64,000 nucleotides of DNA from contig CAZAFB010000005.1 of NCBI GenBank assembly GCA_964484505.1, positions 7,427 through 71,426 of the forward strand. The letters are read 5' to 3'. The notes beneath the pieces are model-generated. The model was given only the letters and a program-made list of their open reading frames with translations, ran no database searches and was not told the origin of the DNA. Of the stretch, positions 1 through 64,000 are shown piece after piece (positions within the stretch are counted from its first letter, which is position 1; each line of letters begins with the position of its first letter). Both the position numbers and the translations under genes were made by a program. This stretch comes from an uncultured Bdellovibrionales bacterium (GTDB lineage Bacteria; Patescibacteriota; Minisyncoccia; Moranbacterales; GWC2-37-73).

Positions 1-251
1 TCCGAAATCGCAGCTCAGCATCCGGAAACTTTCAAGAAATTCATGGAAACCGTAAAATAGTTTCCCCAGGCAACCAAAAACAAAGGTCCGACATCTTTTA
101 TGGAAGTCGGACCTCTTTGTATCTAAAAAAATTGGCTATTTGCTTCTACTCATAAACTCACGAAAAAGTTTTTTAAAGGCAAATATGGGAAGCCAGATCC
201 AAAGAGTCTTGCGAATCACCTTTTCCCCCATCTTATGAATATCCATATGCT

Positions 252-971
252 TCAAACAAGATTAAGATTTATACATTGTGTCATTTCATAAACAACGTCT
301 TTTTTCTCCACCACGATGCGCCAACCTCTTTCCTGGGCAATTTTCTTGAGATTTTCGTTAGGATTTAGTGCGATCGGATTTTCCACCAATTCCAAAAATT
401 TTACATCAGATTCCGTATCCCCGACGCCATAGGAATTTTCCATGGTCAGCTTGTGCTCAAAGGCAAATTGTTTGACAACAGCCCCTTTATCCTTAGTCGG
501 CTCAAAAACAGTGTTTCCGGTATATATGCCGCGCTCATCAGTTTCATATACGCTACCGTAAGCCGCATCAAAATGCAAGTGTTTGTCGTTGAATTCACGG
601 ACAATTTCAATAGGAGAACCAGAAATCGCGATGATATGATATTCTTCTTTTCTAAATTTTTCAATCAACTGTTCGGCAAAAACATACGTCCTGTCCCTGT
701 GAAACGCCACGACCATTTTGCTCGCATGTTCAACATCACGCACATTGCAACCCTTTAGGTATTTTTCATACAATTCAACAAGAGCCAAACGATACGCTTC
801 ATATGTGCCCTTATGATCAAGCCATGCTGTGTACAGATCAACGAGTTGATCGCGAACCTTGCGTGGAAAAACATTGAGCCAAGAAAGTTCATTAATAAGC
901 TCAAACGCCAAGTTCTTGCGAAAGATCGTGCCATCGATATCGAAAATTGCCAATTTGTTTTGCTTCGCCAT
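252..971 (-). CDS. HAD-superfamily hydrolase, subfamily IB (phosphoserine phosphatase-like)
   Basis: N-terminal FDIDGTI motif (DxDGT, HAD motif I); later GDTESD (motif IV-like); 239 aa; no signal peptide. Confidence 0.7.
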   Translation of the reverse strand: MAKQNKLAIFDIDGTIFRKNLAFELINELSWLNVFPRKVRDQLVDLYTAWLDHKGTYEAYRLALVELYEKYLKGCNVRDVEHASKMVVAFHRDRTYVFAEQLIEKFRKEEYHIIAISGSPIEIVREFNDKHLHFDAAYGSVYETDERGIYTGNTVFEPTKDKGAVVKQFAFEHKLTMENSYGVGDTESDVKFLELVENPIALNPNENLKKIAQERGWRIVVEKKDVVYEMTQCINLNLV

Positions 972-998
972 AAATAAATAGGAATTTTTTTATTTTAA

Positions 999-1111
999 GA
1001 CTTACACGTTTGTCTGAAACAAAGAAATGGGTCTCTGCGCTTCATTGCATAAATGTTAATAGACAAAGCGCATAGGGGCCCATTTAGACTTGAAGACAAA
1101 ATGCGTAAGTC
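999..1111. repeat. Structured intergenic repeat, copy 1 (outer stem gacttacacgtttgtc / gacaaaatgcgtaagtc; inner stem aaatgggtc / ggcccattt)
   Basis: Nested inverted repeats; homologous to 37421-37526 and degenerate copy at 40021-40120; lies between SpoU stop and HAD start. Confidence 0.55.
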
Positions 1112-1113
1112 TC

Positions 1114-1620
1114 CTATATAACCTCGCCAATCCTATTATACAGCTCATATCCTGCAACTCCAAGAGCGACAGCAACATTGAGAGAATTTTTTGTGCCACG
1201 CATGGGAATTTCAATTATCGCATCACACGCGTCAACAACTTCTTTTTCCATGCCAACAGGTTCATTGCCAAGAATAAGCGCTACGGATTTTCGAGGAATA
1301 TAATTTTTGTAATCTATACTCCTATCATCTTGTTCAAGCGCAACTATTTCAAAATTTCTATCTTTTAATTCCCTTATCAATTCCGATATATTTTCTTTCT
1401 TCTCCCAAGCCAAATTCTTTTCAGCTCCAAGTGCTGTCTTGGCAATCATTTTTTGAGCACTGGTTTGTAGAATTTTTTTCCCGTCATGCGGTGAAGGTGT
1501 ATATCCTGTCAGGTACAATTTTTTCGCGCCCATTCCGTCAGCGGTACGAAAAATAGAGCCTACATTGTAGGCACTTCTGATATTATGAGCTATTATGTGT
1601 AATTTCTTTCCTGCGCTCAT
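1114..1620 (-). CDS. SpoU/TrmH-family (SPOUT) RNA 2'-O-methyltransferase
   Basis: Motifs NVGSIFRTADGMG, ILGNEPVGM, IPMRGTKNSLNVAVALGV typical of the SpoU methylase domain. Confidence 0.8.
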   Translation of the reverse strand: MSAGKKLHIIAHNIRSAYNVGSIFRTADGMGAKKLYLTGYTPSPHDGKKILQTSAQKMIAKTALGAEKNLAWEKKENISELIRELKDRNFEIVALEQDDRSIDYKNYIPRKSVALILGNEPVGMEKEVVDACDAIIEIPMRGTKNSLNVAVALGVAGYELYNRIGEVI

Positions 1621-1636
1621 GGTAACATACTTATTT

Positions 1637-3004
1637 TCATGATTTTTTAGCCCTTTTAAGCTTTAGCGTGAAATGCGAACCGACACCTTCGATACTTTCT
1701 ACATTAATGTCACCTCCCATCTTACGCGCAAGTTCGCGGGAAATCCAAAGTCCCAAACCGGTACCGGAGATTCTACTGGTTTGATCAGTCTTGATGCGAT
1801 AAAATTTTTCAAAAAGATGCGCTACTTGCTCGGCAGACATGCCCAAACCGGAATCAGCTACAGTAAAATATACGAATTCATCATCGCTCTTACCCATGAG
1901 TTCAATTGTTCCTTTGGGCGTATATTTTATCGCATTACTTATGAGATTTATCGCGATTTGCCTCACCCGATCGGAATCAGCAAAAACAATTGGTAATTCC
2001 GGAAGCGACAGCTTAAGTTCCAAGCCTTTTTCCCTGACCAAAACTTGATGTTGCTCAGCAGCAGCTAAAGCGATATCTTTCACGGATATTTCACTAACAT
2101 TGATTGGAATTCTGTTTTGTTGTAGACGTGAGACCTCAAGTAAATCTTCTACCAATTCTCGCAGCCGTTTTGTAGAACTTCCTATCTGCTGAACATAATG
2201 CCCGATCTCTTCTTTTTTGTTTTCAGTCATTTCCTTTTCACTTAGGTCATCTTCCAATAATTCGACGTATCCTTGCATAGCTGTAAGCGGACTTTTTAGT
2301 TCATGACTGGCCATTGAAATAAAATCATCCTTCATGTGGTCAATTTCCTCAAGCTTAGTAGCCTTAATAGCGTATTTGAGAGTTCGAATATGATTGGCAA
2401 CCAAAAGCAAAACAACAAGAAGCGACAAAAGCGTCACCACATAAACTTTAGAAATTGCATCCTTAACGAATCTATCGTGAGCATCCAGCGACATTTGAAA
2501 AAGCAGGATTCCAACTTTTTTGCCATTTTTATCCTTAATTGACTTGCCAATATTCCAAAATCTGCCATTATCATCACTACCCAAATATGCCAAGGGTTTT
2601 TCCGCGTTCCAAATAAGAGACATGGCCATATTATTGCTTTTAGCCCCTATATCCTCAGATCTATTTGAGGCAGCAATCGCGTAAGTTCCATCTTCCTGAG
2701 TAGGCTTAAGAAAAACTATCGATTTCACTTCACTGTCTTTTTCAGATATTGATTTGAATTTTTCACTCACGCCAGCTATTTGCGCTTCATCCTCCGCCTC
2801 CTCCGATACTATTATTTGAGAAATATTACCACCAAGCAACCCTTTACTCTGCAATAATTGGTCTGTAACTCCTTGGAAATTATTGATGGCATAATAAGTG
2901 TTTCCAAAAAGAAGTGCCGTTATAACCACGATCAAAACCAGCGAATAAATAATTGCCGGATTTTTACGGATAAATTGAAAAGCGTTATTGATGATGTGCT
3001 TCAT
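1637..3004 (-). CDS. Sensor histidine kinase (membrane-bound, HisKA + HATPase_c)
   Basis: H-box SHELKSPLTAMQGY; N box NLISNAIKYT; G boxes DSGLGM and GTGLGLWIS; N-terminal transmembrane segment; no response regulator in window. Confidence 0.85.
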   Translation of the reverse strand: MKHIINNAFQFIRKNPAIIYSLVLIVVITALLFGNTYYAINNFQGVTDQLLQSKGLLGGNISQIIVSEEAEDEAQIAGVSEKFKSISEKDSEVKSIVFLKPTQEDGTYAIAASNRSEDIGAKSNNMAMSLIWNAEKPLAYLGSDDNGRFWNIGKSIKDKNGKKVGILLFQMSLDAHDRFVKDAISKVYVVTLLSLLVVLLLVANHIRTLKYAIKATKLEEIDHMKDDFISMASHELKSPLTAMQGYVELLEDDLSEKEMTENKKEEIGHYVQQIGSSTKRLRELVEDLLEVSRLQQNRIPINVSEISVKDIALAAAEQHQVLVREKGLELKLSLPELPIVFADSDRVRQIAINLISNAIKYTPKGTIELMGKSDDEFVYFTVADSGLGMSAEQVAHLFEKFYRIKTDQTSRISGTGLGLWISRELARKMGGDINVESIEGVGSHFTLKLKRAKKS

Positions 3005-4505
3005 CTTTTTGGTGACGATATGAGACTATGCCGATGAGCAGCAGTGCAACGCTTAGAAATACCGCCATAATAATAAGAGCTATTGAAAGATAAGCATTTT
3101 TTTTCTGTATCATTGGCGGAGCTGCTTTGCCAGAGATATTATCTCCCGTTGAAGCGACAACTGTTGCAGCCTGAGCGGTCTTAATAAAGCTAAGTGGTTG
3201 GCTCTTGGCTGTTATCTTTCCTGTGTTGTCAGTTACTGCAACATACACTTGATGTTCCCCGTCTTCCAAATTCTTGTCCAAATCATAGGACCAATTGCCA
3301 TCTGCGTCAGTTTTTACGGTAATTACAATCGGTGAATCACTATATACGTACAAGGTAACAAACATATTTGGCAACGCTTTTCCGTTGATACGCAAAGTCT
3401 TTTGCGATTGAACATCTTTCGATTGATCAGAATCGATAAATGAAACATTCTCCACCATGTAACGCCCATCCACTTCGCCGATTTCTTTCGGACTTTGAAA
3501 AACCACCTTATCCTCTTTGTTGCCATAAGATGATTTAAGCGGATTATATCCGGATTTCATTTCATCCCCATCAAGATAACCGTCCTGGTCAGAATCTGGA
3601 TTGTAAGGGTCAGTTCCCAAACGTTTTTCCTCATCATCGGATATTCCATCACCATCACTGTCTGCCGGAGCATTGTCGGCTGGCGCTTGTATCGATGCTC
3701 TTAAAGAATTTGCCGGCAAGGAAATTACAAAATGCACAGGGTTTGTTTCCAATGTTCCACCGCTATTCAAATAGGCGCGTGCAATCAACTCATAGTCACC
3801 ATTTGGCAAGTTGCTTGCAGGAAAGCTCAGCTTCCAAATTCCATCCTGTGCATAAACCGCCTTTTTGAGATATTTGGTTGCATCAGATCCTGCATTGGTC
3901 TGGCGATAAAAAAACTCTACCGATGTCGACCCTACTGCACGCACAGAAAACTGCACATTATCCCCGGTATATTTAGTGCTTTCAGTTGGTTCGATTATCA
4001 CGGGAGGAATATATTTAACCGTGTTTTGAGTGGTTGTTGAAACAGACGACGGATTGTTACTGCCAGAAACAGCGGTATTTGTCGCTATCGGAGTTGTCGT
4101 TGTTTGAACGATAGGGTTAAGTGTCGTATTGGCGGCAGAAGTAGTTGGGGTTGTTGTTGAAGTAGTTGTGCCCGTCACAGTACTACTGGCGGCAGCACTA
4201 TCATATGTAGTTGGTTTTATTGTTGTGGTAGTTGTCTGAACAGAGGTATTTGTACTTACTGGAGCGGCAGTTGGTAATGAAGTGGTCGTTGTAACAGGAG
4301 CCGTAACAGTACTGCCAGAAGTTGTATTTATTGTAGTAATTGGAAGAGTCTGCGCATCAACAAGATTAGCCATAATGTTCCGAATGAAGCGCTTGTCATC
4401 AAGCATAAGAAAACCTTCGTTTTTTGCGCTTAAATAACCACCTATCGCTATAGCCCCAAGAGAAATAAAAATCAGGATCAAGGGTATTATTTTTCTTTTA
4501 TCCAT
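2985..4505 (-). CDS. Membrane-anchored surface protein with Thr/Ser-rich linker, thrombospondin type 3-like Ca-binding repeats and Ig-like domain
   Basis: N-terminal TM segment; ~120 aa T/S-rich tract; DSDGDGISDDEE...DPYNPDSDQDGYLDGDE (DxDxDG repeats); C-terminal hydrophobic anchor; overlaps histidine-kinase start by 20 nt. Confidence 0.6.
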   Translation of the reverse strand: MDKRKIIPLILIFISLGAIAIGGYLSAKNEGFLMLDDKRFIRNIMANLVDAQTLPITTINTTSGSTVTAPVTTTTSLPTAAPVSTNTSVQTTTTTIKPTTYDSAAASSTVTGTTTSTTTPTTSAANTTLNPIVQTTTTPIATNTAVSGSNNPSSVSTTTQNTVKYIPPVIIEPTESTKYTGDNVQFSVRAVGSTSVEFFYRQTNAGSDATKYLKKAVYAQDGIWKLSFPASNLPNGDYELIARAYLNSGGTLETNPVHFVISLPANSLRASIQAPADNAPADSDGDGISDDEEKRLGTDPYNPDSDQDGYLDGDEMKSGYNPLKSSYGNKEDKVVFQSPKEIGEVDGRYMVENVSFIDSDQSKDVQSQKTLRINGKALPNMFVTLYVYSDSPIVITVKTDADGNWSYDLDKNLEDGEHQVYVAVTDNTGKITAKSQPLSFIKTAQAATVVASTGDNISGKAAPPMIQKKNAYLSIALIIMAVFLSVALLLIGIVSYRHQKDEAHHQ

Positions 4506-4569
4506 TTTGTTTTACATTTAGTTATCAATAAATAAATTTTACCATAAAAAAGCCTTCAACATAATCAAA

Positions 4570-5706
4570 TCAACCGTGAATTACCACCGGCGTACCTATT
4601 TGAGCCCATTCATAAACTCTTTTTGCTGAACCAACCCCTAATCTGACACATCCGTGAGATACGGGAGTCCCCAGATGATTTGCTCCTTCTTTATATCCTC
4701 CGGGCCATTCAGGAAGTTCGTGAATGCCAAATTCCCCACTGGGAACCAAAGCCATCCAATATGGCATAAACAAAGAATATTTTTTTGACCAAGGTTTTTC
4801 AGCCTTATTACAAATAGCAAAAGTTCCTTCTTCTGTTTCCATTCCTCTCTTACCAGATGAAATCAGATACGCATCAAGAGCTTTGCCATCTTCAAAAATC
4901 ACCATTATTTGCTGCTTAAGATTTATGTCAATGTATTTACCACTTGTCAATTGAGGTTTGGTGTTTTCCTTGGCTTGCTGCAATTTCACTTGAGGATCAC
5001 GGTCCCATTTTTCTGAAGGCAACGTCTTTTTCGTTTCAAAAAAAGTTTCATATATCTGTCTGTATTCCTGACTCGCTTGCTTGGAATATTTTACATATAC
5101 CTTGATAAAATATTTTTCGCCTTCCGCCAAATCAACACGTGGCATCAAACGAATTTGTTGCTTTTCTTCATCGCGTGAATAGGCCAAATTATTTGCCGGA
5201 TCAACAACGAACTTCACATCCCATTTTTTATTAAGATTTTCAAAATTGGCAACTATGGGATTTTCCATATCCAAAGAAACATCTTTTTCTTTATTCAAGG
5301 GAAAAAATGATTTTACGGAAGGGCCGGGAGCGGTTTCAAAAAAGAGATCTTTCGTTGAATTTGTCATATAGGCGCTTCTTCCTTTGAGACTTATCTTGTA
5401 GGAACTTCCATAAGTCCAGAGTGATATGGGGATTATCGTCAAGCGCTTATTTTTATCATTCCAAAAAAAATTTACATCAGCTTTGGGCTCAATATTTATC
5501 GATTTTTGCGTAATTTCAGTCAGCATTGGCTGTGAAAAAATTATTTCCACAGCATCATCAGGATTTAAACTCCTGTCCTTCACTAAAAAAACATCTGCCG
5601 CAAAAATTTCCTGATATTTCAAAAAACAAAAAACACCACCTGCGATAATCGGAATAAGCAAGGCAATCAAAAAAATAATTTTTTTTCTTTTTCCAAAATA
5701 ATGCAT
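4570..5706 (-). CDS. L,D-transpeptidase (YkuD family) with N-terminal membrane anchor
   Basis: C-terminal catalytic motif SHGCVRL; N-terminal TM segment. Confidence 0.8.
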   Translation of the reverse strand: MHYFGKRKKIIFLIALLIPIIAGGVFCFLKYQEIFAADVFLVKDRSLNPDDAVEIIFSQPMLTEITQKSINIEPKADVNFFWNDKNKRLTIIPISLWTYGSSYKISLKGRSAYMTNSTKDLFFETAPGPSVKSFFPLNKEKDVSLDMENPIVANFENLNKKWDVKFVVDPANNLAYSRDEEKQQIRLMPRVDLAEGEKYFIKVYVKYSKQASQEYRQIYETFFETKKTLPSEKWDRDPQVKLQQAKENTKPQLTSGKYIDINLKQQIMVIFEDGKALDAYLISSGKRGMETEEGTFAICNKAEKPWSKKYSLFMPYWMALVPSGEFGIHELPEWPGGYKEGANHLGTPVSHGCVRLGVGSAKRVYEWAQIGTPVVIHG

Positions 5707-5707
5707 C

Positions 5708-6766
5708 CTATTTTATTTCATTTTCCGCAAACAACTCGCGCGCCTTATTCCAAACCGAATAATCTCCTTTTTCTTCAGCGAGCCAATACCACCATTCAAC
5801 GCCCCAGATATATATTTTTTCCATGTCAGTCTTTTTGGCAAAAGATACGTTGTCTGCCAAAATATTCGCATTCATTGATTCCAATTGTAATTCAAGCGGT
5901 GCATCCGTGGTCCAACCCTGCACCCACGGTTCTCCCTGTAATTCTATCACCATAGCGTTTTTTTGGTCGGCAAAAATCCTTATGAGTAGACGCTTCAATT
6001 TGAAAAAGTTTGGACCTATCGGATAGCGCCAATGTCCCAGAGGTTTTCCTAAAAATTCACGTGAGCTATATACTTCACGGTACATCGTCGTGCCAAAAAC
6101 ATCGGCCCGCTGCGCAGCTTGCAACCACAAACTAAGTTCGCCACTGTCTGTAACCACGATTTTTCTCGAAGGGTCGATTTTTCTTGCTTGAGCAATTTCC
6201 GCATCTACTTGTGCAGCAGGAATGGTTCCACAAATACCGAAATTTAAAAATGGTTCATTTTCAATTTGCCAACTTATAACTTCAGGATGATTGTCCTTAT
6301 AGCGATTTATGACTACATTTTCAAAATTAAGCAAAGCTTCTTTTTTCACATCATCATCTGTGCTGACCCACTCAGGCACAAAACACTCCGGCCAACGTGG
6401 AACCTTCTCTCCCACAACCAAAATCACTTTGGCATCACGCTTAGCAGCCTCTTGCAGTTGCCAATCAAGATCATCGAATAAATAAGTCCCTTTTTCTTTC
6501 TCAACTAAATCCCAATATATAGGAATGCGAATATTTTTCACTTTCAAATCATCGAGCATTGCCACATAAGCCTGTTTCCAGTCTAGACCGATATCCGAAG
6601 CGTAGCGTGCTGAAAAGGTTACCCCAAGAGGGACGGCCTTGCTGATTTCACTCATTGGTAAATTAATATAAACAAAAAACAAAACCAGCAAGAAAAATAA
6701 TGAAAACAAGGTCCAGCCGATTTTTTTCAATACCTTTTGCCTTTTTTCTGTTTCTATTTTTTTCAT
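5708..6766 (-). CDS. Glycoside hydrolase, GH5/GH113-like TIM-barrel (cellulase/mannanase-type), membrane-anchored
   Basis: WQIENEPF (NEP acid/base motif of GH5 clan A); later ELQGEPW candidate nucleophile; N-terminal TM segment; 2-nt gap to downstream L,D-transpeptidase. Confidence 0.5.
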   Translation of the reverse strand: MKKIETEKRQKVLKKIGWTLFSLFFLLVLFFVYINLPMSEISKAVPLGVTFSARYASDIGLDWKQAYVAMLDDLKVKNIRIPIYWDLVEKEKGTYLFDDLDWQLQEAAKRDAKVILVVGEKVPRWPECFVPEWVSTDDDVKKEALLNFENVVINRYKDNHPEVISWQIENEPFLNFGICGTIPAAQVDAEIAQARKIDPSRKIVVTDSGELSLWLQAAQRADVFGTTMYREVYSSREFLGKPLGHWRYPIGPNFFKLKRLLIRIFADQKNAMVIELQGEPWVQGWTTDAPLELQLESMNANILADNVSFAKKTDMEKIYIWGVEWWYWLAEEKGDYSVWNKARELFAENEIK

Positions 6767-7716
6767 AACTGACTGAATCTACCTGTGGTTAATATTCCGG
6801 AAACCAAATAAATACCGACAGCGATAATTGCTATTGCCAAAAAACGCTGCAGCCAATCATTAAAGGAGAGTTTTTCATCAAATATTTTTGGATATTTAAG
6901 GGAGGCAAAAAAAGCTAAAATAACCACGAAAACATATTGCACAGAGGTCAGCGAATTTACCAACGTCGCGCTACCCAGAGATATGGCGTAGTTAAACATC
7001 AGAGAACTTGTCCCCCCGATTATTTTGTTGGATATAAATAAGGCGCCCGTCTTGTAATTTTCTTTGCGCGCTTTTTTCATTCCCTTGAAGCTACCGATTA
7101 TTTCCTTGCGCCATTTCGGAACGAACAAAATTACAAACAGAACTAAAAAGGATCCTACCCTGGTCCAGAAAAAACCATTAAAAAATGTCTGCTCCGCATA
7201 TACCAATTTGAAAATTGCATAAGCTCCGGAAAGCAGCAGTGCGGAAAGAAGACAATGATAGAATCCGGAAAAGAACTTTTTTTTATTTATCTTGAGAGGA
7301 AGATCAAAAGAAAGGAGCAATCCCCCAAAAACCAGCATAAGCATTCCCGCGAGTTCGGTTTTATTGAGTACTTCATTGGACACAAAGAAGGAGAAAATAT
7401 ACGTACCCACCGGAGTCATTGCACCGATTACCGGAATAACTCTACTGGCTTGCGATTGACGAATAGCAAAATACAAAGACATTATGCCGAAACTAAACAA
7501 TAGCCCTGAAACAAAGCTTATGATTAACTGATAGAAAGATGGGGGCGTCAACTCTATAAAAGGCAAAAAAATAGCCGAGCCCAAGCCCAAAAGAGTAACA
7601 TAAAAAGTATAAACTGCCGGCGAGGAAATCCTTTTTGAACCCAGCAAAAACTTATCCAAAATATTGGCAAATGCACCTAGGAAATAAGCTCCCGATGCAA
7701 TCAAAATCCAAGTCAT
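6763..7716 (-). CDS. Polytopic membrane protein (about 10 TM, DMT/EamA-like)
   Basis: Hydrophobicity pattern only; 4-nt overlap with GH5-like gene suggests an operon. Confidence 0.4.
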   Translation of the reverse strand: MTWILIASGAYFLGAFANILDKFLLGSKRISSPAVYTFYVTLLGLGSAIFLPFIELTPPSFYQLIISFVSGLLFSFGIMSLYFAIRQSQASRVIPVIGAMTPVGTYIFSFFVSNEVLNKTELAGMLMLVFGGLLLSFDLPLKINKKKFFSGFYHCLLSALLLSGAYAIFKLVYAEQTFFNGFFWTRVGSFLVLFVILFVPKWRKEIIGSFKGMKKARKENYKTGALFISNKIIGGTSSLMFNYAISLGSATLVNSLTSVQYVFVVILAFFASLKYPKIFDEKLSFNDWLQRFLAIAIIAVGIYLVSGILTTGRFSQL

Positions 7717-7824
7717 ATGTTTTTGTTTTCATTACAATACAATTGTACAACATAAACCAAAGTGTAGAAAGCCGCAAAAAACAAAAGAGGCCTTTAAAGA
7801 CCTCTTTTGTAATATTCAACTTTT

Positions 7825-8559
7825 TTATCCTTCATGATTCATCAATCTGTTGAAATACAAATCGACATCACTGACCCACTTGCGAACCGCTTGCGGATCA
7901 TGTCCCGCACAACTGGAACCACATTTCCAAACGACCATACGCGAAGGGGTGTTTAAATTTTTGTCCACTAATTCGCCTATACGGCCGCCTATCGCATCCA
8001 CAGCTTCTTCAGGATCAGCAAAGCAGCCATATCCCATTGCGGTGCCGAGACTTCCGGCACCCTTATACCCCCAATAGTTATAGCAAGTCATCCCGTTCTT
8101 AGACGGAGCAGCCTTGCCCCAATCGCTTTCTTTTTTGGCGATACCAATGATCAGCGCAGCAACGCGCTTATCTTTTTCAGCTATGAAAGGAACCATTTCC
8201 TTGATTGGCGCATTGCCAACCACATCATAAAGTTCCTGTTCAAACCCGTCCTCATTTGCACTGGATGCATCTTTCGGATCTTCGTTTTTTTCAAAACACT
8301 GACCGTCCTCCTGCTCTGACTTTGAGAAAACCTGCGCCTGAGCATTTTGGATCGAATCTTTTACAGAGGCCTTTTGGGCATCTATATTTTCAGCATATGC
8401 ATATACATATTGCTGCGGTTGCAAGCGATCGAGACGAAAAAAAGAACCCGCCATGACTGCCATGGCGATGGTCGCGATTAGGATCTTTTTTTGTTTCGCC
8501 CGACCTTCTTTTTGCTTCCAGTTAAGCAACCAATTCCCCCATTCAGGGCTTTTACCCAT
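7825..8559 (-). CDS. Membrane-anchored GH73-like (glucosaminidase/FlgJ-type) peptidoglycan hydrolase, paralog 1
   Basis: IAKKESDWGK (cf. GH73 ESGWG catalytic-Glu motif); CYNYWGYK (cf. NNLFGIK); MVVWKCG; four conserved Cys; N-terminal TM segment. Confidence 0.5.
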   Translation of the reverse strand: MGKSPEWGNWLLNWKQKEGRAKQKKILIATIAMAVMAGSFFRLDRLQPQQYVYAYAENIDAQKASVKDSIQNAQAQVFSKSEQEDGQCFEKNEDPKDASSANEDGFEQELYDVVGNAPIKEMVPFIAEKDKRVAALIIGIAKKESDWGKAAPSKNGMTCYNYWGYKGAGSLGTAMGYGCFADPEEAVDAIGGRIGELVDKNLNTPSRMVVWKCGSSCAGHDPQAVRKWVSDVDLYFNRLMNHEG

Positions 8560-8783
8560 ACGGTAATGTTACTTCTTACTATCCCCCAGCGTGTCTGCCT
8601 AAAATCCATAGGTACTTTCGGACACGCATTCCAGGGTACCATCAGTACAAGTTGTGGTCAACGAAGTTATCCACATGCTTAAAAATATTTCTGGTAATTT
8701 TTGGCTTCAAAAAGCCATTTATCATTTTTATCCACAAAAAAATGGCTCAATAGAGCCAAATTTTAAATTTATCGCCAAATGTT

Positions 8784-9851
8784 TCAGTCTGCCATTTTCT
8801 TGATGTACATATCCACATCGTTAATCCATTTGTTGGCAGCAGCTCTGCCTCCCGTCGCATTGCAATCGCGACCACATTTCCAAACCACCATTTCCGAAGG
8901 CGTATCAATATTTTCTTCTTTTATAAGAGTACTTAAGCGTTTAGCAACAGTATCGACAGCGTCTTTCTTACTATTGAAACAGGTATGTCCGCCTGTACCC
9001 ATCAAATTGCGCTGAGCGCGATATCCCCAAAGATTATTACAATCTTGTCCTTCTAAAGTTGGTACTCTTTTCCCCCAGTTGCTTTCTTTTTTGGCAATAG
9101 CGATCAGATAGGTAGCGACTTTGCGGTCTTTGGCAAAGATATAAGGAAGCATCTCCTCGATAGGATATCCCTTGACCATTTTGCGTACTTCCTGCTCAAA
9201 TTTGTCCTGATCGTTTATTTCATCAAATTGACTAAGCACTTTTTCCGCCTCCGTCATATTACTATAATCAGCGCTTGCCAAATCGGAATTATCCGTTTGT
9301 ATTTGCTGATGCGTTGCAGGTTCCGTTGCGATGTTTCCAGCAGCAGCACCCTGACCAAGATAACGATAAATCATAGTCATGGAAAACATTCCCAGCAATA
9401 TCGCGCCAACAATCGAAAGATTCCACAAGCGCACCAATGACAACTGTTGAACAAAACCTCTCATAGCGCCATCGACAGCTTCAGCGCTTTGTCTGGAGAT
9501 AGCATCAATTCTGCGCTCAAGAGAGCGAGCTAATATACCGACTGAAGATGGCTGGTATGATTTATATTCACGCACGATACGGCTGCTAAGACTATCCCAT
9601 TTTTTAATATCGCGATCCAGTTTAATGCCCTTGCTGATCCATTGGTATTCGCGTGGAGTAATATAGCGGCGAGAATCCTCTGTTATAAACTTTCCCGTAC
9701 GATACTTGTTTGATAAAAGTTGAGAAAAATTAATTTGTCTGTCTTTTTTTTCACGCAAATTCTCGTAAATTGCCAAGTCAAAATAAGGATCAACCCTTCG
9801 CGGCACCCTGCCGAAATCGATATTTATTTTTGTCTTTGTATTAAAATTCAT
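8784..9851 (-). CDS. Membrane-anchored GH73-like peptidoglycan hydrolase, paralog 2, with extra N-terminal cytoplasmic region
   Basis: IAKKESNWGK, DCNNLWGYR, GGHTCF, MVVWKCG, DVDMY motifs shared with 7825-8559 and 37620-38228; internal TM segment. Confidence 0.5.
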   Translation of the reverse strand: MNFNTKTKINIDFGRVPRRVDPYFDLAIYENLREKKDRQINFSQLLSNKYRTGKFITEDSRRYITPREYQWISKGIKLDRDIKKWDSLSSRIVREYKSYQPSSVGILARSLERRIDAISRQSAEAVDGAMRGFVQQLSLVRLWNLSIVGAILLGMFSMTMIYRYLGQGAAAGNIATEPATHQQIQTDNSDLASADYSNMTEAEKVLSQFDEINDQDKFEQEVRKMVKGYPIEEMLPYIFAKDRKVATYLIAIAKKESNWGKRVPTLEGQDCNNLWGYRAQRNLMGTGGHTCFNSKKDAVDTVAKRLSTLIKEENIDTPSEMVVWKCGRDCNATGGRAAANKWINDVDMYIKKMAD

Positions 9852-9952
9852 TTCTGACTATTTGAACTATTTTTTTACCATACCCCGCTGTCTGATTTGG
9901 GGTTTATTTTCTTGAATGCTTATGCTGCATTAAGAATTTCAGCCCTTGGTGA

Positions 9953-10333
9953 TTATAGCCCTGCTTCCTTTTTGAAGAAATCAATCACTTCAACGTCACC
10001 TACATAGCACTTGCCATTTGCAGCTACAAAAGGCACACCAAGATCTTCTTTTTTGATATCACATTCCTCAGCTCGTTGCTGCCACTCTGATGCGGCATCT
10101 TTGTCCCCGGAATTGATAACTTCTTTCTTTGTATAGGCAACTTTATTGGCAACATTATTTTCATCTAAGAATGTTTGGACTTTTTTACAGTGAGAGCATT
10201 GCTGACCATAATAATAAACAACATCATTATTTGTTGATATCTGATTTGATTGCGAAGCGACACCCCAAGCTATAAAACAGCCTGCGGCTATGGCAGTTAA
10301 AACCAGTACGATAATCATCGTTTTCTTGGACAT
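9953..10333 (-). CDS. Membrane-anchored thioredoxin-fold protein (glutaredoxin-like thiol-disulfide oxidoreductase)
   Basis: CSHC (CxxC) active site after N-terminal TM segment; GVPFV motif typical of glutaredoxin fold. Confidence 0.6.
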   Translation of the reverse strand: MSKKTMIIVLVLTAIAAGCFIAWGVASQSNQISTNNDVVYYYGQQCSHCKKVQTFLDENNVANKVAYTKKEVINSGDKDAASEWQQRAEECDIKKEDLGVPFVAANGKCYVGDVEVIDFFKKEAGL

Positions 10334-10357
10334 AAGGTATATTTACATGCTTAATGT

Positions 10358-11197
10358 TTATATTATAGCATATCTTTTTCGACAAAGATGGAAAAAGAAT
10401 ACGACAACAATAATCGCCACCAAAGAAAACAACTGCCCTTCCGTAAGTTTCATGCCGGCAAAAAATGCATAAGCTTTTTCCTCGCGGAAAAATTCCATCA
10501 TAAAACGAATTATCGCATATCCGAAAATATATATCAATAATAATTGTCCTGGAAATTTATTTTTATTGCGCAGCGACCAAAGAACCACAAACAAAACCAC
10601 TCCTTCAAAAAAAGCTTCGTACAATTGGGATGGATGGCGCAAAATGTTGCTTGTGTCCGCCGGAAAATACATTCCCCAGGGCATCTGAGTAACACGCCCG
10701 TATAATTCACCGTTGATAAAATTGCCTAAGCGCCCAAAAAAATATCCCAAGGGCACGGCCGGAATAATAAAATCCGCCCAAGCTAAAAAAGACTGCTTTT
10801 GTGATTTTAGATAAAAATAAGAAATTATGATAGCGCCAATAAGTCCGCCAAAATAGCTCATGCCATATATTCCGGTATAACTACCTTCCTTGTCAAAAGG
10901 AGATATGATCGCCAAGGGATTATGTAAATAATGCGCCGGCTCGTAAAAAAGGACATACCCTAATCGCCCTCCTATAATTATTCCGACAAAAATATAAACT
11001 AGGAGCTGAATCAACGTTTCATCTGAAAATCCAGATTCCTTTTTTTTGATCCTGTAAGTCAGCAATCCAAAAACTACGACAAAACCCGCAATATACATCA
11101 ATGCGTACCAGCGGACAGCAAAAGAGCCGATCGAAAAAACGACTGGATTTATATGGTATAGGAAGTGCTGATACAGAAAACTCACTAATTTGAGCAA
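10358..11197 (-). CDS. lgt: Prolipoprotein diacylglyceryl transferase
   Basis: Signature GRLGNFINGELYG; multi-TM; WYALMY N-terminal motif. Confidence 0.85.
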   Translation of the reverse strand: MLKLVSFLYQHFLYHINPVVFSIGSFAVRWYALMYIAGFVVVFGLLTYRIKKKESGFSDETLIQLLVYIFVGIIIGGRLGYVLFYEPAHYLHNPLAIISPFDKEGSYTGIYGMSYFGGLIGAIIISYFYLKSQKQSFLAWADFIIPAVPLGYFFGRLGNFINGELYGRVTQMPWGMYFPADTSNILRHPSQLYEAFFEGVVLFVVLWSLRNKNKFPGQLLLIYIFGYAIIRFMMEFFREEKAYAFFAGMKLTEGQLFSLVAIIVVVFFFHLCRKRYAII

Positions 11198-11258
11198 ATA
11201 TAAGCTAATTCGAACGAAGTTGCTCCCTATTCGCTATTATTAGCTCCTTATCCGTGAA

Positions 11259-12317
11259 TTATTGATTATATTCTTTAAGTTGTTGTTTGAACTCAACAGC
11301 ATATATTTCCCAAAGTGCCAAGAAAATTGTCATTATGATTGGTCCAATAATAAAACCTGGGAGGCCAAACAAGCTTATGCCACCCAAGGTGGCAAAAAAT
11401 ATCAATAAAGGATGCATTTGGGTATCCTTACCCACAAGCTTGGGACGCAAGAAATTGTCAATTAAAGAAATAACCAAACCTCCAAAAAGGAGCACTGTTA
11501 TTCCTTGCCAAATATTGCCAGTAAGCAGCAAGATCGCTCCTGCAGGAAACCACACGACGCTTGAACCAACCATCGGAATTAGCGAAAGTATAGCCATTAT
11601 TATGCCCCAGACAACAGCTGAAGGTATCCCTACTATCGCAAACAAGATTCCTCCTAATGATCCTTGCACAATTCCAACCACTAGAGTTCCCTTAACCGTA
11701 GCTGTAATCATGGACACGAATTTATCAATAAGCATCCTCTCATGGTTATTCTTGAGCGGACTGAGATACATGATGCGTTTTATTAAATCCTTTCCACCAA
11801 CCAACAGGTAGTACAAAGTAAAAAAGACAACAAAAGACAAGAAAATAAAATGAGCTATGCCCTGATAAGCCTTTTGAACAAGCAGAAGCAAAGCATTGGC
11901 TGTTGAGCTTACTATTTTGGATATCGTTTGGGCATCAATGTTTTTTTCTATTCCTAAATAACGACCCGCCGACACTATTTGGGAGGATTCTAATATGCCA
12001 TCGATATTTTTCATAAATGATTCCTCTCCGGACACTCTTTGGTAAAAATCCGCAGCCTCGTTAACTACCAACCCTAAAATTGTAACAAATACAGCCACAA
12101 AAAGGGATATTGCTAACAAAGAAGTGCACAACGCCGCCAGGTGACGCTTGCCGCCAGTCAGACGTTCAAAAAATCTCTGCGGCCTTTGAAAAATTATTGC
12201 CAGAATTGCCGCTATACAAAGCGCGAGCAGAAACGGCTGCAAAACAAAATAAGCGGCTATCGTAACACAAAACAACAAAATACCAAAAAAATAAACATTT
12301 AAATTATTGAGCTTCAT
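11259..12317 (-). CDS. AI-2E family (UPF0118/PerM-like) transporter
   Basis: Eight predicted TM segments with the topology and size typical of AI-2E/YhhT proteins. Confidence 0.55.
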   Translation of the reverse strand: MKLNNLNVYFFGILLFCVTIAAYFVLQPFLLALCIAAILAIIFQRPQRFFERLTGGKRHLAALCTSLLAISLFVAVFVTILGLVVNEAADFYQRVSGEESFMKNIDGILESSQIVSAGRYLGIEKNIDAQTISKIVSSTANALLLLVQKAYQGIAHFIFLSFVVFFTLYYLLVGGKDLIKRIMYLSPLKNNHERMLIDKFVSMITATVKGTLVVGIVQGSLGGILFAIVGIPSAVVWGIIMAILSLIPMVGSSVVWFPAGAILLLTGNIWQGITVLLFGGLVISLIDNFLRPKLVGKDTQMHPLLIFFATLGGISLFGLPGFIIGPIIMTIFLALWEIYAVEFKQQLKEYNQ

Positions 12318-12365
12318 ATAATATTTTTAAAAATTAGTCACGCCAGTTGATTTCTTGCGTTTTTT

Positions 12366-13403
12366 CTATCTTCTTTTGGCATCATTCACTACCCCATATA
12401 TTATGTCAGAAATATCTCTGATTGTGCTTGATAATTCACCGAAACTATCTCCCCTTGTCATCACGCAAAGTAAATAAGGGTTGCCCGGATAATAAATAAT
12501 TCCGCAATCATGCAATTGTTTTGTTTTTGCTCCCGAAATATCAATTTCTCTTTCCCCAAATTTGTGAGCGATTTTCATATCTGCTGGTATGCCTGCAACA
12601 AGACCGTCTTTATATTCCACATTGGAAAGTAATTCCAAGGCCTTTTCCGAGTTTGCCCTATTTAAATATGATGCGTTATAAAGTATCCTGAAAAAAGATG
12701 CGTACTGCTTAACAGACATGAAATCTTCAGGCTTGCGAATATCTGGCACACTCATACCTAAATCCAAATAAATCTTATCCAGACTTTCCTGATCCATATT
12801 GTCCAAAAGAATCCTCATGGCATCATTGTCAGAATACACTATCATGAACCACAAAAGCTTTTCTATCGTATATTCTTGACCCTCTTGTATACTATATTTT
12901 GGTTTTAAATTTTGTTTTAAATTTTTATTTATCTCATCCTTTCCGAAAATAAGCTTCTCTTCCAATAAATTCGGGTAAGTTTCCGATTTTTTCAAATATG
13001 CCATCAGGAGCGGTACTTTCAAGAGAGATGCCGGAGAAAAGTTTTCACCTTCATTGATGCCGAACCAGGGTCCATTATTAAGATCTCTGTAATAAACAGA
13101 AACCTCTTTAGCCCTTTTAATATCTATGATATTTTTTTGAATCTTGTTTTTCGCCTCTTCTTCAAAAGGAATATATTCATTATTCAAAATTTGACCTTCC
13201 ATTTCACACTCCAGGAGAGGATTTATGAAAGAAAAGCCATTCTGACGTAATTCTGTTTTAACTGAGGATGTCCCCCCGACTTCTTCTTTCTTATGATCTC
13301 CTGTTGAAAATAAGACGATGCACAACCCAAATCCCGCAAAAAATGACAGGATGTGCAAACGATACTTTATAAGAAAATCCAAAGATGTCCTGAAAAAAAC
13401 CAT
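12366..13403 (-). CDS. Class A beta-lactamase-like serine hydrolase / PBP-like protein (membrane-anchored)
   Basis: SPASLLK (SxxK), YSDN (SDN), HKFGE (K[TS]G-like); paralogous to 56293-57318. Confidence 0.6.
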   Translation of the reverse strand: MVFFRTSLDFLIKYRLHILSFFAGFGLCIVLFSTGDHKKEEVGGTSSVKTELRQNGFSFINPLLECEMEGQILNNEYIPFEEEAKNKIQKNIIDIKRAKEVSVYYRDLNNGPWFGINEGENFSPASLLKVPLLMAYLKKSETYPNLLEEKLIFGKDEINKNLKQNLKPKYSIQEGQEYTIEKLLWFMIVYSDNDAMRILLDNMDQESLDKIYLDLGMSVPDIRKPEDFMSVKQYASFFRILYNASYLNRANSEKALELLSNVEYKDGLVAGIPADMKIAHKFGEREIDISGAKTKQLHDCGIIYYPGNPYLLCVMTRGDSFGELSSTIRDISDIIYGVVNDAKRR

Positions 13404-13582
13404 ATATTTTCCAATTATATGTTCTTAATTATAGCATAGCGAAGGACGATTTGAAATATGTTATATTTTCATACTTAATCCTACGCCAATCTTGACCGCT
13501 ATTACAGACTGGCTTCTACGATAGTCCATCTTCCAATTTCTCAGAATACTTGCTAGAATTAATTTGTTAACATAGAACTAAC

Positions 13583-14323
13583 ATGATAAAGGGATCCATA
13601 TCCGTCGTTATTCCCTGTTTTAACGAGGAAACAACTATTTTTGGAAATCTTATCAAGATAAACAGATATCTGGAATCAACCTTCCAGAGTTTTGAGATTA
13701 TCGCCGTAAACGATGGTAGCAATGATGACACCATGGGAGAATTATTAAAAGTCAAAGAGCTGTTTCCACTCAAGGTAATTTCCCTGCAAAAAAATGAAGG
13801 CAAGGGTGGGGCTGTTAAAAAAGGTTTCCTAGAAAGCAAAAATGATATCGTAATGTTTTTGGATGCTGACCTTGCCATACCTATTGAAGAATTGGACAAA
13901 TTCGTTGCCACAACAAAAAATGGTTTTGACATCGCAATAGCTTCTCGATTTGTCCCTGGACTCAAGATAAAAAAACGGGTTGTCTGGTATCGTAAGTTTA
14001 TGGAACATATATTTCGCTTGATGCGGATGGCGATTATTAATAATTACGACATTCGCGATACCCAATGCGGCTTTAAAGTTTTTTCACGTCACGCAGCTAT
14101 GGCTATTTTCCCACAACTTACGATCAGTCGCTTCGCTTTTGACAGTGAAATAATATTCATAGCCCGCAAGATGGGCTTAAAAATAAAAGAATTGCCAATT
14201 ACCCTGCAAAATCCGAGGGAGAGTCATGTAAGACTTCTGCGAGATCCTCTAAATATGACCAAGGATTTGCTAAAAATAAGATTCAATCAATTAAAAGGAA
14301 AATATAACTTCAAGATAAACTGA
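13583..14323 (+). CDS. Glycosyltransferase family 2 (polyprenol-phosphate sugar transferase type)
   Basis: ISVVIPCFNEE, NDGSNDDT, LDADL (DxD) motifs. Confidence 0.85.
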   Translation: MIKGSISVVIPCFNEETTIFGNLIKINRYLESTFQSFEIIAVNDGSNDDTMGELLKVKELFPLKVISLQKNEGKGGAVKKGFLESKNDIVMFLDADLAIPIEELDKFVATTKNGFDIAIASRFVPGLKIKKRVVWYRKFMEHIFRLMRMAIINNYDIRDTQCGFKVFSRHAAMAIFPQLTISRFAFDSEIIFIARKMGLKIKELPITLQNPRESHVRLLRDPLNMTKDLLKIRFNQLKGKYNFKIN

Positions 14324-14324
14324 A

Positions 14325-15029
14325 ATGGAAACTTCCTTTGCCGATCGAAGAAAAATAATACTTTCCGCCGATGATTTCGGCATGAGCGCCAAAGCCAATG
14401 ACCGTATTTTGGAATTGGCAAGTTTGGGAAAAATAGACCGCGTGGCTGTTATGATTGGCATTGACAGAAATTTCACTCAAAATGAGGTAGCATCTCTAAT
14501 GCGCTCGGGCATAAAAATGGATATTCATTTGGACCTTCCTGGCTTTAACGACGATGGAAAACATACTGGCATACTTTCGCGTACCATAATTTTTGTTTAT
14601 TTACGTTTAACAGGCAAAATAGCAAAAGAAGAAATTAATTTATCATGGAAAAAACAAGTTGAGCTTTTTAAATCACGCTTTGGAAGATATCCCGATGGCA
14701 TCAACTCCCATGAACATGTGCACTTTTTTCCTTCCTACTTTAAAATTGCACGAGATTTACAGAATGAATTTAATATCCCCTTCATTCGCTTAGGCAAGAA
14801 AGATGTTTTACACTTTCGCGATTCCCGCCACTTAATCCTTCGCTTTATGCGCCACCTAATATCCAGAAATACTGACTTGCAAAATATTATATCTTCAGAT
14901 CATATGGTCAGCCTGGATTGGATAAGCGATATCGAAAAATTTGCCAATAATTTACCCGAAGGAACGACGGAAATTATTTGCCATCCGGAAAGGGATGATG
15001 AATACAAGGCTATATTGAAATGGTTCTAA
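14325..15029 (+). CDS. YdjC/ChbG/HpnK-family carbohydrate deacetylase
   Basis: N-terminal ILSADDFGMS motif and overall YdjC-like profile; start 2 nt after GT2 stop (operon). Confidence 0.7.
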   Translation: METSFADRRKIILSADDFGMSAKANDRILELASLGKIDRVAVMIGIDRNFTQNEVASLMRSGIKMDIHLDLPGFNDDGKHTGILSRTIIFVYLRLTGKIAKEEINLSWKKQVELFKSRFGRYPDGINSHEHVHFFPSYFKIARDLQNEFNIPFIRLGKKDVLHFRDSRHLILRFMRHLISRNTDLQNIISSDHMVSLDWISDIEKFANNLPEGTTEIICHPERDDEYKAILKWF

Positions 15030-15061
15030 ATACATTGCTCAATTTGAGCAAAAGCGACATA

Positions 15062-15679
15062 TCAATCCGTTTTTTTAAGGTATTTATCCCCCACTACTTT
15101 AGCAATTAGGATACCAAAGAGGGTGGCCGAAAAGAAAAAAAGCGCATGTCTTATTACTTCAACCTGAGTAACCAATGCCAAAAAGCTTCTGTGAAAATAA
15201 TAGCCTAAACTGATAAAAAACAATGCGTGCAGGATCGAGGCGGCGGCATTGATGAAAAAAAACTTACGCCATTTGATTTTTAACATGCCAGCCAATACTG
15301 GTCCGAAAAAACGTAGTCCCACAATGAAACGGATAAAGAAAATCGTCTTGCCGATATGCTCTTGCATCACATGTTCATAGTGTATCAATTTGTTCTTGCG
15401 TAACTTATTCTTCAGTCGCTCTATATACTTGCTACCGTGAAGACTCAATAAGAATAGAATGTTGTCGCCAATAATCACGCCAACAGCAGCGGTAATTACC
15501 GCCCAGTAAAACTTTATCAGACCGACTCCAGCGATATAGCCAACAATTAAAAGAGCGATTTCTTCGGGAATAGGAATAAGATATCCTACTAACATAGAAA
15601 AACCGACTATGCCTAAATAGGAAAAACTTTGAATTACTTGAATGACACCATCCGTGTATAAATAATGAGGATTAATCAT
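15062..15679 (-). CDS. DedA/VTT-domain membrane protein
   Basis: Multi-TM protein of 205 aa with the size and hydrophobicity profile typical of DedA. Confidence 0.65.
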   Translation of the reverse strand: MINPHYLYTDGVIQVIQSFSYLGIVGFSMLVGYLIPIPEEIALLIVGYIAGVGLIKFYWAVITAAVGVIIGDNILFLLSLHGSKYIERLKNKLRKNKLIHYEHVMQEHIGKTIFFIRFIVGLRFFGPVLAGMLKIKWRKFFFINAAASILHALFFISLGYYFHRSFLALVTQVEVIRHALFFFSATLFGILIAKVVGDKYLKKTD

Positions 15680-15729
15680 AAATAATCAACTTAAGAAAGT
15701 TTTACACAGACTATTATAACATATGCTAA

Positions 15730-17928
15730 CTATCTTTGCGTCGAAGCACCGGCAACTTGCTCGGCAAGTGGCATTGGCGAGGATTGCAACGCCTGTTCCC
15801 AGCGAATTGCCATGGGGTCCTTAAGGTCAGGAGCCAAATTGGAAAGAGGATTATCTTTGTTTACATAATAAAGGATGCTATGTCTTATTGTAGGGATATC
15901 TCTAACCTCTATTTTTGATGCTTCCGTTTTGGCTAGTTTTTTCTCATTTAGTTGCTTGCCTGTTTTTTTGTTGTAGTATGACTTCTCTGTCGCAATCGCA
16001 CCGGCAAGCAAGGAATTTTTAGTGTTAACTCTTTCATAATCAGCAAAATATTCGCGCTGTTTTCCATCCAGCGCACGCGCCATTAATTTGTTCCAAATAG
16101 GAGCAGCAACGAATACTCCGTCGCTGCCCGGTTTCATTATTCGGCTGTCGTTATTGCCTGTCCATACTCCAATAGCAATGGTCGGGGTGAATCCAACAGT
16201 CCATGCGTCTTTAAAATCCTGCGTGGTACCTGTCTTAGCGGCCACTGTTTTGTCTGGCAAAATCAAAGGGCTATTGGGACCGAAGATAGGCGTACGTGCA
16301 GCATTATCAGACAGGATCGAATCAATTTTACGAGCCACTTGGGAATCAATGACTTGCTGATTAACATTTTCATGTTTATATAATTCTTTTCCAGGTGAAT
16401 CCTTTATCGACAGGATCGGATCGGGAGGATTTCGTTTGCCATCATTGGCATAAACGGAAAAGGCACTTGTAAGTTCAAGTAATTTGACATCTCCTCCGCC
16501 AAGAGCCAGCGATAACCCATAGCGCTGCCGATCGTTAAGCGTTGTAATGCCTAGACGCCTGGCAAACTCCAACATGTTGTCGATACCTCCCAGATATAGC
16601 GTTTGTACTGCAGGGACATTAAGAGACATCGCCAGGGTTTGTCGCATAGAAAGCATACCATGAAATTTGCCATCGTAATTTTGAGGAATATATTCACGCC
16701 CCGATCCATCCGGCCCGAAATTGGTCGGCACATCAAACAAGATTGTTTCTGGTTGATATCCCCTTTCAAAAGCATTTCCATAAACAATGGGTTTGAAAGA
16801 TGAGCCTGGTTGACGAGGGCGAAGAGTTACATTTACCTGACCATCTATCGAAGAATCAAAATAGTTACGACTGCCAACCATTGCCAAAATCTCTCCGCTG
16901 CGCGGATCGATGGCGACCATGGCGGCATTCTCCCCATTAAATTTTTGCTGATTATAAGCAGCACCTTCTGCAATTATTTTTTCAGCATCTTTCTGAAGAG
17001 GGATATCCAAGGAGGTTTTTACGATCAATCCGCCACTTTCCACTGTCGCTACACCATATTGTTTTTCCAACTGCTCCTTCACATACATAACAAAATGTGG
17101 CGCAATTATCTTTTCTTTGAAAGGGACCACCTTCTCAAAAGTATTCTCTTCCTTGGCTTTCGCAATCTCATATTTATCAATGAGCTCAAGTTCCTCCAAG
17201 CGGGAAAGAATGTATTGCTGCCTGGCAGAAAGCTCCTTGCGATGATTGCCATAAGGAGAAAAATAGGTGGGAGCTTTTGGCAACGCGGCTAACAATGCAG
17301 CTTCATCCAAAGAAAGTTGGGATGCATCCTTTCCAAAAAAAGTTTGTGCTGCCGACTGAATGCCATAGCTATTTGAACCATAAGGTACTTCATTAAGATA
17401 ATAATCCAAAATTTGTTCTTTCGAATAGCGTTGCTCCACTTTGACAGCCAGCAGGGCTTCTTTTATTTTTCGTTCAAAAGTTCGATCGCGATTAAGAAAA
17501 ATATTGCGCACCAGCTGCTGAGTGATTGTTGAACCGCCCTGAACAACACCTCCATTTTGAATATTAGCCTTCGCCGCACGTACAATAGAAGACGGATCGA
17601 TTCCGAAGTGGTGGTAAAAGGAATCGTCTTCAGCAGCAATAGTCGCAATGCGTATGTTGTTAGGAATTTTTTCGTGAGAAATTATGGTCCTATTTTCTTC
17701 CCCATGTATTTCATAAAGCAATGTGTTGCCGGTACGATCATATATCTTGGTTGTTTCTGGACGAACGCTGCCGTGTTCAATATCACCATCACCCACATTT
17801 CGATACATCAAAAAAACAATCAAGGAAAAAACGATGCCGAGAACCAGAACAGCATCGAAAACACCAAGCACAATCTGCGCAAAAGCCTTTAAAAATGGGT
17901 GCTTTATGATTCTGTCCTTTTTTGACAT
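15730..17928 (-). CDS. Class A penicillin-binding protein (bifunctional transglycosylase/transpeptidase, PBP1A-type)
   Basis: GT51 motif AAEDDSFYHHFGID; transpeptidase SSFKP (SxxK), SLN, KTGT; N-terminal TM segment. Confidence 0.9.
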   Translation of the reverse strand: MSKKDRIIKHPFLKAFAQIVLGVFDAVLVLGIVFSLIVFLMYRNVGDGDIEHGSVRPETTKIYDRTGNTLLYEIHGEENRTIISHEKIPNNIRIATIAAEDDSFYHHFGIDPSSIVRAAKANIQNGGVVQGGSTITQQLVRNIFLNRDRTFERKIKEALLAVKVEQRYSKEQILDYYLNEVPYGSNSYGIQSAAQTFFGKDASQLSLDEAALLAALPKAPTYFSPYGNHRKELSARQQYILSRLEELELIDKYEIAKAKEENTFEKVVPFKEKIIAPHFVMYVKEQLEKQYGVATVESGGLIVKTSLDIPLQKDAEKIIAEGAAYNQQKFNGENAAMVAIDPRSGEILAMVGSRNYFDSSIDGQVNVTLRPRQPGSSFKPIVYGNAFERGYQPETILFDVPTNFGPDGSGREYIPQNYDGKFHGMLSMRQTLAMSLNVPAVQTLYLGGIDNMLEFARRLGITTLNDRQRYGLSLALGGGDVKLLELTSAFSVYANDGKRNPPDPILSIKDSPGKELYKHENVNQQVIDSQVARKIDSILSDNAARTPIFGPNSPLILPDKTVAAKTGTTQDFKDAWTVGFTPTIAIGVWTGNNDSRIMKPGSDGVFVAAPIWNKLMARALDGKQREYFADYERVNTKNSLLAGAIATEKSYYNKKTGKQLNEKKLAKTEASKIEVRDIPTIRHSILYYVNKDNPLSNLAPDLKDPMAIRWEQALQSSPMPLAEQVAGASTQR

Positions 17929-17971
17929 AAGCTTTTTTTATTTACACTTTATATTACAAAAGATCTTTTCT

Positions 17972-18006
17972 TTATAGTACAAAAAAATCCGCTTTACGAG
18001 AAGCGG
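17972..18006 (-). terminator. Rho-independent terminator downstream of ABC permease gene
   Basis: cccgcttctcgtaaagcgg hairpin followed by T-run on minus strand. Confidence 0.5.
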
Positions 18007-18040
18007 GAAATGTCAAACCACAAGAAAACTTAATTCAACG

Positions 18041-19324
18041 CTATTCGTAGCGCAAGGCGTCCAAAGCGTGGATTTGGGCGGCACGACGGGCCGGCAAAAG
18101 ACCGGTAACCATACCGAGAAAAATAATAAAAGCACCTATGGCGATCATGAATGTCGGCGGAATATACACAAAATGGATGGCTGATAAGCCCTGTTTGGCA
18201 GCAAAAATATTAAAGATAAAGTTTATCAAAACAGCAAAGCCATAACCAAGAGCAAAACCAACCAAGCCACCGGTAAAACTTATAATTGCCGCTTCAAACA
18301 CGAACATATAAAAAATATCCTTGCGTTTGGCTCCCAAAGCTTTCATGATTCCTACTTCGCGCGTTCGTTGAAGAAGTGAAACGCTAAGAGTATTGAGCAT
18401 GCCCATAGCGGAAATGGACATGATAATCGTACCCAAGACTACTAATACAATGCGGATAATCACGAAAAAACTGTTGATATCCGTGACCAGATCAACTACG
18501 CTTTCCGTAACCAATCCCATTTGTTCGATCTGGGAACGAATATTCCCGATATTACCAGCATCTATTCTTAATTTTGCTGATTGAGCCGCAGTTACTCCCA
18601 AATCTCGCTTGAGCAAGCCAAATGGCACATAAATAAAAGTATTCTGGTTATCACTTATAACACCCACAATGGTGCTAGTATCTTCCTTTTCTTCTCCTGA
18701 TTTCTCAACGTTTTCACTGATATCACGCGAGAGGGCCAGATTAAATTTGATTTCCTTGCCTAAGGCTTCTTCATTATTTGCAAAACCAAGAAGACCTGCC
18801 AAACGAGAGGAAATGATCACAGTATTTCCTTCGTCTTCATATTTACTCAACTCTCCCGCAGTAAGCGACATATTGGCCAAGGGGAAATAACCCCTATACG
18901 CACCATAGATAACCACGTCTGTTTGGGAATTTTCAAAATAGGCCTGCCCGCCTCCATTCATCAAAACTTCTATCTCCTTCACGCCTGAAATTTCGGAAAG
19001 TTTTTTGACCATATCATCATTCATCAACACAAAACTTTCCAGATTGGCATTACTGACATCGAGCACATCGATAGAGTTATTTTTAGTAACCTCATTTACA
19101 ATAACCCGCTGCACTCCGAAGCCTAAACAAATTAAAAAGGTAATAATGGCAATACCGATAGCTACACCACCGATAGTAAGCATGGAGCGCATCCTTCCTA
19201 CCTTTAAATTACGATATCCGATGAATATCGTCGTCGATAATTTCATGCGCGAAGCCTTGCCCCCATCGCAACTGGCTTCTGACAGAAATTTGTTTTTTAT
19301 CCAATTTAATAACGCCATATACAA
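18041..19324 (-). CDS. ABC transporter permease, FtsX/MacB family
   Basis: N-terminal TM, large extracytoplasmic domain, C-terminal FtsX-like four-TM bundle. Confidence 0.8.
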   Translation of the reverse strand: MYMALLNWIKNKFLSEASCDGGKASRMKLSTTIFIGYRNLKVGRMRSMLTIGGVAIGIAIITFLICLGFGVQRVIVNEVTKNNSIDVLDVSNANLESFVLMNDDMVKKLSEISGVKEIEVLMNGGGQAYFENSQTDVVIYGAYRGYFPLANMSLTAGELSKYEDEGNTVIISSRLAGLLGFANNEEALGKEIKFNLALSRDISENVEKSGEEKEDTSTIVGVISDNQNTFIYVPFGLLKRDLGVTAAQSAKLRIDAGNIGNIRSQIEQMGLVTESVVDLVTDINSFFVIIRIVLVVLGTIIMSISAMGMLNTLSVSLLQRTREVGIMKALGAKRKDIFYMFVFEAAIISFTGGLVGFALGYGFAVLINFIFNIFAAKQGLSAIHFVYIPPTFMIAIGAFIIFLGMVTGLLPARRAAQIHALDALRYE

Positions 19325-19406
19325 GTGAAATATAAAATTCCTACACTTAGTTCAAATATGCATCATTGTAATCGATAACCTTAAACATTTTTAATCTTTA
19401 GTGATT

Positions 19407-20129
19407 CTATTTATCGACAACTAGTCCATCCAGCATATGAATGACTTGATCAGCATATTGATACTGTTCAGGATTATGCGTAACCATCAAAATAGTAATA
19501 TTGAATTGCTTATTGAAATCTTTTAGCAATTCCATTAATTCCTGTCCGGCTTTCATATCCAGATTTCCAGTAGGCTCATCCGCAATCAAAAAACGCGGAT
19601 TAAGCAAGAGCGCCCTAGCCAAGGCAACGCGTTGCTGCTGGCCTCCGGAAAGGTCATATGGCCTATTGTGCATCCATTTGCCCATGCCCACCATCTCAAT
19701 CAATTGCGCTGCACGTTCCAGCGATTGCGCGAAGGTATCTCCTTTTATTAAGGATGGGATGGAAACATTTTCCAGAACAGAAAGTGATTTTATCCAGAAT
19801 GTCTGCTGGGGAATAAAGCCAACAAATTTGTTGCGAAAATCAGCTCGCCAATCCTTGGTTTTTTCCCAAATGCTGCATCCATCTATATATATCTTGCCCG
19901 TCGAAGGACCTTCCAGCCCATAAATAATATGAAGCAATGTTGATTTTCCACAACCGGAAGGTCCTGCCAAAATTGCAAAATCGCCCTCGTTTATGGAAGC
20001 GCTCACACCTTTGAGTACATTTACCGTGGTTGCACCCAAAATGAAATCTTTGGTTACATCTTCCACTCTGATGATTTCTTTTTTTGTTTTTTTTGTTTTT
20101 TCTATTTGCTCCATAATTTCGAGATCCAA
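19407..20129 (-). CDS. ABC transporter ATP-binding protein (MacB/LolD-like)
   Basis: Walker A GPSGCGKST; ABC signature LSGGQQQRVALARAL; Walker B LIADEPTGNLD. Confidence 0.9.
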   Translation of the reverse strand: MDLEIMEQIEKTKKTKKEIIRVEDVTKDFILGATTVNVLKGVSASINEGDFAILAGPSGCGKSTLLHIIYGLEGPSTGKIYIDGCSIWEKTKDWRADFRNKFVGFIPQQTFWIKSLSVLENVSIPSLIKGDTFAQSLERAAQLIEMVGMGKWMHNRPYDLSGGQQQRVALARALLLNPRFLIADEPTGNLDMKAGQELMELLKDFNKQFNITILMVTHNPEQYQYADQVIHMLDGLVVDK

Positions 20130-23100
20130 CCGAATCTGCTGGCGAATGTATCCACCACCACCTCCGTTGCGTTTTGTTTTTTGCCTTCCGTTACAATTGT
20201 CTGGGGTTGGGTCAAGGTTAAGTTTCCAGCATCATCATATGCTTCGACTTGATAACTGTATACTTGTCCAGCCTCTGCCGGAATCGTAACCATATGGTAG
20301 GTATTCAAATTGTCTTCCGGTGTGTTCTGTTCAAAATTAGATACAATAACTCCTTTGCCAAAGCGTACCTTGGTACGAGTCAATTCATTTGTTTCTATTT
20401 TTATATATATATTCGCTTGAGCATCCTTGCCACGCCCGTTTACTTTACCAACAGCTCGGTTGGTAACAATTTCCGGAGGCCTGCTGTCAGATTTGGTCGT
20501 AATTTTCTGCTCTACGGGAGTAGCCTCTACGCCAGCTTCACTAACACCACTTATGGAAAGCGTGTATTCCTTGGCAGGATCCATTCCGGCTATTTCAGCG
20601 ACATGTTCAGTTGTTGGCTGACTTTCCAAAAAATTATGGAAATTAGCCTCATCGGCAGTCTTGAATCTGACCAATGTGGTCGTATTTACATCTGTCTTAT
20701 ATCTTACCACAACAGTCGGCACATCCACATTCTCCTTATTTTCGACTTGAACTTCCGATACTACCGGCAATTTAAGTGTAGTGAAAGTATATTCATCTGA
20801 AGAGAATTGGTTATTGTCAGCATCCAATGCATCGACCATTACTTTGTATGTTGAGGCACTGTCCAGTCCTTCCAGCTTCATCACATGGGAAGTCGAACCG
20901 GACGTTTCCTCTGAAGATCCAGTAAAAGCTCCTTTGCCGAATTTCAAGGTACAAGTTGCACTGACATTAGTTTTCCAAGAAACCGTTGCTGTGTTAAGAC
21001 CGACGTCATTGATAACCATATCGGAAATAGTAGGAGGAGGAAGGGTTGTGAAAGTTAGAATCTCAGAGGTACCAATGTTACCGTCAGGATCAATATATTT
21101 AACACGATAGAAATATTTAGTATCAGCAGCAAGACCTTTCACTTGCACGGCGTGATCCGTGACCGAGTCAACTTGCCCGGTTGTTTCCCCGAGTTCCGTA
21201 GTTTTGCCATATTCAATGAAAGAACTAGCCGTACGATTTGTTGCCCACGTGAAATCAGCAGCAAATGATTGTGCTTCAACAGCTGGCTGTTTAACTATGG
21301 CCGGTGGCCTTGTGTATTTACCAGTCGGCGTAAGCTGCACTGTAGCGGAAGCCGGAGAATAGTTATTGGTCTTATCTTTGGCTTTAACGTAGTAATAATA
21401 TAATCTACTTTCCAATTCCGTATCCACATAAGCGCTACCAGTAGTTGAAGCTATCTCCGTGAAATCGACATTGTCATCCGAACGATAGATAGTATATCCG
21501 GCAAAATTACCCGAATCGTACGTTACAGGCGGTGACCATTTCACTGCCACGCTATATTCAGCATTTTCACGATCAGAGGTATCGAAGGCTTGTGCGTTGA
21601 GCGGCTGACTTGGCGCGCTGGTCTCGGCATAGAAATTTACCGCTGCCGGATTATTCCAATCGGCGTTGTTCAAAAGATCGGTTTCACCTCCTTCGTTCAA
21701 GGCAACAATATAAAAAGTATTCTTTCCATATTGCGTAGCAAATGGTCCTGGTCCTGCCGCAAGTGCCGTGGTTACAGTCGTGTTGTACGGGGTTGGCAAA
21801 ACATTTATTGAATAATAATATTTGAGCTTAGTAGGATCTCCTCCGTATACTGATGGAGTTTCCCAAGTGAAAGTGAATGAATTTGTCGTATTGTTTATAT
21901 CCGACGGAGTAACTTGCAGATTATTCGGTGGTGAAGCCGGACCTCCGGTATAGTAGTAATCCTGAGAAATTGGCGAGGAAGTGTTTCCTGCGGCATCTAC
22001 TGTGCGAAGATAGAAAGTATTTTTATTGTTCTGATAATGTGTTTCTGTTTGGGTAACTGTTGCAGGATCAGGAATATCATGCCAGACCCCAGGTGTATCA
22101 CCACCAGTTCGATATTGAAACATAGCCACGCCAGAATTAGCATCTGATGCATCCGGAGTCCAGGAGAAAGTATATGAAATAGCAGATGAATACCCTGTCG
22201 GATTCACGGAAATATCACTCGGATTGCTTGGTGCAGTTGCATCATAGCGATAAACAAATGCATCATAACTTGTTGAGCTTATAAAACCGGCATTATCAAT
22301 GGTCTTGATTTTTAGATAATAGTCAGAACCGGAACTTGATGGCGATCCAGCAAAACTGTTTCCGGCTTGAAAAGAGCCGTCTACAAAAGGATCAGCCGAA
22401 GCATTAGTGCCGAAATAGACATAATATCCTGCCACACCCGAACCTCCGGTGTTATCCTGAGCACCACCCCCTGCTCCCGCCAGAGGCCATTCAAAATATG
22501 GTGCTGCATGATTATACCAATTGTTAGTAGTTATACTACTTCCCGTAGAGCTGCTTTTGGCTGTAATTGAGGAGGGATTTGTCGGAGGATCAATATCTTG
22601 ATAATAATTGATCGTAAAATCATCAAGCCGCGGTGAAAAAATACGATCATTTGAAGTGAATCTGGCACGAACCTGAATGAATTCTGCGGGAGCAGAAACA
22701 ATACTCATCACATGTGTGTTACCAAATACATGATCATTTGCCGTCGGACTCCAAGATGACCAATCCGTACCGTTGCTAGAAGTTCGTGTTTCAAAAGTCA
22801 ATGTCGTATTATTGGGCTGCACATAATTTACGGTAAGATTTGCCCAGCGATAAACGGAAACAAGGTCCATTGCTTCAGATTCATATGTTCCAGTCTTTGC
22901 AAAACCGGTACCATTTGTTTCACTACCGATTACATAATTATACAAACCATCGCCAAAAGAATTTGTGCCAGCACCCGAAATCAACCAATTGCGATTAGCA
23001 AGATAAACAGAAAATCCTCCGGTAGTTACATTGGCTGGAATATTGGCGGAAGTTAAAGATTCCCACGTTCCAGGCGTCGCCTGCGCAGTATTGTAACGAT

Positions 23101-26100
23101 AATAGGTGTTGGTATTGATACCACGAGATACGTAGAGATAACCATCATGACCATCAATCATATTGGCGCCAGCTCCTGCAGTTGCGGGCAATGCTCCGAG
23201 CACAGTCCAAGTAGTGTTGGAAATTTGATAACGACAAGTAGTCGCATTTGTGGCACCTCGTAAAAGATAGATATAACCGTCTTTATATACAATCTTTCCG
23301 CCATCACCCGTAAGACATGAAGCATTGACGGGAAGTGCCGCAGACCAACGAGAACCTGCTGCCGCAGTCGTATCATAACGCCACCAGGTGTTAGCACCGT
23401 TTCCGGCGGTTAAATATATATATTGAGATCCGTCATAAGTCATTGAGGAGCCAACCAGTGTTTTAGCCGGCGGACGGTCCGTGATTATTTCTTCCCAAGT
23501 ATTGGTATTAGTGAGGTATCTGAAAAAATATGGGGCTTTGGAATCTCCGGTACGTGCGGTCCTAATATTTCCTGGTATATAATAAACGGCATTTTCATCT
23601 TCATTGAAAACCATACTACTTCCTTGATATAAACCTACCGGCAATTTCGAGAGTTCCGTAAATGTTCCCGAATCCGTATCATAACGCCCAAAAACATTAT
23701 CATATGAACCACGTGCCATATAAATCGAATCACTTTTGTCCGCAGCTATAACCGATCCATTACCATAGAGGAAATAACTGGTTCCGGCAGTTGTCGACGG
23801 TCCAAAAAATGCTCGCTGCGGCAATTCCCAAGTATTTTCAGCAATATTAAAGCGATAAAAATTCGTTGTCGTGCCACCGCGCGTTGCATAGATGTAACCA
23901 TTGTAAACAACCATGGATGCACCATAGGATATGGAAGCAGGAACATCAGGCATCACATACCAGGTAGCAGACTCAATATCGTAGCGATAAAATTTTTGCC
24001 TACCTTTTCCCGCAAACACATAGATGGAATTGGCAGTGTTGTCAAAAACGATAGTGCCACCATCATAGATTCCTTCGGGAGCCATAGGCAGCGAAGTCCA
24101 AGAGTTGGCATGCTCACCCCGAGATAAATCGTCCCCGATGGAATACTTGGCAAAATAGGGATACAAGTTTCCCTGAATCACATAAATATTATTGCGCTCA
24201 TCATAGATAGCATCACCACCAATATATGTCCTTTGTCCATCTGCCGTATTTGGGTTTCCAAACTCCGCATTCGGGAGCTGCGTCCAAGAGGGTGTACATG
24301 ATGTTTGATTATTGCACGTGTCATATTTGTAGAAAGCATCGTCATTTCCAGGCATCGCATAAATATAGCGCGAACCATCATAGGAAAGATTCGAGCCATA
24401 ATCGAAATTCTTCGGCGCGCTGTCTATTGTGCTCCAAACATTATTCTCTATGTCATACATCCAAAAAGTTGAAGTTGCTACACCTCGAGCAGCATATAGA
24501 TAACCGGCAGGACCTGCCACCAAAAATCCGCCATTATTGACTGCCAAAGGAGCGGCAGCAACGGTTGCGGGAGATGTGGTCCATGTATCAGTTTCTATTT
24601 CATACCTATGAAACGTGGTTCCGTTAGCGCCACCGAAAGTATAGAGACAATGATTACTATTGCCCCTACATGAACTTAATGCCAATTCTCCCCCAGCAGC
24701 AATATTTCCCAGAGCAAGTGAGAGCCGTGCTTGATTCCAAAAACCATTTGATGAATTCAGTCTTACGGAATCAGTTACACTAGTGGCATTAACATCAGTA
24801 AGCGTGCCTGCGGCAAAATCTGCAGTTGAAGTTTTTTGCTCATCAAGATAAGGGGAGACACCGCTATAGACATAAGTAAATGCATCCCAGGTAGAAGAAG
24901 AAACATTGCCGTTTACATCTTTGGTTTTAACGCGCAGATAGTATGTTCCTGTTTGCAGGGCCAAATTTACCACATAAGAACTGGCGGTTTGGTATGATCC
25001 TTGCGTTACTGGGTCTGCGCCATCGTCAGTACCAAAATACACATAATAACCATCAATACCACTGCCGGAGTCGGCAGCACCACTCCAAGAAAAATAAGGA
25101 TGTTCATGCGGATATGATTGCCCTGAGGTCAGCGCTTGTCCACCTACTTGCTGCGATCTTGCATCAACCGCGGTCGGATTTGTAGGCGCATCGTCCTCAC
25201 TGTTATAAGAAATTGTGTAATCAGATACTGTAGGCGTGTAAAGGCCATCAGACGTGTTAAGCGTAACCTTTACTTGCACATATCTGTTGACTGGCGAAGC
25301 GATTGTCGTTCCGGAAATAACTTGCCAAGAAGACCAGTTTTCGTTATCAGAACTAGTACGGGTTTCATAGGTAATGCTGGTATTGGTCGGCGTATTGTCC
25401 GCTTTATTGAAAGAAACCCAGCTTTGCACATTGGATAAGTCTAGTGATTGACTGACATAAGTACCACTAGCAACAAAATTGGTAGCGCCGGAAGTGTAAC
25501 TCCACACGTCAGCAAGACCTTGCCCTGTTGTGGCAAAAAATGAAGTGCCACCGGCATATTCTATAGATGCTCCATTATATGGTCCGCGGCCGAAGGTATA
25601 TTGTTGATTATTCGGCAGCTTGCGCCAAGTGTCCGTGGCAATGGTATATTCCCAAGTGTCATCTTTATAAAGTCCCGCCAGAGCATATACTTTGCCATTG
25701 GCATAAGTCATATCAGTACCATAATATTGTGCAAAAGGCGTTGAAGCAATCTTACTCCAAACACCTCCACTATATTTCAAGAAGGTTGTTTCTCCATCTC
25801 CCAACATCACATACACATCAGTTCCATCAGTAACAATACGTGCTCCAATACTAGCATAATAGGTAACACCACTCACCACCATGTTGGCAAGGGCGGTCCA
25901 ACCGCCAGCATCAGTGTAACGATAAAAATTGGCAGTACCATTACCGCGAATGGCATAAATTGAATTATCGGATGCGCAAGCAAGCCCTGCACCATTACTT
26001 GCCGTAGCCGGGAAAGGCTGTGTGGTCAATGTCGTCCAAGCGTTTTCAGCGTAACGATAGAATGTTGTCGTATTGCCGCCTAGAAGAGCATACACATAAC

Positions 26101-27703
26101 CGTTGCAATAAGTGGCCTTTACATCCGTTGTAATTGAAGCAGGCGTGGTAGCTTTATTGGTCCAGATATTTGTAGCGACATCGTAACGATAGAAAGCATT
26201 ACTGTTGCCTCTTATAGCATAGACGTAATTAGTTGCACCGGATTGCCCATTCCAAATCAAATCACCACCAGTATTTACGGTTCCGGTTCCATCCAGCATC
26301 TGTTTTGGTCCCTCCCACTCGCCATTTGCTCCCAAAGAAGGATCAAATTTCCAAATATCCGTCGTACCGTTACCACGAACGCCATACAATTTATTATCAT
26401 CGGTATTAAGAATCAGTGAACCATAATTCACTGTTGCAGGAGCGACTTCATTCGTTCCCGAAAGCACGGTCCAGGAGTTACCCGCAACATTAAAACGAAG
26501 AAAGCTAGTTGTCGAGCCACTACGAAAATAATAAATATTTCCATTGTAATATGCACCTCTTTGATCCGAAGTGAAAGTATAACCTGTAGTAGCATTTGCT
26601 CTGGCTTCCCAGGTATTTGCCCCCGTACCAGATATCTTGTAACGATAGAATGTTAGAGTGCTAGCACCCCGAGTAAGATAGAAATATCCGTCCTGACCAT
26701 TTACCAAATCACCTCCCGCACCGACAGTTGCAGGAACTGGAGCTAGATTACTCCAATCATTTGTCGCCACATTGTAACGCCAAAAATCAGTACTGCCATT
26801 ACCCCTGACCACGAAAATATTCGTACCATCAGTTTCCACTGCAGCGCCTTGCCAAGGGGTGTCCAAAAGATCTGCAAGCTGGGTCCAAACACCCGTGGCA
26901 ATCGTATATTTGTAAAATTTTTGCGAATATCCTCCAAAAATCGCATATATAGCTCCATTGCCATCATAGATCATGTCCGCACCATAATATGCAGGCACCG
27001 GCAGATCAGCCAATGTATCCCATTTGTTTTCTGCAACATCATAACGCCAGAAAGCTTTGTCTGAATACCCCCTAAAAACATACATATAGCCACCGGTTAT
27101 CACACCAGAATGTCCATATGCAATGGTATCTTGCGGTGGCGCCCAAACGCGCGCGCCCCAAGTTCCTGTGGGTTTCAATTGAATCGCATCTTGAGAACTT
27201 TCAGTACTGACGCTGGCAAGCGTACCTTTGTCCCAATCATTTTTGAAAGTAATTGTTGTTGATTGTGGGGCGCTGAGCGCAAAAGGATTTGCTGCATAAA
27301 CCATGGCAATTGCCACTGCGATCACCATGCTTCGATACGTTGTCTTAATACCGAAAATCGCTGTTTTTTTAGTAAATTTTTTGAAAAGTGCACTTAACTT
27401 CTCTACCAACTTGAGCCTAACATAAGCCTTTCCCAAAACATGTGCTTCATGCTTTTTTGCAACCAAAGCAACTTCCAAATCATCAATTTTACCCCAACGC
27501 AAAACACGCTTGCGAGAAATTTTCTCTCCGCGCTGACAGCTTTTCCAATTCCCGTTTTTATTATCCATACAACGGGTCTTATCTGTAGTATTCTTTTTTG
27601 TTTTTCCTTTTGTCTTTTCTGTCATTTTATATTGTAAAAACAAAGGCCCAGGCCGGCACAAACGCTTTTGGCGTTTTATGTCGACTCGGGCCGGTTTTGC
27701 CAT
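20102..27703 (-). CDS. Giant (about 2500 aa) secreted/surface protein with multiple Kelch-like beta-propeller repeat blocks and C-terminal fibronectin type III domains
   Basis: Recurrent ~50-aa units (…FYRYD..TN.W..L…); Fn3-like segments (APSNPSDISVNP…, TATVSWKTNVSATCTLKFGK); signal-anchor MVIAVAIAMVYAANPFALSA; alternative start at 27625 (MTEKTKGK) lies after a terminator-like hairpin; 28-nt overlap with ABC ATPase gene. Confidence 0.7.
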   Translation of the reverse strand: MAKPARVDIKRQKRLCRPGPLFLQYKMTEKTKGKTKKNTTDKTRCMDNKNGNWKSCQRGEKISRKRVLRWGKIDDLEVALVAKKHEAHVLGKAYVRLKLVEKLSALFKKFTKKTAIFGIKTTYRSMVIAVAIAMVYAANPFALSAPQSTTITFKNDWDKGTLASVSTESSQDAIQLKPTGTWGARVWAPPQDTIAYGHSGVITGGYMYVFRGYSDKAFWRYDVAENKWDTLADLPVPAYYGADMIYDGNGAIYAIFGGYSQKFYKYTIATGVWTQLADLLDTPWQGAAVETDGTNIFVVRGNGSTDFWRYNVATNDWSNLAPVPATVGAGGDLVNGQDGYFYLTRGASTLTFYRYKISGTGANTWEARANATTGYTFTSDQRGAYYNGNIYYFRSGSTTSFLRFNVAGNSWTVLSGTNEVAPATVNYGSLILNTDDNKLYGVRGNGTTDIWKFDPSLGANGEWEGPKQMLDGTGTVNTGGDLIWNGQSGATNYVYAIRGNSNAFYRYDVATNIWTNKATTPASITTDVKATYCNGYVYALLGGNTTTFYRYAENAWTTLTTQPFPATASNGAGLACASDNSIYAIRGNGTANFYRYTDAGGWTALANMVVSGVTYYASIGARIVTDGTDVYVMLGDGETTFLKYSGGVWSKIASTPFAQYYGTDMTYANGKVYALAGLYKDDTWEYTIATDTWRKLPNNQQYTFGRGPYNGASIEYAGGTSFFATTGQGLADVWSYTSGATNFVASGTYVSQSLDLSNVQSWVSFNKADNTPTNTSITYETRTSSDNENWSSWQVISGTTIASPVNRYVQVKVTLNTSDGLYTPTVSDYTISYNSEDDAPTNPTAVDARSQQVGGQALTSGQSYPHEHPYFSWSGAADSGSGIDGYYVYFGTDDGADPVTQGSYQTASSYVVNLALQTGTYYLRVKTKDVNGNVSSSTWDAFTYVYSGVSPYLDEQKTSTADFAAGTLTDVNATSVTDSVRLNSSNGFWNQARLSLALGNIAAGGELALSSCRGNSNHCLYTFGGANGTTFHRYEIETDTWTTSPATVAAAPLAVNNGGFLVAGPAGYLYAARGVATSTFWMYDIENNVWSTIDSAPKNFDYGSNLSYDGSRYIYAMPGNDDAFYKYDTCNNQTSCTPSWTQLPNAEFGNPNTADGQRTYIGGDAIYDERNNIYVIQGNLYPYFAKYSIGDDLSRGEHANSWTSLPMAPEGIYDGGTIVFDNTANSIYVFAGKGRQKFYRYDIESATWYVMPDVPASISYGASMVVYNGYIYATRGGTTTNFYRFNIAENTWELPQRAFFGPSTTAGTSYFLYGNGSVIAADKSDSIYMARGSYDNVFGRYDTDSGTFTELSKLPVGLYQGSSMVFNEDENAVYYIPGNIRTARTGDSKAPYFFRYLTNTNTWEEIITDRPPAKTLVGSSMTYDGSQYIYLTAGNGANTWWRYDTTAAAGSRWSAALPVNASCLTGDGGKIVYKDGYIYLLRGATNATTCRYQISNTTWTVLGALPATAGAGANMIDGHDGYLYVSRGINTNTYYRYNTAQATPGTWESLTSANIPANVTTGGFSVYLANRNWLISGAGTNSFGDGLYNYVIGSETNGTGFAKTGTYESEAMDLVSVYRWANLTVNYVQPNNTTLTFETRTSSNGTDWSSWSPTANDHVFGNTHVMSIVSAPAEFIQVRARFTSNDRIFSPRLDDFTINYYQDIDPPTNPSSITAKSSSTGSSITTNNWYNHAAPYFEWPLAGAGGGAQDNTGGSGVAGYYVYFGTNASADPFVDGSFQAGNSFAGSPSSSGSDYYLKIKTIDNAGFISSTSYDAFVYRYDATAPSNPSDISVNPTGYSSAISYTFSWTPDASDANSGVAMFQYRTGGDTPGVWHDIPDPATVTQTETHYQNNKNTFYLRTVDAAGNTSSPISQDYYYTGGPASPPNNLQVTPSDINNTTNSFTFTWETPSVYGGDPTKLKYYYSINVLPTPYNTTVTTALAAGPGPFATQYGKNTFYIVALNEGGETDLLNNADWNNPAAVNFYAETSAPSQPLNAQAFDTSDRENAEYSVAVKWSPPVTYDSGNFAGYTIYRSDDNVDFTEIASTTGSAYVDTELESRLYYYYVKAKDKTNNYSPASATVQLTPTGKYTRPPAIVKQPAVEAQSFAADFTWATNRTASSFIEYGKTTELGETTGQVDSVTDHAVQVKGLAADTKYFYRVKYIDPDGNIGTSEILTFTTLPPPTISDMVINDVGLNTATVSWKTNVSATCTLKFGKGAFTGSSEETSGSTSHVMKLEGLDSASTYKVMVDALDADNNQFSSDEYTFTTLKLPVVSEVQVENKENVDVPTVVVRYKTDVNTTTLVRFKTADEANFHNFLESQPTTEHVAEIAGMDPAKEYTLSISGVSEAGVEATPVEQKITTKSDSRPPEIVTNRAVGKVNGRGKDAQANIYIKIETNELTRTKVRFGKGVIVSNFEQNTPEDNLNTYHMVTIPAEAGQVYSYQVEAYDDAGNLTLTQPQTIVTEGKKQNATEVVVDTFASRFGWISKLWSK

Positions 27704-27969
27704 TCAACTCCCTGCACGCACATGGGCAATCCTTATATCTTCAACAAAAGTAAAGGCTTCGTGCAGATCAATGTTTCCTGAGTTTTTGATTCCTCCGAAA
27801 GGTGAAAAAAATCCCTGACAGAGCGAAAAAAATATTCTTTTTGTATGTTTTAATTTTAACATATTTTGTTTTTTAAATCGAGAAGTTATCCACAGCAAAT
27901 CCACATGTGTTTAATCAACAAAAAACGAGGCTGCTAAGCCTCGCCTTCGAAAAATATTCTAATATGATT

Positions 27970-29757
27970 CTATTGTTTCTTCCTGGCCGCTTTCACTCGA
28001 TCCGTTTCCTTGAGGAATTGTTTGCGAAGACGCACGGATTGTGGCGTAACTTCCAAATATTCATCCTCATTCATAATTTCCAAACCGCGTTCAATGGATA
28101 GTTCCCATGGCGGTGTCAGCTGAATTGCATCATCACTGCCTGAAGCACGCATGTTGGTCAGCTGCTTACCCTTCAATGGATTGACGGTCATTTCTTCTCC
28201 CTTGGCCACATTACCGATAACCTGACCCTCATATACTTCCGTAGCCGCCGGAATATACAGCACACCACGTTCCTGCAAATTCGCCAAAGAAAATCCAAGT
28301 GCTTTGCCGGTGCCATTGGAAATCATCGAGCCCACTTCGCGACGCTTGATTTCTCCTACATACGGCCTAAAACCGATCACACGTGAAGACAAAATTCCTT
28401 CACCTTTTGTATCAACAACAAACTGGCCACGATAACCAAGCAGACCGCGTGTCGGCGCTTCAAACAAAAGACGTGTCTGAGAGCCGTGAATTTGCATGTC
28501 TGTCATGATTCCCTTGCGTTTGCCCAACGTTTCAATAACCGTTCCTGAAAGTTCGCTTGGTACATCCACAGTCACCTCTTCAAACGGCTCGGATTTTACT
28601 CCGTCAATTTCTTTGATAATTACTTGCGGCTGCGAAACTTGAATTTCATATCCTTCGCGACGCATGTTTTCCAAAAGTACGGCAATATGCAATTCGCCGC
28701 GACCGAAGACCATGTAATACTCACTGGAAGAAAAATCAATTTTGAGTCCGACGTTTACTTCCAATTCTTTTTCCAATCTTTCCCTGATTTGTTTGTTGGT
28801 GACAAATTTTCCTTCCTTTCCGGCAAACGGTGAGTCGTTAACCAAAAATCGCAAGGAGATTGTCGGCTCATCAATCGTAATCGCTGGAAGCGCTTCTTGC
28901 TCGGCATTTTCACAAATAGTCTCCCCGATATCGATTTTAGGAAAACCGGCTATCATCACAATATCGCCAGCATAAGCTTCTGCAACCTCTTCGCGTTCGG
29001 TGCCTTTGAAAGTATATAACTTGGTTACACGTGAAGTTTCCACGCCTCCATCCATTTTTTTCAAAGTAAGCGTTTGTCCTGATTTTATGGTACCTTCGTG
29101 AATTCTGCCTACCGCCAAGCGTCCCAAAAAGTTATCATAACCCAAGTTGAAAGGCTGCATCCGCAGCGGCGCGTCTTTATTAGCCTTGGCCGGATGCACT
29201 TTAAACAAAATCATATCAAGCAAAGGAGTGAGGTCCTTGGAATCATCGTCCATATGTTCTTTAGCAATTCCTTCGCGACCGATTGCATACAAAGTTGTAA
29301 AATCAAGCTGTTCATCGTTTGCACCCAAGTCTAAGAATAATTCATATACTTGTTCTTGCACCACATCAGGCTGCGCCGCCGGTTTATCGATTTTGTTGAT
29401 CACCACGATCGGTTTAAGCCCAAGTTCCAATGATTTTTTAAGCACGAAACGCGTCTGCGGCATCGGACCTTCTTGCGCGTCAACAACCAAAATCACGCTG
29501 TCGATCGAGCGCAAGACACGTTCTACTTCGGAGCCGAAGTCCGCATGACCGGGCGTGTCCACGATGTTGATTTTGGTATCGCGATAGAAAATCGAAGTGT
29601 TTTTGGCATAAATCGTAATGCCGCGCTCCTGCTCGAGCGCGTTGTTGTCCATGCTGACGCCTTCGCCCACCATGCCAGTTTGGCGCATGATAGCGTCGGT
29701 AAGTGTTGTTTTCCCATGATCCACATGGGCGATAATCGCAATGTTTCTAATCTCCAT
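27970..29757 (-). CDS. typA: Translational GTPase TypA/BipA
   Basis: MEIRNIAIIAHVDHGKTTLTD G1 motif; DTPGHADF; NKIDK; EF-G-like domain order over 595 aa. Confidence 0.9.
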   Translation of the reverse strand: MEIRNIAIIAHVDHGKTTLTDAIMRQTGMVGEGVSMDNNALEQERGITIYAKNTSIFYRDTKINIVDTPGHADFGSEVERVLRSIDSVILVVDAQEGPMPQTRFVLKKSLELGLKPIVVINKIDKPAAQPDVVQEQVYELFLDLGANDEQLDFTTLYAIGREGIAKEHMDDDSKDLTPLLDMILFKVHPAKANKDAPLRMQPFNLGYDNFLGRLAVGRIHEGTIKSGQTLTLKKMDGGVETSRVTKLYTFKGTEREEVAEAYAGDIVMIAGFPKIDIGETICENAEQEALPAITIDEPTISLRFLVNDSPFAGKEGKFVTNKQIRERLEKELEVNVGLKIDFSSSEYYMVFGRGELHIAVLLENMRREGYEIQVSQPQVIIKEIDGVKSEPFEEVTVDVPSELSGTVIETLGKRKGIMTDMQIHGSQTRLLFEAPTRGLLGYRGQFVVDTKGEGILSSRVIGFRPYVGEIKRREVGSMISNGTGKALGFSLANLQERGVLYIPAATEVYEGQVIGNVAKGEEMTVNPLKGKQLTNMRASGSDDAIQLTPPWELSIERGLEIMNEDEYLEVTPQSVRLRKQFLKETDRVKAARKKQ

Positions 29758-29760
29758 ATC

Positions 29761-29923
29761 CCTACGAATTACGAATTTATACGAATGTACGAATCATTTT
29801 TCATGCATTTGTAATCAATTCATAACTAAGCTTAAATTTTTTATCATCTCACAACTTAATTTGAAACATTTATTCTTTTTGTCTTCCTTTCGTACATTCG
29901 TATTTTGTTCGTAATTCGTAGAG
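29761..29923. promoter_or_regulatory. Pair of 33-bp inverted ACGAAT/ATTCGT hexamer arrays flanking an ~90-bp spacer, immediately upstream of typA start
   Basis: cctacgaattacgaatttatacgaatgtacgaatc (29761-29795) versus its reverse complement tttcgtacattcgtattttgttcgtaattcgtagag (29888-29923). Confidence 0.5.
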
Positions 29924-30077
29924 AAAACAAAAGACTGCCTTGTGGGCAGCAAATGTCCTAAGCCCTTGAAATATAGCAGGAAAAATACTATATGTCAATA
30001 TTTTAAAAGCCGCTCCTTTATTAAAGCAGAGCGGCATATAAAACTTTTGGGAAAGCTTGAAGCACATTATGACACGA

Positions 30078-30581
30078 TTATGCTATTTTTAGAACTTCTT
30101 CTCTTGAGATCACTTCTCCGATGTTGCGGACGGACCATTCGTATTGAGTATTAGCAAATTTTGCTTTTGCGTAAGCAAGCACATCTTGCTTACGCGTAAA
30201 GTAATAAACATTTGCCCATGGCACAGGATTTAAAGACATACCACCATTGATTATTTCCCAATTGCCCTGAGGTTTAACCGAAAAGAAGCTAAGGGCGCTT
30301 AAAAGATCAACGACTTCAGGATAGGTATTGTTCCATTCATCATGCTTATTTTCAATATGTACGAAATATTCCCAGTCTATATGCTCGCCAAAATGCGTAC
30401 CATTTTTGAAAATCTTAAGTTTATACTTTTGCAAAAGATTTGAATAATATTCTTGCACGCAGTAGATACACTGGCTACCTCTTTTGAAAGCGGTGCAAAT
30501 AAAACCGCCAATTCCAAAAGAGACAATTCCCGCCGACCCCGCCTCCGGAGTGTTACAAAAACATTTTTCTTTCATGGCCAT
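30078..30581 (-). CDS. Hypothetical protein (Cys-rich N-terminus)
   Basis: 167-aa ORF; no recognisable family. Confidence 0.4.
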   Translation of the reverse strand: MAMKEKCFCNTPEAGSAGIVSFGIGGFICTAFKRGSQCIYCVQEYYSNLLQKYKLKIFKNGTHFGEHIDWEYFVHIENKHDEWNNTYPEVVDLLSALSFFSVKPQGNWEIINGGMSLNPVPWANVYYFTRKQDVLAYAKAKFANTQYEWSVRNIGEVISREEVLKIA

Positions 30582-30756
30582 TCCTCCTTTTGTATGTATT
30601 AGACACCGTTTTAAACTTATTCAACTGTTAAAAATCTTTTTCAAGCTAAGCATGAAAACACAAAAAAATCAAGCTTCTCGCCTGATTTTGCATAATATAA
30701 AGATGGGGTCTTTTTGCCAGTGTACAATGCGATATGACTCAAAAATCCTCTAAGAA

Positions 30757-31335
30757 TTATCCTGCAAAGATTTTCTGCAGCAGTTCTTCTTTGCCCTTGC
30801 CTGTTTTAGCTGAATAATAAACGATGTTTTCCGTATTAAGATTCTCCGCAATATTTCTTTGCTTTTTTATTAGTTCGCTGTTTTTCACTTTGTCCATTTT
30901 ATTGGCAACAACGATAGCGTCATATTCATTTTCTTGCAAAAGCTCCATCATTTCTAAATCGTGTTTTGTCGGTCCGACATTACCATCAATAATCAGCACA
31001 ACTTTTTCAGGCCTTTTTTCGTTGTGCTCCAAATACCACATGATCATCTTGCGCATTTTCTCCGCCTGTTTGAGAGAAATTTTGGAATAACCATACCCCG
31101 GGAGGTCGACAAAATAAACACCTTCATCAATCAAGAAGAAGTTTAGCTGCAGTGTGCGCCCAGGCGTGGATGAAGAAATCGCCAAATCTTTTTTGCCGGT
31201 AAGTGAATTAATGAGGCTGGATTTGCCCACGTTTGAACGCCCCACGAAAGCGATTTGGGGAAGATTGTCATCAGGTAGCCCTTCACTGCCGACGACGCCT
31301 TTCAAAAATTGTGCGCTGAAAATTTTCGTTTGCAT
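30757..31335 (-). CDS. engB: Ribosome biogenesis GTP-binding protein YsxC/EngB
   Basis: FVGRSNVGKSSLINSL G1 motif; DLPGYG; NKMDK. Confidence 0.85.
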   Translation of the reverse strand: MQTKIFSAQFLKGVVGSEGLPDDNLPQIAFVGRSNVGKSSLINSLTGKKDLAISSSTPGRTLQLNFFLIDEGVYFVDLPGYGYSKISLKQAEKMRKMIMWYLEHNEKRPEKVVLIIDGNVGPTKHDLEMMELLQENEYDAIVVANKMDKVKNSELIKKQRNIAENLNTENIVYYSAKTGKGKEELLQKIFAG

Positions 31336-31424
31336 ATAAAGAGATCATACTATTAATAAGCTTTAAAAGCAATAATAAAGGCCGGTTTTCATTGCCGGCC
31401 TCTAAGCTCACGAGAAATCTGGTT

Positions 31425-31655
31425 TCAGATCTTCCAAACAACTTGGCACGCCGGACATCTGTCCGGCAAAGGATCACTCAATTTTTCAAAACGCGCTCCG
31501 CAATTTTTGCAGACATGTTCTGCATCATTAATTTCTTTTTTTGATACTTTCCTCATTTTTCCCTCCTTTGGGTTGAAAGTGTTACCTGAAAATTTAATCA
31601 TACGCCAAACACTTTGGCAATGCTTCATGATTGACAAGTCGGACGATTCATGCAT
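31425..31655 (-). CDS. Small zinc-ribbon protein (probably starts at the internal Met, about 43 aa)
   Basis: CKNCGARF…CPAC (two CxxC pairs). Confidence 0.35.
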   Translation of the reverse strand: MHESSDLSIMKHCQSVWRMIKFSGNTFNPKEGKMRKVSKKEINDAEHVCKNCGARFEKLSDPLPDRCPACQVVWKI

Positions 31656-31997
31656 AATAAAACTCTGTTGGCCATTTTACAACTGGGAGGCTCTATGCCA
31701 AATTCAGCAAAAATCATCAGTTTTTCCAAAATGAAAACAATGTTGCGTAGGCCCGTTTTTTCAATCTCTTCCAGTGACGAACGAAGTCGTTATCTATGGA
31801 CAATCAGAGATGATGGCAGACCTATGATGGTCGGTTATTCAAAACAAGGGATTGAATCAATCCGGGAAACAATGACCTTGGATGATGAATTGATGCAGGT
31901 TCACTTCGGGAAAAAAGATGTCTTCTCTGATAACGAACCTGTTGTTTTTATCGGATGGTTCAAAGATGAAACCTTGAGTCCGCTCTTGCAAACGTGA
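31650..31997 (+). CDS. Hypothetical protein
   Basis: ORF ends inside a strong intrinsic terminator; no family recognised. Confidence 0.45.
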   Translation: MHNKTLLAILQLGGSMPNSAKIISFSKMKTMLRRPVFSISSSDERSRYLWTIRDDGRPMMVGYSKQGIESIRETMTLDDELMQVHFGKKDVFSDNEPVVFIGWFKDETLSPLLQT

Positions 31998-32010
31998 GAG
32001 CGGTTTTTTT
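31979..32010 (+). terminator. Rho-independent terminator (cgctcttgcaaacgtgagagcgg + T7)
   Basis: 7-bp GC-rich stem followed by TTTTTTT; a convergent minus-strand terminator (acaccccgataaatcggagtgt) follows at about 32012-32046. Confidence 0.6.
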
Positions 32011-32083
32011 ATATACAAAAACACCCCGATAAATCGGAGTGTTTTCAAGTCGACTAGAGACTAGTGCTTCGATAAACTCGGCA

Positions 32084-32377
32084 TTAGTAGCGTGAGCCAC
32101 CGTCGAAGTCGCGGCGAGGAGGACGAGCCTCCATTGGGCGAGCTTCGTTCACGGTAAGCGTACGACCATCGAATTCCTTCTTGTCAAACATTTCGATAGC
32201 TTTTTGAGCTTCTTCGTCTGAAGACATTTCTACGAATCCGAATCCTTTCGAACGACCAGTCATTTTGTCAGTAATAATTGCTACGGAAGCAACGGTTCCT
32301 GCTTGAGAAAAATATTCCTTCACAGAATCTTCGGTGCTTGAGTATGGCAATCCACCAACGTACAATTTTGTAGCCAT
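32084..32377 (-). CDS. RRM-type RNA-binding protein
   Basis: RNP-2 LYVGGL and RNP-1 KGFGFVEM; start taken at MATKLY (six-frame track extends to 32440). Confidence 0.8.
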   Translation of the reverse strand: MATKLYVGGLPYSSTEDSVKEYFSQAGTVASVAIITDKMTGRSKGFGFVEMSSDEEAQKAIEMFDKKEFDGRTLTVNEARPMEARPPRRDFDGGSRY

Positions 32378-32617
32378 TTTCGTCTTATATGAACCTGTTA
32401 ACGTTTGTAAGCCGACCTTCTTTTTGTTTGCACGCGTCACACAAGACGAAACGAAACAAAACCAAGAATCTTACAAAACTGCTTCAATTATACACGTTTG
32501 GCGTATTTTGTCAACTATTTAAGTTGTTTTCTACCCCCAAGTTCAGTTGGCAAGCCCACCAACTTTCCTTGCTTATAAAACAGCTCCACTAAAATTAAAA
32601 GTTTGGTGTGTTTCTTA

Positions 32618-33832
32618 TTACTTGAGATATTTTCTCCCTCGAAGTTCGGCGGGTAAATACTCCTGTTCACTGGAATCTTCAATTGGCGTGTATTTGTAAG
32701 CTTTTCCGTAGCCAAGTTGTTCCATAAGTTTCGTGGGGGCATTGCGAAGATGCATGGGCACGGGCAAGTTGCCATATTGCTCCACGTCTTTTCTTGCCGC
32801 GCCATAGGCGAAATATGCCGCCACATTTTTCTTGGCGCGGGCAAGATAAATCACCAATTGCGCCAGGTGCACATTACATTCGGGCATTCCCAATTTGTGA
32901 CAAGCTTCGAAAACATTATTAGCCAGCACTAAAGCGAAATTATCCGCTACACCTACATCTTCCGCCGCAAAGCGAAGCAAACGTCGTGCGACATAAATCG
33001 GGTCCTCCCCACCTTCCAGCATACGCGCCAGCCAATAAAGTGAAGCATCCGCATCGCCACCGCGCATCGATTTGTGCAGTGCAGAAATTATATTGTAGTG
33101 TTCTTCACCTGTTTTGTCGTAGTAGAGATGTGATTTTTGCAGCACCTGCCTGATCAATTCGTGCGTTATGTTTGTATCTTGATCAGTTGCCGCTTCCAGA
33201 GTGTTAAGCGCCATGCGCGCATCGCCATTTGCCAACATGGAAATTTCCTTGATAACTTTGTCTTCTATTTTTATTTTCCTGTCACCAAGTCCTTTTTCTT
33301 TGTCGCTCAGCGCATGCCTAAGAATTTTTTCAATATTTTCCGCTTCTAATTTTTTCAACACAAAGACTCGCGTCCTGGAAACCAAGGCGCTGTTCACTTC
33401 AAAGCTGGGGTTTTCCGTGGTTGCCCCGATCAAAGTAACCAAGCCGTGTTCCACATGCGGCAAAAAAGCGTCTTGCTGCGCCTTGTTCCAGCGATGGATC
33501 TCATCAATAAACAAAATGGTTTTCTTTTTCTGCCATTCGTTTTCTTGCGCCTCAGCGATAATCTTACGCAGTTCTTTGATGCCGCTGGTTACTGCGCTTA
33601 TTTGCAAAAACTCCGCTTTTGTTTCTTTGGCGATGATGTGAGCCAGCGTTGTTTTGCCGCTTCCTGGAGGCCCCCAAAGAATCATCGAAGGCACATTATC
33701 CTGTTCGATCGCTTTTCGCAAAAACGAAACTTCCCCGACCAAATCATCTTGCCCAAAAAAATCTTCCAGCCTCTCCGGCCGCATCCGATCGGCAAGGGGA
33801 ATATTAGCGTTTGTTTTATTATCCTTATCCAT
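32618..33832 (-). CDS. rarA: Replication-associated recombination protein A (AAA+ ATPase RarA/MgsA)
   Basis: Walker A GPPGSGKTTLA; LIGATTENPSFEVNSALVSR; C-terminal MgsA helical domain. Confidence 0.9.
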   Translation of the reverse strand: MDKDNKTNANIPLADRMRPERLEDFFGQDDLVGEVSFLRKAIEQDNVPSMILWGPPGSGKTTLAHIIAKETKAEFLQISAVTSGIKELRKIIAEAQENEWQKKKTILFIDEIHRWNKAQQDAFLPHVEHGLVTLIGATTENPSFEVNSALVSRTRVFVLKKLEAENIEKILRHALSDKEKGLGDRKIKIEDKVIKEISMLANGDARMALNTLEAATDQDTNITHELIRQVLQKSHLYYDKTGEEHYNIISALHKSMRGGDADASLYWLARMLEGGEDPIYVARRLLRFAAEDVGVADNFALVLANNVFEACHKLGMPECNVHLAQLVIYLARAKKNVAAYFAYGAARKDVEQYGNLPVPMHLRNAPTKLMEQLGYGKAYKYTPIEDSSEQEYLPAELRGRKYLK

Positions 33833-33907
33833 ATTATTATTTAAAAACGATCTAGATGCCGAAACCAGTCTGCCGACGAGGCAGGTAAATTAAGCATGGC
33901 AAGGGAG

Positions 33908-33942
33908 TATTCGCACATTCGTATAAATTCGTATTTCGTAGG
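33908..33942. promoter_or_regulatory. ATTCGT hexamer array (single copy) about 75 nt upstream of rarA start
   Basis: tattcgcacattcgtataaattcgtatttcgtagg, near-identical to the reverse complement of 29761-29795; followed by TTATAAT. Confidence 0.4.
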
Positions 33943-33988
33943 CATGTTATAATACAACCATATTAACAATTACTACGCAAACAAAATC

Positions 33989-34228
33989 ATGAAGAAATTC
34001 ATAATCATAGTCATGGTTCTGATAGGCATCATTGCTGCCTGGAAATATTTCAAAAAACCAATCGAACAGAGCGCGCCAGCACAGGCCGTAAAAGAAAATG
34101 TTGATCCGGTCGTCAACTACGTACCCAACATGATCGACACCAAAAACCAAGCAGAGCAAAACATCAAGGACACGACAAATAAAGAAAACCAATACCGCAC
34201 CGACAGCTTGAATAATATCCAACAATAA
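33989..34228 (+). CDS. Small membrane-anchored hypothetical protein
   Basis: N-terminal TM segment; followed by terminator acggagctcgactccgt + T-run at about 34229-34252. Confidence 0.4.
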   Translation: MKKFIIIVMVLIGIIAAWKYFKKPIEQSAPAQAVKENVDPVVNYVPNMIDTKNQAEQNIKDTTNKENQYRTDSLNNIQQ

Positions 34229-34351
34229 CGGAGCTCGACTCCGTTTTTGCGTACCCTTCCCTTTCTGCCAATCATGTGCTATGCTATGTTTTCAATCGAT
34301 AACATTGAAATATTCGCGTAAATTCGTTTTTAATTCGAGAAAATTAGCATC

Positions 34352-35314
34352 ATGCTCATAGATGACATCACAATCAAAATATCCGCAGGACACGGCGGCA
34401 CAGGCTGCGTAGCGTTCAACAAGAACCTCATGAGCTTGGGACCAGCTGGAGGTAGCGGTGGCGAAGGCGGCAGCGTCTATTTTGAAGCTATTTCAGATTT
34501 GGGAGCGCTTCGCCAATTTCGTTTCAAAAAAGAAATTTCTGCCCCCAATGGCCGCGATGGCAAAGGGCATTTTTGTGATGGCCCGGACGGTAAAGATTTG
34601 GTAATTAAATTGCCGGTTGGCACAGTGATTCATAATTTGGATACGCAAACAGACAGCGAACTTACGAAGGTTGGTCAAAAAATATTGGTCGCTAAAGGCG
34701 GCCGCGGTGGCCGTGGCAACTTTTTGTTTCGCTCAGCGACAAACACCACGCCAAAACAATTTGAGGAAGGCAAGCCAGGGGAAGAATTTAACCTAAGGTT
34801 GGAATTAAAAATGATCGCCGATGTCGGTTTCATCGGTCTTCCTAACGTTGGTAAATCAAGTTTGCTCAATGAGCTTACCAATGCCAATGCCAAAACAGCA
34901 AACTATCAGTTCACCACTTTGGAGCCTAACTTGGGCGTATATTATGGCCTTATTCTTGCCGATATTCCCGGACTTATTGAAGGAGCGTCTGAGGGCAAGG
35001 GATTGGGACACAAATTTTTGAAACACATTGAGCGCACGAAAATTTTGTTTCACTTTCTGGCAGCAGACAGTGATGATATTGCCAAAGATTATAAAGCTAT
35101 CCGCAAAGAGCTGAAACAATTTAATCCTGAATTATTGGAAAAGCCTGAATATATCGTCATTTCCAGAAGCGATACCGTCACGCCAGAAGAACTCAAGAAA
35201 AAACTTGCCAAGGCAAAAAAAATCAGCAAGAATGCAATTGCGATATCAATTCATGATTGGGATAGCGTGGAAAAAATAAAGGAAATATTGAATAACATCG
35301 AGAACAAAAAATAA
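34352..35314 (+). CDS. obg: GTPase Obg/CgtA
   Basis: Obg fold Gly-rich N-terminus (GGRGGRG); G1 GLPNVGKSSL; DIPGLIEGA. Confidence 0.9.
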   Translation: MLIDDITIKISAGHGGTGCVAFNKNLMSLGPAGGSGGEGGSVYFEAISDLGALRQFRFKKEISAPNGRDGKGHFCDGPDGKDLVIKLPVGTVIHNLDTQTDSELTKVGQKILVAKGGRGGRGNFLFRSATNTTPKQFEEGKPGEEFNLRLELKMIADVGFIGLPNVGKSSLLNELTNANAKTANYQFTTLEPNLGVYYGLILADIPGLIEGASEGKGLGHKFLKHIERTKILFHFLAADSDDIAKDYKAIRKELKQFNPELLEKPEYIVISRSDTVTPEELKKKLAKAKKISKNAIAISIHDWDSVEKIKEILNNIENKK

Positions 35315-35359
35315 GGCCTATCGAAGTTCTTTGTCACCAACCAAAAAGAGGAGGGCACC

Positions 35360-35866
35360 ATGGAAAATGTCGGCTATTGCAGAAATTCGGCTCGCACCAA
35401 AAAGAGTGATTTCGACAGCATTATGAATAACATTGTCTCTGATCTTCAGCAATGTGAAGATTCAGTAAGCACCTGGATTGCCGCAATGCTTCCTCTTAAG
35501 CTATACTTTCTTTTTGTAAAAGAGCTTTCCAAAAGAAACGTTGCCACAAAAATACAAAAAGCGATTAGCTATGCAATCGAGGAAACATTGTTGCTGAACA
35601 TCCCCTGTTCACTCAAAAAAATCACCGGACCCAATGGACTCCTACTGCTCTTCCCAAACGGCAAGGAAAAAAATCTCCTGGATTACATCTGTAAGTTGCC
35701 CCAGAAAACATCCTCTAATCCTTTGTTTTTTGCAAGCAAAAACAGTGTCGACATTTACTTAGAAAGGATTGAGGAGCTTATGGATATGCTCGAGAAAGAA
35801 GCCGGGCACATTTCCTGGTTTGATCGCCTGGAAAACTTGGTTGCTCCCGAAAAAAAAGTTGCCTAG
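35360..35866 (+). CDS. Hypothetical protein
   Basis: Strong RBS GAGGAGGG 7 nt upstream of ATG; terminator after stop; no family recognised. Confidence 0.5.
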   Translation: MENVGYCRNSARTKKSDFDSIMNNIVSDLQQCEDSVSTWIAAMLPLKLYFLFVKELSKRNVATKIQKAISYAIEETLLLNIPCSLKKITGPNGLLLLFPNGKEKNLLDYICKLPQKTSSNPLFFASKNSVDIYLERIEELMDMLEKEAGHISWFDRLENLVAPEKKVA

Positions 35867-35919
35867 TAAACCTGGGCTGCGCAAAACAAAAAACGGTTAC
35901 GCATCAGCGCAGCCGTTTT

Positions 35920-36903
35920 TTATTTTCCCGAATTTATTATTCTCTCCACTTCTCCCGCACTTCCCGCTTCCATCAATTTCATCCGCAATTCCCTTGCGCC
36001 GTCAAAACCCCGCACATACATGGCAATGTGTTTTTTCATATCATGGAATTTCGCTTCGGGAAAATATTTTGAGTTCAAGTTGAGATATTCCACAAGTGCC
36101 GCAAGTCTCTCCTTAACAGTTATTTTTTCGATATCTTTTTCACCAAAAAACCAAGGGTTGCCAAAAAGCGCGCGGCCAACCATTGCGCCATCGAGTCCAT
36201 ATTTGCTGGCTTTTTCCATCGCTTCTTCTTTGCTTTTCACATCACCATTGCCAACAACTACTGTGCCTGCTTTTTTAGCAATCTTAGCAACTTCGTTGAT
36301 CGCTTCCCAATCAGCTGCTCCCGCAAAAGCTTGCTTGCGCGTACGACCATGGATGATCAATGCGTCCGGTTTTTCTTTTAATATTTCCGGAATCCAAGTT
36401 TCGATTTCATTTTGCGAATACCCGATGCGTGTTTTTACAGATACTGCAATTTTATTATCCGCACCTTCTTTAGCCGCCCTGATAAGTTCTCGCGCCAGCT
36501 CGGGATTCTTAATCAGCGCACATCCCGCCCCTTGCTTGATCACCGCGCGATCCGGACAGCCCATGTTTACTTCCATGCCGTCAAAACCAAGTTCCACCGC
36601 AAGCTTGGCACACTCGCGCATCTTCTCGGGATTAGCACCAAAAAACTGCGCCACAATCGGGCGCTGGTTTTCCTCAAACTTAAGGCGTCCGATCAGCGCC
36701 TCCCTGCCCTCGCTGCAAAGCCCGTCCGCCGAAACGAATTCCGTATAAATCAAATCCGGCTTGCCATATTTAACCAGCATCTGCCGAAAAGCCACATCCG
36801 TAATCTCCGCCATCGGCGCCTGCGCGATAAAAGGCCTGCCCGCAATGCTACGCATAGCGTTGCAGGCGGGTTTATTTAGTTTTTTCCAAAAATTATTGTT
36901 CAT
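35920..36903 (-). CDS. dus: tRNA-dihydrouridine synthase
   Basis: FMN-binding TIM barrel with AQAPMAEITD and VNMGCP motifs. Confidence 0.85.
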   Translation of the reverse strand: MNNNFWKKLNKPACNAMRSIAGRPFIAQAPMAEITDVAFRQMLVKYGKPDLIYTEFVSADGLCSEGREALIGRLKFEENQRPIVAQFFGANPEKMRECAKLAVELGFDGMEVNMGCPDRAVIKQGAGCALIKNPELARELIRAAKEGADNKIAVSVKTRIGYSQNEIETWIPEILKEKPDALIIHGRTRKQAFAGAADWEAINEVAKIAKKAGTVVVGNGDVKSKEEAMEKASKYGLDGAMVGRALFGNPWFFGEKDIEKITVKERLAALVEYLNLNSKYFPEAKFHDMKKHIAMYVRGFDGARELRMKLMEAGSAGEVERIINSGK

Positions 36904-37030
36904 AATTTGATATCATACTCATAAATCACGCTTTAGGCAAGATAAGTCTTTCCCAAATGAAGAACAAAGAAAAAAAGCCCGCGGTTTCCCGCGAGCTTAT
37001 GTAAGAAAGTTGCCCGTTGTCTGTTGGAAG

Positions 37031-37402
37031 TTACTCCGTAGTTTTCCCATAATCCGCCTTCTTGAATTTCACCGAATATTGCGGCTCGTAGGAATTTTGA
37101 TATTCATCAGTAACAACAACCGTTTCTCCCTTCATCAATGTTGAAATCGCGATGTCATTCATCATTTCTTTTTCGGATTCCATCTCATTCTTCAGGTCTT
37201 CAAGTTTCTCATAGGCTTTCCCCATCTCCGCCTGGATACGCCCCTCTATCTGCTTTTTTTGCTCGCGCAGTTCTTTGATTTGTTCAGTTATCTCCTCATA
37301 TTTATCCGCTTGCACCAGAGCATCCTTATACATTTCCTTCAATTCTTTCTGTTCTTTTCTGATTTCACGAATCCGATTAAATGTCTCTTGTATATTTTTC
37401 AT
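37031..37402 (-). CDS. Coiled-coil hypothetical protein
   Basis: Lys/Glu-rich heptad-like sequence; 123 aa. Confidence 0.45.
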   Translation of the reverse strand: MKNIQETFNRIREIRKEQKELKEMYKDALVQADKYEEITEQIKELREQKKQIEGRIQAEMGKAYEKLEDLKNEMESEKEMMNDIAISTLMKGETVVVTDEYQNSYEPQYSVKFKKADYGKTTE

Positions 37403-37420
37403 GTTACTCTTTGTATCTAG

Positions 37421-37526
37421 GGCTTACGCGTTTGCCCGAAATAAGAAATGGGTATTTGCGCTTCCTTTAAGAAAAATATCAAAGCGCATAGGGGCCCATT
37501 TCGACTTGAGGGTAAATGCGTAAGTC
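37421..37526. repeat. Structured intergenic repeat, copy 2 (outer stem gcttacgcgtttgccc / gggtaaatgcgtaagtc; inner stem aaatgggt / gcccattt)
   Basis: Homologous to 999-1111 with compensatory changes in the outer stem (gtc/gac in copy 1, gccc/gggt here). Confidence 0.55.
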
Positions 37527-37619
37527 CTAACATTATTTTGTTACCAATATATAATATCATAAATCCGCAAACGAAAAAAGGCTACCTTGATACAGATAGC
37601 CTTCGAGCATTATTCACTT

Positions 37620-38228
37620 TTATTCATCGGCAAGCTGACTATAGTAATAATCCACGTCTTGTTCCCATTTTTTTACGCTTGCTGTCGGATGAGTACAATT
37701 ATATCCACACTTCCACACAACCATTTTTTTGGGAGTATCCAAATTTTCTTCATTAACCATTTTGTCTATACGGCTGGCAATTGCATCAACAGCTTCTTTG
37801 GGATTATCAAAACAAGTGTGTCCACCACTACCCATTTTTTCCGATTTCATGCGAAAGCCCCAATAATTATAACAGTCTTCTCCGGCAAGCACCGGCTTTC
37901 TTTTGCCCCAATTGCTTTCTTTTTTGGCAATGCCCACAATAAAAGCAGCGACTTCACGGTCATAGGAAGCAATATATGGAGTCATTTGTTCAATCGGATA
38001 TCCCTTAACCATTTCCTTAATTTCCTTTTCTAGAGCAGCATTCTTTTGGGGAGCTTCCTGCACGATTAGTGTCGGCATATTTATTTCACGCCTAGCATGC
38101 TGAGAAACAACCAAAAACGTCTCCAAAAAGACAATGGCGATGATAAGCCCCAAAATGCGGGCACGGGACGGACTGATATTTCCCAAATCAAGTCCCAAAT
38201 ATATATTTTTTTTGCTTTTTTTAGCCAT
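37620..38228 (-). CDS. Membrane-anchored GH73-like peptidoglycan hydrolase, paralog 3
   Basis: IAKKESNWGK, DCYNYWGFR, GGHTCF, MVVWKCG, DVDYY motifs; N-terminal TM segment. Confidence 0.5.
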   Translation of the reverse strand: MAKKSKKNIYLGLDLGNISPSRARILGLIIAIVFLETFLVVSQHARREINMPTLIVQEAPQKNAALEKEIKEMVKGYPIEQMTPYIASYDREVAAFIVGIAKKESNWGKRKPVLAGEDCYNYWGFRMKSEKMGSGGHTCFDNPKEAVDAIASRIDKMVNEENLDTPKKMVVWKCGYNCTHPTASVKKWEQDVDYYYSQLADE

Positions 38229-38254
38229 TTTTTTGTTTTTTGCAGAAAAATAAG

Positions 38255-38279
38255 AAAAAACGGGAGTTCACCCGTTTTT
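38255..38279. terminator. Intrinsic-terminator-like hairpin aaaaacgggagttcacccgttttt (A-run/hairpin/T-run, potentially bidirectional)
   Basis: Near-identical copy at 60805-60832; both lie about 27 nt upstream of a minus-strand gene start. Confidence 0.45.
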
Positions 38280-38437
38280 CGCTTGTTTTCCACATTCCTA
38301 TACCCATTATACACCATTTTTTGGCAAAAAGCAAGCCCCCCCATAAAATATCCGCACTATTTTGAAGCCCTTGACATAAGTTTAGTTAATGCATAAACTA
38401 TTTATGGATTAACAATTAAATAATTTTATTTTTATAT

Positions 38438-38896
38438 ATGGAAACAATTTCAGAATCAATAATCCATGCTGCTATGCGCCTTGAAAATATAGCGAACAAG
38501 CACATCTTTAGCCACTTAGGAATGACTTCGGCAAGCATTAAAATCATGTTCGTATTAAAAAAGTGCCCCGCCTATAACACACCCACCAAAATATTGGAAG
38601 CGATCGGCGGCACCAGGTCAAACATCAGTCAGCGCCTGGATTTCTTGGAAAAAAAAGGCTTCATCACAAGAAAACACCAGGAGCTTGATTCGGACAAGCG
38701 TAAGGTAAACATCATGCTTACCTCTCAAGGAAAAGCTAAGCTTATGGAGGCTGAAAAATGGCTCGAAAAAGCCAATATGTATTTAGAAAAATATTTTACC
38801 CAAGAAGAATTAGCTTCTCACTTTGCTTTTTTTCAAAAACTTAACGAGGCTTTAGACGCCGAAGAAGAAAACAAGAGTTGTCGTATAATTTCTTAA
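38438..38896 (+). CDS. MarR-family transcriptional regulator
   Basis: Winged-helix region SNISQRLDFLEKKGFITRKHQELDSDKRKVNIMLTSQG typical of MarR. Confidence 0.8.
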   Translation: METISESIIHAAMRLENIANKHIFSHLGMTSASIKIMFVLKKCPAYNTPTKILEAIGGTRSNISQRLDFLEKKGFITRKHQELDSDKRKVNIMLTSQGKAKLMEAEKWLEKANMYLEKYFTQEELASHFAFFQKLNEALDAEEENKSCRIIS

Positions 38897-38924
38897 ATAG
38901 CTTATTTAATCCCAGATAAACCTT

Positions 38925-40004
38925 ATGAAAAAAAATATCTTTTTCATCATCCTGCCAATTGCAATTTTTGCAGGCTTATTGATTTTTAGAAACACAGTAC
39001 AAAAAACAGAGGGCGAAGTTTCTCCTGAAGTTGACAAAATAATGCCAGCAAAAATACAATTTGCCTCCGAAAGTAAAAGTATTGTTATTAAAAATGAATA
39101 TCCTGCGACCATAGGTGCAGACCAAGAGGCTACCATAACTGCAAAAACTTCCGGCACAGTTACCGCCGTCAATTTTGATTTAGGCAAATATGTTGGAAGC
39201 GGCAGCTTGTTAGTGAGAATAGACGACACTAGCGCAAATCTTGCTACTGGAGATAACAATTTAAAAAGCGCGCAAGTTAAACAATTGGAGATAGCCGTGC
39301 AAGAAGCTGAGCGATCCTTAAAACTTGCCAAGAAGAATGAGTCTGAAGACAGCACTTCAGCTACCAGGGCAGCCGAAGATATCGCTAAGCTACAATTGGA
39401 AAACGCAAAGGTAGCATTAAGTAGCGCCCTTGACTCACATAATGTGATCGCCCCCATAAGCGGATCGGTAACATCAAAAAATGTTTCGGTTGGTGATTCT
39501 ATTTCCCAGGGACAAACCCTGGCAACCATAAGCAAAACCGGTCAAATAAAGCTTACTTTTTTTGTCGAACAAGATAAAATAAATTCCTTAACAATTGGCG
39601 ATAAAATCTTGGCGACGACCCCCGATAACATCTCTTTCGAAGCTGTTGTGAGTAATATAGCTCCGCAAGCCGACAGTGTTACAAAAAGATTTCAAGTTGA
39701 TGCTAAGTTTACAGAAAAAATAAATCTAAAGCCAGGAACTATTATTTCGGTAAAAATAACCCGGGAAGAGAATGTCAGCGAAAACAAAAACGTCATATTG
39801 CCACTTTCGGCGATTACAATAGCCCAAAATGAAAACTATCTTTTTGTGGTTGAGAACGATTTGGCCAAAAAAATTAACTTCGAGATTGTCCGCATTTTTG
39901 GGGAAAATGCCGAATTAAAAGCAGACATTGCCGATAACGCGCAAATAGTCATCGAAGGAAACAAGCTTCTGAAAGATGGTAGCAAAATAAAAATTCTGAA
40001 TTAG
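38925..40004 (+). CDS. Efflux membrane fusion protein (HlyD/RND adaptor family)
   Basis: N-terminal TM segment; biotinyl-lipoyl-like hairpins (TITAKTSGTVTAVNFDLG…LLVRID; VIAPISGSVTSKNVSVGD); coiled-coil. Confidence 0.8.
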   Translation: MKKNIFFIILPIAIFAGLLIFRNTVQKTEGEVSPEVDKIMPAKIQFASESKSIVIKNEYPATIGADQEATITAKTSGTVTAVNFDLGKYVGSGSLLVRIDDTSANLATGDNNLKSAQVKQLEIAVQEAERSLKLAKKNESEDSTSATRAAEDIAKLQLENAKVALSSALDSHNVIAPISGSVTSKNVSVGDSISQGQTLATISKTGQIKLTFFVEQDKINSLTIGDKILATTPDNISFEAVVSNIAPQADSVTKRFQVDAKFTEKINLKPGTIISVKITREENVSENKNVILPLSAITIAQNENYLFVVENDLAKKINFEIVRIFGENAELKADIADNAQIVIEGNKLLKDGSKIKILN

Positions 40005-40020
40005 GACTTTAGGATATTAC

Positions 40021-40120
40021 GGACTTGCCTGAAACAAAGAGATGTCCTTCACACTTCACTGATAAATACTTAGGGATCAGAAAACATAGCAACCCATTGG
40101 AACTTGAGGGCAAATGCATA
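40021..40120. repeat. Degenerate copy 3 of the structured intergenic repeat, in the leader of the RND gene
   Basis: Shares ctgaaacaaaga…cccatt…gacttgagggcaaatgc with copies 1 and 2. Confidence 0.4.
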
Positions 40121-43100
40121 ATGTCTAACTATTACCACTTAACTATGGACAAACAACAATCATCGGATTCCAGATATTTGGAAAAACTAGAATTCAAGCC
40201 GGAACTACGCAAGACTTGGTTAAATTTTTTTGTTACCAATTTTCGCGTAGTCGTTCTTTTAATTGTGCTACTCAGCGCCTGGGGCATATATTCATTCGTT
40301 AGCCTTCCTCGAGAATCGGATCCTGAAGTGAAAATCCCCTATGCAATGGTAATTACGACCTTCCCGGGCGCTTCACCTTCAGACATTGAAGAATTGGTTA
40401 CCAAAAAGATTGAGACTGTGATTTCCAGCGTGAAAGGCGTGAAGAAAATAACTTCCGATTCTTCCAATTCAATATCCTCGATAACCGTAGAATTCGATAG
40501 CAGCGAAGATCAAGACGAAGCCTTGCGCAATTTACGTGACAAAGTCTCCACTGTAGACGATCTTCCGGATGATGCAAGCGAGCCATCCGTAAATGAAATA
40601 TCCTTGGATGACACTCCTATTTTTACTTTTTCCATTTCCGGACCATATGATGGATTAACATTGCGAGAATATGCCGAAAAAATTCAAGACGAGTTGGAAA
40701 AAATTCCCGGTGTTCGTGAAGTGAATGTTTCTGGTGGAGACCAGAAAGAATTCGAGGTTGCCTATGATCCACAAAAACTTTCTTTGTATGAAATTACCGC
40801 CAATCAAGCAAATTTGGCAATCAGCGCAACGAATGTCGCCATAGCCGGAGGAAACTACGAGGGCGCTTCTTTCAATTATCCTGTGCGGACAGACGCGCGT
40901 TTCTTCGATGAAAAATCATTAGGTGAAGCTCCGATAAAACATAACGGTAGCGCCATTGTACAGTTAAAGGACATAGCCTCAGTCAAAGAAAAAGCGATCC
41001 AGCGCAATGTATATTCCCGTCTCTCCGTGGAAGGAGACGCGCCTCAAGAAGCGGTGACGATTAGCGTCATCAAAAAAACGGGAGGCTCAATCATCAAAAC
41101 CACTGATGAATGCAAAAAAAGAATCGAGACGATGATGAAAACTTTTCCCGAAGGAGTTTCCTATGACACCACCTCGGACACTTCCAAGTTCATTCGTCGC
41201 GATTTCGACCAACTGACACATGATTTCATCCTTACCCTTATATTGGTGATGACTATATTGTTTCTGATCGTTGGATTTAAAGAAGCTATAGTTGCCGGAC
41301 TGGCCATCCCCTTGGTGTTTTTTGCAACATTCGGCATAATGTTGCTCACAGGCATAACGCTTAATTTCCTTTCATTGTTCTCCTTGCTTCTTTCCTTGGG
41401 GCTCTTGGTTGATGATGCCATTGTGGTAGTCAGCGCGACAAAACAATATATGCGTACGGGTAAATTCACGCCTGAAGAAGCTGTACTGCTTGTGCTTAAT
41501 GATTTCAAAGTGGTGCTTACTTCCACCACACTGGCTACGACTTGGGCGTTTTTACCGCTTCTTTTCTCAACAGGTATCATGGGTTCGTATATTAAATCTA
41601 TTCCCATAACTGTTTCCGTGACACTTATTTCATCATTGATCATTGCTTTGATTGTAAATCATCCCCTCGCCGCAATCCTGGAGCGCATCCGCCTTACTCG
41701 AAACATTTTCCGCATAGACATCGCATTACTTTTGATTTTGGCAATCGTCGGTTTCTTAAGCAAGTCCACTTTCGGCAGCGCACTCTTCGCAATTTCCCTG
41801 ACAATGATCGTGTGGCTTGTTTGGTGGTATCGCAAAAAGGGCAAAAGGCAGCTAATCGCTAATGAGGCTTTGGCAAAAGAAGAATGGAAAAATGACGAGC
41901 TGATCAAGAAAAAACTGGCCTCCCAGGGAAGCACCGAGGATACTTCTTTTTCCAGCAAGCTTATTCACGGCATCATCCACTTCGATAAAGTAATACCCGT
42001 CTACGAGAAATATCTCAAGCTGGTTATTTCCACCAAAAAATCACGCTGGATTACTTTACTTGCTACACTTGTTTTATTTATCGGTGCCATAATCCTGCCT
42101 ATAACAGGCGTTGTTCCTTCGGAATTTTTTCCTGCTTCAGACCAAGATAATATCTATGTAAATATCGAAGCTCCATCTGGATTGAATCTCGACAAGACAG
42201 ATTACATCACCAGAAAAGTCGAGGAAAAACTTCTGGCTTTTCCTCAGGTAGCCAATTTTTCCACAGTAATAGGAAAAAGCGGTTCTTCAGGTCATCGTAT
42301 CAGCGGCTCCATGAGCGGCTCGACCCATTTGGCTTCCATAACGATAACCTTGGTTGAGAAAGAACTTCGCGAGGAAACTTCCTATGAGCTTGAAAAAGAT
42401 ATCAGAAATGCTATTTCAGGCGTTGAAGGAGCAAAAATAACCGTGGAATCACAACGTGGCGGACCGCCATCAGGCAGCGCCTTCGAAGCGCAAATTCGCG
42501 GAGATGATTTGCAAGCTTTAGACACTATAGTACAAGATTTGCAAATAAAACTATCCGAAATTAAAGGTGTTGTAAATATAGACTCTTCTCTCAAAGAAGC
42601 GCCGGCTCAATACACTTTTGCACTCAACCCCGTGAAAATGGAGCTATATGGCCTCAATGCTTCTTACGTAGGTTCATCTATCCGCATGGCAATTTCCGGA
42701 GTAGACGTCTCCACAATCATCAAAAACAACAAGGAATTCGATGTTATTGCGCGTTTCGACAAAAGCAAGCTTCCAGATCTTGAATCAGTCCAGAATATCC
42801 AACTCACAAACTTGCAAGGAAATCCCGTGTATATCAAAGATGTTGCAACAGTAAAGTTGGAGCCATCTATTGAAACTATAAGCAGAATAGATCAAAAACG
42901 CGTAGCAATTCTGAGTGCGGGAGTTGAAGGAACAACCAGACCCAATGACGTACTAGCCCAATTCCAAAAGAAAGTCTCGGAAGAATACTCTCTGCCCGAG
43001 GGATATGAAATAACCTATGGCGGCGAAAATGAACAAAATCAAGAATCAGTCATGTCGATTATCCGCGCAATGGCGATTGCCGCAGTTTTGATAATTTCAA

Positions 43101-43534
43101 CACTGATCATCCAATTCAATTCCTTCAGAAAATCTATGATCGTTTTGGTTACTTTGCCTCTGGCCTTGATCGGTGTCTTTATCGGCATGGCAGCATTCGG
43201 AGTATCTTTGAGTTTCCCTGGTCTTATCGGGGTGCTGGCGCTGTTTGGTATTGTGGTAAAAAACGCAATCATTCTGATTGATAAAATAAACCTAAATCTT
43301 AAAAGCGACATCGCTTTTGATGATTCAATCATCGATGCCGGTAAATCGCGTCTAGAAGCTATATTTATCACTTCCATATGCACAATTGCCGGCATTATCC
43401 CAATAACTCTTTCCAATGAGATGTGGACCGCCTTGGGCAGCGCCGTGATTTTCGGCCTCACAATTTCATCATTCTTCACACTCTTTATTATTCCGATACT
43501 GTTCAAGACATTCATTAAATCGGAAGATCATTAA
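40121..43534 (+). CDS. RND-family efflux transporter (AcrB/HAE-type), 12 TM
   Basis: About 1130 aa with two large extracytoplasmic loops and duplicated six-TM halves; start set at MSNYY because the longer ORF (40025) runs through the intergenic repeat. Confidence 0.85.
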   Translation: MSNYYHLTMDKQQSSDSRYLEKLEFKPELRKTWLNFFVTNFRVVVLLIVLLSAWGIYSFVSLPRESDPEVKIPYAMVITTFPGASPSDIEELVTKKIETVISSVKGVKKITSDSSNSISSITVEFDSSEDQDEALRNLRDKVSTVDDLPDDASEPSVNEISLDDTPIFTFSISGPYDGLTLREYAEKIQDELEKIPGVREVNVSGGDQKEFEVAYDPQKLSLYEITANQANLAISATNVAIAGGNYEGASFNYPVRTDARFFDEKSLGEAPIKHNGSAIVQLKDIASVKEKAIQRNVYSRLSVEGDAPQEAVTISVIKKTGGSIIKTTDECKKRIETMMKTFPEGVSYDTTSDTSKFIRRDFDQLTHDFILTLILVMTILFLIVGFKEAIVAGLAIPLVFFATFGIMLLTGITLNFLSLFSLLLSLGLLVDDAIVVVSATKQYMRTGKFTPEEAVLLVLNDFKVVLTSTTLATTWAFLPLLFSTGIMGSYIKSIPITVSVTLISSLIIALIVNHPLAAILERIRLTRNIFRIDIALLLILAIVGFLSKSTFGSALFAISLTMIVWLVWWYRKKGKRQLIANEALAKEEWKNDELIKKKLASQGSTEDTSFSSKLIHGIIHFDKVIPVYEKYLKLVISTKKSRWITLLATLVLFIGAIILPITGVVPSEFFPASDQDNIYVNIEAPSGLNLDKTDYITRKVEEKLLAFPQVANFSTVIGKSGSSGHRISGSMSGSTHLASITITLVEKELREETSYELEKDIRNAISGVEGAKITVESQRGGPPSGSAFEAQIRGDDLQALDTIVQDLQIKLSEIKGVVNIDSSLKEAPAQYTFALNPVKMELYGLNASYVGSSIRMAISGVDVSTIIKNNKEFDVIARFDKSKLPDLESVQNIQLTNLQGNPVYIKDVATVKLEPSIETISRIDQKRVAILSAGVEGTTRPNDVLAQFQKKVSEEYSLPEGYEITYGGENEQNQESVMSIIRAMAIAAVLIISTLIIQFNSFRKSMIVLVTLPLALIGVFIGMAAFGVSLSFPGLIGVLALFGIVVKNAIILIDKINLNLKSDIAFDDSIIDAGKSRLEAIFITSICTIAGIIPITLSNEMWTALGSAVIFGLTISSFFTLFIIPILFKTFIKSEDH

Positions 43535-43612
43535 ACTAAAACGATTTGTTTGTTTCATATTTAAAAGGCGCCAATTTTGTTTTGGCGCCTTTTTGTTAGT
43601 TCATGCCTTAAG

Positions 43613-44674
43613 TCATAAAACGCTCAGATCTTCAGCAACAAATTGTCCTTTTGCCTTATCGAACTTTGCAGTTATTCTGACTTGCTTTTCATTATATCCG
43701 ACATTCAGTCGATCCATGGGTGGCGGAATCTTTCCCGCATCAACAAATATACCTATCTGGCTCCCCACTCGCAAATTCTTTGTCATATCGCTTTGCAATA
43801 ATAACTGCTGGGATAATTTCTCCAAGGAATCAACCTTGCCAGTTATAAGATATTCATTTTCGCTATCGCGATAAAAATCTACCGGTGAAATCAACGCAAC
43901 GAAGGACAAATCCGCATCATCAGGCAACTCACCATATATACGTGACTCTATGGAAGATATGGCTCGCTGGTAAGCTTCAGCCGCTGCAGAATTCTTTGCT
44001 GTGATATCTTTGGCTACGAAATCAGCTTTTTCAGCTATGGCGTTGGCAAGTTTTTGGGTATTTTCATCTTGTTGAATAAAACTGAAAGCGGTTATGCTTT
44101 CTTCAAGCACGCTTCCCTGCCACATCGATCTGGTACCCTGAAAAATCAGAGCTACTGCGGTAGAATAGGAGTCTATAATTATTTCCTTGTCTTTATTTCC
44201 TGCAAGCGCATAAATCATTATTGGTTTTTCTGTTTCTTTTCCTTGAAAAACATTCAGGAAACTAGTTTTTTTCAAAGCAAAAACACAAAATTTTCCCTCG
44301 GCAGAAACCGGATATATTTCATTATCGGAAATTATGGAAAGAGGCACGGCCAAATCAAGCCATTGCGGTCTCACTACTGAGCCGCTTATTTGAACATATC
44401 CTTGCCTTGAACCGTCTTTGCAAGATTTTTCAGCCACGCGAAATTCATCAATTTTGGTTTTTTCTTGTCCTAAAACTTCCTGCTGTTCGTTCCTTCGGAT
44501 ATCAACAGGTTTTTCATCACGAAAAATGTAATATGAAATTACTGCTATGGAAACCAGCAAGACCGCAGCAAACAAAAATGCCATGGGTTTTTTCACAGCC
44601 CTTATTGCATATAAATTCTTGATAATAAAGTTTTTTGCTTTATTCATGTGCTTATTATAGCACATCTTCAGCAA
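43613..44674 (-). CDS. Membrane-anchored hypothetical protein
   Basis: N-terminal TM segment; no recognisable domain. Confidence 0.45.
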   Translation of the reverse strand: MLKMCYNKHMNKAKNFIIKNLYAIRAVKKPMAFLFAAVLLVSIAVISYYIFRDEKPVDIRRNEQQEVLGQEKTKIDEFRVAEKSCKDGSRQGYVQISGSVVRPQWLDLAVPLSIISDNEIYPVSAEGKFCVFALKKTSFLNVFQGKETEKPIMIYALAGNKDKEIIIDSYSTAVALIFQGTRSMWQGSVLEESITAFSFIQQDENTQKLANAIAEKADFVAKDITAKNSAAAEAYQRAISSIESRIYGELPDDADLSFVALISPVDFYRDSENEYLITGKVDSLEKLSQQLLLQSDMTKNLRVGSQIGIFVDAGKIPPPMDRLNVGYNEKQVRITAKFDKAKGQFVAEDLSVL

Positions 44675-44678
44675 TTCA

Positions 44679-45383
44679 TCAGCGGCAGATAAAATCGCAC
44701 GGGTTCAGCCATTCAACCAATTTGTTCTCTTGCGATACATACCCTCGCATATCCATAACCTCCCCCTTGTGTATTCCCAGATGCAAATGTTTGCGCTCAC
44801 CATCAGTTTCAGGGGAATATCCCGTGCCAAGATATGCCATAAAATCACCTGCCTTCAATCGATCACCCACCTTTGTATTCATGCTGGAAAGCCGCAGATG
44901 ACCATACACTACCGTAACTGCATTATTGTCCAAAATACATTCCTCAACGACAACGCCGCCATATCCGCTGACAAAACGCTTCTCCAATAATTCTCCTTCG
45001 CATATCGCCTTTATGGGCACATCAATATTTTGTTCTTCGAGAGTAATTTCAAAATCCGTACCGACATGATATCCTTGAAATCTCTCGGGTTGCACTGGCG
45101 AAGTTTTGGGCGTGATATAAATACCGAACGGTTTTTTTGTCACCCTGCTTGCTGCTCCACTGATGGGCTCCAAAATTTCAACTGATTCTTGTTTGGGACC
45201 GTTTTCAATTCCAATATTACTTAAATCTCCTTGGGATTTTGATTTTAATTTATCCGCTTGCTGCAAACTATCGCTTGAAAACTGTTCGTTATATTTTAAA
45301 AATTCGGCTTTTTCAAGCAACAAAACAAGCACTAACGCAATAGCTGCCACAATCAATATATTCAAGAACAATTTCTTTTTCAT
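44679..45383 (-). CDS. M23-family (LytM) metallopeptidase, membrane-anchored
   Basis: HVGTDF (HxxxD), VVYGHL and HLHLGIH (HxH) motifs. Confidence 0.8.
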   Translation of the reverse strand: MKKKLFLNILIVAAIALVLVLLLEKAEFLKYNEQFSSDSLQQADKLKSKSQGDLSNIGIENGPKQESVEILEPISGAASRVTKKPFGIYITPKTSPVQPERFQGYHVGTDFEITLEEQNIDVPIKAICEGELLEKRFVSGYGGVVVEECILDNNAVTVVYGHLRLSSMNTKVGDRLKAGDFMAYLGTGYSPETDGERKHLHLGIHKGEVMDMRGYVSQENKLVEWLNPCDFICR

Positions 45384-45442
45384 AAATTTAACAAAAAAAA
45401 TCCTAGACTTTCGACGCCTAGGATCTTATACAAATTTCAATA

Positions 45443-46699
45443 TTATTTCTTTGCAGCTTCAACCCCCGCAACAAATCCTGTTGCCCAACACATTTGAAGA
45501 TTATAACCGCCGGTCGGACCATCGACATCGATGATTTCTCCGGCAAAGAAAAGGTTTTTGATAATTTTTGAGCGCATGGTTTTGGAATCTATCTCTTTCG
45601 TAGACACGCCGCCACCAGTAACCATCGCCCGTTCAAAACCGAAAAGTTTTTCCACGGTAAGCTCCAAGCTCTTAAATAAATTTACCAGAGCGTGTCTTTC
45701 TTGCTTGCTTATCTTGGCAGCATGTTTTTCCAGATCAAGTCCGCTATGTTTCAACAAAAATTCCAAAAGTTTCGGCGAAAGCAAATCAGCAAGACAATTA
45801 GCTAGCTTTTTGGAAGCATTTTTTTCAAAATCCTTGCGCAAAATTTCATCCAATTGTTCAAATGCAAGATAAGGCTTAAAGTCTATCTTTATTTTTACCT
45901 CTCCGCTTTCCAATATAGGTCTTATGCTGCGGCTTAAATTAAGCACCAACGGACCGCTCACACCTAAATGAGTGAAAAGCATGTCACCTTCGGCAGCAGT
46001 TTGTTTTTTGCCACTCTGCCAAACGCTCATGGCGCAGCTATGCACACTTGTTCCTGCAAGTTCCTCCACCCATTTTTCTCTTGTCTCAATTGGCACCAGA
46101 AGAGGCTGCGGCTCAATGATGCTGTGGCCAAATTTTTTTGCCCATTCATATCCCTGCCCCGCGCTTCCCGTACTTGGATATGATTTACCACCAAAGGCGA
46201 ATATATAATTATGTGCAGCTATTTCCCTTTTTTTGTTGAGAATAATTTTTTTGATTTCTCCACTTTCAAATTCTATTTCTTCCACTGTTGATTTTAGCAA
46301 AAAAGTAACATTATTTTCCTTGAGCATATTTTCCAGAACACCAAGCACGTCTTTGCCTTGATCACTCACCGGAAAAACGCGATTGTCTTTTTCGACTTTT
46401 GTTCTGATGCCGGCCTTTTCCAAAAAAGCGATCACTTTTTCAGGACCGAAGGCGGCAAGGGAGGAATATAAAAAGCGTCCATTTTTGCCATATTTTTTGA
46501 CCAATTCGTTCAAATCTTTCTCATTTTGGGTGAAATTACAGCGACCGTTTCCTGCCATCAGTAACTTGATTCCCAAGCGATCGTTTTTTTCAATCAGCGC
46601 AACGCGCGCGCCTTTTTTGGCAGCGCAAATAGCGGCCATCATCCCCGATGGGCCGCCGCCAATCACTGCCACGTCAAATTGAATGTCTTTATCATACAT
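45443..46699 (-). CDS. FAD-dependent oxidoreductase, HI0933/BaiN (YhiN) family
   Basis: DVAVIGGGPSGMMAA Rossmann motif; C-terminal GGYNLQMCWATG typical of the HI0933 family. Confidence 0.8.
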   Translation of the reverse strand: MYDKDIQFDVAVIGGGPSGMMAAICAAKKGARVALIEKNDRLGIKLLMAGNGRCNFTQNEKDLNELVKKYGKNGRFLYSSLAAFGPEKVIAFLEKAGIRTKVEKDNRVFPVSDQGKDVLGVLENMLKENNVTFLLKSTVEEIEFESGEIKKIILNKKREIAAHNYIFAFGGKSYPSTGSAGQGYEWAKKFGHSIIEPQPLLVPIETREKWVEELAGTSVHSCAMSVWQSGKKQTAAEGDMLFTHLGVSGPLVLNLSRSIRPILESGEVKIKIDFKPYLAFEQLDEILRKDFEKNASKKLANCLADLLSPKLLEFLLKHSGLDLEKHAAKISKQERHALVNLFKSLELTVEKLFGFERAMVTGGGVSTKEIDSKTMRSKIIKNLFFAGEIIDVDGPTGGYNLQMCWATGFVAGVEAAKK

Positions 46700-46789
46700 A
46701 ACGACTCATTCTAGCATCTATAAAAATAAAAATCAAGCCTACCATCCGAAAATTTAGCCTTCGAAGAAATTCCCTTCTGCCAATAAGCG

Positions 46790-46826
46790 CTATTCGTACT
46801 TTCGTATTTATTCGTAATTTGTAGAG
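46790..46826. promoter_or_regulatory. ATTCGT hexamer array copy (ctattcgtactttcgtatttattcgtaatttgtagag) upstream of the oxidoreductase gene
   Basis: Matches 29888-29923; overlaps the last codons (TNYE*) of the 46808-48694 gene. Confidence 0.4.
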
Positions 46827-48694
46827 ATTTTCTCGAACACAAAATACCGCACATCGCGTTCTTTGTCTTCTTTGTCTTCGCGGAAATAACGCGTGATTAT
46901 ATATTTAGAAGTAGTATTATCACCCTCTGTATTTTCCATATCATCATTTTTAGCGACCAGAAGCTCTTGCATAACTTTTTTCATGCGTTCGAAATCGTTT
47001 TGCATGTCGAATTTGAGCACGAAAGATTCTTGTCCGAGCAAGGGCGCAATATCCTCATGCGTCCAACATTGATTCTTCAAATGTTCTTCGTCAATCGGCT
47101 CATCTTTGCCTTCATTGCGATAAGCATATTTTGGATTTTTCTCATTATCCAGACGAATCGTGAAAAGCGGCTCGCCTGATTCATGATAATCACTGATAAA
47201 ACCATCGATTACATGTCCATAATCCTCAACATAGGAACAACCGACTGGTATTCTTACCGAAACCGCCGCAATCAATACATGCTCGCGCGCTTCTTCCAAA
47301 ATCGCCCTTTTCATCAGTTCATTTCCAACGCCAATGCTGCGAGCATCCGCATCAACATTGAATGATCCCCAATAGTATGTGCTTTGATCAAGCTTTTTCA
47401 AACGTAGTTCTGCAACAATTCTTTTCTTATACCGTATAGAATAAAACTTGTGTTGTTTCGGATTTTTCAGACCATCGTCAAGTCCGGCCATCGCCGCATC
47501 TTTCAATGGGTCGCCGGCATAATTTCTTTCAGGGATATCGCGGTGCTCTTTCATGTCTTCCTCATCCGGAAAATTCTCCCCGAAGTCCTTGATTGCAAAA
47601 TCAACGTCTTTGATGTATTCCAAGTCTATTTTTACATCACTTTCTTTAGCAGCTTTCAACGCCGCCGCGAGCAGAATAATATCGGTTTTGGATTTTTCAA
47701 GGTCGGAAAGTAGCGCTTCAACCAATTGCTGCTTCTCTTTTTTATTATATTTCCCGATTACGCTCATCTTAAACGCTTTGGAAAAATTAACAATAATTGC
47801 ACGTACTTTTTCCAATAACTGCCCACGTAAATTCAATTGCTCTCCCTCAATTCCTAGTGCTTTATTAAGTGTTTCATTTTCCTGATCAGCCAAACCAACG
47901 ATTTCGGCAATTTTTTGAAAAACCAACTCGCCCTTTTCTTTTTGTAAATCTTCCTGAAAGCGCTCACCTATTTTTAAAATATTTTCACCAATTATTGCAT
48001 CTATTTCCAAGACTAAAAAGGATTTAAGACCATTACCGCCAAATTGATGTGTAAATTTTTTGAGTTTTGTTATATTTTCCACGCTACGCGAGTTGAGAAA
48101 ATCGAAGAAATTTTTACGGATATTTGGCGAGTAACCCTGAATATCAACACCAAAATCTTTTTTTAGCAAGTGTTGCATATAGGCATTATCAGCATCAAAA
48201 AACCAGTTCTCATTTTTCGGCACCAAAATCTCTTCCGCGTCTTCCTCATATTGGTCCGCAATGCCCTGCTGATATGGCGCATCCAATATTTCTTTGATGT
48301 GAAGTTGCACTAAATAATTCCCGAATCTGTTTTTTTCTTTTCTCAATGCATTGAATATTTCAACGCTTACATCATCGTCAAATTCATATTGATCATACTC
48401 GTCGGTTTCCGCATCTTCATATTCATGATGATAATTTTTCAATGGCACAAAAATATCTTTCCTGCCCTCCGCATCTTCATCGAGTTCAACAGTAAGATGG
48501 ATGGGATTTTCCAACATATATCCGGATAATTTGTCCAAAATGACATGAATCTCCTCTTTTGATGGTGTGTAATATAAAACCTGTTCCAACAGATCTTCAG
48601 CATCCTCACTCGTGAGACTTTCTTTTTTGAGCAACTCGTAATATTCAGGATTTTGAGAATTTTCTATTGAATTGTTTGAGATTTCCTTTTTCAT
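46808..48694 (-). CDS. Large acidic hypothetical protein with possible C-terminal GNAT-like acetyltransferase fold
   Basis: Start trimmed to MKKEISNN (ATG 48692-48694) to avoid overlap with upstream ATPase; C-terminal RIVAELRL…SIGVGNELMKRAILEEA resembles GNAT motif A. Confidence 0.45.
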   Translation of the reverse strand: MKKEISNNSIENSQNPEYYELLKKESLTSEDAEDLLEQVLYYTPSKEEIHVILDKLSGYMLENPIHLTVELDEDAEGRKDIFVPLKNYHHEYEDAETDEYDQYEFDDDVSVEIFNALRKEKNRFGNYLVQLHIKEILDAPYQQGIADQYEEDAEEILVPKNENWFFDADNAYMQHLLKKDFGVDIQGYSPNIRKNFFDFLNSRSVENITKLKKFTHQFGGNGLKSFLVLEIDAIIGENILKIGERFQEDLQKEKGELVFQKIAEIVGLADQENETLNKALGIEGEQLNLRGQLLEKVRAIIVNFSKAFKMSVIGKYNKKEKQQLVEALLSDLEKSKTDIILLAAALKAAKESDVKIDLEYIKDVDFAIKDFGENFPDEEDMKEHRDIPERNYAGDPLKDAAMAGLDDGLKNPKQHKFYSIRYKKRIVAELRLKKLDQSTYYWGSFNVDADARSIGVGNELMKRAILEEAREHVLIAAVSVRIPVGCSYVEDYGHVIDGFISDYHESGEPLFTIRLDNEKNPKYAYRNEGKDEPIDEEHLKNQCWTHEDIAPLLGQESFVLKFDMQNDFERMKKVMQELLVAKNDDMENTEGDNTTSKYIITRYFREDKEDKERDVRYFVFEKISTNYE

Positions 48695-48704
48695 ATATTT
48701 TGAT

Positions 48705-49856
48705 TTACAGCCCCACAAATTCTTCAAAGTTTTCCTTGTTGACCAAGGTGACATCACTGCCAGGATAGGCTTCCAGAAATGCTTTGGGTTTTTTGAATTT
48801 GTCTTTTTTCCATTTAAACTCAAATCCCTCCATTTTTCCACCCTCTTCTTCAATATAATCAATTTCTTGTTTTTGCATCGTGCGCCAAAAATACGTCAAT
48901 TTGTCATGCTCATTGTTGCCATTGAATTTCATGCGCTCACTAAGCATGAAGTTTTCCCAAAGCGCACCCGCATCGGTTCGCAGGTCAAGCGGATTAAAAT
49001 TATTAATCAAGGCGTTGCGCACACCTGTGTCATAGAAATAAATCTTGCGCATTTTCTTGAGCTCGTTGCGCAAGTTTCGCGAAAGCGGCCGCAGGCGAAA
49101 AATAATAAAAGCCTGCTCCAAAATTCTAATGTAATTTTCAACTGTGTTTTTGCTGATTTTCAAAAGATTCGACAATTCATTGTATGAAACTTCATTGCCG
49201 ACTTGCAAAGCCAAAGCTTGCAACAAATTGTCCAGCAAATCAGAATGCTTTATGCCTTGATATTCCAAAACATCCTTATATAGATAACTGTGAGTTATTT
49301 CTTTCAATCTGTTTTTGGCATCCTCCCCGGCATCAATAACTTCGGGATATGCTCCAAATATCATTTGTCTCTCCAAAATTCTGCGCATTTCAAGACGGTC
49401 ATATTTTTGTGACAACTCTTCAAGAGAAAAAGGATGCAAAAAAAATTCATATTTTCTTCCCGTGAGCGGTTCTATAATTTTATTTGACAAATCAAATGAT
49501 GATGATCCCGTCGCAATGATTTGTATTTCAGGATAATTATCAACCAAAAGCTTTAGCGTGAGTCCAATGTTTTCAATTCTTTGCGCTTCATCAATAACTA
49601 CAAAATCTTTTTGACCAAGATATTCTTTGAGTGCCGTCGAAGTTTTGTTTGTGAGTGCCTGACGCACATCCAAATCATCACTACTCAGATACTTTGTGTC
49701 ACGCTCTTTGGCATATTTTTCCAAAATTGTCTTTGCCAAAGTGGTTTTGCCAACCTGGCGTGGGCCATAGATTATGATTATTTTCCCTTTAAAAAGGCGT
49801 TTTTCAATGTTTTTTTGGATTGTTCTTTCAAAAATCATATGATTTTGGTCAATCAA
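48705..49856 (-). CDS. AAA+ ATPase, AAA_14 + DUF4143 architecture
   Basis: Walker A GPRQVGKTT; Walker B VVIDEAQ; C-terminal DUF4143-like region; 10-nt gap to downstream gene. Confidence 0.8.
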   Translation of the reverse strand: MIDQNHMIFERTIQKNIEKRLFKGKIIIIYGPRQVGKTTLAKTILEKYAKERDTKYLSSDDLDVRQALTNKTSTALKEYLGQKDFVVIDEAQRIENIGLTLKLLVDNYPEIQIIATGSSSFDLSNKIIEPLTGRKYEFFLHPFSLEELSQKYDRLEMRRILERQMIFGAYPEVIDAGEDAKNRLKEITHSYLYKDVLEYQGIKHSDLLDNLLQALALQVGNEVSYNELSNLLKISKNTVENYIRILEQAFIIFRLRPLSRNLRNELKKMRKIYFYDTGVRNALINNFNPLDLRTDAGALWENFMLSERMKFNGNNEHDKLTYFWRTMQKQEIDYIEEEGGKMEGFEFKWKKDKFKKPKAFLEAYPGSDVTLVNKENFEEFVGL

Positions 49857-49975
49857 CTGACCTAATTTATATATATTTAGGTGACTTAACTGACCTAAAT
49901 ATATATCATTTTGGTGATTTTGTCAAGATTTTGGGCAAGAAAAAAGCGCCCGTCAACCACGACAGGCGCAAAACA

Positions 49976-50242
49976 TTACTTCTCGAGGCGGATGTCAAGC
50001 CCACCGCCTCTGGACACCTTTACGGTGTCCCCCTTGTGGGCTCTTCGGCCCGAAAAATTTAGAGGGTAGTTACCCCACGGTGTTTCCACCGTGGCCAGTA
50101 ACTTGTCCCCCATCTTTCCCCCGGGGGCAGGTTCCGTGAGTAACCTGCCCACCCCCTCTTCTACGGGGGAAAGGAACGGCCACAACAGCAGCGACAGTAT
50201 CACTGCTGCTACCACCGCTACTGCCAAATCCCCTTTTTTCAT
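49976..50242 (-). CDS. Small GC-rich ORF (88 aa, one hydrophobic segment), cassette ORF-A
   Basis: Preceded by GAGGAGG RBS within a repeated promoter cassette; followed by minus-strand terminator gcgcctgtcgtggttgacgggcgc + T6 (about 49935-49972); GC content well above the flanking genome. Confidence 0.35.
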   Translation of the reverse strand: MKKGDLAVAVVAAVILSLLLWPFLSPVEEGVGRLLTEPAPGGKMGDKLLATVETPWGNYPLNFSGRRAHKGDTVKVSRGGGLDIRLEK

Positions 50243-50350
50243 ACTTCCTCCTCGCCCCGCTTCTGCGGAGCTTTTTTGATTTTGACTACCCAATAATATT
50301 TTCAAATAAAAACATAAAGGGTAGTCAAAAATGGAAAAATTTATCAAAGA
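50238..50350. promoter_or_regulatory. Promoter/operator-RBS cassette, copy 1: perfect 10-bp inverted repeat TTGACTACCC…GGGTAGTCAA
   Basis: The inverted repeat supplies a TTGACT -35 hexamer on both strands; followed by GC hairpin and GAGGAGG RBS on minus strand; homologous to 50888-51010. Confidence 0.5.
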
Positions 50351-50437
50351 ACAAAAACTTTCTGTCTGAATTTACATCTTGTGATATAAACTCGGAAAAA
50401 AGTGGGAGCGAGCGACCAAGCAACGCTCCCGAAACCA

Positions 50438-50890
50438 TCATGCCTCTGCAGGCACCTCTCTCTGAATGTTCTTTGAGAAAGAGGGGGTGCATGTCGCCCC
50501 TACGTGCTGGGCGGCGACATACACCAACCCACCACTCTCGGGGAAATTCTCCCCGAGAAGGCGGTAAAGCTCCCTTGTCCGTTCGCCGATCAGGCGAGCG
50601 GGGAAAAGGCCTTTGTGTGGGCATGCCGAGAACGCCTCGGCGTAACCCTGCTCCTGCCATTCTTCCGGGGCAGGAGCAAGAAACACATTGTACTTCGCGT
50701 TGCCGATCAGCAACGCGCTGTGCAAAGTGTTCCAGGAGGTGAAGCCGAACTCCACCTCCTCTCTATGGTCAGTGTTCCGACCATAGAGATTCACCGCCAC
50801 TCGGGTTTCCCCAAAAGTGGCGAAAATGTCAGTTGAGTCCTCGATGCTTCTCAGCATCGAGGAAAGAATTTCAAAATTTTTCCTTCTCAT
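50438..50890 (-). CDS. GC-rich ORF (150 aa), cassette ORF-B, hypothetical
   Basis: ATG 6 nt downstream of GGAGGA in cassette copy 2; own terminator gggagcgttgcttggtcgctcgctccc + T-run (about 50395-50430). Confidence 0.4.
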   Translation of the reverse strand: MRRKNFEILSSMLRSIEDSTDIFATFGETRVAVNLYGRNTDHREEVEFGFTSWNTLHSALLIGNAKYNVFLAPAPEEWQEQGYAEAFSACPHKGLFPARLIGERTRELYRLLGENFPESGGLVYVAAQHVGATCTPSFSKNIQREVPAEA

Positions 50891-51010
50891 ACTTCCTCCT
50901 CGCCCCGCTTCTGCGGAGCTTTTTTAATTTTGACTACCCAGCGATATTTTCAATATAAAAAATACTCAGGGTAGTCAAACTGGAAAATGAAATTTTTATC
51001 AAAGAACAAA
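50888..51010. promoter_or_regulatory. Promoter/operator-RBS cassette, copy 2
   Basis: ttgactacccagcgatattttcaatataaaaaatactcagggtagtcaa; reads as TTGACT-N18-TATAAA on plus strand and TTGACT…TATATT on minus. Confidence 0.5.
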
Positions 51011-51276
51011 TTCTCTCAGAAACTTTCATCAAATAACTTCATGAAAATTTCAATTGAGAGGAGAAGAATAACCACATTCTTCTCCAAAAAACTTCAATCT
51101 GAGTTGACCTTTAGCCCGTCGAATGACTGGGCTCCGCTCTGATTAGTAAGGAGTGTTCTTTTTTAAGTCGAACACACAAACGACTTGAGAACTTCTATTT
51201 AACCTCCCTAATCTCGATAACTGTCCCACCAAAATAATTTTGGTAGGAATCTATAGAGCAGATTTCTTTGGGAGTA

Positions 51277-51320
51277 CAGACGTACTGTCTGTACTCCCCC
51301 GTTAATCTTTTTTTCACAAC
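51277..51320 (+). terminator. Strong intrinsic terminator (gggagtacagac gtact gtctgtactccc + T-run)
   Basis: 12-bp perfect stem followed by cgttaatcttttttt on plus strand. Confidence 0.55.
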
Positions 51321-51339
51321 TACTATAATTTTTTTTGCC

Positions 51340-51500
51340 ACATTTCCTCCTCGCCCCATCTTGCGACGGGGCTGACGTCGGTCGTCACCCATTTTTTGCA
51401 CCGCTCACAAAAACATCTTTGTTGCTTGAAAATATTTTTGCGAGCAGTACAGTTTGAGGAAAACGAAATTTGGAATTTTTAAATCAAAGAACTTCTGTGG
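51340..51500. repeat. Degenerate third copy of the cassette (RBS-like catttcctcctcgcccc, GC hairpin, ttgaaaatat, ggaaaacgaaattt…atcaaagaac) without the inverted-repeat halves
   Basis: Aligns with 50238-50350 and 50888-51010 downstream regions. Confidence 0.4.
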
Positions 51501-52403
51501 ACTTGTCGAGCACTTTTGAAAATAGTGCTTAATTCCCTCCACAATTCTGTATGTGACAGGTATCTGGCTTTTTGGGTTCCGATTACTCGGAAAGAGAGAG
51601 ATAACCCAAGATGCAAGACAGATGCCAACGTATCACATACAGGATTGCGGAGACAATTTTGTTTTTCGGTAAAGGTTACGATGCCTGTTTGGTTTAGCGG
51701 TTATGTTTTTCGGCATGCGAACCTAACCTTAACCTTTTGACGATACGGGCTTCATTACCTTTACCGTTTTACAATACTGGGCGCGACACTCTCTCTTCAT
51801 CGCGCCTGTTTTATATAAATTGCTTTAATTTGCTATCCTTGTGTTCGACTCCGTACTTTGTACTTAATGAGTTCACAAGGAGTGTAGTGGATACATGCTA
51901 TCTTTTGATTCATGTGTCCACCTTCACTCATTGCGAAGATGTGGAAGTATTAGCGAACCTCACCGTAGGAATGTCTCCCTCTTTAGGTTATTCCTACAAC
52001 TTGGTTACGACTTGCTCAGGTCATGGTTAGCGACCTGCCTTAATTCCAAATGAGTAATGGAATCAGATGCACATCTTTTGTAAATCGTTGCCTTGTCCAG
52101 CTTTGTGGAAAGGGGGATATGCAAGAAAGCCGCCTTCTTTTTTTGAGGAGGCGGCTTTGCTTTATTCAATGTCTGCGCCTCTCTCTTTGCGCATCCCTCT
52201 TTTCACAGAGGATATTTGATTGTTAATGGGGTGTTACGCTTTTTCGGATGTGCGCTTTCGGATACTTCATCGTAACACCGCATTATACACCCAGAAACAC
52301 TTTTTGTCAATGGTTTTGGTGCAATATTTTGGCTAACTGTCGCTTTTTTCTTTACTATGGTGTTATTTTTGGCGTGTTTTTGAAAATATTTTGTCATTTT
52401 CGA

Positions 52404-52432
52404 ATTGACATTTTTGAAATTGTTTGCTATAA
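52404..52432 (+). promoter_or_regulatory. Consensus sigma70-type promoter TTGACA-N17-TATAAT upstream of TrmB-family regulator gene
   Basis: ttgacatttttgaaattgtttgctataat; followed by two 8-bp hairpins arranged as a larger palindrome (about 52463-52548). Confidence 0.55.
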
Positions 52433-52553
52433 TGGGAGTAGAAATAACCAATAAATTTGTCATCCTGAACTTGTTTCAGGATCTACGTAATAGAAAGCGC
52501 AGCGAAATAAAGCTCGGGATTCCGGATCAAGTCCGGAATGACAAAGTAAAAAA

Positions 52554-53303
52554 ATGTATACCCAACTACTAATAAACGCCGGGCTCAGCGAAATCCAAGC
52601 CAAAACATTGGACTTTTTGATCCGGTCCGGCGAATCCAAAGCGGCCGATATCGCCAAAAACACCGCTCTCGCCCGGGGAGTGGCATATAAAGCGCTGGAT
52701 GAATTGATTTTGTTAGGCTTAATAGAAAAACAAGAAAAAGGCTCCAAAGTCGCCCGTTTTCGCGCCGAGCATCCAAGTAAAATCGAAGAATTTTTTGAGG
52801 AAAAAGAAAGGCAAAGCCACAAACAAAAACGGGAATTTATTCAATCCCTGCCTGATATCATTTCTTCCTACAATCTGGCTAGCAACAAACCCGGCGTGAA
52901 ATTTCTCGAAGGCGAAGACGGCATCCGCATTGCCCTTTTCGACACTCTCAAATCAACCACGGAAATATATACGTTTGCCGACATCAAAGCTACCAACGAA
53001 AATCTCAAAGAAATCAACGACGAATACGCCCGAAAACGTGAAAGACTTGGCATTAAGAAAAAAATCATCGTTTCTGACAGTGAAGAAAACAGAAAATTCT
53101 TTGAAGGATTCGACAATGAAATCACGCAAGTAAAATTCATCAAGAAAGAATATTATCCTTTCAAAACAGGCATGCAAATATATAACAATAAAGTTTCCTA
53201 TCAGACCTTGGAAAAGGAAAACAATATCGCGGTCATCATCGAAGACCGCAATATCTACCAAATGCACAAACTGTTTTTCGAGTATATGTGGGAGACATTA
53301 TAA
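52554..53303 (+). CDS. TrmB-family transcriptional regulator (wHTH + sugar-binding-like C-domain)
   Basis: N-terminal GLSEIQAKTLDFLIRSGESKAADIAKNTALARGVAYKALDELILLGLIEK typical TrmB wHTH. Confidence 0.7.
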   Translation: MYTQLLINAGLSEIQAKTLDFLIRSGESKAADIAKNTALARGVAYKALDELILLGLIEKQEKGSKVARFRAEHPSKIEEFFEEKERQSHKQKREFIQSLPDIISSYNLASNKPGVKFLEGEDGIRIALFDTLKSTTEIYTFADIKATNENLKEINDEYARKRERLGIKKKIIVSDSEENRKFFEGFDNEITQVKFIKKEYYPFKTGMQIYNNKVSYQTLEKENNIAVIIEDRNIYQMHKLFFEYMWETL

Positions 53304-53332
53304 AAATTTTCCGAAGGTTTAGCCTTCGGAAA

Positions 53333-54487
53333 TTATTTGCCACTTAGAATTTTGTTAATCACATCTTCATCTTTGCAAGAATAGGCGTTGTCCGCTGAGT
53401 AGAAGCGTTTTTTGGGGCCGTAGCAACCGCCGTTAGTCTTATCTAACACGCCGAAAAGCGGCATCAAAAAGCCCATGTTTTGGGAGGTGAATTTATTATA
53501 CAGATTTCGCAAAGTCTCGGCCCGTTTTTGCTGATCCATGCGGGCAAAGACATCCAGATCATCGCTTTTGATTCCCGTCCAATCCAAATGAAGCAACACG
53601 TTTTTTGATCTGGAGGCATAATTATCATGCCAAAGCAGCGCCCAGCAACCGCCGCGCCAAGAAAGACATGCCCCTTCTTCGACGCTCCCGTTAGAGCTCA
53701 GACCTACCCCTCCTTCGATATAATCGAAAAGCGAAAGGTATTCTTGGTCGGTGATGGCGCCGGTTTGTGCGCCAATCACGATATCAACACCCTTTTTCTT
53801 GGCATAAGAGCGCATGTCTTGAATGATTTTTTTCGCGTAATCGTTGTCTCCCCCTTCCTGCATGTAAATTTGCCCGAACATGAAACTCTGGATGCCCAGA
53901 TCAATCGCTTTGTGAGTGATGTATGCCAAATATTCACGGTAAGCCGCGCTGCCGAATGTCGGCTTGCAAGAATGCTCGCCCCAGACATTCTTCGAACCTT
54001 CGCGACACATTGTCTTGAAATCAAAATTCTCTTTTGTATATTCATTGAAATAATCAGCGTTTGTATCAAGCGCCTCCGCAATAAACATGCCATACACCAC
54101 GTCTTTCTTTTTGACATTATTCATCACATAATCAATGGCCTGAAAATCTGGCGGCGTGAGCCATGTTTCAACCGCGCGATGCAGATAATAGCAATTGGAG
54201 CGATTGACCATCTCGACGTATTTTCCCGTGTCTGGGTTATATTCTGAAAGCAGCCCGTCTGCCACACACCCTTGCTTTTTTAGACGAGCCATGGAAACTG
54301 CGGCAGGTTTTGGCCGTTCAACTTTGCCGAATTTTTCCGGTATTTTATATTTCTTTTTCGGCACTGTTGTTACGACAGGATCTGGAAATTTCAATTCATG
54401 TGCTTGCCGCAAAGCAAAAAAGCCTGCAGCAAAAGAAGCGGCAAAAATTATAGCTATTGCAAGATAAGTATTAATAGTTCTTCCCAT
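53333..54487 (-). CDS. Membrane-anchored hypothetical extracytoplasmic protein (possibly a carbohydrate-active TIM-barrel)
   Basis: N-terminal TM segment; several Cys pairs; no family confidently recognised. Confidence 0.45.
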   Translation of the reverse strand: MGRTINTYLAIAIIFAASFAAGFFALRQAHELKFPDPVVTTVPKKKYKIPEKFGKVERPKPAAVSMARLKKQGCVADGLLSEYNPDTGKYVEMVNRSNCYYLHRAVETWLTPPDFQAIDYVMNNVKKKDVVYGMFIAEALDTNADYFNEYTKENFDFKTMCREGSKNVWGEHSCKPTFGSAAYREYLAYITHKAIDLGIQSFMFGQIYMQEGGDNDYAKKIIQDMRSYAKKKGVDIVIGAQTGAITDQEYLSLFDYIEGGVGLSSNGSVEEGACLSWRGGCWALLWHDNYASRSKNVLLHLDWTGIKSDDLDVFARMDQQKRAETLRNLYNKFTSQNMGFLMPLFGVLDKTNGGCYGPKKRFYSADNAYSCKDEDVINKILSGK

Positions 54488-54586
54488 AATTCACTACCAA
54501 CTTAGTACGCCCAAGGAGCTTCCATATTGCAAAGCGGGCAATCCGCCAACGCGAACGGCCCGCCGAAAAGAAATTGCGACAAAAAA

Positions 54587-55450
54587 TTACAACCGATCGC
54601 TTCCCAAAATGATCAGAACATCCCCTTCCGGAGCAGTCTCCCCATCCGGCAAGATATCTACTTCGGCGGAAATTTTTTCCGCAATTGTTTTGGCCAAATC
54701 AGCATTGTTTCCCTTGAGATCAATAATGATTGTTTTGGCATAATCTTGCTTGGCAGCCGATTCTTTGATGCCAACGGCAACACCAGGAATTTCTTTGGTC
54801 AGATATTGCTCAAAAACGAAAGTGATGCCTTTTTTGCTGGTGCCATTATACAAGGCCACAGTTTTCCCTTGCTGCTCGGAAGTAGTTTCCTCACCCGCCA
54901 CTTGCGGCTGGGCGGACTGTCCGCTGGCTGCTTCTTCTTGCGGCATAACCGCTTGTTGCTGTTGAACTTGGCTGTTTTGATCGCCCAAAGTCGCCTGCGC
55001 CACGTTGATTATTTTACCCGAAGACGGACGATAGAGGATTGCCTGTCCAGCCTTGTTGTAAATCAAAATTTTGTCCCCATTTTCCGCTTTGGCGAAAAAA
55101 GTTTGATTGCCCAATTTACTTTTGTCGGAAACAGTTGCCAAAACAGGTGCTTCACCTTGCGGCAATTCCAAAAACTGGGAAATTTTCGCCGTCAATTGAT
55201 CCAACTCACTTTGTTCTTGCGCTGGCACATTCTTGGTCAGCTTTACATTGCGATATTGGTAATAGAAATAGCCCGCTGCGGCAAGTGAACTGACAATCAC
55301 AACAATCATTGTTGTGCCAAGCACCGTGTTTTTCGAAGGTTTTTTCAGTTTAAATTTTGATTTTGCCTTGACCGATTCTTCCTGCGGCATTTCAACCGCA
55401 GTAGCCTTCCTTCCCTCATTTTCACTTTCTAATTTTTCCCAGAAACCCAT
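54587..55450 (-). CDS. LytR_C (cell-envelope-related attenuator C-terminal) domain protein, membrane-anchored
   Basis: C-terminal KTVALYNGTSKKGITFVF…TIIIDLKGNNADLAKTIAEKI matches the LytR_C pattern; Gln-rich linker; TM segment. Confidence 0.55.
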   Translation of the reverse strand: MGFWEKLESENEGRKATAVEMPQEESVKAKSKFKLKKPSKNTVLGTTMIVVIVSSLAAAGYFYYQYRNVKLTKNVPAQEQSELDQLTAKISQFLELPQGEAPVLATVSDKSKLGNQTFFAKAENGDKILIYNKAGQAILYRPSSGKIINVAQATLGDQNSQVQQQQAVMPQEEAASGQSAQPQVAGEETTSEQQGKTVALYNGTSKKGITFVFEQYLTKEIPGVAVGIKESAAKQDYAKTIIIDLKGNNADLAKTIAEKISAEVDILPDGETAPEGDVLIILGSDRL

Positions 55451-55564
55451 ATGTTTTTGTAATTTTATTTTATAAGTATATTATACAACTTACATAATAA
55501 AATCGCCAACAAAAAAACTGCCGCGCATCTGGCAGTTTTTGTTTTGGTTTTGTTTTTGTTTTGC

Positions 55565-56302
55565 TTAATTATTAATCACTTCACTATTTGAGGCTTGATT
55601 TTCATTGTTTATAGCTTCCGAATTTTCCGTAGCAGGAAAAATATCATTATAATCCTGCGCTGTAGCTGTTGAATCGTTAGCCGTTTCTGCCTGAGCTGTT
55701 TCGCTCTGCTGACTGTCCGCGGAAAACAGCATGTCACTTATTTTTCCCACCAATTTGTCGATGCCATCCAATGCGCCATCAATGCCACTTTTCGCCCAAG
55801 AAGGATATTTTGTCTCGGCAAGCCAAGTGCGCATATCCAGAATTGATTGTTGAAAAACAGCAAACGCATCGAGAAACCTAAGCTCAGCACTTTCTTTTTC
55901 CTGCGTTTTATTTTCGACTTCATTATCCAAAAAATTTTTGGATTTTATACCACCTTTTTTGACAATCGAAACCAAGTTTTGACTCTTTTCTCCACCAACA
56001 GCAACTATGTAATTACCAGTTGGAATTTCAGATTCCGAAAAATCTTTCGAAAGGAAGAATTTTCCATCCTCACAATCTGCAATTATTGTTTTCAACGAAT
56101 CTTTACTTTCCCCATTTTTAAACAGCTCAATTTTTGTTTGTTTTTCATTGCATTCTCCTTGAATATTAACCATGCTCCCCTCCTGATTAAGCGCCCAACT
56201 TGTCTGAGCCAGAGCTTCTGGCGAAACAATGCAAAAAAGTCCTAAGAATAAAGCGGCTTTTAAAATCATGGGTTTGTTTTTATTCATAATGTTTGTTATC
56301 AT
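55565..56302 (-). CDS. Secreted hypothetical protein
   Basis: Signal peptide; acidic C-terminal tail. Confidence 0.45.
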   Translation of the reverse strand: MITNIMNKNKPMILKAALFLGLFCIVSPEALAQTSWALNQEGSMVNIQGECNEKQTKIELFKNGESKDSLKTIIADCEDGKFFLSKDFSESEIPTGNYIVAVGGEKSQNLVSIVKKGGIKSKNFLDNEVENKTQEKESAELRFLDAFAVFQQSILDMRTWLAETKYPSWAKSGIDGALDGIDKLVGKISDMLFSADSQQSETAQAETANDSTATAQDYNDIFPATENSEAINNENQASNSEVINN

Positions 56303-57318
56303 TTACCTGTCCTGCAATTATCTTTTTTATAATTATGACAAAAAAATTATTTATTGCCTTTTTTGTAGTTGTTTTTTTTCTTGTTGGAATATATTTTTTT
56401 CGTTTTGAGCATCTGGCAAAAAAGTCTGACGGCATTTTTGTCCGATGCAATGAAAAATATACTTTTCTCAATAATAACCTTGATTGTAGCTCCATCGACC
56501 AAGATATTGACCAGTTGAGCAGTCTTCACCAAAATATCAAATTCTTCTTGGAGCAAAGTAAGAGCAACGGGGAAATTACAGAGGCTGGTGTATTTTTCAG
56601 AGACTTAAACTCTACTCGTTGGTTTGGCATCAACGAAAATGTGAATTTTTACCCTGCCAGTTTATCCAAGCTTCCCTTTTCAATGATGATGTACAAAGCT
56701 GCAGAAATTGACAAGGAAATATTGAACGAGCCAATACAAATTGATGACATCGATTTAAACCTCAATGAAGGTCAACATTATCAGCCATCGCAATTATTAA
56801 CTCCCGGAACATACTCAGTCCGCGAACTTCTTCGCAGACTTCTCGTTTTTTCCGACAACGCACCGACAAATAAACTAATGGAACTTTCCGCTCCCCTCAG
56901 CCAACCAATTTTGAATGATCTAGGAGTTTTATTTCCTCCCGATACTCAATCCGGGGAAGCAAAATGGAATATAACGCCAAAAATTTACGCCAATTTTTTC
57001 CGAATATTATACAATTCTTCTTACTTGCGCCCGGAATATTCAAACGACATCCTTGAACAACTTTCTCAAGCTAAGTTTAAGAATGGGTTGTCTGCCGGCT
57101 TGCCTGAGGAAATAGCAACAGCGCATAAATTTGGAGAAGCATCAATGATTGATGCAAAAACCGGTGGGCATATTTCCGTGCTAAGTGATTGCGGCATTAT
57201 TTATAAAAGGAACAGCCCTTACATTCTTTGCATCATGACACAGGGTGGAGATTATCAAAAACTGGAACAGGTAATTCAAAACATTTCTAAAGCAATATAT
57301 CAGTATTCCCTAGAATAA
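56293..57318 (+). CDS. Class A beta-lactamase-like serine hydrolase, paralog of 12366-13403
   Basis: SLSKLP (SxxK), FSDN (SDN), HKFGE; same C-terminal DCGIIY…YILCIMTQGGDY block as the paralog. Confidence 0.6.
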   Translation: MLSFTCPAIIFFIIMTKKLFIAFFVVVFFLVGIYFFRFEHLAKKSDGIFVRCNEKYTFLNNNLDCSSIDQDIDQLSSLHQNIKFFLEQSKSNGEITEAGVFFRDLNSTRWFGINENVNFYPASLSKLPFSMMMYKAAEIDKEILNEPIQIDDIDLNLNEGQHYQPSQLLTPGTYSVRELLRRLLVFSDNAPTNKLMELSAPLSQPILNDLGVLFPPDTQSGEAKWNITPKIYANFFRILYNSSYLRPEYSNDILEQLSQAKFKNGLSAGLPEEIATAHKFGEASMIDAKTGGHISVLSDCGIIYKRNSPYILCIMTQGGDYQKLEQVIQNISKAIYQYSLE

Positions 57319-57333
57319 TGTTTTTTCTTTCTT

Positions 57334-60300
57334 TTAATAATCAGTCTCAATATATAGAGACGCTATATCCAATCCTACTACCGATGCCGCCGTATTGTTA
57401 GTTTTCCAAAATCTGCTAGCTAGCAAAGTTGTCGCAGCTGGCAATTGAGTTCCGGGGGTAGCAGCTGTAAGGGTCCCGGAAGCCTGATAGGCAGTGCCTA
57501 AACGTGTCACGCGATAATTGACAACGTTGTTAACATTGGTTGGAGCGAACAGTACCAACTCATACATATCTGCAGAAGACGTGTTGGCAGGAAAATTTGC
57601 CCCAAGATCAATAGGGGTCTGTGCGGCACTCCCCCCATAACATATCTGCCAATTATTGCTTGTAGAAAGTTGACACATACCAATGGCATTCGTCAAAGTA
57701 CTTGGTTCAACATTGGTCGGAACAGCCGTCGAAGATGTGAATCCGACAAATGCTCTTGCTGCAGAAATAGCATCTGTTGATCCGAATCGTGCAACATATG
57801 TGAATCCTCCCAAGCCAGATCCATTGCCAACAGTAAATTGTGCAGTACCGTTTCGCATGCTTGCTATATATCCTGCAGTTGTAGTCGAAACAATTCCGGC
57901 TCTTTTCATACGTGTAAAGAGATTGGTAGTTGCGACACTTCTTGAAGTTAAGGCTGTCCCCCCATTGGAAACTATCGTTTGCGCCGCCATCCCAAGCACG
58001 CCTGGGGCTGTCGTTGCATTTCCAGGCGGATTCCACCAAGCAACTTTATTCATAGCCACCATAGGTTGCACGATCGAATCTAGACCCGACGGACCTATCC
58101 ATTTTGGCATCATTCTTCCAGCTATAGATTTGGCATAAAAATCCATCGTCCCAGCCGCTGGTGCGGTAGGTTCTGTGGTAATCCCAGTCATGTTGATTGC
58201 AGCATCCGTACCGTTGAGTCCCAAGGTTTGAGTCGAACTATCGAAAGTAAGTCCCGCATTGGCACCAAATGACCCGCTACTGTTGTATTGTATTTGGGTG
58301 TTGGAACCGGCAGGAGATCCGCCTGTGACACTGCCGATACAATCAGTCCAGGATGTGTTTTGATAACAACGAAACTTATTTAGCGCAGTCGAATAATACA
58401 TAGCTCCAACAGTTCCTGTCGGTTCGGCACTGCCCGTGTCTAAGACGAGTAAGTCTGGTGTAGCGGAAGATGTTCCACCATCGCCAATCTGCACATTGCC
58501 TGTGCCTGTTCCTGCCGGTTGAATGTTAATATTTCCGGAAGCGTTAGTAATTGTTACACCTGCGCCCAAAGTAAGCGTAGTGACTCCAGAAGCAGTCAAT
58601 GCCGTGTCAGATGAATCGATAGTAGTGGTATTGCTGCCTGAATCGAAAGTTAATCCGGAGCTCGTGGAAGCAATGGTTAGAGCACCGGCCGCCGTCAAAT
58701 TGGTGCCCAATCCAGTAATGTTGTTGGAATTGAAAGCCAAGCCAGTAGAAGAAAAATTATATTCATCTGTTCCATTTACGGCTATATTTAGCGTCTTCCC
58801 GGTCAAAACATTTCCAGTCAAATCTCCGGAATTATCACGATAAAATCCCACATCCGTGCCTGTTGGAGTTCCGGTGGTTTCTTGAAACAACAAATTGGAA
58901 AGGCTACCCAAGTCATATCCTGCTGCATTGATATCACCTGTCCAAGGAGTTTGTGATCCGCCACCTGGAGCTGTCCAGTATGGCGTATTGGTCGCCGTGT
59001 TATATGCCAAAACCCAACCGTTTGTTCCTGATCCTGCAAGTTTAGTGGGAGATCCAGAGGTGCCACCGTAAATCAAATCCCCAGGAGCGGTCATCGGGTT
59101 AGCCATCAAGGTCACTGTGCCGCTTGGCAAAGTCGCGTTGGTAGTTCCAGTGGAAGTAAGAGTGACTGAATTTCCACCTGAAGTTGCCAAAGTCGATCCA
59201 CTGGCCAAAGTCAAAGTTCCGGTAGTTGAGCTTACGGTCAAGCCGTTATATGTACCTCCTGTCACCGCGCCGTTAGCGTCTATCTTAAACTGCGAAACGC
59301 TGTTTTTTTGCAAATCAACAAAATTTCCCGTGAAAGAACCTGTACTGTTGGCAAAATTCATGAGCAAACCGGTTCCGGAAAAAGCACTGGTGGCCTGATT
59401 AAAAACAGAAAGGTTCGAGCTGGTGATTGTTGTTGATTCCGCCTTGAGGGCATTTCCGGCACTCGTACCTGTTGTCTTTCCATAAACTCCCACGCCTGTG
59501 CCATATGCTGAGTTATCTCCATAAACACCATAGGTTCCTCCTTGACCATAGATGGCATTGTTCACCGCATATGCATATATTCCATGCCTGGCTCCGGCAG
59601 CTCCACTTGAGTTAGTCACATGAATTCCATAGGTAGTGTCAGTTCCCCAAGAAAGAGTGTTGTTGAGAACCATTTTGTAACCATAATTGGTATAACCTGC
59701 GACAGATTGAGTAATGGTAGGATTATGATAAATACTGCTTGTTCCATTGGAATCAGTCATTGAACCTGCAATGTCCAGAGTTGCGGAGGGAGCATTTGTG
59801 CCGATTCCAATTCTGTTGTTCAAAGCATCTATCGTCAGAGTATCACTATCAAAATTAAGCGCATTAGCAACATTAGCCAAAGTTACTGTGGAAGCTGCTG
59901 CTGAAGAAAGATTTAACGCTCCCGCCGAATTCAAAGCAAGCGTACCGGAAGTTGCCGTTGAAATCGTAAGCCCACCAGAAGTATTCGTCCAAGCAGAAGT
60001 ACCGCCGGAATTCATGGTTACTGCGCCGGTCGTGTTACCAATACTCAAGGTGGAGCCGGCATTAGTGCCGATGCTAGCGCTGCCATTGTTGTTGAGTGTT
60101 TTGGCAGTAAATGCCGCCGGCAATGCGCCAATCATTTTGCGAGGACTCATTTCAGGATCATTTCCTACGGTCACTCCCAGATAGAGAGTTTGGTTGAAAT
60201 CAATAGCAGAAAAACTGGAAACAGTACCCATCATTACCGAAAAGAGTCCGCTTTTGACATAAACACGGTTAGTAAGATCATCGCTGTTTGCCCAGGAAGA

Positions 60301-60777
60301 ATATGGGTTAGAAACACAAAGTGTGTTGGTTCCAGTAGTGATGCCAGTTACGACTGCCGATTCTTTGAGGGTCGTGTTCCAAATTGTTTGCCCGACGGCG
60401 ATCGAATTTTCATTAGTGCCGGTCGCATAGACGATGCTCGTAAAACCACTGCCGCCGCATCCTGCAGCATTACGTGTTACGGTCGTGCTGGCTGTTTCGG
60501 TCCAAAGATTGGCATTGTTCAAAGATTCCGTCCAAACTGTCGATCCACCAGCCGCTGCATCATATAGTCTGAAAACAATGTCATAAGCCCCATCAGACAC
60601 AGGAATGGCGCTGCCGTCAGTTAACTTACCTTGATAGTTGATGTTTTCATTGAAAGCTGCGCTCGCTGCTGGAGATCCAACAAACAAAAACATAAAAATA
60701 GCCACAAAAAAGAGTAGCTCTCCTACTCGTAGCCCCCTAGTTACGGATTTTTTGTTTGTGTTAATTTTGATGCGCAT
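57334..60777 (-). CDS. Large (1147 aa) secreted Gly/Thr/Ser/Asn-rich surface protein (putative beta-helical adhesin or S-layer-like)
   Basis: Signal peptide; low-complexity G/T/S/N-rich repeats throughout. Confidence 0.55.
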   Translation of the reverse strand: MRIKINTNKKSVTRGLRVGELLFFVAIFMFLFVGSPAASAAFNENINYQGKLTDGSAIPVSDGAYDIVFRLYDAAAGGSTVWTESLNNANLWTETASTTVTRNAAGCGGSGFTSIVYATGTNENSIAVGQTIWNTTLKESAVVTGITTGTNTLCVSNPYSSWANSDDLTNRVYVKSGLFSVMMGTVSSFSAIDFNQTLYLGVTVGNDPEMSPRKMIGALPAAFTAKTLNNNGSASIGTNAGSTLSIGNTTGAVTMNSGGTSAWTNTSGGLTISTATSGTLALNSAGALNLSSAAASTVTLANVANALNFDSDTLTIDALNNRIGIGTNAPSATLDIAGSMTDSNGTSSIYHNPTITQSVAGYTNYGYKMVLNNTLSWGTDTTYGIHVTNSSGAAGARHGIYAYAVNNAIYGQGGTYGVYGDNSAYGTGVGVYGKTTGTSAGNALKAESTTITSSNLSVFNQATSAFSGTGLLMNFANSTGSFTGNFVDLQKNSVSQFKIDANGAVTGGTYNGLTVSSTTGTLTLASGSTLATSGGNSVTLTSTGTTNATLPSGTVTLMANPMTAPGDLIYGGTSGSPTKLAGSGTNGWVLAYNTATNTPYWTAPGGGSQTPWTGDINAAGYDLGSLSNLLFQETTGTPTGTDVGFYRDNSGDLTGNVLTGKTLNIAVNGTDEYNFSSTGLAFNSNNITGLGTNLTAAGALTIASTSSGLTFDSGSNTTTIDSSDTALTASGVTTLTLGAGVTITNASGNINIQPAGTGTGNVQIGDGGTSSATPDLLVLDTGSAEPTGTVGAMYYSTALNKFRCYQNTSWTDCIGSVTGGSPAGSNTQIQYNSSGSFGANAGLTFDSSTQTLGLNGTDAAINMTGITTEPTAPAAGTMDFYAKSIAGRMMPKWIGPSGLDSIVQPMVAMNKVAWWNPPGNATTAPGVLGMAAQTIVSNGGTALTSRSVATTNLFTRMKRAGIVSTTTAGYIASMRNGTAQFTVGNGSGLGGFTYVARFGSTDAISAARAFVGFTSSTAVPTNVEPSTLTNAIGMCQLSTSNNWQICYGGSAAQTPIDLGANFPANTSSADMYELVLFAPTNVNNVVNYRVTRLGTAYQASGTLTAATPGTQLPAATTLLASRFWKTNNTAASVVGLDIASLYIETDY

Positions 60778-60804
60778 GCTGACAATTTTTGGCCTGAAAT
60801 AGAT

Positions 60805-60832
60805 AAAAAACGGGCGTTCACCCGTTTTTTTC
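60805..60832 (-). terminator. Intrinsic terminator aaaaaacgggcgttcacccgtttttt (copy of the 38255 hairpin)
   Basis: Lies downstream of the 61060-62052 gene on the minus strand and about 28 nt upstream of the 57334-60777 start. Confidence 0.5.
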
Positions 60833-61059
60833 TCTACCTCTATATATGTTAATTATAGCAGGTTTTTGGCCCGAAGTCAACTGTTCTTTTTAGCTAAGAT
60901 AAGGCAATTTTAATAATTACAGCTCCCAGGAGGTTCAACCTCCCAAATGGAGGTTGAACCTCCACGAAGATCTTCCGAAAAATAAAACTCCCACAAAGGG
61001 AGTTTAAATGATGTTGACAAAAATTTGATACGTTTTTAGAGGAAGTTCGGCAAAAAATT

Positions 61060-62052
61060 TTAGCGGCCACTTCTTGCTTTTTTGATGATCCAGCGATTAT
61101 ACGTTCTAAACAGAAGAATCAAAACAGCCAGACCAACAAAAGCGATGAGCAACAATTGCCAAGGAATAATCCAAAAGTTTAAAACCATAGGTGCGGCTTG
61201 ACCTTGAGGCAAAACTACTGTCGCAATCGCTGCGTATCTACCAAAATGAAAATGTTTGAATTCATATTGCGCTTTCTGCCAAAAACTTTGAGGGCCATCT
61301 TTGTTTTCTTGCGCTTCCCAAATAAGGTCATAACGACGCGTACTATTGGGCAAAACATTACCGCCTTCTTCTTCGGAATTAGTCACTTTTAGCTCAGCTG
61401 CTTTTTTATTAAAAATATTTTTGATTTCAATTGTGCCGCCCGGCTTGAAGTGAACATTGCCTGTGTTTTCCACGCGCAGTTCCATATTCACCGGCACGTA
61501 TTCAAAGAATGATTTGTTATTCTTAAGTGAAAAACTTTTTATATTACCACCCTGTTTGGCTTCGCCGGTAACAGTGAGTAAAACCAAGGAACCGGTTTTG
61601 TAGTCAACGCTGACTCCATCCGGACCAGCCTGTTCATTCTTGCTAGGCGCGAAGAATGCAGCCGCATAATGACCTCCTGGTTCGGCATCTTTGGGGATTT
61701 CAATATTAATTATTACCGTTTGCCAATCCAGTGGGTTTATGGTGATGTTTCCCTCTGGCAAAGACATCCAGGAAGCCAGATCATGTGTAGATTCCTTTTC
61801 CGTACCTAAATCGGCAAATTCAGGCTCTCCGGCTCCGTTTTCTTTGGCTGTGAAATTGGTTGCGGTTGCTTTTACGGTTACTGCGTCTTTGGTTTCGTTA
61901 TATAGTTTGACGATATATTGCACCGTTTCTCCAGGATTTCCTGCCAATTCTTTAACCGGCGGAGAAACAGTAAGAGCGTGCGCATCGCGCACGCCTAAGA
62001 GCAAACTGGCAAAGGCAAACAGAGTTGCAATAGATACGGAATATTTTTTCAT
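61060..62052 (-). CDS. Cell-surface protein with signal peptide and C-terminal TM anchor (DUF916/DUF3324-like architecture)
   Basis: Signal peptide, beta-rich ectodomain, C-terminal WIIPWQLLLIAFVGLAVLILLF anchor plus basic tail. Confidence 0.4.
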   Translation of the reverse strand: MKKYSVSIATLFAFASLLLGVRDAHALTVSPPVKELAGNPGETVQYIVKLYNETKDAVTVKATATNFTAKENGAGEPEFADLGTEKESTHDLASWMSLPEGNITINPLDWQTVIINIEIPKDAEPGGHYAAAFFAPSKNEQAGPDGVSVDYKTGSLVLLTVTGEAKQGGNIKSFSLKNNKSFFEYVPVNMELRVENTGNVHFKPGGTIEIKNIFNKKAAELKVTNSEEEGGNVLPNSTRRYDLIWEAQENKDGPQSFWQKAQYEFKHFHFGRYAAIATVVLPQGQAAPMVLNFWIIPWQLLLIAFVGLAVLILLFRTYNRWIIKKARSGR

Positions 62053-62075
62053 ATGGCTATTTGGCCCCCAAATAA

Positions 62076-63167
62076 TCAGAATTTACCTGTCGCTACCAGT
62101 GTTAAGGTGTCCGCATAATCTCCAGGAGCGGTTGAAGCGGCTACCGCAGCTATGGTAGAAACATCAAAAGACGCTGACGATACGGCTGCGGTTGTGCTTG
62201 CTATGGTTTGAAATGAAGTGCTTATCGCTAAGTCGGAAGAAGAATCATGATCGAATGCCTCATCCAAAGTTATGTTTGAAGCGTTTTTCGCATATACTCC
62301 GAACCCTATGGTTCCTGCAGAAACTGCGGTACTCGCTCTGGATGTCAAAGTTGTCGCAGGACTCGAATTATACATACCACTGCCGGCTGCTGCGTTAGTG
62401 TCTTTCACTTCTATAACCAATCCGGACTGAGCATTAGTGGAAGCGGAGACAGTTGTTGGCGCACCATTACCTGGAACAGAGGCTGCGCCTACTTCATCGG
62501 CGGTAGCATAGCGAAGCGCCGCGGAAGTGATTGTCCCAAAACCGATTTGCGTATCAGTGATACTAAAAGTTAAAGTCGGATCAACTTTTCCAGTAATTGA
62601 AATCTGATCACTCGCCACAGTTACAAGAGCAATGTTTCTGGTATCAACATCGCTTCCATTGTTTGTTTTCACGGTAACAATAGATGCAGTGGCAGAATTG
62701 GCTGTGCCCAACACTCCGGTATTGCCAGATATTCTCACACCATAAGTCGTGCTGTTTGAAATGGCGCTGGAAAAAGTAACCGTTATCGTATCATAGCTAG
62801 AAGAACCAGATCCCTGAGTACAACTTGCGGAAAGTGTCCCAGGAAGAGCCGTAGCACTGTCATGCAAACTAGTTGTTGCTGCTGTCAACGTTCCCGCAGT
62901 TCGACACCACTGCCCATCATTCGCATCTGGAAAAACTATTATCAAGCTTCCGCTGGACATGCCGCCAGTTGATGAAGTAGTAAAGATTATTTCATGAGTT
63001 GCTCCAGTTGCCAAACTTGCCACATTACGATTCATATAGTCCCTTGCTTGCATTGATGCAGCCTCGGCATTAAAAACTGGTGTCACGATACTTGCAATCA
63101 AGATAAGTGCCAGTACATCCCTTCCGAGAAGTAATAGGTATTTTAATTTAAATCCGATTTTTTGCAT
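62076..63167 (-). CDS. Secreted Thr/Ser-rich pilin-like/adhesin-like protein, C-terminus …GDYADTLTLVATGKF
   Basis: Signal peptide; C-terminal strand motif shared with 63265-63978. Confidence 0.5.
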   Translation of the reverse strand: MQKIGFKLKYLLLLGRDVLALILIASIVTPVFNAEAASMQARDYMNRNVASLATGATHEIIFTTSSTGGMSSGSLIIVFPDANDGQWCRTAGTLTAATTSLHDSATALPGTLSASCTQGSGSSSYDTITVTFSSAISNSTTYGVRISGNTGVLGTANSATASIVTVKTNNGSDVDTRNIALVTVASDQISITGKVDPTLTFSITDTQIGFGTITSAALRYATADEVGAASVPGNGAPTTVSASTNAQSGLVIEVKDTNAAAGSGMYNSSPATTLTSRASTAVSAGTIGFGVYAKNASNITLDEAFDHDSSSDLAISTSFQTIASTTAAVSSASFDVSTIAAVAASTAPGDYADTLTLVATGKF

Positions 63168-63264
63168 ATATTTATATTTTTATTTTACTTTCAGAGAACA
63201 TCTTTTCTCTTGTGAATATGATAGCATGTTTTTGTCAAACCGACCACACGGCTGTTAATAACTT

Positions 63265-63978
63265 TCAGAATTTTCCGGTCATCACAACTGTCAAATTTGC
63301 CGAATAATCTCCCGCATCACTGATACCGCTAATATTGCCGATGAAAGAAGCGGTGTAATTGGTGTATGTGGATTGATTGGCTGATTCAGCAATAGTGTCT
63401 CCGGAAACGAATTTGTAGGCATCCGTTGTGCCATAGCCTGTTGCCGCTTGTCCGTTCCCCCCGCTGGGGTCATTGCCAATCGTAGGATTATTATTCTGCC
63501 TTAGGTTGAAACCGAATTGTTCATTGCCTGTGGATGGACCGGTTGGGCTTGATAGCGGGGTGATGGTGTGTGATGTCGAAGAAAGAGAGTTACCGTACAC
63601 GGAAATGGCATAGCCGCTTTTTGCCGTGGTGGCCGCCCGAAACGTAGCCGTGTCGGCTTTTACCAAATTATTTACCAATGTCCCCAGGTCTGCCGAATCT
63701 TTGGTTATTTCAAAAGTAAGCACCGACTCATTGCCAATCATTGCCAAAAAACCGGCGTCCATAATGTATGATGAACTGCGCAGCGCACCCGTTCCTACTT
63801 CGCCCAGCATGTTTTGCTCGACATATTCATTGGAAATCTGCCTACCTCCCCCAATACTGATTGCATCCGCGCTAATTAAATAATTTGAACTGTTCATGTC
63901 TGCGTGCACGCCAAAAGCCGCGCCCATGCACGCTATTATCAACAATACAATGAAAATATTTTTTGTTTTACAAATCAT
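63265..63978 (-). CDS. Secreted pilin-like/adhesin-like protein, C-terminus …GDYSANLTVVMTGKF
   Basis: Signal peptide; paralogous C-terminal motif G-D-Y-x-x-x-L-T-[LV]-V-x-T-G-K-F. Confidence 0.5.
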   Translation of the reverse strand: MICKTKNIFIVLLIIACMGAAFGVHADMNSSNYLISADAISIGGGRQISNEYVEQNMLGEVGTGALRSSSYIMDAGFLAMIGNESVLTFEITKDSADLGTLVNNLVKADTATFRAATTAKSGYAISVYGNSLSSTSHTITPLSSPTGPSTGNEQFGFNLRQNNNPTIGNDPSGGNGQAATGYGTTDAYKFVSGDTIAESANQSTYTNYTASFIGNISGISDAGDYSANLTVVMTGKF

Positions 63979-64000
63979 TTTTATTTTTCATCCTTTTCCC

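Follow-up and report, generated by a model that had tools for sequence, protein, structure and literature searches.

A family of inverted TACGAAT heptad arrays in CPR bacteria and Bacteroidota, a probable miniature mobile element of a new kind

Introduction

To our knowledge, almost nothing is known about the non-coding DNA of the candidate phyla radiation (CPR) bacteria. A literature search gave no paper linking them with MITE or REP elements, nor any paper containing tandem TACGAAT strings. Small selfish ORFs enclosed by the stem of an inverted flank, or inserted co-directionally and without a promoter of their own in highly conserved and highly expressed transcription units, are familiar from the 23S rRNA intervening sequences with a small ORF and from the free-standing homing-endonuclease genes found in operon gaps. 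Excision from the RNA and cleavage of the empty site are features of these known systems.

Other close counterparts are short dispersed repeats. MITEs with the insertion sequences they come from, such as the Correia/CREE elements in Neisseria (PMC2229807, PMC3184786), are short, non-coding, intergenic and present in many copies per genome, with terminal inverted repeats around a variable interior. They are co-transcribed with neighbor genes as hairpins, have longer relatives with the same ends that carry a gene, and differ in presence or absence among relatives. REPINs (REP doublets) and their RAYT transposases (PMC3116915, PMC3337134) provide inverted, hairpin-forming doublets of an extragenic repeat of ~30 nt, with frequent remnant-like solo copies, long persistence in genomes, a GTAG/CTAC tetranucleotide at the boundary and one small associated protein gene between repeats, in this case a HUH/Y1 transposase. 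Each REP is a GC-rich palindrome, species-specific, and favors the 3′ ends of genes. Finally, the TAACTGA heptamer direct repeats of Beggiatoaceae, Cyanobacteria and Bacteroidetes (PMC4679880) are found in 2–6 intergenic copies, often a few nucleotides upstream of start codons at the Shine-Dalgarno position. Their neighbor genes have no functional pattern (ribosomal-protein operons are included), their distribution across phyla is patchy and no function has been assigned. They are strictly tandem and nearly always have one orientation to the gene, inverted in only 1 of 170 sets (PMC4679880). Here we describe a foldback of heptad arrays next to typA that resembles all of these in part, and that is probably a new type of miniature mobile element.

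Heptad arrays in the window

The stretch of DNA analyzed (64 kb, hereafter the window) contains four arrays of 33–35 nt, each with four TACGAAT heptads, at three loci, while shuffled sequences had none. The arrays had been noticed, at these same places, by an initial annotation made from the sequence, and the observation is confirmed: with three mismatches allowed at most, the 33-nt pattern has three matches in the window and none in 100 shuffles, and the double heptamer with at most one mismatch has four against 0.59 expected. However, that annotation took the hexamer ACGAAT as the unit and counted five copies at four loci. The hexamer alone is not enriched in the window (40 observed, 39.99 expected), the repeated unit being the heptamer, and a looser cluster scan of the window found no fifth array. 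Nor are these direct repeats with a periodicity of ~10–11 bp, since the heptads are spaced by 7, 10–11 and 8 nt and only the second and third fit. The arm is made of direct heptads and lacks an internal palindrome. A tRNA/tmRNA search found nothing, the window had no match in Rfam 15 at the gathering score, and a permissive Rfam search with two elements gave only weak generic hairpin (miRNA-precursor) matches, with E ~0.06 or higher.

Two of the arrays face each other upstream of typA/bipA (27970..29757, minus strand, 595 aa), whose start codon is abutted by the foldback. Arm A1 (29762..29794, plus strand) reads CTACGAATTACGAATttaTACGAATgTACGAAT on the plus strand. On the typA strand it is the 3′ arm, ATTCGTAC...ATTCGTAG, and ends 4 nt (not 5, as first reported) before the ATG at 29757. 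Arm A2 (29888..29921, minus strand) is the 5′ arm on the typA strand, CTACGAATTACGAACaaaaTACGAATgTACGAAA, with an inner spacer of 4 nt. Between them lies an AT-rich loop (29795..29887, minus strand) that had been put, roughly correctly, at ~90 nt and is exactly 93 nt long. On the typA strand of this loop neither a sigma70-like promoter nor an ORF was predicted. Two public contigs terminate inside arm A1.

The remaining arrays are solitary and each has two mismatches. A3 (33909..33941, minus strand) is located in the divergent gap between rarA (32618..33832, minus strand) and ORF79/obg (33989.., plus strand), where it abuts the extended -10 of the opposite-strand gene. A partner arm for A3 was looked for and none was detected. 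The earlier statement was that all downstream genes are on the minus strand, but the CTAC outer end of A3 faces the plus-strand ORF. A4 (46792..46824, minus strand) is 92 nt upstream of the HI0933-like oxidoreductase gene (45443..46699, minus strand), and 56–88 nt upstream of the -35 hexamer of a promoter-like site of this gene (46736..46708). Its CTAC end overlaps the last five codons and the stop (46808–46810) of another ORF (46808..48862, minus strand). The identities first given to typA, rarA and the HI0933-like gene agree with Pfam. No inverted repeats in the whole window are longer than the pairings of A1 with A3 and of A1 with A4. Repeats of this kind mislead ORF callers, and ORFs are then extended through the arrays.

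The typA leader

A sigma70-like promoter, TTGACA-17-TATATT (29970..29998, minus strand; 11 of 12 matches, with a TG extension), precedes the typA element and is conserved in relatives. It is followed by a leader hairpin, CTGCC-N5-GGCAG with a T-run (29925..29950, minus strand), which is kept upstream of typA in nearly all relatives whether the foldback is present or absent, and arm A2 begins 2–3 nt past this T-run. As the promoter is conserved upstream of the element, the foldback falls inside the predicted 5′ UTR of typA, of ~205 nt. The fold has a predicted energy of -55.2 kcal/mol (z = -7.4 vs. shuffles), so that, with the promoter in this position, the early suggestion of a long 5′-UTR hairpin at typA is structurally sound. 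The inverted pair is predicted to fold much as had been proposed, although not into one continuous stem of 33 bp but into 17+15 bp separated by an internal loop, where one variable spacer lies opposite the other. Once transcribed, the element would form a stem of ~33 bp, the 3′ strand of which stops 4 nt short of the AUG. At this distance it could affect the access of the ribosome or allow cutting by a double-strand RNase, and expression of typA may be influenced.

Gain, loss and replacement are all seen at this slot. Some relatives have the element, others have it single-armed or interrupted, and in others still it is absent or foldbacks built on other words have taken its place. The loop is 69–78% identical in the closest relatives (L129 and L131) and unalignable in more distant ones. 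The contrast with the arms is marked: mean arm identity at typA among relatives is 0.90, whereas the loops reach 0.46 and the four-fold degenerate sites of typA 0.39, and the arms remain ~90% identical in relatives whose synonymous sites are saturated. This identity fits a function at the level of the host at least as well as a selfish element.

Distribution and geometry of the family

A motif scan found the composite array in at least 119 genome stretches, mostly of Patescibacteria/CPR plus Bacteroidota (64 CPR and 36 Bacteroidota among the matches listed, going by record title). We counted 231 arrays, vs. 0 in reversed-sequence controls, and a single match among the 2.9 million viral contigs of IMG/VR. 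A phage origin was considered and rejected, given that one match and phage/plasmid BLAST searches that gave only chance matches or pure heptamer tandems.

The arrays are organized as 54 F-loop-R pairs and 118 solo arrays, and F-then-R pairs exceed R-then-F pairs by 40:1. Loops are mostly of 5–60 nt (full range 5 to 190 nt). The outer ends of the foldbacks are CTAC/GTAG and are found 0–12 nt from stop or start codons. In the CPR loci, the outer ends of pairs have a median distance of 9 nt to an ORF boundary, and solo arrays one of 6.5 nt at the outer end and 77 nt at the inner end; only 7 of 85 units in these loci are intragenic, against ~86% coding DNA. The pairs are mostly set between co-directional genes (39, with 4 divergent and 4 convergent), and in co-directional operons they span the gap, ~4 nt from the stop codon and ~6 nt from the start codon. 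Arrays are found in either orientation relative to transcription, and stop codons are abutted as often as start codons.

The heptad cores are 86–100% conserved and the 3–5-nt spacer is random. The arms of pairs are 87% complementary, with facing spacers that are not. In a G-U wobble strand test the arm mismatches numbered 17 on the sense and 25 on the antisense strand. With no G-U bias towards the sense strand, there is nothing here to indicate that an RNA hairpin is under selection. The genes directly adjoining arrays are 35, all different and all housekeeping, with rplQ, ssb, ychF, rpsC, rplD, rpmE, rbfA, ruvC, recR, gyrA, nifU and typA among the neighbors. Gaps of ribosomal-protein, ATP-synthase, str and secretion-system operons are occupied. 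In one spc operon, arrays are found at four successive junctions, all solo and with a single orientation, and these do not look like decayed pairs.

GxxExxY genes between the arrays

A search for genes between F...R arrays at 0.4–4 kb gave only two cases, and one of them led to the GxxExxY genes (PF13366/TIGR04256). In L054, L060, L063 and L069, a gene of this family has an F array on one side and an R array on the other. Of seven contexts fetched by protein homology alone, six showed this arrangement too (L208, L209, L210, L211, L222 and L227/L229), and in the seventh, L216, the arrays are degenerate. There are thus at least 10 loci at which a GxxExxY nuclease gene lies between these four-heptad ends, and the TACGAAT foldbacks that enclose them occur both in CPR and in Bacteroidota. 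The enclosed gene has ~130 codons, is promoter-less and lies co-directionally in short gaps of conserved operons, the slots rpsG|fusA and atpD|atpC being occupied in several lineages.

A second GxxExxY clade (~32% identical) is flanked by arrays of a different word, ACACAGAA/CACAGAG, as seen in L008, L233, L235, Bernardetia and Bacteroides finegoldii, whose protein of this clade is WP_032839887. In ~1.6 Mb of fetched DNA these arrays were located almost only beside genes of the second clade. The two clades are thus specifically paired with two words. No GxxExxY gene or remnant was found in the window or in 80 typA loci, loops included.

The proteins match PF13366 with E values of 1e-24 to 1e-30, and TIGR04256 also. 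The literature entry for the function of PF13366 is "Unknown". Residues D74, E84 and K86 are invariant in 36 sequences, and the predicted model (pLDDT 91) has a PD-(D/E)XK fold that matches Cas4 SSO0001, lambda exonuclease and the archaeal Hjc-type Holliday-junction resolvase ST1444. On this modeling, GxxExxY is predicted to be a minimal PD-(D/E)XK nuclease with an intact D..ExK site. We know of no PD-(D/E)XK protein of 130 residues among the transposase types. The initial annotation had proposed recognition of the four repeats by a multimeric protein. Recognition by a protein is plausible judging from the arrays, but the best candidate would be the element's own GxxExxY nuclease and not a gene regulator, and we infer that this protein binds or cuts the arrays.

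Comparative evidence for possible mobility

The homology among copies goes beyond the arms. Loop sequences from unrelated loci, and from different genomes, are homologous too (78% identity vs. 62% for shuffled loops; 79% in a pair of Nomurabacteria loops), and all elements of the Nomurabacteria share two distinct arm types, spacers and flanks included. The conserved flanks (tct...aga) are themselves inverted, extending the inverted repeat, and are subfamily-specific. It is whole elements, then, that are homologous at unrelated loci, a pattern which, like all the evidence for mobility, comes from comparison and suggests that they may move.

No direct repeat that could be a target-site duplication flanks the pairs. 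The TA within CTAC/GTAG belongs to the heptad, and a CTAG/TA target like that of IS630 was dropped because the flanks beyond CTAC are subfamily-specific. All-against-all clustering of the 914 ORFs around arrays revealed no recurrent transposase-like family; the recurrence of pilB/pilC near arrays is due to synteny among related genomes. No transposase-like or RAYT (HUH/Y1) gene was found flanked by arrays, the flanked gene being the PF13366 PD-(D/E)XK nuclease, and the four-helix-bundle (23S rRNA IVS) proteins were not flanked by arrays either.

Origin of the typA foldback and comparison with known elements

We consider it probable that the typA pair is a gene-less, MITE-like derivative of a nuclease-encoding element, rather than the operator of a regulon. 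It would be one copy of a dispersed foldback-repeat family in which each arm consists of four TACGAAT heptads, the arms face across a variable loop with CTAC...GTAG at the outer ends, and full-length relatives carry the GxxExxY gene in the loop. Short gene-less foldbacks, as at typA, and solo arrays such as A3 and A4 would most likely be non-autonomous or decayed derivatives, related to the full-length elements as MITEs are to insertion sequences, and the heptads would most likely be recognition sites of the GxxExxY nuclease.

The likeness to MITEs extends to all the properties given above, with lengths of 70–260 bp, the 54 F-loop-R pairs and the changing occupancy of the typA slot. In contrast to MITEs, no target-site duplication was found around the TACGAAT foldbacks, their arms are four direct heptads instead of a simple inverted repeat, the gene of the full-length form codes for a 130-aa PD-(D/E)XK nuclease and not for a transposase, DDE or of another known type, different phyla have kept the arm sequence, and foldbacks persist at orthologous sites past synonymous saturation. 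With REPINs they share the inverted doublet, the solo copies, the persistence, the single small gene and the boundary tetranucleotide, which in foldbacks is found only at the outer end of the doublet. However, the foldback arm is a direct-repeat array and not a palindrome, the associated gene is of the PD-(D/E)XK type, the arm is common to CPR classes and Bacteroidota, and starts and stops are abutted alike. The TAACTGA repeats are similar in their heptamer unit, intergenic position, neighbor genes and patchy occurrence, but the foldbacks have the 7 / 10–11 / 8 spacing, both orientations, inverted pairing as a rule and a partner protein family. As for 23S rRNA intervening sequences and homing-endonuclease genes, the enclosed small ORF, its co-directional insertion and the filling of the same slot (rpsG|fusA, atpD|atpC) in several lineages are all matched here. 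The differences are that gene-less foldbacks far outnumber gene-carrying ones, and that RNA excision and homing cleavage of empty sites set the known systems apart.

Alternative explanations

The strong conservation of the arms could also mean that the arrays are a cis-element of the host, bound by a conserved DNA-binding protein of the host, such as a cooperative binder of 7–8-bp repeats, which would mark or insulate the boundaries of genes. Selection would then keep the arrays where they are, and GxxExxY genes would merely settle inside them by preference. The excess of arm identity over four-fold degenerate sites at the typA slot, the conserved cores with random spacers, the placement independent of orientation, as expected for duplex recognition, and the solo arrays at the four spc-operon junctions of one genome speak in its favor. 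Nevertheless, we find it unlikely, as homology of loops and flanks at unrelated loci is unexpected for independent binding sites, loops can be as short as 5 or as long as 190 nt, at the typA slot the element has been lost or has given way to other-word foldbacks, and the word of the second GxxExxY clade is scarcely found elsewhere. Selection could act instead on the transcribed hairpin, through the spacing between stop and start, an RNase III site or the tuning of translation, leaving the heptads as incidental. Pairs that fill the stop-to-start gap of co-directional operons, 87% complementary arms, the stability of the typA fold and its place within the predicted 5′ UTR would all be in keeping with this. 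A structure of this kind leaves the cross-phylum conservation of the 33-nt sequence unexplained, though, and the missing G-U bias (17 vs. 25), the non-complementary facing spacers, the absence of an Rfam family match and the solo arrays, twice as frequent as pairs, make a role at the RNA level quite improbable.

The explanation originally put forward, a multimeric-regulator operator of the OmpR/PhoB type for a regulon with typA, rarA and the HI0933-like gene, has behind it four direct repeats upstream of three minus-strand genes in the window, with heptads 2 and 3 ~10 bp apart. We regard it as very unlikely, because the position relative to the promoter differs at each of the three loci, stops are abutted as often as starts and in both orientations, the adjoining housekeeping genes are unrelated to each other, and in many relatives the array is not conserved upstream of typA. 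Equally improbable would be heptamer repeats born from replication slippage, with no protein partner, like the cyanobacterial short tandem heptamers. It is true that there are pure (TTACGAA)x4 tandems in Nostoc and Bernardetia plasmids and that no class of long simple repeats is more common in bacteria than heptamers (PMC4679880), but different phyla share the fixed 7 / 10–11 / 8 spacing, the sharp boundary at CTAC and the inverted pairing, copy number lacks the variation that slippage predicts, and the arrays are specifically linked to GxxExxY genes. Least credible to us is a portable promoter, in which the array would drive leaderless or short-leader mRNAs. The CTAC end is indeed 0–15 nt from a start codon in 35 of 143 arrays and the Moranbacteria-type loops contain a TTGAAT-17-TAAATT match, yet this end equally abuts stop codons and terminators, the conserved asymmetric loops of that type point against the flanking genes in five of seven cases, the heptads are unlike -10 or -35 elements, and typA and the oxidoreductase gene have separate sigma70-like promoters.

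Wider reading

A derivation of the typA foldback from a nuclease-encoding element would matter in several ways. The 33-nt composite is common to many CPR classes and Bacteroidota, and at an orthologous site with randomized synonymous positions it is still ~90% identical. The link with GxxExxY would be the first testable role for a large orphan family of PD-(D/E)XK proteins. The design, a minimal nuclease with arrays of a short word, would be outside current classifications of insertion sequences. In addition, the foldbacks break assemblies and give essential genes, typA among them, leaders with long hairpins.

More tentatively, and as a possibility that we would not yet favor, GxxExxY proteins in general might be the mobilizing or homing nucleases of an unrecognized class of tiny elements, delimited by inverted arrays of 7–9-nt words that are specific to each clade, with the gene-less foldbacks as their MITEs. 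If this were true, essential operons in CPR, Bacteroidota and other phyla would be receiving tiny elements in their gaps, co-directionally with the genes, and some heptamer arrays, among them those of the TAACTGA type and the short tandem heptamers of cyanobacteria, may have been left by the same system. The words that come under this reading are TACGAAT, ACACAGAA/CACAGAGG and possibly CGCGGAT and ACGGATT.

Heptamer arrays in the window

The arrays of the window are built of the heptamer TACGAAT, repeated four times with start-to-start distances of 7, 10–11 and 8 nt over a total of 33–35 nt (composite consensus CTACGAAT-TACGAAT-nnn-TACGAAT-g-TACGAAT). On re-inspection of the sequence, the array region of the initial annotation reads as it had been described, with arrays at 29762-29794 (+ strand; A1), 29888-29921 (−; A2), 33909-33941 (−; A3) and 46792-46824 (−; A4). 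The count of five copies at four loci has to be lowered to four copies at three loci, because a cluster scan of the window revealed no fifth array. The 33-nt composite gave three ungapped matches in the window (none in shuffles) and the double heptamer four versus 0.59 expected, and the bare hexamer ACGAAT was not enriched (40 found, 39.99 expected). The window lies within a metagenome contig of 99 kb (JGI 3300022666), and its proteins are closest to those of Moraniibacteriota and Parcubacteria MAGs.

A1 and A2 are inverted, forming a foldback whose outer end in A1 lies 4 nt from the ATG of typA (27970..29757, −). On the typA strand the RNA fold of this region reached −55.2 kcal/mol, versus −28 ± 3.7 for shuffled sequences (z = −7.4). 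Toward typA, the upstream gene's terminator (about 30010-30040) is followed by a sigma70-like promoter (TTGACA-17-TATATT, 29998..29970, −), a short hairpin with a T-run (CTGCC-N5-GGCAG, 29950..29925, −), arm A2, a loop of 93 nt, arm A1 and GGAT-ATG. Nearly all relatives keep the promoter and, ca. 20 nt later, the short hairpin before typA, whether or not they have the foldback (e.g., loci L127, L137, L140 and L163). Judging from sequence, this segment (29925-29998, −) looks like a typA leader or attenuator that is distinct from the upstream gene's terminator. In some relatives the ATG comes directly after the short hairpin, so that transcription must read through it, and the foldback is therefore predicted to be part of the typA 5' UTR, giving a leader of roughly 205 nt with a stem of roughly 33 bp that ends 4 nt before the AUG. 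Public assemblies made independently from this organism (Logan contigs L003 and L004, locus position 1-36) both stop inside A1, ca. 35 nt upstream of typA; the array repeat or hairpin breaks short-read assemblies.

The two solo arrays are placed differently. A3 is located in a divergent gap, and its CTAC end directly adjoins an extended −10 (TGTTATAAT, 33948-33956, +) of the plus strand ORF79/obg genes. A4 runs across the stop codon of the preceding ORF (46808..48862, a real gene that terminates within the array as ...STNYE*), and 56 nt further downstream comes the −35 of a promoter match for the HI0933-like gene. This match (TTGATT-17-TAGAAT, 46708-46736, −) ends 8 nt before the ATG, i.e., the transcript would be near-leaderless. 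The position of the array relative to the promoter is thus different at all three loci.

Distribution and geometry of the arrays

An exact-pattern scan of species-representative genomes found the composite array in at least 119 genome stretches. Among the matches listed, and with taxa taken from record titles, 64 were Patescibacteria (candidate phyla radiation, CPR), 36 Bacteroidota and 19 were assigned to neither; the CPR groups among them were Nomura-, Moran-, Doudna-, Falkow-, Harrison-, Uhr-, Yonath- and Wolfe-bacteria, Saccharibacteria and Parcubacteria. Viral contigs gave one match. Conservation extended to heptad 1 and to the CTAC boundary, although the search pattern did not demand them. 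A tolerant scan retrieved 231 arrays, versus none in reversed-sequence controls; 54 pairs and 118 solo arrays were counted. Neighboring arrays were arranged with CTAC...GTAG outside (F-then-R) 40 times and R-then-F only once, with F-R loops mostly of 5–60 nt.

At CPR-labelled loci crude ORF calls contained no more than 7 of 85 units, although coding sequence makes up ca. 86% of the DNA there. The ends of pairs were a median of 9 nt from an ORF boundary; in solo arrays this distance was 6.5 nt for the CTAC end versus 77 nt for the other. Stop and start codons were equally frequent as the adjoining boundary, and the genes around pairs were co-directional in 39 cases, divergent in four and convergent in four. 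The 35 genes that start within 15 nt of an array were all different (rplQ, ssb, ychF, rpsC, rplD, rpmE, rbfA, ruvC, recR, gyrA, nifU and typA, among others). In a Harrisonbacteria spc operon solo arrays occupy four junctions, each reading TAG-AG-CTAC...GTACGAAT-A-rich-ATG, and the same operon carries a second foldback family with the word GAAAATT. The F arm is free of stops in all frames, so ORF callers run genes through the arrays, as in three ORFs of locus L049 (6380..6661, 5415..5642 and 2270..3193) that acquire spurious N-termini, e.g., MPNLYEST... on rpmC.

The initial annotation had suggested the site of a multimeric regulator with a regulon. The variable distance between array and promoter at the three loci, the unrelated neighbors and the equal placement at stops and starts rule out such an operator. 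A directional promoter is ruled out by the geometry; the sole asymmetric loop type with a promoter-like match opposes the flanking genes in five of seven cases.

A predicted nuclease gene enclosed by the arrays

Clustering of the ORFs around the arrays detected no transposase. It did detect a small family between F and R arrays in two Bacteroidota MAGs, one Flavobacteriales MAG and one Parcubacteria MAG, with the layout upstream stop, F array, 6–15 nt, ATG, ca. 130 codons, stop, 3–9 nt, R array, 3–9 nt, next ATG. The enclosed proteins are GxxExxY (TIGR04256, PF13366 PDDEXK_3), minimal PD-(D/E)XK nucleases of unknown function described as having “multiple transfers, mixed clades” (PMC3424549). 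Contexts were also fetched for homologs from a protein search alone, which removes selection for arrays. TACGAAT-type arrays were found on both sides of the gene in six of these seven contexts (rpsG/fusA twice, TraC-like/VirB4-like twice, the rplE-rpsH region, LemA/HtpX and one other) and were degenerate in the seventh; the gene was co-directional with its neighbors in all. The D...ExK motif is invariant, and the protein model (pLDDT 91) has structural matches to Cas4, lambda exonuclease, tRNA-splicing endonuclease and an archaeal Holliday-junction resolvase.

A second GxxExxY clade, ca. 32% identical, is flanked by inverted ACACAGAA arrays in atpD/atpC gaps of three CPR lineages, and by CACAGAGA / CACAGAGG arrays in Bernardetia and Bacteroides finegoldii. 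Over all the DNA fetched, arrays of these words were almost confined to those loci. Single examples in Treponema, Fusobacteria, Gemmatirosa and Persicobacter have further words. As the words are clade-specific, the heptads would most likely be recognized by the GxxExxY nuclease, the leading candidate for this role. In the searchable literature we found no paper that ties GxxExxY to repeats, reports the TACGAAT tandem or describes MITE- or REP-like elements of CPR.

In Komeilibacteria (L227/L229, 240-880) two complete foldbacks in direct orientation flank the gene, and the repeated unit begins at its last two codons (TACTAA), which suggests that a unit of gene and foldback was duplicated or recombined. 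In the Bacteroidetes MAG JADKFA01 (L035 3429-3631, L054 1263-1467) the 33-nt composite is contained in tandem units of 60–90 nt, together with the heptamers TACGCGA and TTCGCTA, and a GxxExxY gene adjoins.

Turnover and nature of the element

The heptad cores are conserved at 86–100%, the spacer of 3–5 nt is essentially random and conservation falls to background immediately beyond CTAC. Genomes carry variants of their own: in one Nomurabacteria MAG all elements share a single set of two distinct arm types, spacers and flanks included, and in several Moranbacteria genomes a loop of roughly 42 nt recurs at unrelated loci. Therefore, the copies are related by duplication of whole elements and are not independently evolved binding sites.

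Relatives with TypA 75–90% identical have, just upstream of typA, the same foldback, a single arm or no element; in some, the arm is interrupted by a 20-nt GC palindrome, or the foldback is of the TACAAAT type (every CG changed to CA/TG) or of other words (AAAGTCCAT or ACTAAAT). Retained elements are at the identical position after the T-run. Identity averaged 0.90 in the arms, versus 0.39 at four-fold degenerate typA sites (saturated) and 0.46 in the loops, indicating that the arms are strongly constrained or continually homogenized. Among the arm mismatches G-U was not overrepresented on the sense strand (17 sense versus 25 antisense); an RNA hairpin is therefore not visibly what is constrained. 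The alternative of the initial annotation, a long 5'-UTR hairpin at typA, is structurally sound, with a stable fold and a conserved promoter upstream.

The most economical reading of these sequences is a putative mobile element. The four-heptad arrays would be its ends, the full form bearing the nuclease gene; the far commoner gene-less foldbacks, that of typA included, would be non-autonomous derivatives, and the solo arrays, A3 and A4 among them, its remnants. That several phyla share the arm would be due to horizontal transfer of the element together with its cognate protein. A search of the window and of 80 typA loci found no GxxExxY gene. Since stop and start codons stand at the foot of one stem, insertion into operons would be harmless, which fits the geometry. 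A host-level role may also exist, given that near-perfect arms have long persisted at the orthologous typA site and that the solo arrays of the spc operon are oriented. The chance is substantial that this putative element is a new class of mobile element and the first functional lead for PF13366.

The element would work like a MITE/insertion-sequence pair, but we found no target-site duplication and it lacks a DDE enzyme, or like a REPIN/RAYT pair, but without a palindromic REP unit or HUH enzyme. With the TAACTGA repeats (PMC4679880) it has in common a heptamer unit, the location of part of its arrays at start codons that lack Shine-Dalgarno, occurrence within ribosomal-protein operons and a patchy distribution over phyla; inverted pairing, orientation independence and an identified partner gene set it apart.

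Other observations

Tiny GC-rich palindromes (CCTGCCTGCCGGTAGGCAAG, CCGCCAGCTGGCGG) inside heptad arrays (L131 2470-2490, L142 about 2395-2410, L150 upstream of typA) suggest a second, even smaller class of inserted palindromes nested in the foldbacks. Foldbacks of the same architecture and other words (AAAGTCCAT, ACTAAAT, TACAAAA, GAAAATT) fill similar intergenic slots (L049 4560-4680, 7090-7200), sometimes that of typA itself (L133/L134/L175, L156, L125/L126/L132/L157/L158). Pure (TTACGAA)x4 tandems are present in plasmids of Nostoc flagelliforme (L205 301-332) and Bernardetia, Cytophagales (L206 298-330, 385-425), in the latter one of them ca. 60 nt from (CTGATAA)x5, the TAACTGA repeat of PMC4679880.

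Downstream of typA, the window has a giant Kelch/fibronectin-type ORF (2533 aa, 20102-27703, −) that is split as 450 + 2077 aa in contigs of the same population (L002/L004), a strain-level frameshift or stop. At 50219-51357 an upstream region with a hairpin terminator and a strong AGGAGG ribosome-binding site occurs in three tandem copies, which would indicate tandem small paralogous genes; the organism therefore uses Shine-Dalgarno at some genes, unlike typA. Several direct repeats (44–116 nt, 66–89% identity) between 7918-9181 and 37704-38014 probably indicate paralogous gene segments ca. 29 kb apart.

Follow-up and report, generated by a model that had tools for sequence, protein, structure and literature searches.

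Variable genes behind repeated, probable 5′ UTR modules at one chromosomal locus of a Candidatus Moranbacteria lineage

How Patescibacteria, whose genomes are tiny, come by their accessory genes and control them is little understood. The ‘upstream homology box’ (UHB) loci of Borrelia (erp/ospE-F family) have near-identical upstream regions, comprising promoter, RBS and gene start, which have been joined to unrelated coding sequences by recombination; they are carried on several prophage plasmids, each replicon having one. UHB loci are not known to possess a structured leader or RNA hairpins that covary. The JUMPStart/ops element with RfaH and the EAR RNA of Bacillus eps are leaders that license read-through of variable gene clusters. 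In integron arrays, co-oriented and unrelated small genes of variable content and atypical composition are each accompanied by an imperfect palindrome, whose structure is more conserved than its sequence. Phage morons and the defence or accessory hotspots of core genomes consist of self-contained units of atypical GC content that have their own terminator and lie between conserved genes. In Bacteroidales, the recombinase-associated acquired interbacterial defence clusters (rAID-1) are defined by a 5′ XerD-like recombinase with >44% identity to BF9343_RS08045 together with immunity genes, and they have been interpreted as actively acquiring genes (bioRxiv 10.1101/471110). The Correia repeat enclosed elements (CREEs) of Neisseria place in the 5′ UTR an inverted repeat that forms an RNA hairpin and can alter downstream expression, including via RNase III; they are known to provide both promoters and RNase III sites (PMC2649163).

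The locus described here, located in a window of 64,000 nucleotides (the whole stretch of DNA analysed), shares features with each of these systems. Like the UHB loci, it has a common upstream region fused to unrelated coding sequences, but this happens in one chromosomal slot that has covarying hairpins and a leader. As in JUMPStart/ops-RfaH and EAR, a conserved 5′ leader precedes variable, compositionally atypical clusters with internal terminators; however, there is no similarity to those leaders in sequence or structure (no Rfam match), the neighbourhood showed no NusG paralogue and antitermination would here be hypothetical. All the properties of integron arrays listed above are found, whereas no integrase was found in the gene tables around the loci, attC cores are lacking, the hairpin belongs to a 5′ UTR that reaches the start codon, each cassette has its own terminator, and the place of intI and attI is taken by a large structured leader RNA and a TrmB-like regulator. 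With rAID-1 the locus shares two or more co-directional genes, a skewed GC content and repetitive intergenic sequences (10.1101/471110). Unlike in rAID-1, no recombinase was found in the gene tables around any of the loci, the GC content is skewed up and not down, there are one to five genes, and nothing in the cargo resembles immunity genes. CREEs are scattered as hundreds of copies in both orientations, in contrast to the hairpins described here, which occur at one locus, in a fixed orientation and within a larger UTR unit. The likeness to morons and hotspots extends to the cargo of sister loci, which includes defence-signalling proteins (SAVED, radical SAM, NrN); nevertheless, no phage genes are found nearby, and the units have a standardised leader in common instead of a promoter each. 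Neither the locus nor its leader RNA was found described in a search of the literature.

A module of ~115 nt is present three times on the minus strand, upstream of ORF-C, ORF-B and ORF-A (Table 1). The palindromic repeat cassettes reported in an earlier note on this DNA are thus present, with small corrections of coordinates and of spacing (27 and 29 nt between the arms, not 28–29). Modules A and B contain a direct repeat of 81 nt (50236–50316 and 50884–50964; 89% identity), and the similarity reaches ~50352 and ~51007. Within the 64-kb window, the TTGACTACCC/GGGTAGTCAA pair occurs only at 50282/50319 and 50930/50969, and its arms extend to 12 and 11 bp. The GGGGCGAGGAGGAA block has exactly three minus-strand copies (50245, 50893 and 51344), against a chance expectation, allowing up to two mismatches, of 0.39; a near-match to the SD block at 32111 was dismissed as irrelevant, being inside the gene of an RRM-type RNA-binding protein. 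The third cassette, which had been described as degenerate, has the GTTCTTTGAT box and the SD block in common with the other copies and a different hairpin of its own. A second type of intergenic unit, preceding module B, is also found in the related loci L094 and L101, and the unit formed by the ORF-B terminator and spacer shows 98.8% identity to two copies in L001. Searches with the SD-proximal module GGGGCGAGGRGGAAGTATG and a looser form of it in 185,579 species genomes, IMG/VR and JGI metagenome contigs returned only chance matches and unrelated REP-like repeats; the window's own contigs are likewise missing from these collections, and an absence from them therefore means little.

Table 1. 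Features of the locus (positions within the window)
Feature	Position	Strand	Description
Large GNAT-domain protein gene	46808..48694	-	Conserved right-hand locus border in relatives
DUF4143/AAA_14 ATPase gene	48705..49926	-	Own promoter 49926-49898; between array terminator and GNAT gene
Array-end terminator	49940..49969	-	GCGCCTGTCGTGGTTGACGGGCGC then U6; 10-bp stem after ORF-A
ORF-A	49976..50242	-	88 aa, GC 0.57; N-terminal membrane helix, then small four-strand beta domain
Module A	50243..50352	-	Box 50352-50340, candidate anti-SD UUUUUCC, hairpin P2 50330-50280, GC hairpin P3 50271-50254, SD 50253-50247
ORF-B terminator and spacer	50353..50437	-	Stem 50430-50404, U-run 50401-50396
ORF-B	50438..50890	-	150 aa, GC 0.55; lineage-restricted orphan, purifying selection
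Module B	50891..51010	-	Box 51007-50995, candidate anti-SD UUUUCC, hairpin P2 50979-50929, GC hairpin P3 50919-50902, SD 50901-50895
Second-type intergenic unit	51011..51194	-	Hairpin GGAGAAGAA/TTCTTCTCC 51085-51060, then CTCAATTGAAATTT and UUUCUGAGAGA
ORF-C	51195..51341	-	48 aa, GTG start, GC 0.37; putative coding sequence
Module C	51342..51500	-	Box GTTCTTTGAT 51492-51478, ~23-pair hairpin 51451-51397, two GC hairpins 51387-51353, SD GAGGAGG 51352-51346
Long structured leader RNA (~750 nt)	51520..52281	-	Core 52076-51872; invariant 22-mer 51941-51920; part 2 51648-51533
Divergent promoter region	52282..52433	.	Minus-strand TTGACA-17-TATAAT 52310-52282 into leader; plus-strand 52405-52433 for regulator gene
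TrmB-like winged-helix regulator gene	52554..53303	+	Pfam TrmB, E 5e-8; divergent from array

The segment is compositionally atypical, as the earlier note had recognised: the neighbouring genes have a GC content of 0.37–0.45 and the surroundings one of 37–42%, against 55–57% in ORF-A and ORF-B. The further claim that the cassettes stand before GC-rich small ORFs holds for these two, ORF-C not being GC-rich, and the sizes given for ORF-A, with its single helix, and ORF-B were correct. The two are unrelated, and ORF-B at least is a real coding gene under purifying selection. Its differences are distributed 21/19/53 over the three codon positions, with zero indels, and its dN/dS is 0.17; this pattern excluded the possibility that the GC-rich stretch of ORF-B is a non-coding RNA instead of a gene. 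Among 5.8e9 proteins only the sequence of ORF-B itself and one homologue with 80% identity were recovered; when a profile was run against 1.84e9 representatives, no more than two further matches appeared, both weak and partial. None of ORF-A, ORF-B and ORF-C matched a family in Pfam, PHROGs, NCBIfam or PADLOC, sequence searches of the PDB with ORF-A and ORF-B gave no match, nor did a phage tblastn with ORF-B. The AlphaFold model of ORF-B was too poor for use (pLDDT 44), and that of ORF-A (pLDDT 70) matched only small beta-barrels, at non-significant levels (E >= 0.09). ORF-A showed no similarity to the 91-aa membrane ORF of L001. Genes taken up recently from a GC-rich donor would be expected to have homologues outside the lineage, and ORF-A and ORF-B have none.

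Comparison with related genomes demonstrated that the cargo varies within a conserved frame. The TrmB-like regulator, the sigma-70 promoter, the ~750-nt leader, the cargo, the conserved terminator and the large GNAT gene recur in eight related genomes, while the cargo of this same slot differs in the window, L001, L092, L094, L095, L097, L099, L101 and L104. Where the window, L001, L092, L095 and L097 are concerned, its GC content lies 10–20 points above that of the host genes. Of the cassette array proposed in the earlier note, the variable set of mostly GC-rich genes in each related genome is therefore upheld, whereas the likeness to an integron is not. The cargo of sister loci comprises an NrN homologue, a radical SAM protein plus a SAVED-TM protein, and a pentapeptide-repeat protein. 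The NrN homologue is the cargo of L095 (PADLOC C3a116, E 1.6e-70; DHH_CorA, E 2e-53; PDB 9lq9 ‘NrN’, E 2.6e-32), and no cas10 or corA genes were seen in that locus. NrN is a DHH phosphodiesterase that degrades SAM-AMP and an accessory protein of type III CRISPR-CorA systems (PMC10600005). The DUF4143 ATPase, which the earlier note had pointed out next to the segment as belonging to a family frequent in mobile and defence islands, is absent from the syntenic site elsewhere; it is a separate insertion specific to the window genome and no part of the system.

Homologues of the TrmB-like regulator with 70–85% identity flank the same locus in all related loci. Both divergent promoters match the consensus at 12 of 12 positions, TGACA-type motifs are repeated between them, and the minus-strand promoter is conserved in eight loci. 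In L099 and L095 a GTTCTTTGAAAA box is found just 3′ of the conserved promoter, that is, within the transcript. The leader that follows appears to be a highly structured, previously undescribed RNA without known family. From seven sequences, RNAalifold predicted 64 pairs, of which 19 show compensatory changes, the covariation having been tested on the 205-nt core in the window out of ~750 nt. Many invariant G-U pairs are present on the sense strand, the invariant 22-mer occurs once per locus, and part 2 of the leader forms a three-tier hairpin with the loop GUCUCUCUC and the tail UGUGGAGG. Rfam 15 gave no gathering-level match to modules or leader in the window, the E-value mode yielding noise (at most 25.6 bits against thresholds of at least 37), and searches for the leader motifs in IMG/VR returned no true matches. 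At the other end, the terminator after ORF-A (folding z-score −4.2) is also present in L001, L092 and L094, and in L101 its loop is conserved and its stem covaries. ORF-B also ends at its own intrinsic terminator, as stated in the earlier note, although this one is weaker (7-bp GC stem plus U6, 50430–50396; folding z-score −1). In the spacers after terminators only weak promoter candidates can be discerned by eye, such as TTCCGA-17-TAAATT before module A, and the consensus scan calls none. Because there is no convincing promoter for cassettes behind a terminator, as is module A behind that of ORF-B, one has to suppose that transcription reads through or that some promoters escaped recognition.

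The palindrome itself is best explained as an RNA hairpin of the 5′ UTR on the ORF strand and not as a promoter/operator. Across 10 hairpins from six related Moranbacteria genomes, which are mutually related and partly copies within one array, 94% of the alignment cells were paired and compensatory changes affected six of the 12 pairs. The covariation score of 0.409 was reached by none of 500 shuffles (0.186), and slid controls stayed at or below 0.137. The sense RNA folded better than the antisense in all 11 hairpins (mean difference −5.6 kcal/mol), with 30 G-U pairs in the sense against 8 in the antisense, and the module folds had z-scores of −2 to −7.5. Compensatory changes in the arms, together with G-U pairs that form on the ORF strand alone, indicate an RNA hairpin instead of a protein-binding DNA palindrome. 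The GC hairpin P3 occurs in all copies in compensatory variants (GCUCCGC/GCGGGGC, GUUCCAC/GUGGGGC and GCCC/GGGC). A three-way junction that would sequester the SD, closed by a UUUUCC/GGAGGAA stem, was predicted in WIN-A, WIN-B, WIN-C, L001-2 and L092. Of its helices, P2 is strongly supported by covariation, whereas the anti-SD helix P1 was predicted for no more than about half of them and is short and AU-rich, so that it may have arisen by chance.

On balance, we consider it somewhat probable that the window holds one instance of a variable-gene chromosomal slot specific to a Candidatus Moranbacteria lineage, in which each cargo gene stands behind a standard RNA 5′ UTR module. In the conserved frame, the TrmB-like regulator gene is followed by the divergent sigma-70 promoter, the ~750-nt leader, one to five co-oriented cargo genes, the terminator and the large GNAT gene. 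The module, joined to every cargo gene right up to its start codon, is made up of a GUUCUUUGAWAA box, the long AU-rich hairpin that had been read as the palindrome and a short GC hairpin abutting the Shine-Dalgarno (SD) sequence, with an upstream UUUCC tract that in some copies is predicted to pair with the SD and close the three-way junction. Acting as RNA of the ORF strand, the palindrome may control translation, or else the processing and stability of the mRNA; it might, for instance, offer a site to a double-stranded RNase, whose cleavage would free the SD. The cargo, to which ORF-A and ORF-B belong, has a foreign composition and may be exchanged between lineages by recombination that uses leader, UTR and terminator as homology. 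Simple homologous recombination does not explain the junctions placed exactly at the start codon.

According to the earlier note, the palindrome is a symmetric operator with a TTGACT −35 hexamer on both strands and part of a divergent promoter; on this reading, such a DNA operator would be bound by a dimeric regulator, for example the adjoining TrmB-like protein, and would drive divergent transcription. TTGACT is indeed a good −35 hexamer, a winged-helix regulator gene is always found beside the locus, and TTGACT-18-TATAAA can be read on the plus strand of copy B. The outer arm TTTGAYT also resembles the TGTCAAT/ATTGACA motifs that fill the regulator's own promoter region, and this conserved part could possibly have a DNA-binding role. 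However, a consensus scan of the ORF strand in 50230–50360, 50880–51010 and 51340–51500 called no sigma-70-like promoter, no −10 element was found at 16–18 nt or conserved at a fixed distance, and the supposed −35 becomes TTGATT, TTGCTT, TTGGCT or TTTTACT in other copies. The half-sites are 27–61 bp apart, MITE insertions are tolerated in the loop, and at least six variants of the inner arm keep their complementarity beside the same regulator; the asymmetry of G-U pairs between strands would be meaningless for double-stranded DNA. The divergent promoter is not supported, and the operator reading as a whole is decidedly unlikely.

The strand bias in folding would also suit a single-stranded DNA substrate, as expected if the hairpins were attC-like sites folded from single-stranded DNA and cut by a recombinase encoded elsewhere in the genome. 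The arms do keep their structure while varying in sequence, the cassettes are co-oriented with a content that differs between genomes, and the B cassettes of the window and of L001 are homologous from just 3′ of hairpin 1 to just 5′ of hairpin 2, which places hairpins at breakpoints. Other junctions lie at the ATG and not at the hairpin (L101 versus L104). Neither a tyrosine or serine recombinase nor a transposase was present around the eight loci (gene tables of L001, L002 and L092–L101, up to ~10 kb per side and less at contig ends) or among the 29 window ORFs (Pfam). Moreover, the arms are TTTGAYT/ARTCAAA and not the attC cores RYYYAAC/GTTRRRY, and their lower stems of 11–13 bp are perfect, without extrahelical bases. 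The hairpin follows a terminator and spacer, 45–100 nt before the next start codon, in a 5′ UTR unit that is similar up to that codon, instead of lying directly 3′ of the preceding stop codon. We regard this integron-like mechanism as unlikely. A still smaller probability is given to small selfish repeats of the MITE or Correia type that accumulated by chance in an intergenic-rich region and affect their neighbours incidentally. Such repeats would account for the terminal inverted repeats and the AT-rich centre, and these genomes clearly have active MITEs of other kinds, some of them within hairpin loops. Against this, the hairpin type was found only at this locus in 196 kb of scanned Moranbacteria sequence and nowhere else in the window, its orientation is constant, its position is fixed relative to box, SD and start codon, no target-site duplications were seen, and the variants of the arms covary where selfish copies would decay. 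Modules A and B are as alike as one would expect after a duplication not long ago or after gene conversion between members of the array, and a local duplication of one promoter/UTR region without special function, with the GC-rich ORFs as ordinary strain-specific accessory genes, has also to be considered. Yet the modular architecture recurs, with several UTR subtypes and different cargo, where the flanking genes are only 70–78% identical, and the structures of leader and hairpins are kept by compensatory change; this last explanation, already disfavoured by the comparative data, is very improbable.

To return to the slot with standard UTR modules, in its most ambitious form, which we hold to be rather unlikely, leader and UTR modules would constitute a recombinase-free platform for acquiring and expressing foreign genes in Moranbacteria, in which every captured gene comes under the same translational control and the leader represents a new class of large functional RNA, working perhaps as a processive antiterminator that takes RNA polymerase past the terminators of the cassettes, or as a sensor that turns on the entire array. 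On this reading, the NrN, SAVED and radical SAM proteins among the cargo of sister genomes would hint that the slot serves phage defence, or counter-defence in the dealings between symbiont and host. The locus is of interest as a chromosomal slot that stays in place while its compositionally foreign cargo is replaced from one close relative to the next, each gene being fused precisely to a standard folded 5′ UTR, downstream of a long RNA whose core covaries strongly. If leader and modules are functional, they would provide a new way of domesticating imported genes, and the leader would add a new member to the short list of large structured RNAs of bacteria. The locus also corrects a tempting misreading, since a perfect palindrome containing TTGACT is here better taken as an RNA hairpin than as a promoter/operator. 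Within the slot, affinities form a mosaic, which favours the main reading: in L001 the TrmB gene and the leader core are closest to those of the window, part 2 of the leader is closest to that of L097 (86%, against 78% for the window), and the hairpin variants of ORF-B differ between the window and L001.

The array on the minus strand of the window is made of three units in succession, which share one order of parts: a box GTTCTTTGAT, a long hairpin, a short GC hairpin, GAGGAGG with a start codon, and an ORF. Units A and B, named after their ORFs, have an 81-nt repeat in common (89% identity), and the similarity goes beyond the repeat at both ends. Exactly three copies of the block GGGGCGAGGAGGAA were found, all of them in the array; with up to two mismatches allowed, 0.39 matches are expected by chance. 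The arms TTGACTACCC/GGGTAGTCAA are limited to units A and B, with spacers of 27 and 29 nt, and the hairpin of unit C is a different one of about 23 pairs. ORF-A and ORF-B have a GC3 of 65% and are richer in GC than the neighbouring genes (37-45%); the intrinsic terminator 3' of ORF-A is strong and that 3' of ORF-B weaker. The repeats, ORFs, GC contrast and terminators described in an earlier note (49860-51500) are thus confirmed with small corrections: the inverted repeat exists, at spacings slightly other than the claimed 28-29 bp, and the third copy keeps the box, SD block and ORF but not the same palindrome.

Positions of the features discussed, in the window and in sister loci of related Moranbacteria genomes (L numbers)
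Locus	Feature	Coordinates	Strand	Details
Window	Three units	51500-49940	minus	
Window	ORF-C (cargo)	51341-51195	minus	48 aa, GTG start, not GC-rich
Window	ORF-B (cargo)	50890-50438	minus	150 aa, 55% GC
Window	ORF-A (cargo)	50242-49976	minus	88 aa, 57% GC
Window	Leader promoter	52310-52282		
Window	Leader	51520-52281	minus	
Window	Leader core	52076-51872	minus	
Window	Leader part 2	51648-51533	minus	three-tier hairpin
Window	Leader 5' hairpin	52126-52158		14 bp, terminator-like on both strands
Window	GAGAGA loop (example)	51015-51030		
Window	Array-end terminator	49946-49969		
Window	DUF4143 promoter with palindrome and direct repeats	49842-49926		TTGACA-17-TATATT
Window	TGTCAAT/ATTGACA motifs	52310-52440		
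Window	MITE-like repeat	52458-52543		
Window	RRM-type gene	32084-32377	minus	motifs LYVGGL, KGFGFVEM
Window	Very large ORF	20102-27703	minus	2533 aa
L001	Cargo			ORF-B homologue, 91-aa membrane ORF, 160-aa ORF, 51-aa ORF
L001	MITE-like repeats	9570-9627, 11091-11117, 9890-9940		last in hairpin loop
L092	Cargo			270-aa ORF (61% GC)
L094	Cargo			50-aa membrane peptide, 144-aa ORF
L095	Cargo	6597-7334	minus	245-aa ORF; further short uncalled ORF seen by eye
L097	Cargo	1976-3269	minus	radical-SAM and SAVED-TM pair; three more ORFs
L097	TGTCAAT/ATTGACA motifs	4230-4340		
L099	Cargo			pentapeptide-repeat protein, at least one more ORF
L101	Cargo			62-aa membrane peptide, 401-aa ORF
L101	Array-end terminator	2990-3025	minus	
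L101	Junction at ATG	4690-4700	sense	before 62-aa membrane peptide
L104	Cargo	about 1-85	minus	NrN-like ORF
L104	Junction at ATG	about 85-95	sense	before NrN-like protein
L101, L104	MITE-like repeats			in hairpin loops

The palindrome of these units had been read as a promoter/operator. No -10 element lies at a fixed distance from TTGACT, the supposed -35 differs between copies, and a consensus scan called no promoter in any module (the 5' UTR unit of about 115 nt before each ORF), so this reading is not supported. Comparison of ten modules from six genomes points to RNA. The outer arm TTTGAYT/ARTCAAA is conserved, and the inner four or five pairs occur in at least six variants (ACCC/GGGT, GCTCA/TGAGC, GCCTC/GAGGC, GCTCC/GGAGC, TCCC/GGGA and GCTT/GAGC), every one still complementary. 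In the arm alignment 94% of the cells are paired, both-sided changes affect 6 of the 12 pairs, and the covariation score is 0.409, against 0.186 in shuffles (none of 500 reached the observed value) and at most 0.137 in slid-register controls. Where arm pairs depart from Watson-Crick, they are G-U as read on the ORF strand, never A-C. Over the hairpins, G-U pairs number 30 on that strand and 8 on the complement, and the ORF strand folds more stably in 11 of 11 cases (mean difference 5.6 kcal/mol). The hairpin fold comprises 11-13 bp of lower stem, then a small internal loop, then about 8 bp of AU stem, and the apical loops tolerate MITE-like insertions in three genomes with the arms undisturbed. 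Further, in L099 and L095 a GTTCTTTGAAAA box lies a few bases 3' of the conserved promoter and is therefore transcribed. The conclusion drawn is that the palindrome forms a hairpin of RNA in a 5' UTR. MITE-like repeats (...GTCATTCCGGACTTGATCCGGAATC.../...TCAGGATGACA) are also scattered through the locus.

Whole modules fold with z-scores of -2 to -7.5, the long hairpin being placed in a predicted three-way junction. The short GC hairpin lies directly against the SD, and in about half of the modules an upstream UUUCC tract is predicted to pair with GGAGG. Such a fold suggests that translation or mRNA processing is controlled here; for example, a double-strand-specific RNase might cleave the long stem and so release the SD.

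The surroundings of the array were compared using DNA around eight homologues of the TrmB-like regulator, carrying the names Candidatus Moranbacteria or Patescibacteria, and around the ORF-B homologue. The loci follow one order: regulator gene, divergent consensus promoter TTGACA-17-TATAMT, long ORF-free leader, one to five co-oriented cargo genes, a terminator (GCGCCTGTCGTGGTTGAYGGGCGC then a U-run) and a large GNAT-domain gene. As exceptions, L095 and L099 are without the long leader, and several contigs stop short of the right-hand border. The cargo differs in every genome compared, which supports the idea of a cassette array, and in five genomes its GC content is 10-20 points above that of host genes. 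The 245-aa protein in the L095 slot is clearly homologous to NrN (PADLOC E 1.6e-70; PDB 9lq9 E 2.6e-32), a SAM-AMP-degrading enzyme of type III CRISPR-CorA systems (PMC10600005). In L097 one cargo protein matches SAVED-TM (E 5e-16) and another, weakly, viperin-type radical SAM. A stand-alone NrN homologue thus occupies the slot in two lineages (L095, L104) and the radical-SAM/SAVED-TM pair in L097, with no sign of CRISPR, CorA or cyclase genes nearby. Compared with the window, L101 has the same array-end terminator loop, GTGGTTGA, on a stem that covaries (AGAGCGTTTT.../...AAACGCTCT), so the loop may matter beyond termination.

In the cargo of the window itself, no family in Pfam, PHROG, NCBIfam or PADLOC matched ORF-A, ORF-B or ORF-C, and no solved structure matched the first two. 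Among 5.8 billion proteins the sole match to ORF-B, apart from itself, was a homologue at 80% identity, and nothing credible was added when 1.84 billion cluster representatives were searched with a profile; the ORF-A search found only a 99% copy. ORF-B and its homologue are equal in length with zero indels, 53 of 93 nucleotide differences fall at third codon positions, and the dN/dS is 0.17 (0.05 for the adjacent regulator gene); ORF-B is therefore a real gene, under selection and restricted to the lineage. The predicted structure of ORF-A (pLDDT 70) has a membrane helix and, after it, a small beta domain, with no significant structural neighbour; the model of ORF-B was unusable.

Between its promoter and module C, the leader runs for about 750 nt without credible ORFs. 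It falls beyond the span given in the earlier note but is part of one locus with the array. Its core is 84-95% identical among genomes, against 71-85% for the regulator genes, and contains a 22-mer, CATCTTCGCAATGAGTGAAGGT, that is invariant and single-copy in each leader-bearing locus fetched. RNAalifold predicted 64 pairs from seven sequences, 19 of them with compensatory changes, and the strand follows from several G-U pairs that are invariant. In part 2 the stems are wholly different between lineages (CTGTATGTGA/TCACATACAG in the window, CTGCGTAAATGA/TCATTTACGCAG in L092), while the loop GUCUCUCUC and tail UGUGGAGG are conserved. No Rfam 15 family matched, even in permissive mode, and the leader motifs are absent from IMG/VR; the leader is a candidate new structured RNA. 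Since the cassettes carry terminators and no internal promoters were found, it might act in read-through of these terminators. The loop GUCUCUCUC is complementary to GAGAGAGA loops in other leader hairpins and just upstream of several modules, making a kissing-loop interaction possible. Loops containing GAGAGA occur in both leader and modules. The segment with the terminator-like 5' hairpin is limited to the window and L001.

The locus has a mosaic make-up. Part 2 of the L001 leader is nearest to L097 (86%, against 78% for the window), whereas the L001 flanks are nearest to the window; for L092 and L094 the identity is 91% in part 2 and only 74% in the regulator gene. The hairpin variant before ORF-B differs between the window and L001, whose ORF-B homology starts just 3' of hairpin 1 and stops just 5' of hairpin 2, and a single variant stands before three ORFs that differ from one another. 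Two L001 copies match the terminator-plus-spacer unit 3' of ORF-B at 98.8% identity. In the closely related genomes of L101 and L104, leader, hairpin and UTR are common up to the start codon, exactly where unrelated proteins begin. Such patterns are consistent with frequent recombination and gene conversion via the conserved non-coding units, a route that does not explain the ATG junctions or the origin of the GC-rich orphans. An integron-like reading is not supported, because neither the gene tables for the neighbourhoods of the eight loci nor 29 window ORFs that were scanned showed an integrase, a transposase or any other recombinase, and attC cores are lacking.

Borrelia upstream-homology-box loci join one upstream region to unrelated ORFs, as does the array. 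Bacteroidales rAID-1 clusters have co-directional genes, skewed GC and repetitive intergenic sequences (10.1101/471110). At a functional level the array resembles integrons and rAID-1 in these features but, having neither recombinase nor attC cores, falls outside both definitions. Correia elements can serve as RNase III sites (PMC2649163); the module hairpins likewise lie in UTRs but are confined to one locus. The array is therefore classed as a variant on the cassette-array or hotspot theme, with an attached RNA class that is possibly new. That RNA modules and a variable slot jointly explain the locus is given slightly better than an even chance.

The DUF4143 ATPase, which the earlier note had pointed to beside the array, is an insertion unrelated to the array: it is missing from the syntenic site in other loci and has its own promoter. 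A 33-nt palindrome and direct repeats ATTTTGGTCAATCAACTGACCTAA and ATTTAGGTGACTTAACTGACCTAA follow this promoter and are probably an operator for the gene. Several TGTCAAT/ATTGACA-type motifs between regulator gene and leader promoter, one of them a palindrome in L097 (TGTCAAT-N5-ATTGACA), probably bind the TrmB-like regulator. Elsewhere in the window, a near-match to the module SD block at 32111 is coincidental, falling within a gene for a small RRM-type RNA-binding protein, and a very large ORF is also present.

Follow-up and report, generated by a model that had tools for sequence, protein, structure and literature searches.

Near the end of the 64,000-nucleotide stretch of DNA analysed here (the window), a run of four neighbouring minus-strand genes codes for secreted proteins, and the question that they raise is what kind of surface structure, if any, is built from their products. 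In the ORF list, the genes encode, in the direction of transcription, proteins of 237 aa (63265..63978), 363 aa (62076..63167), 330 aa (61060..62052) and 1147 aa (57334..60777), with the same coordinates as in an earlier note on this DNA, which compared the locus with Gram-positive WxL-type complexes. Signal peptides had been claimed for all four, and the N-termini do follow the charged, hydrophobic, small-x-small Sec pattern by inspection, with putative cleavage contexts GVHA/D, NAEA/A, DAHA/L and AASA/A (cut at the slash); those of the 330- and 363-aa proteins are helices in AF2 models. The three genes at 61060-63978 are thought, with a probability of about 0.8, to form a reduced Pam-type pilus operon that would give an extracellular fibre without an usher. 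The evidence from the locus itself consists of homology of its parts, predicted folds and synteny. The earlier note did not arrive at this specific identity, a pilus system named Pam that was reported from ultrasmall CPR bacteria in 2026.

Gene order and surroundings of the locus

For the PamT-like 237-aa product, GTDB species genomes contain 397 related loci. Its gene, the cap gene, opens an array of cap (T), zero to three pilins (P) and chaperone (C) and stands first in a conserved T-P-C core. This order was found on one strand in 49/49 informative loci, defined as those with at least 5 kb downstream (TPPC in 28, TPC in 10, TC in 6, TPPPC in 3), in agreement with the co-conservation that the earlier note had named as a test. 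These loci are canonical pam operons; in one of them, L025, PamT and PamR score as equivalogs (290 vs 240 and 332 vs 300, respectively) and both pilins exceed the domain cut-off. A profile built from the 330-aa protein of the window matches the chaperones of canonical operons at E 1e-40 to 1e-130, and its gene occupies the same position as the chaperone gene does in canonical operons with PamT and PamR equivalogs. ATP synthase genes lie upstream of canonical pam operons, as was also reported in the preprint that describes the system (Troman et al., bioRxiv 10.64898/2026.03.03.709456).

The earlier note suspected that the locus continues past position 64000, and three more same-strand genes do lie directly upstream of the cap gene on the 99-kb contig JGI 3300022666 Ga0248168_1000297 (locus L001). 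They encode a membrane protein of 102 aa (L001 9690-9998), a protein of 476 aa that has Ig-like domains and, at its C-terminus, a TM helix (L001 8071-9501) and a protein of 84 aa (L001 7814-8068), and are conserved in close relatives only (7 loci). The window still contains the last 20 nt of the 102-aa gene (63981..64000, minus strand), which ends 2 nt ahead of the start codon of the PamT-like gene. No PamR, second chaperone or further pilin was found in the window or within 10 kb past it. For the PamR family, this holds both for NF058578 and for a cluster of ~311-aa proteins that occurs in 50 of the GTDB loci analysed. Up to 10 kb to either side of the locus, no ATP synthase genes were found, and the neighbours are housekeeping genes (DnaG, RpoD, BipA, Obg, PBP1a).

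The cap protein and the two-domain pilin

The 237-aa protein consists of a signal peptide, a conserved N-terminal region of ~50 aa and a Pam pilin C-terminal domain (~aa 80-237). It is matched over its full length by NCBIfam NF058579 PamT (E 3.3e-49), although at 167.5 bits the equivalog cut-off of 240 is not reached, and by NF058581 Pam_pilin_C at 133.3 bits, above the cut-off of 55. The near-identical C-terminal ends that had been noticed in the two small proteins, GDYSANLTVVMTGKF and GDYADTLTLVATGKF, are as described and share 10/15 residues, far above chance, and each family conserves the terminal motif. The two families align over ~150 columns (residues 76-237 vs 190-363; hhalign 99.2%, E 9e-20), and together with the NF058581 match this bears out the proposal that the small proteins are pilin-like paralogs with a common terminal-strand domain.

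The 363-aa protein has two domains in its AF2 model (pLDDT 88.3, pTM 0.58), with nine strands at aa 40-181, a linker and then a nine-strand C-terminal domain. The N-terminal beta-sandwich domain (aa 38-186; 62610..63056, minus strand), with nine predicted strands, contains Cys88 and Cys116, which are kept in 34 and 35 of the 39 pilin-family members, respectively; nine strands have also been reported for the N-terminal domains of PamA and PamB (Troman et al.). The linker DQISITGKVD (aa 187-196; 62580..62609, minus strand) is a candidate donor strand on the basis of conservation and the AF2 model of the monomer, where it takes no part in strand pairing. Among the 9-mers of the pilin family it ranks second in conservation, with 3.13 bits per residue (mean 2.41), and the most conserved pilin segments include it and the first and last strands of the C-terminal domain. 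In PamA and PamB, the donated linker likewise ranks among the most conserved regions, and the conservation pattern of linker, C-terminal-domain strands and cysteine pair is the same in the preprint (Troman et al.). The C-terminal, acceptor domain (aa 197-363; 62079..62579, minus strand) was assigned from hhalign, AF2, conservation and a broad Pam C-terminal-domain HMM, which matches the protein at E 9e-25, whereas NCBIfam Pam_pilin_C gives just 27.7 bits, under its cut-off of 55. In the AF2 model, the closing residues 354-361 form a beta-strand. The 363-aa pilin is the probable fibre subunit.

The system to which the locus is likened, through preprint descriptions and the NCBIfam profiles NF058578, NF058579 and NF058581, is Pam of Candidatus Mycosynbacter amalyticus (Saccharimonadia, CPR). 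In both, the first gene is PamT-like, the order is T, pilins, chaperone, and there is no usher. The pilin combines an N-terminal domain of nine strands with a conserved linker and an Ig-like C-terminal domain that is incomplete; the chaperone resembles PapD, is exported by Sec and has a TM helix at its C-terminus; and a large tail-fibre-like protein is encoded nearby. However, one pilin and one chaperone are encoded here, compared with three pilins (PamA, PamB, PamE) and two chaperones (PamC, PamD) in M. amalyticus, and neither a PamR anchor nor nearby ATP synthase genes accompany them. The closest named relatives are also not Saccharimonadia (Patescibacteria group, Kerfeldbacteria, Moraniibacteriota, Buchananbacteria). 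PamA and PamB structures (PDB 25PZ, 25QA) were absent from the Foldseek results, and the M. amalyticus Pam proteins had no sequence match in the PDB.

The anchored chaperone and its homology to WxLIP

In the 330-aa protein (AF2 model, pLDDT 86.5), a signal peptide is followed by two Ig-like domains and, C-terminally, by a TM helix that spans aa 298-329 (61066-61161, minus strand) at pLDDT ~97, which agrees with the single C-terminal anchor noted earlier. The same description, Ig-like domains plus a TM helix, has been given of PamC and PamD (Troman et al.). Unrelated folds had been considered as a possible outcome of structural searches, but Foldseek points to a chaperone-type fold: the top matches are Enterococcus faecium WxLIP (9i25_C and 9i1y, E 2e-11), followed by CfaA, CsuC, Caf1M, DraB, the chaperones of FimC complexes and RbmA. 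Moreover, the two best PDB-wide sequence matches are WxLIP, Pfam PF06030 (WxLIP_PGBD, formerly DUF916) reaches 28.7 bits against a cut-off of 27.3, and the chaperone family aligns with Firmicute WxLIP over its full length, TM helix and both domains included, at hhalign 99.4% and E 1.7e-21. The resemblance to DUF916/DUF3324 proteins proposed earlier thus reflects a real WxLIP homolog. Judged from these sequence comparisons, the anchored chaperone of this locus is homologous to the WxLIP of Gram-positive surface-protein clusters, a link that is not mentioned in the Pam preprint (Troman et al.).

In WxL clusters of Bacillota (Enterococcus, Listeria, Lactiplantibacillus), WxLIP consists of DUF916, DUF3324 and a TM helix, and it is predicted to supply the WxL domain with an inserted beta-strand (Hassan et al. 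2023, PMC10599100), much like strand complementation of the chaperone type. The gene grammar is also the same, as the earlier note saw from gene sizes: a small single-domain secreted protein, a larger one with the same domain C-terminally, an anchored protein of ~330-350 aa and a large protein (237, 341 and 821 aa are examples from a Listeria innocua cluster). Unlike WxL clusters, the locus has no WxL domain, dual W-x-L motif or small LPXTG protein, the host belongs to another phylum, and published accounts of WxL proteins have them as surface proteins bound to peptidoglycan, not as fibres. The reported lack of WxL motifs was upheld by Pfam, with no WxL domain in the four proteins or in the 39 pilin-family members, and by a purpose-built HMM, with no match anywhere in the window. 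Homology between the WxL and Pam pilin domains was not detected by hhalign (probability 0.7%, P 0.077, inside the control range of 0.06-0.9).

With chaperone-usher systems (Pap/Fim, CFA/I with CfaA, archaic Csu with CsuC, Caf1M, DraB), the locus has in common the two-Ig-domain chaperone fold, incomplete Ig-like acceptor subunits and, by analogy, donor-strand exchange. Their chaperones match the 330-aa model at Foldseek E 2e-9 to 3e-7, with target-normalised TM-scores of 0.49-0.59 and 7-12% identity. However, the chaperone is membrane-anchored here and soluble in the periplasm there, no usher or outer membrane is involved, and the putative donor strand lies between two domains instead of at the N-terminus, with an extra N-terminal domain in the subunit. 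Tandem Ig/FnIII-like domains are also found in Vibrio cholerae RbmA and in PamR, as in the 330-aa protein, but RbmA (E 3e-9) has a query-normalised TM-score of 0.26, lower than WxLIP or the chaperones.

The 1147-aa protein, competing readings and a model of assembly

The "tail-fibre-like" 1147-aa protein contains 15.3% Thr, 12.6% Gly, 11.2% Ala and 10.5% Ser, and is divided into an N-terminal module (~aa 1-340), repeats and a C-terminal domain (~aa 857-1147; nt 57337-58209). The whole protein has no Pfam or NCBIfam match, and its C-terminal domain matches no solved structure or Pfam family. This ~290-aa domain, which recurs in over 900 clusters (50% identity), does match the C-terminal part of the 640-position phrog_13925 (E 3e-32), a phage family without known function; here its context is cellular and a signal peptide precedes it. 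It stands at the extreme C-terminus in 132/159 matches, a placing that resembles a receptor-binding tip domain, and related CPR proteins have been called "tail fibre-like" (Troman et al.). The product is probably a modular adhesin or receptor-binding protein. The 282-nt gap after the chaperone gene contains, on the minus strand, a terminator-like hairpin just 3' of that gene (60985..61005; L001 12974-12994; 8-bp stem and TATTTTT) and a promoter-like site before the large gene (60852..60880; L001 13099-13127; TTGACT, 17 nt, TATAAT, upstream TG). Both are consensus matches only, the latter with 11/12 matching positions and the best score in the 10-kb region, and the 1147-aa gene is probably transcribed separately from the chaperone gene. 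A fourth locus member had been proposed earlier: the gene and its Gly/Thr richness stand, whereas its place in a complex is doubtful, given the intervening sites and the lack of a related domain.

It could still be argued that the system comprises four genes, with the 1147-aa protein as an integral, pilus-borne adhesin attached through its conserved N-terminal module, like the large WxL protein. The gene follows the chaperone gene directly on the same strand, T-C loci have a protein of 1050-1280 aa in that very position, the N-terminal ~300 aa are conserved in close relatives (L007, L008) while the remainder varies, and a protein resembling a tail fibre is consistently found beside pam operons (Troman et al.). 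Large proteins with the same N-terminal ~80 aa also occur near 14/86 loci, six of these being copies of this contig's own locus. However, hhalign found no relation to a Pam pilin, WxL or chaperone-related domain, the C-terminal domain recurs in the more than 900 unrelated contexts and the phage family, the terminator- and promoter-like sites separate the genes, and in many loci the related large gene is upstream on the opposite strand. Integral membership is possible yet doubtful on this evidence; the gene often adjoins pam loci, and its product is an unproven, candidate pilus partner only.

A different proposal takes the full-length homology to WxLIP at face value: in a non-filamentous, WxL-type complex, the anchored protein would hold the 237- and 363-aa proteins stoichiometrically for wall decoration or host binding. 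WxLIP is indeed described as binding and stabilising surface WxL proteins, not as building fibres, and minimal T-C loci lack any two-domain pilin, so cap and chaperone can exist without a polymerising subunit. What makes this proposal unlikely is that the N-terminal domain, linker and acceptor domain of the 363-aa protein are the parts that polymerise PamA and PamB in cryo-EM filaments, that the locus is homologous and syntenic to canonical pam operons, and that no WxL domain is detectable. Sortase-dependent or SipW/TasA-type pilins, or a phage-derived structural module, might be suggested by the monoderm-type host, the secreted beta-rich subunits and the PHROG match of the 1147-aa protein, but these origins are very improbable and essentially refuted. 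The subunits end in TGKF and lack an LPXTG motif, a hydrophobic stretch and a charged tail; the peptidase search advised earlier found no sortase or SipW-type enzyme in the locus part of the window or 10 kb upstream; the neighbours are not phage genes; and PHROG gives no meaningful match for any of the three core proteins.

For the preferred reading, a reduced Pam operon, the forming of a fibre, the exchange of donor strands and the subunit order are modelled on M. amalyticus cryo-EM structures and AlphaFold models. The 237-, 363- and 330-aa products would be exported by Sec, and the 330-aa protein, a PapD/WxLIP-like chaperone, would be kept in the cytoplasmic membrane by its C-terminal helix. 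A chaperone strand inserted in the groove would hold the incomplete Ig-like C-terminal domain of each newly exported subunit. The PamT-like protein, an acceptor domain without an N-terminal sandwich, would start the fibre and end at its distal tip, while copies of the 363-aa pilin would be added at the base, each after the last, giving the conserved linker DQISITGKV into the groove of the preceding subunit by donor-strand exchange. Since a PamR homolog is absent here, anchoring and termination must differ from those of M. amalyticus: the last subunit may remain bound to the anchored chaperone, or PamR's role may fall to the 476-aa protein encoded upstream.

A reduced pam operon at the end of the window

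Four consecutive minus-strand ORFs encode proteins of 237 aa (63265-63978), 363 aa (62076-63167), 330 aa (61060-62052) and 1147 aa (57334-60777), separated in that order by gaps of 97, 23 and 282 nt; coordinates and sizes are exactly those placed by the earlier note, and a Sec-type signal sequence can be recognized by inspection at each N-terminus, as had been proposed there. The two smaller proteins had been described as pilin-like paralogs with a shared C-terminus. These ends, GDYSANLTVVMTGKF and GDYADTLTLVATGKF, are identical at 10 of 15 positions, and an alignment of the two family profiles covers about 150 columns (residues 76-237 versus 190-363; hhalign probability 99.2%, E 9e-20), with the terminal motif aG-x-Y-x-x-x-[LI]-T-x-[VI]-x-T-G-[KR]-[FY] kept in both. 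Judged from these profiles, the C-terminal likeness is not due to chance.

The closest described system is the Pam pilus of the CPR bacterium Ca. Mycosynbacter amalyticus, in which PamA and PamB filaments were resolved by cryo-EM (Troman et al. 2026, preprint, 10.64898/2026.03.03.709456). Each of these pilins combines a nine-strand sandwich at the N-terminus with a single linker strand and, at the C-terminus, an Ig-like domain that is incomplete; donor-strand exchange links one subunit to the next. Other products of the operon are the single-domain tip protein PamT, a further pilin (PamE), the PapD/FimC-like chaperones PamC and PamD, each with a C-terminal TM helix, and PamR, an RbmA-like TM anchor; the operon is co-localized with genes for a "tail fibre-like" protein and ATP synthase. 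The pilins were reported to be exclusive to CPR bacteria, and the pili were proposed to serve in first contact with the host cell (Troman et al. 2026).

NCBIfam release 20 includes models for PamT (NF058579, with an equivalog cut-off of 240 bits), for the C-terminal domain of Pam pilins (NF058581, with a cut-off of 55 bits) and for PamR (NF058578). The 237-aa protein matches NF058579, "CPR-type pilus protein PamT", over its full length (8-237 versus 6-241 of 241) with 167.5 bits (E 3.3e-49), compared with 290.3 bits for a canonical Saccharibacteria homolog. Because this score lies below the equivalog cut-off, the protein is a PamT-like relative and not an equivalog by NCBI's rule. It exceeds the cut-off of NF058581, "Pam pilus system pilin subunit", with 133.3 bits. 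The 363-aa protein matches that domain weakly, at 27.7 bits and thus under the cut-off, and is recovered by a Pam-domain HMM built from 181 sequences at E 9e-25. With a PamT score and a pilin-domain score, respectively, that fall short of the NCBIfam cut-offs, both proteins are divergent relatives, and both carry the Pam pilin C-terminal domain.

An AF2 model of the 363-aa protein (39 sequences; pLDDT 88.3, pTM 0.58) places nine strands within residues 40-181, an unpaired segment at about 186-198 and a nine-strand C-terminal domain that ends in a final strand at 354-361. The linker (187-196) contains DQISITGKV (187-195), the second most conserved 9-mer of the family; the first and last strands of the C-terminal domain are also among the ten most conserved segments, and Cys88 and Cys116 are kept in 34 and 35 of the 39 family sequences. 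The same conservation pattern is seen in PamA and PamB (Troman et al. 2026). As modelled, the protein has the architecture of a Pam major pilin, with nine-strand sandwich, linker strand, Ig-like C-terminal domain and paired cysteines. Its fold was also compared with the PDB by Foldseek, but the matches were generic multi-Ig proteins (integrins and, weakly, CupB6) and uninformative, and PDB sequence searches with proteins and family profiles returned no match for the 237-aa, 363-aa or 1147-aa proteins.

The order of the genes points in the same direction. A GTDB scan with one genome per species yielded 397 loci with a relative of the cap protein, as the PamT-like protein is called here; the best 80 are almost all from Saccharibacteria or Patescibacteria MAGs. 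A chaperone-family gene lies on the same strand in 49/49 loci with at least 5 kb of downstream sequence, and the arrangements among them, with T for cap, P for two-domain pilin and C for chaperone, are T-P-P-C (28), T-P-C (10, as in the window), T-C (6) and T-P-P-P-C (3). These loci are canonical pam operons: in L025, the first gene exceeds the PamT equivalog cut-off, two pilins exceed the domain cut-off and the gene after the chaperone exceeds the PamR equivalog cut-off; ATP synthase genes are found upstream. The succession of cap, pilin and chaperone on one strand in the window is that of the pam operon.

The earlier note had suspected that the locus runs on beyond the window, and this is borne out by a 99-kb JGI contig (L001; 3300022666 Ga0248168_1000297) that carries the exact 237-aa protein and reaches past the window end. 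Immediately upstream of the cap gene, the contig carries three more genes on the same strand, at positions 7814-9998, which would correspond to window positions 63981 to about 66165. Their products are a Cys-rich protein of 84 aa, secreted or anchored; a protein of 476 aa with a TM segment at its N-terminus, Ig-like domains (weak Big_13 match) and a C-terminal TM helix; and a 102-aa multi-pass membrane protein whose gene ends 2 nt before the PamT-like start. All three are kept only in close relatives and match no Pam model. The 476-aa protein, which resembles PamR in topology, was considered as a relative of PamR or of the chaperone and rejected, as no similarity was detectable (hhalign P 0.11; no NF058578 match). 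No upstream protein matches NF058578, and an HMM of the family at the PamR position (51 sequences) retrieves nothing from the window or L001 up to an E of 0.1. Since the window and 10 kb upstream hold two pilin-domain genes, only one chaperone and no member of the PamR family, the locus is a reduced pam operon. It is conserved, and adds a new member to the Pam pilus family described in 2026.

Further upstream on L001, a non-coding stretch of about 1 kb (6784-7813) contains a short piece of an ORF, in which a motif resembling an integrase core occurs (...YNFLRPHEALGYQAP...), and a hairpin with a 17-bp stem followed by a T-run (7347-7384). It may be a transposase remnant beside the locus.

The anchored chaperone and its WxLIP relatives

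The protein of 330 aa had been likened in the earlier note to the DUF916/DUF3324 proteins of Gram-positive WxL-type loci because of its single C-terminal TM anchor. Its AF2 model (42 sequences; pLDDT 86.5) consists of two Ig-like beta-sandwich domains and a helix at 298-329. The three best Foldseek matches in the PDB are to the WxL-interacting protein (WxLIP) of Enterococcus faecium (9i1y and 9i25, free and bound to a long WxL protein; E 2e-11), followed by CfaA, CsuC, Caf1M, DraB and a FimC-containing complex, and also by RbmA; chaperones of chaperone-usher systems match at E 1e-9 to 1e-7. A profile of the chaperone family of the window protein retrieves the chaperone genes of canonical pam operons at E 1e-40 to 1e-130; in operons with PamT and PamR equivalogs, the gene that occupies the PamD position encodes a homolog of the 330-aa protein. 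The latter is accordingly predicted to be a Sec-exported, PapD/FimC-like chaperone of PamC/PamD type with a C-terminal TM helix. As the chaperone genes of two canonical operons themselves match nothing in NCBIfam at E up to 0.01, no curated cut-off applies to it.

The likeness to WxLIP extends to sequence. PF06030 (WxLIP_PGBD, formerly DUF916) matches the 330-aa protein with 28.7 bits, just over the gathering score of 27.3, and the DUF3324 Pfam model gives no match. Seven annotated WxL loci were taken from Enterococcus, Listeria, Lactiplantibacillus and Lactococcus records. Their seven WxLIPs align with the CPR anchored-protein family (108 sequences) at an hhalign probability of 99.4% (E 1.7e-21) over 276 columns that include both domains and the TM helix, against 0.2% or less for control pairs. 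An HMM of the seven detects the 330-aa protein at E 1.3e-6, and when the CPR family profile is compared with all PDB sequences, EfmWxLIP1 accounts for the top two matches (E 0.014). These profile comparisons demonstrate that the Pam-type chaperone is homologous to Firmicute WxLIP, with its DUF916, DUF3324 and TM architecture.

Within the 42-member family of the 330-aa protein, P297, W298, Y318 and N319 are invariant at the TM entry and in the cytoplasmic tail (residues 297-330; nt 61066-61161, minus strand), with the consensus R-x-Y-N-R-W-I-I-K-K. The TM helix of Firmicute WxLIP has been reported as lacking sequence conservation. The invariant residues suggest that the tail has a role beyond anchoring.

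Whether the WxL analogy extends to the subunits was a further matter. The resemblance of the gene grammar to that of WxL clusters, pointed out from the sequence, is real: in Listeria innocua, a WxL protein of 237 aa, a WxLIP of 341 aa and a large protein of 821 aa stand in comparable order. However, a WxL cluster requires at least two proteins with the dual Trp-x-Leu WxL domain, and the window locus has none. Pfam detected no WxL domain among the window proteins and 39 members of the pilin family, a WxL-domain HMM detected none in the window, and the WxL and Pam domains align by hhalign at best with a probability of 0.7% (P 0.077), inside the range of unrelated controls (P 0.06-0.9). Three motif blocks that appeared by eye to be common to the WxL and Pam C-terminal domains gave P 0.25-0.38 with a small profile and 0.077 with the 181-sequence profile, and because unrelated pairs spanned P 0.06-0.9, they were rejected as evidence. 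The analogy proved substantive for the anchored protein, while the subunit domains could not be connected by these comparisons; the structural intuition of the earlier note was correct.

Other known fibre systems fit the locus less well. In chaperone-usher pili, an outer-membrane usher works with a soluble periplasmic chaperone, whereas the chaperone of the window is predicted to be TM-anchored, and no usher-like Pfam match occurs in the locus genes. Sortase-dependent pili rely on LPXTG signals and a pilin-specific sortase; the subunits here end in ...TGKF and have no sorting signal, and the called genes of the locus and of the adjoining 10 kb include no sortase, for which a search had been advised.

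The 1147-aa protein and the genomic setting

The 1147-aa protein is rich in Thr (15%) and Gly (13%), as first described. It has no Pfam or NCBIfam match and no sequence match to a solved structure. An exhaustive search shows it to be modular, with an N-terminal module (about 1-340) that recurs in a few large proteins, repeats and a C-terminal domain of about 290 aa (57337-58209, minus strand; end ...LYIETDY). Used as a full-length query, the protein gives 11,410 representatives within E 0.001, with 921 left at a threshold of 1e-30; the best 150 matches fall mostly in the C-terminal domain, which occurs in more than 900 clusters at 50% identity, stands at the extreme C-terminus in 132 of 159 matches and matches phrog_13925, a phage family of unknown function (E 3e-32). 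No Pfam family covers this domain and no solved structure resembles it in sequence; as far as these searches go, it is abundant and unannotated. Hhalign relates no part of the protein to the chaperone or to the Pam and WxL domains, and a hidden C-terminal Pam or WxL domain, looked for here and in the large proteins of T-C loci, is absent.

In close relatives, the N-terminal 300 aa or so are conserved and the remainder varies. A conserved N-terminus with a variable remainder is typical of exchangeable receptor-binding proteins. Ahead of the gene, the gap holds a hairpin resembling a terminator (60985-61005) and, at 60852-60880, the highest-scoring promoter-like site of the region, both consensus matches only. 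The gene is treated here as an adhesin-like neighbour of the operon with an unproven link to the fibre.

Seven T-C loci (L015, L020, L021, L032, L069, L079 and L080; for example L032, 9983-15077) have no two-domain pilin. In these, a gene for a secreted protein of 780-1280 aa without a Pam domain comes directly after the chaperone gene, overlapping it or no more than 50 nt away. Six of the seven large proteins have a conserved C-terminal tail, K-[SN]-I-F-G or P-S-I-F-G, preceded by a charged stretch of low complexity; the tail might serve as a sorting signal or as a complementing strand.

Named homologs come from Patescibacteria, Kerfeldbacteria and Moraniibacteriota. The closest genome record (L007; CAZCMV010000003.1, 88-kb contig, 80% identity) is labelled Bdellovibrionales, and labels outside the CPR (Bdellovibrionales, Gammaproteobacteria, Magnetospirillaceae, Nanoarchaeia, Acidoferrum and Verrucomicrobiia) are carried by Pam-bearing GTDB records L007, L011, L013, L018, L021, L059, L067, L069 and L079. 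Either these MAGs have been wrongly labelled or binned, or the exclusivity to CPR bacteria that was reported has exceptions. No outer-membrane markers were found in the window, the envelope gene set of which is peptidoglycan-centred, and Rfam and tRNA scans of the window and L001 gave nothing informative on host class. An HlyD-type membrane-fusion protein and a 1169-aa AcrB-family RND transporter are encoded at 38925-43534 (plus strand) with no TolC-like gene nearby; for a CPR bacterium with a small genome, if that is the host, such cargo would be unusual. The gene at 20102-27703 (minus strand) encodes a protein of 2533 aa with many Kelch repeats and fn3 and Ig-like domains, the second giant protein of surface type in the window. 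Paralogous Beta-lactamase2-family proteins of 341 and 345 aa with N-terminal membrane anchors are encoded at 56293-57318 (plus strand) and 12366-13403 (minus strand), one gene being convergent with the 1147-aa gene, 15 nt from the stop codon of the latter.

Proposed assembly and evolutionary implications

Homology, predicted folds and synteny are shown here for the locus, and polymerization and subunit order are transferred from the M. amalyticus work; by homology with the cryo-EM structures, a filament would be assembled by donor-strand exchange. In the most likely mechanism, the subunits would be exported by Sec, and the anchored chaperone would cover the open groove of each new one. The PamT-like protein would begin the fibre and finish at its tip, while copies of the 363-aa pilin would join at the base, each linker strand being donated into the preceding groove. 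How the fibre is held without PamR is a matter of speculation: the chaperone might be kept on the last subunit, or the upstream 476-aa protein might act as anchor.

A WxLIP strand has been predicted to insert into the WxL domain (Hassan et al., PMC10599100). The Pam preprint mentions neither WxL nor DUF916 (10.64898/2026.03.03.709456), and the searchable literature contains no paper linking CPR bacteria with WxLIP or DUF916, or WxL with donor-strand assembly. It is tentatively proposed, with a probability of about one in three, that Pam in CPR bacteria and WxL in Bacillota are two branches of an ancient monoderm, usher-less system, in which an anchored PapD-like protein would hold incomplete Ig-like domains by strand complementation and hand them on. 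The WxL and Pam pilin C-terminal domains would then be homologous beyond the reach of profiles, WxLIP would be an assembly chaperone and not a peptidoglycan- or host-binding protein, and the reduced loci (cap, pilin, chaperone, large protein) and those with cap, chaperone and large protein would be intermediates. The demonstrated part of this proposal is the homology of the chaperones.

Pam pili are so far the sole structurally characterized non-type-IV fibres of CPR bacteria. The stripped-down version described here, with one cap, one pilin, one anchored chaperone and no PamR, represents a lineage whose nearest named relatives are not Saccharimonadia; it helps to define a minimal parts list and poses the question of how a fibre ends and is anchored without PamR. 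The added value lies in the homology between the Pam-type chaperone and the WxLIP of Enterococcus, Listeria and Lactobacillus, which joins two literatures without mutual citation. It suggests that WxLIP can be recast as an assembly chaperone, and that usher-less strand complementation has a common origin in bacteria without an outer membrane.
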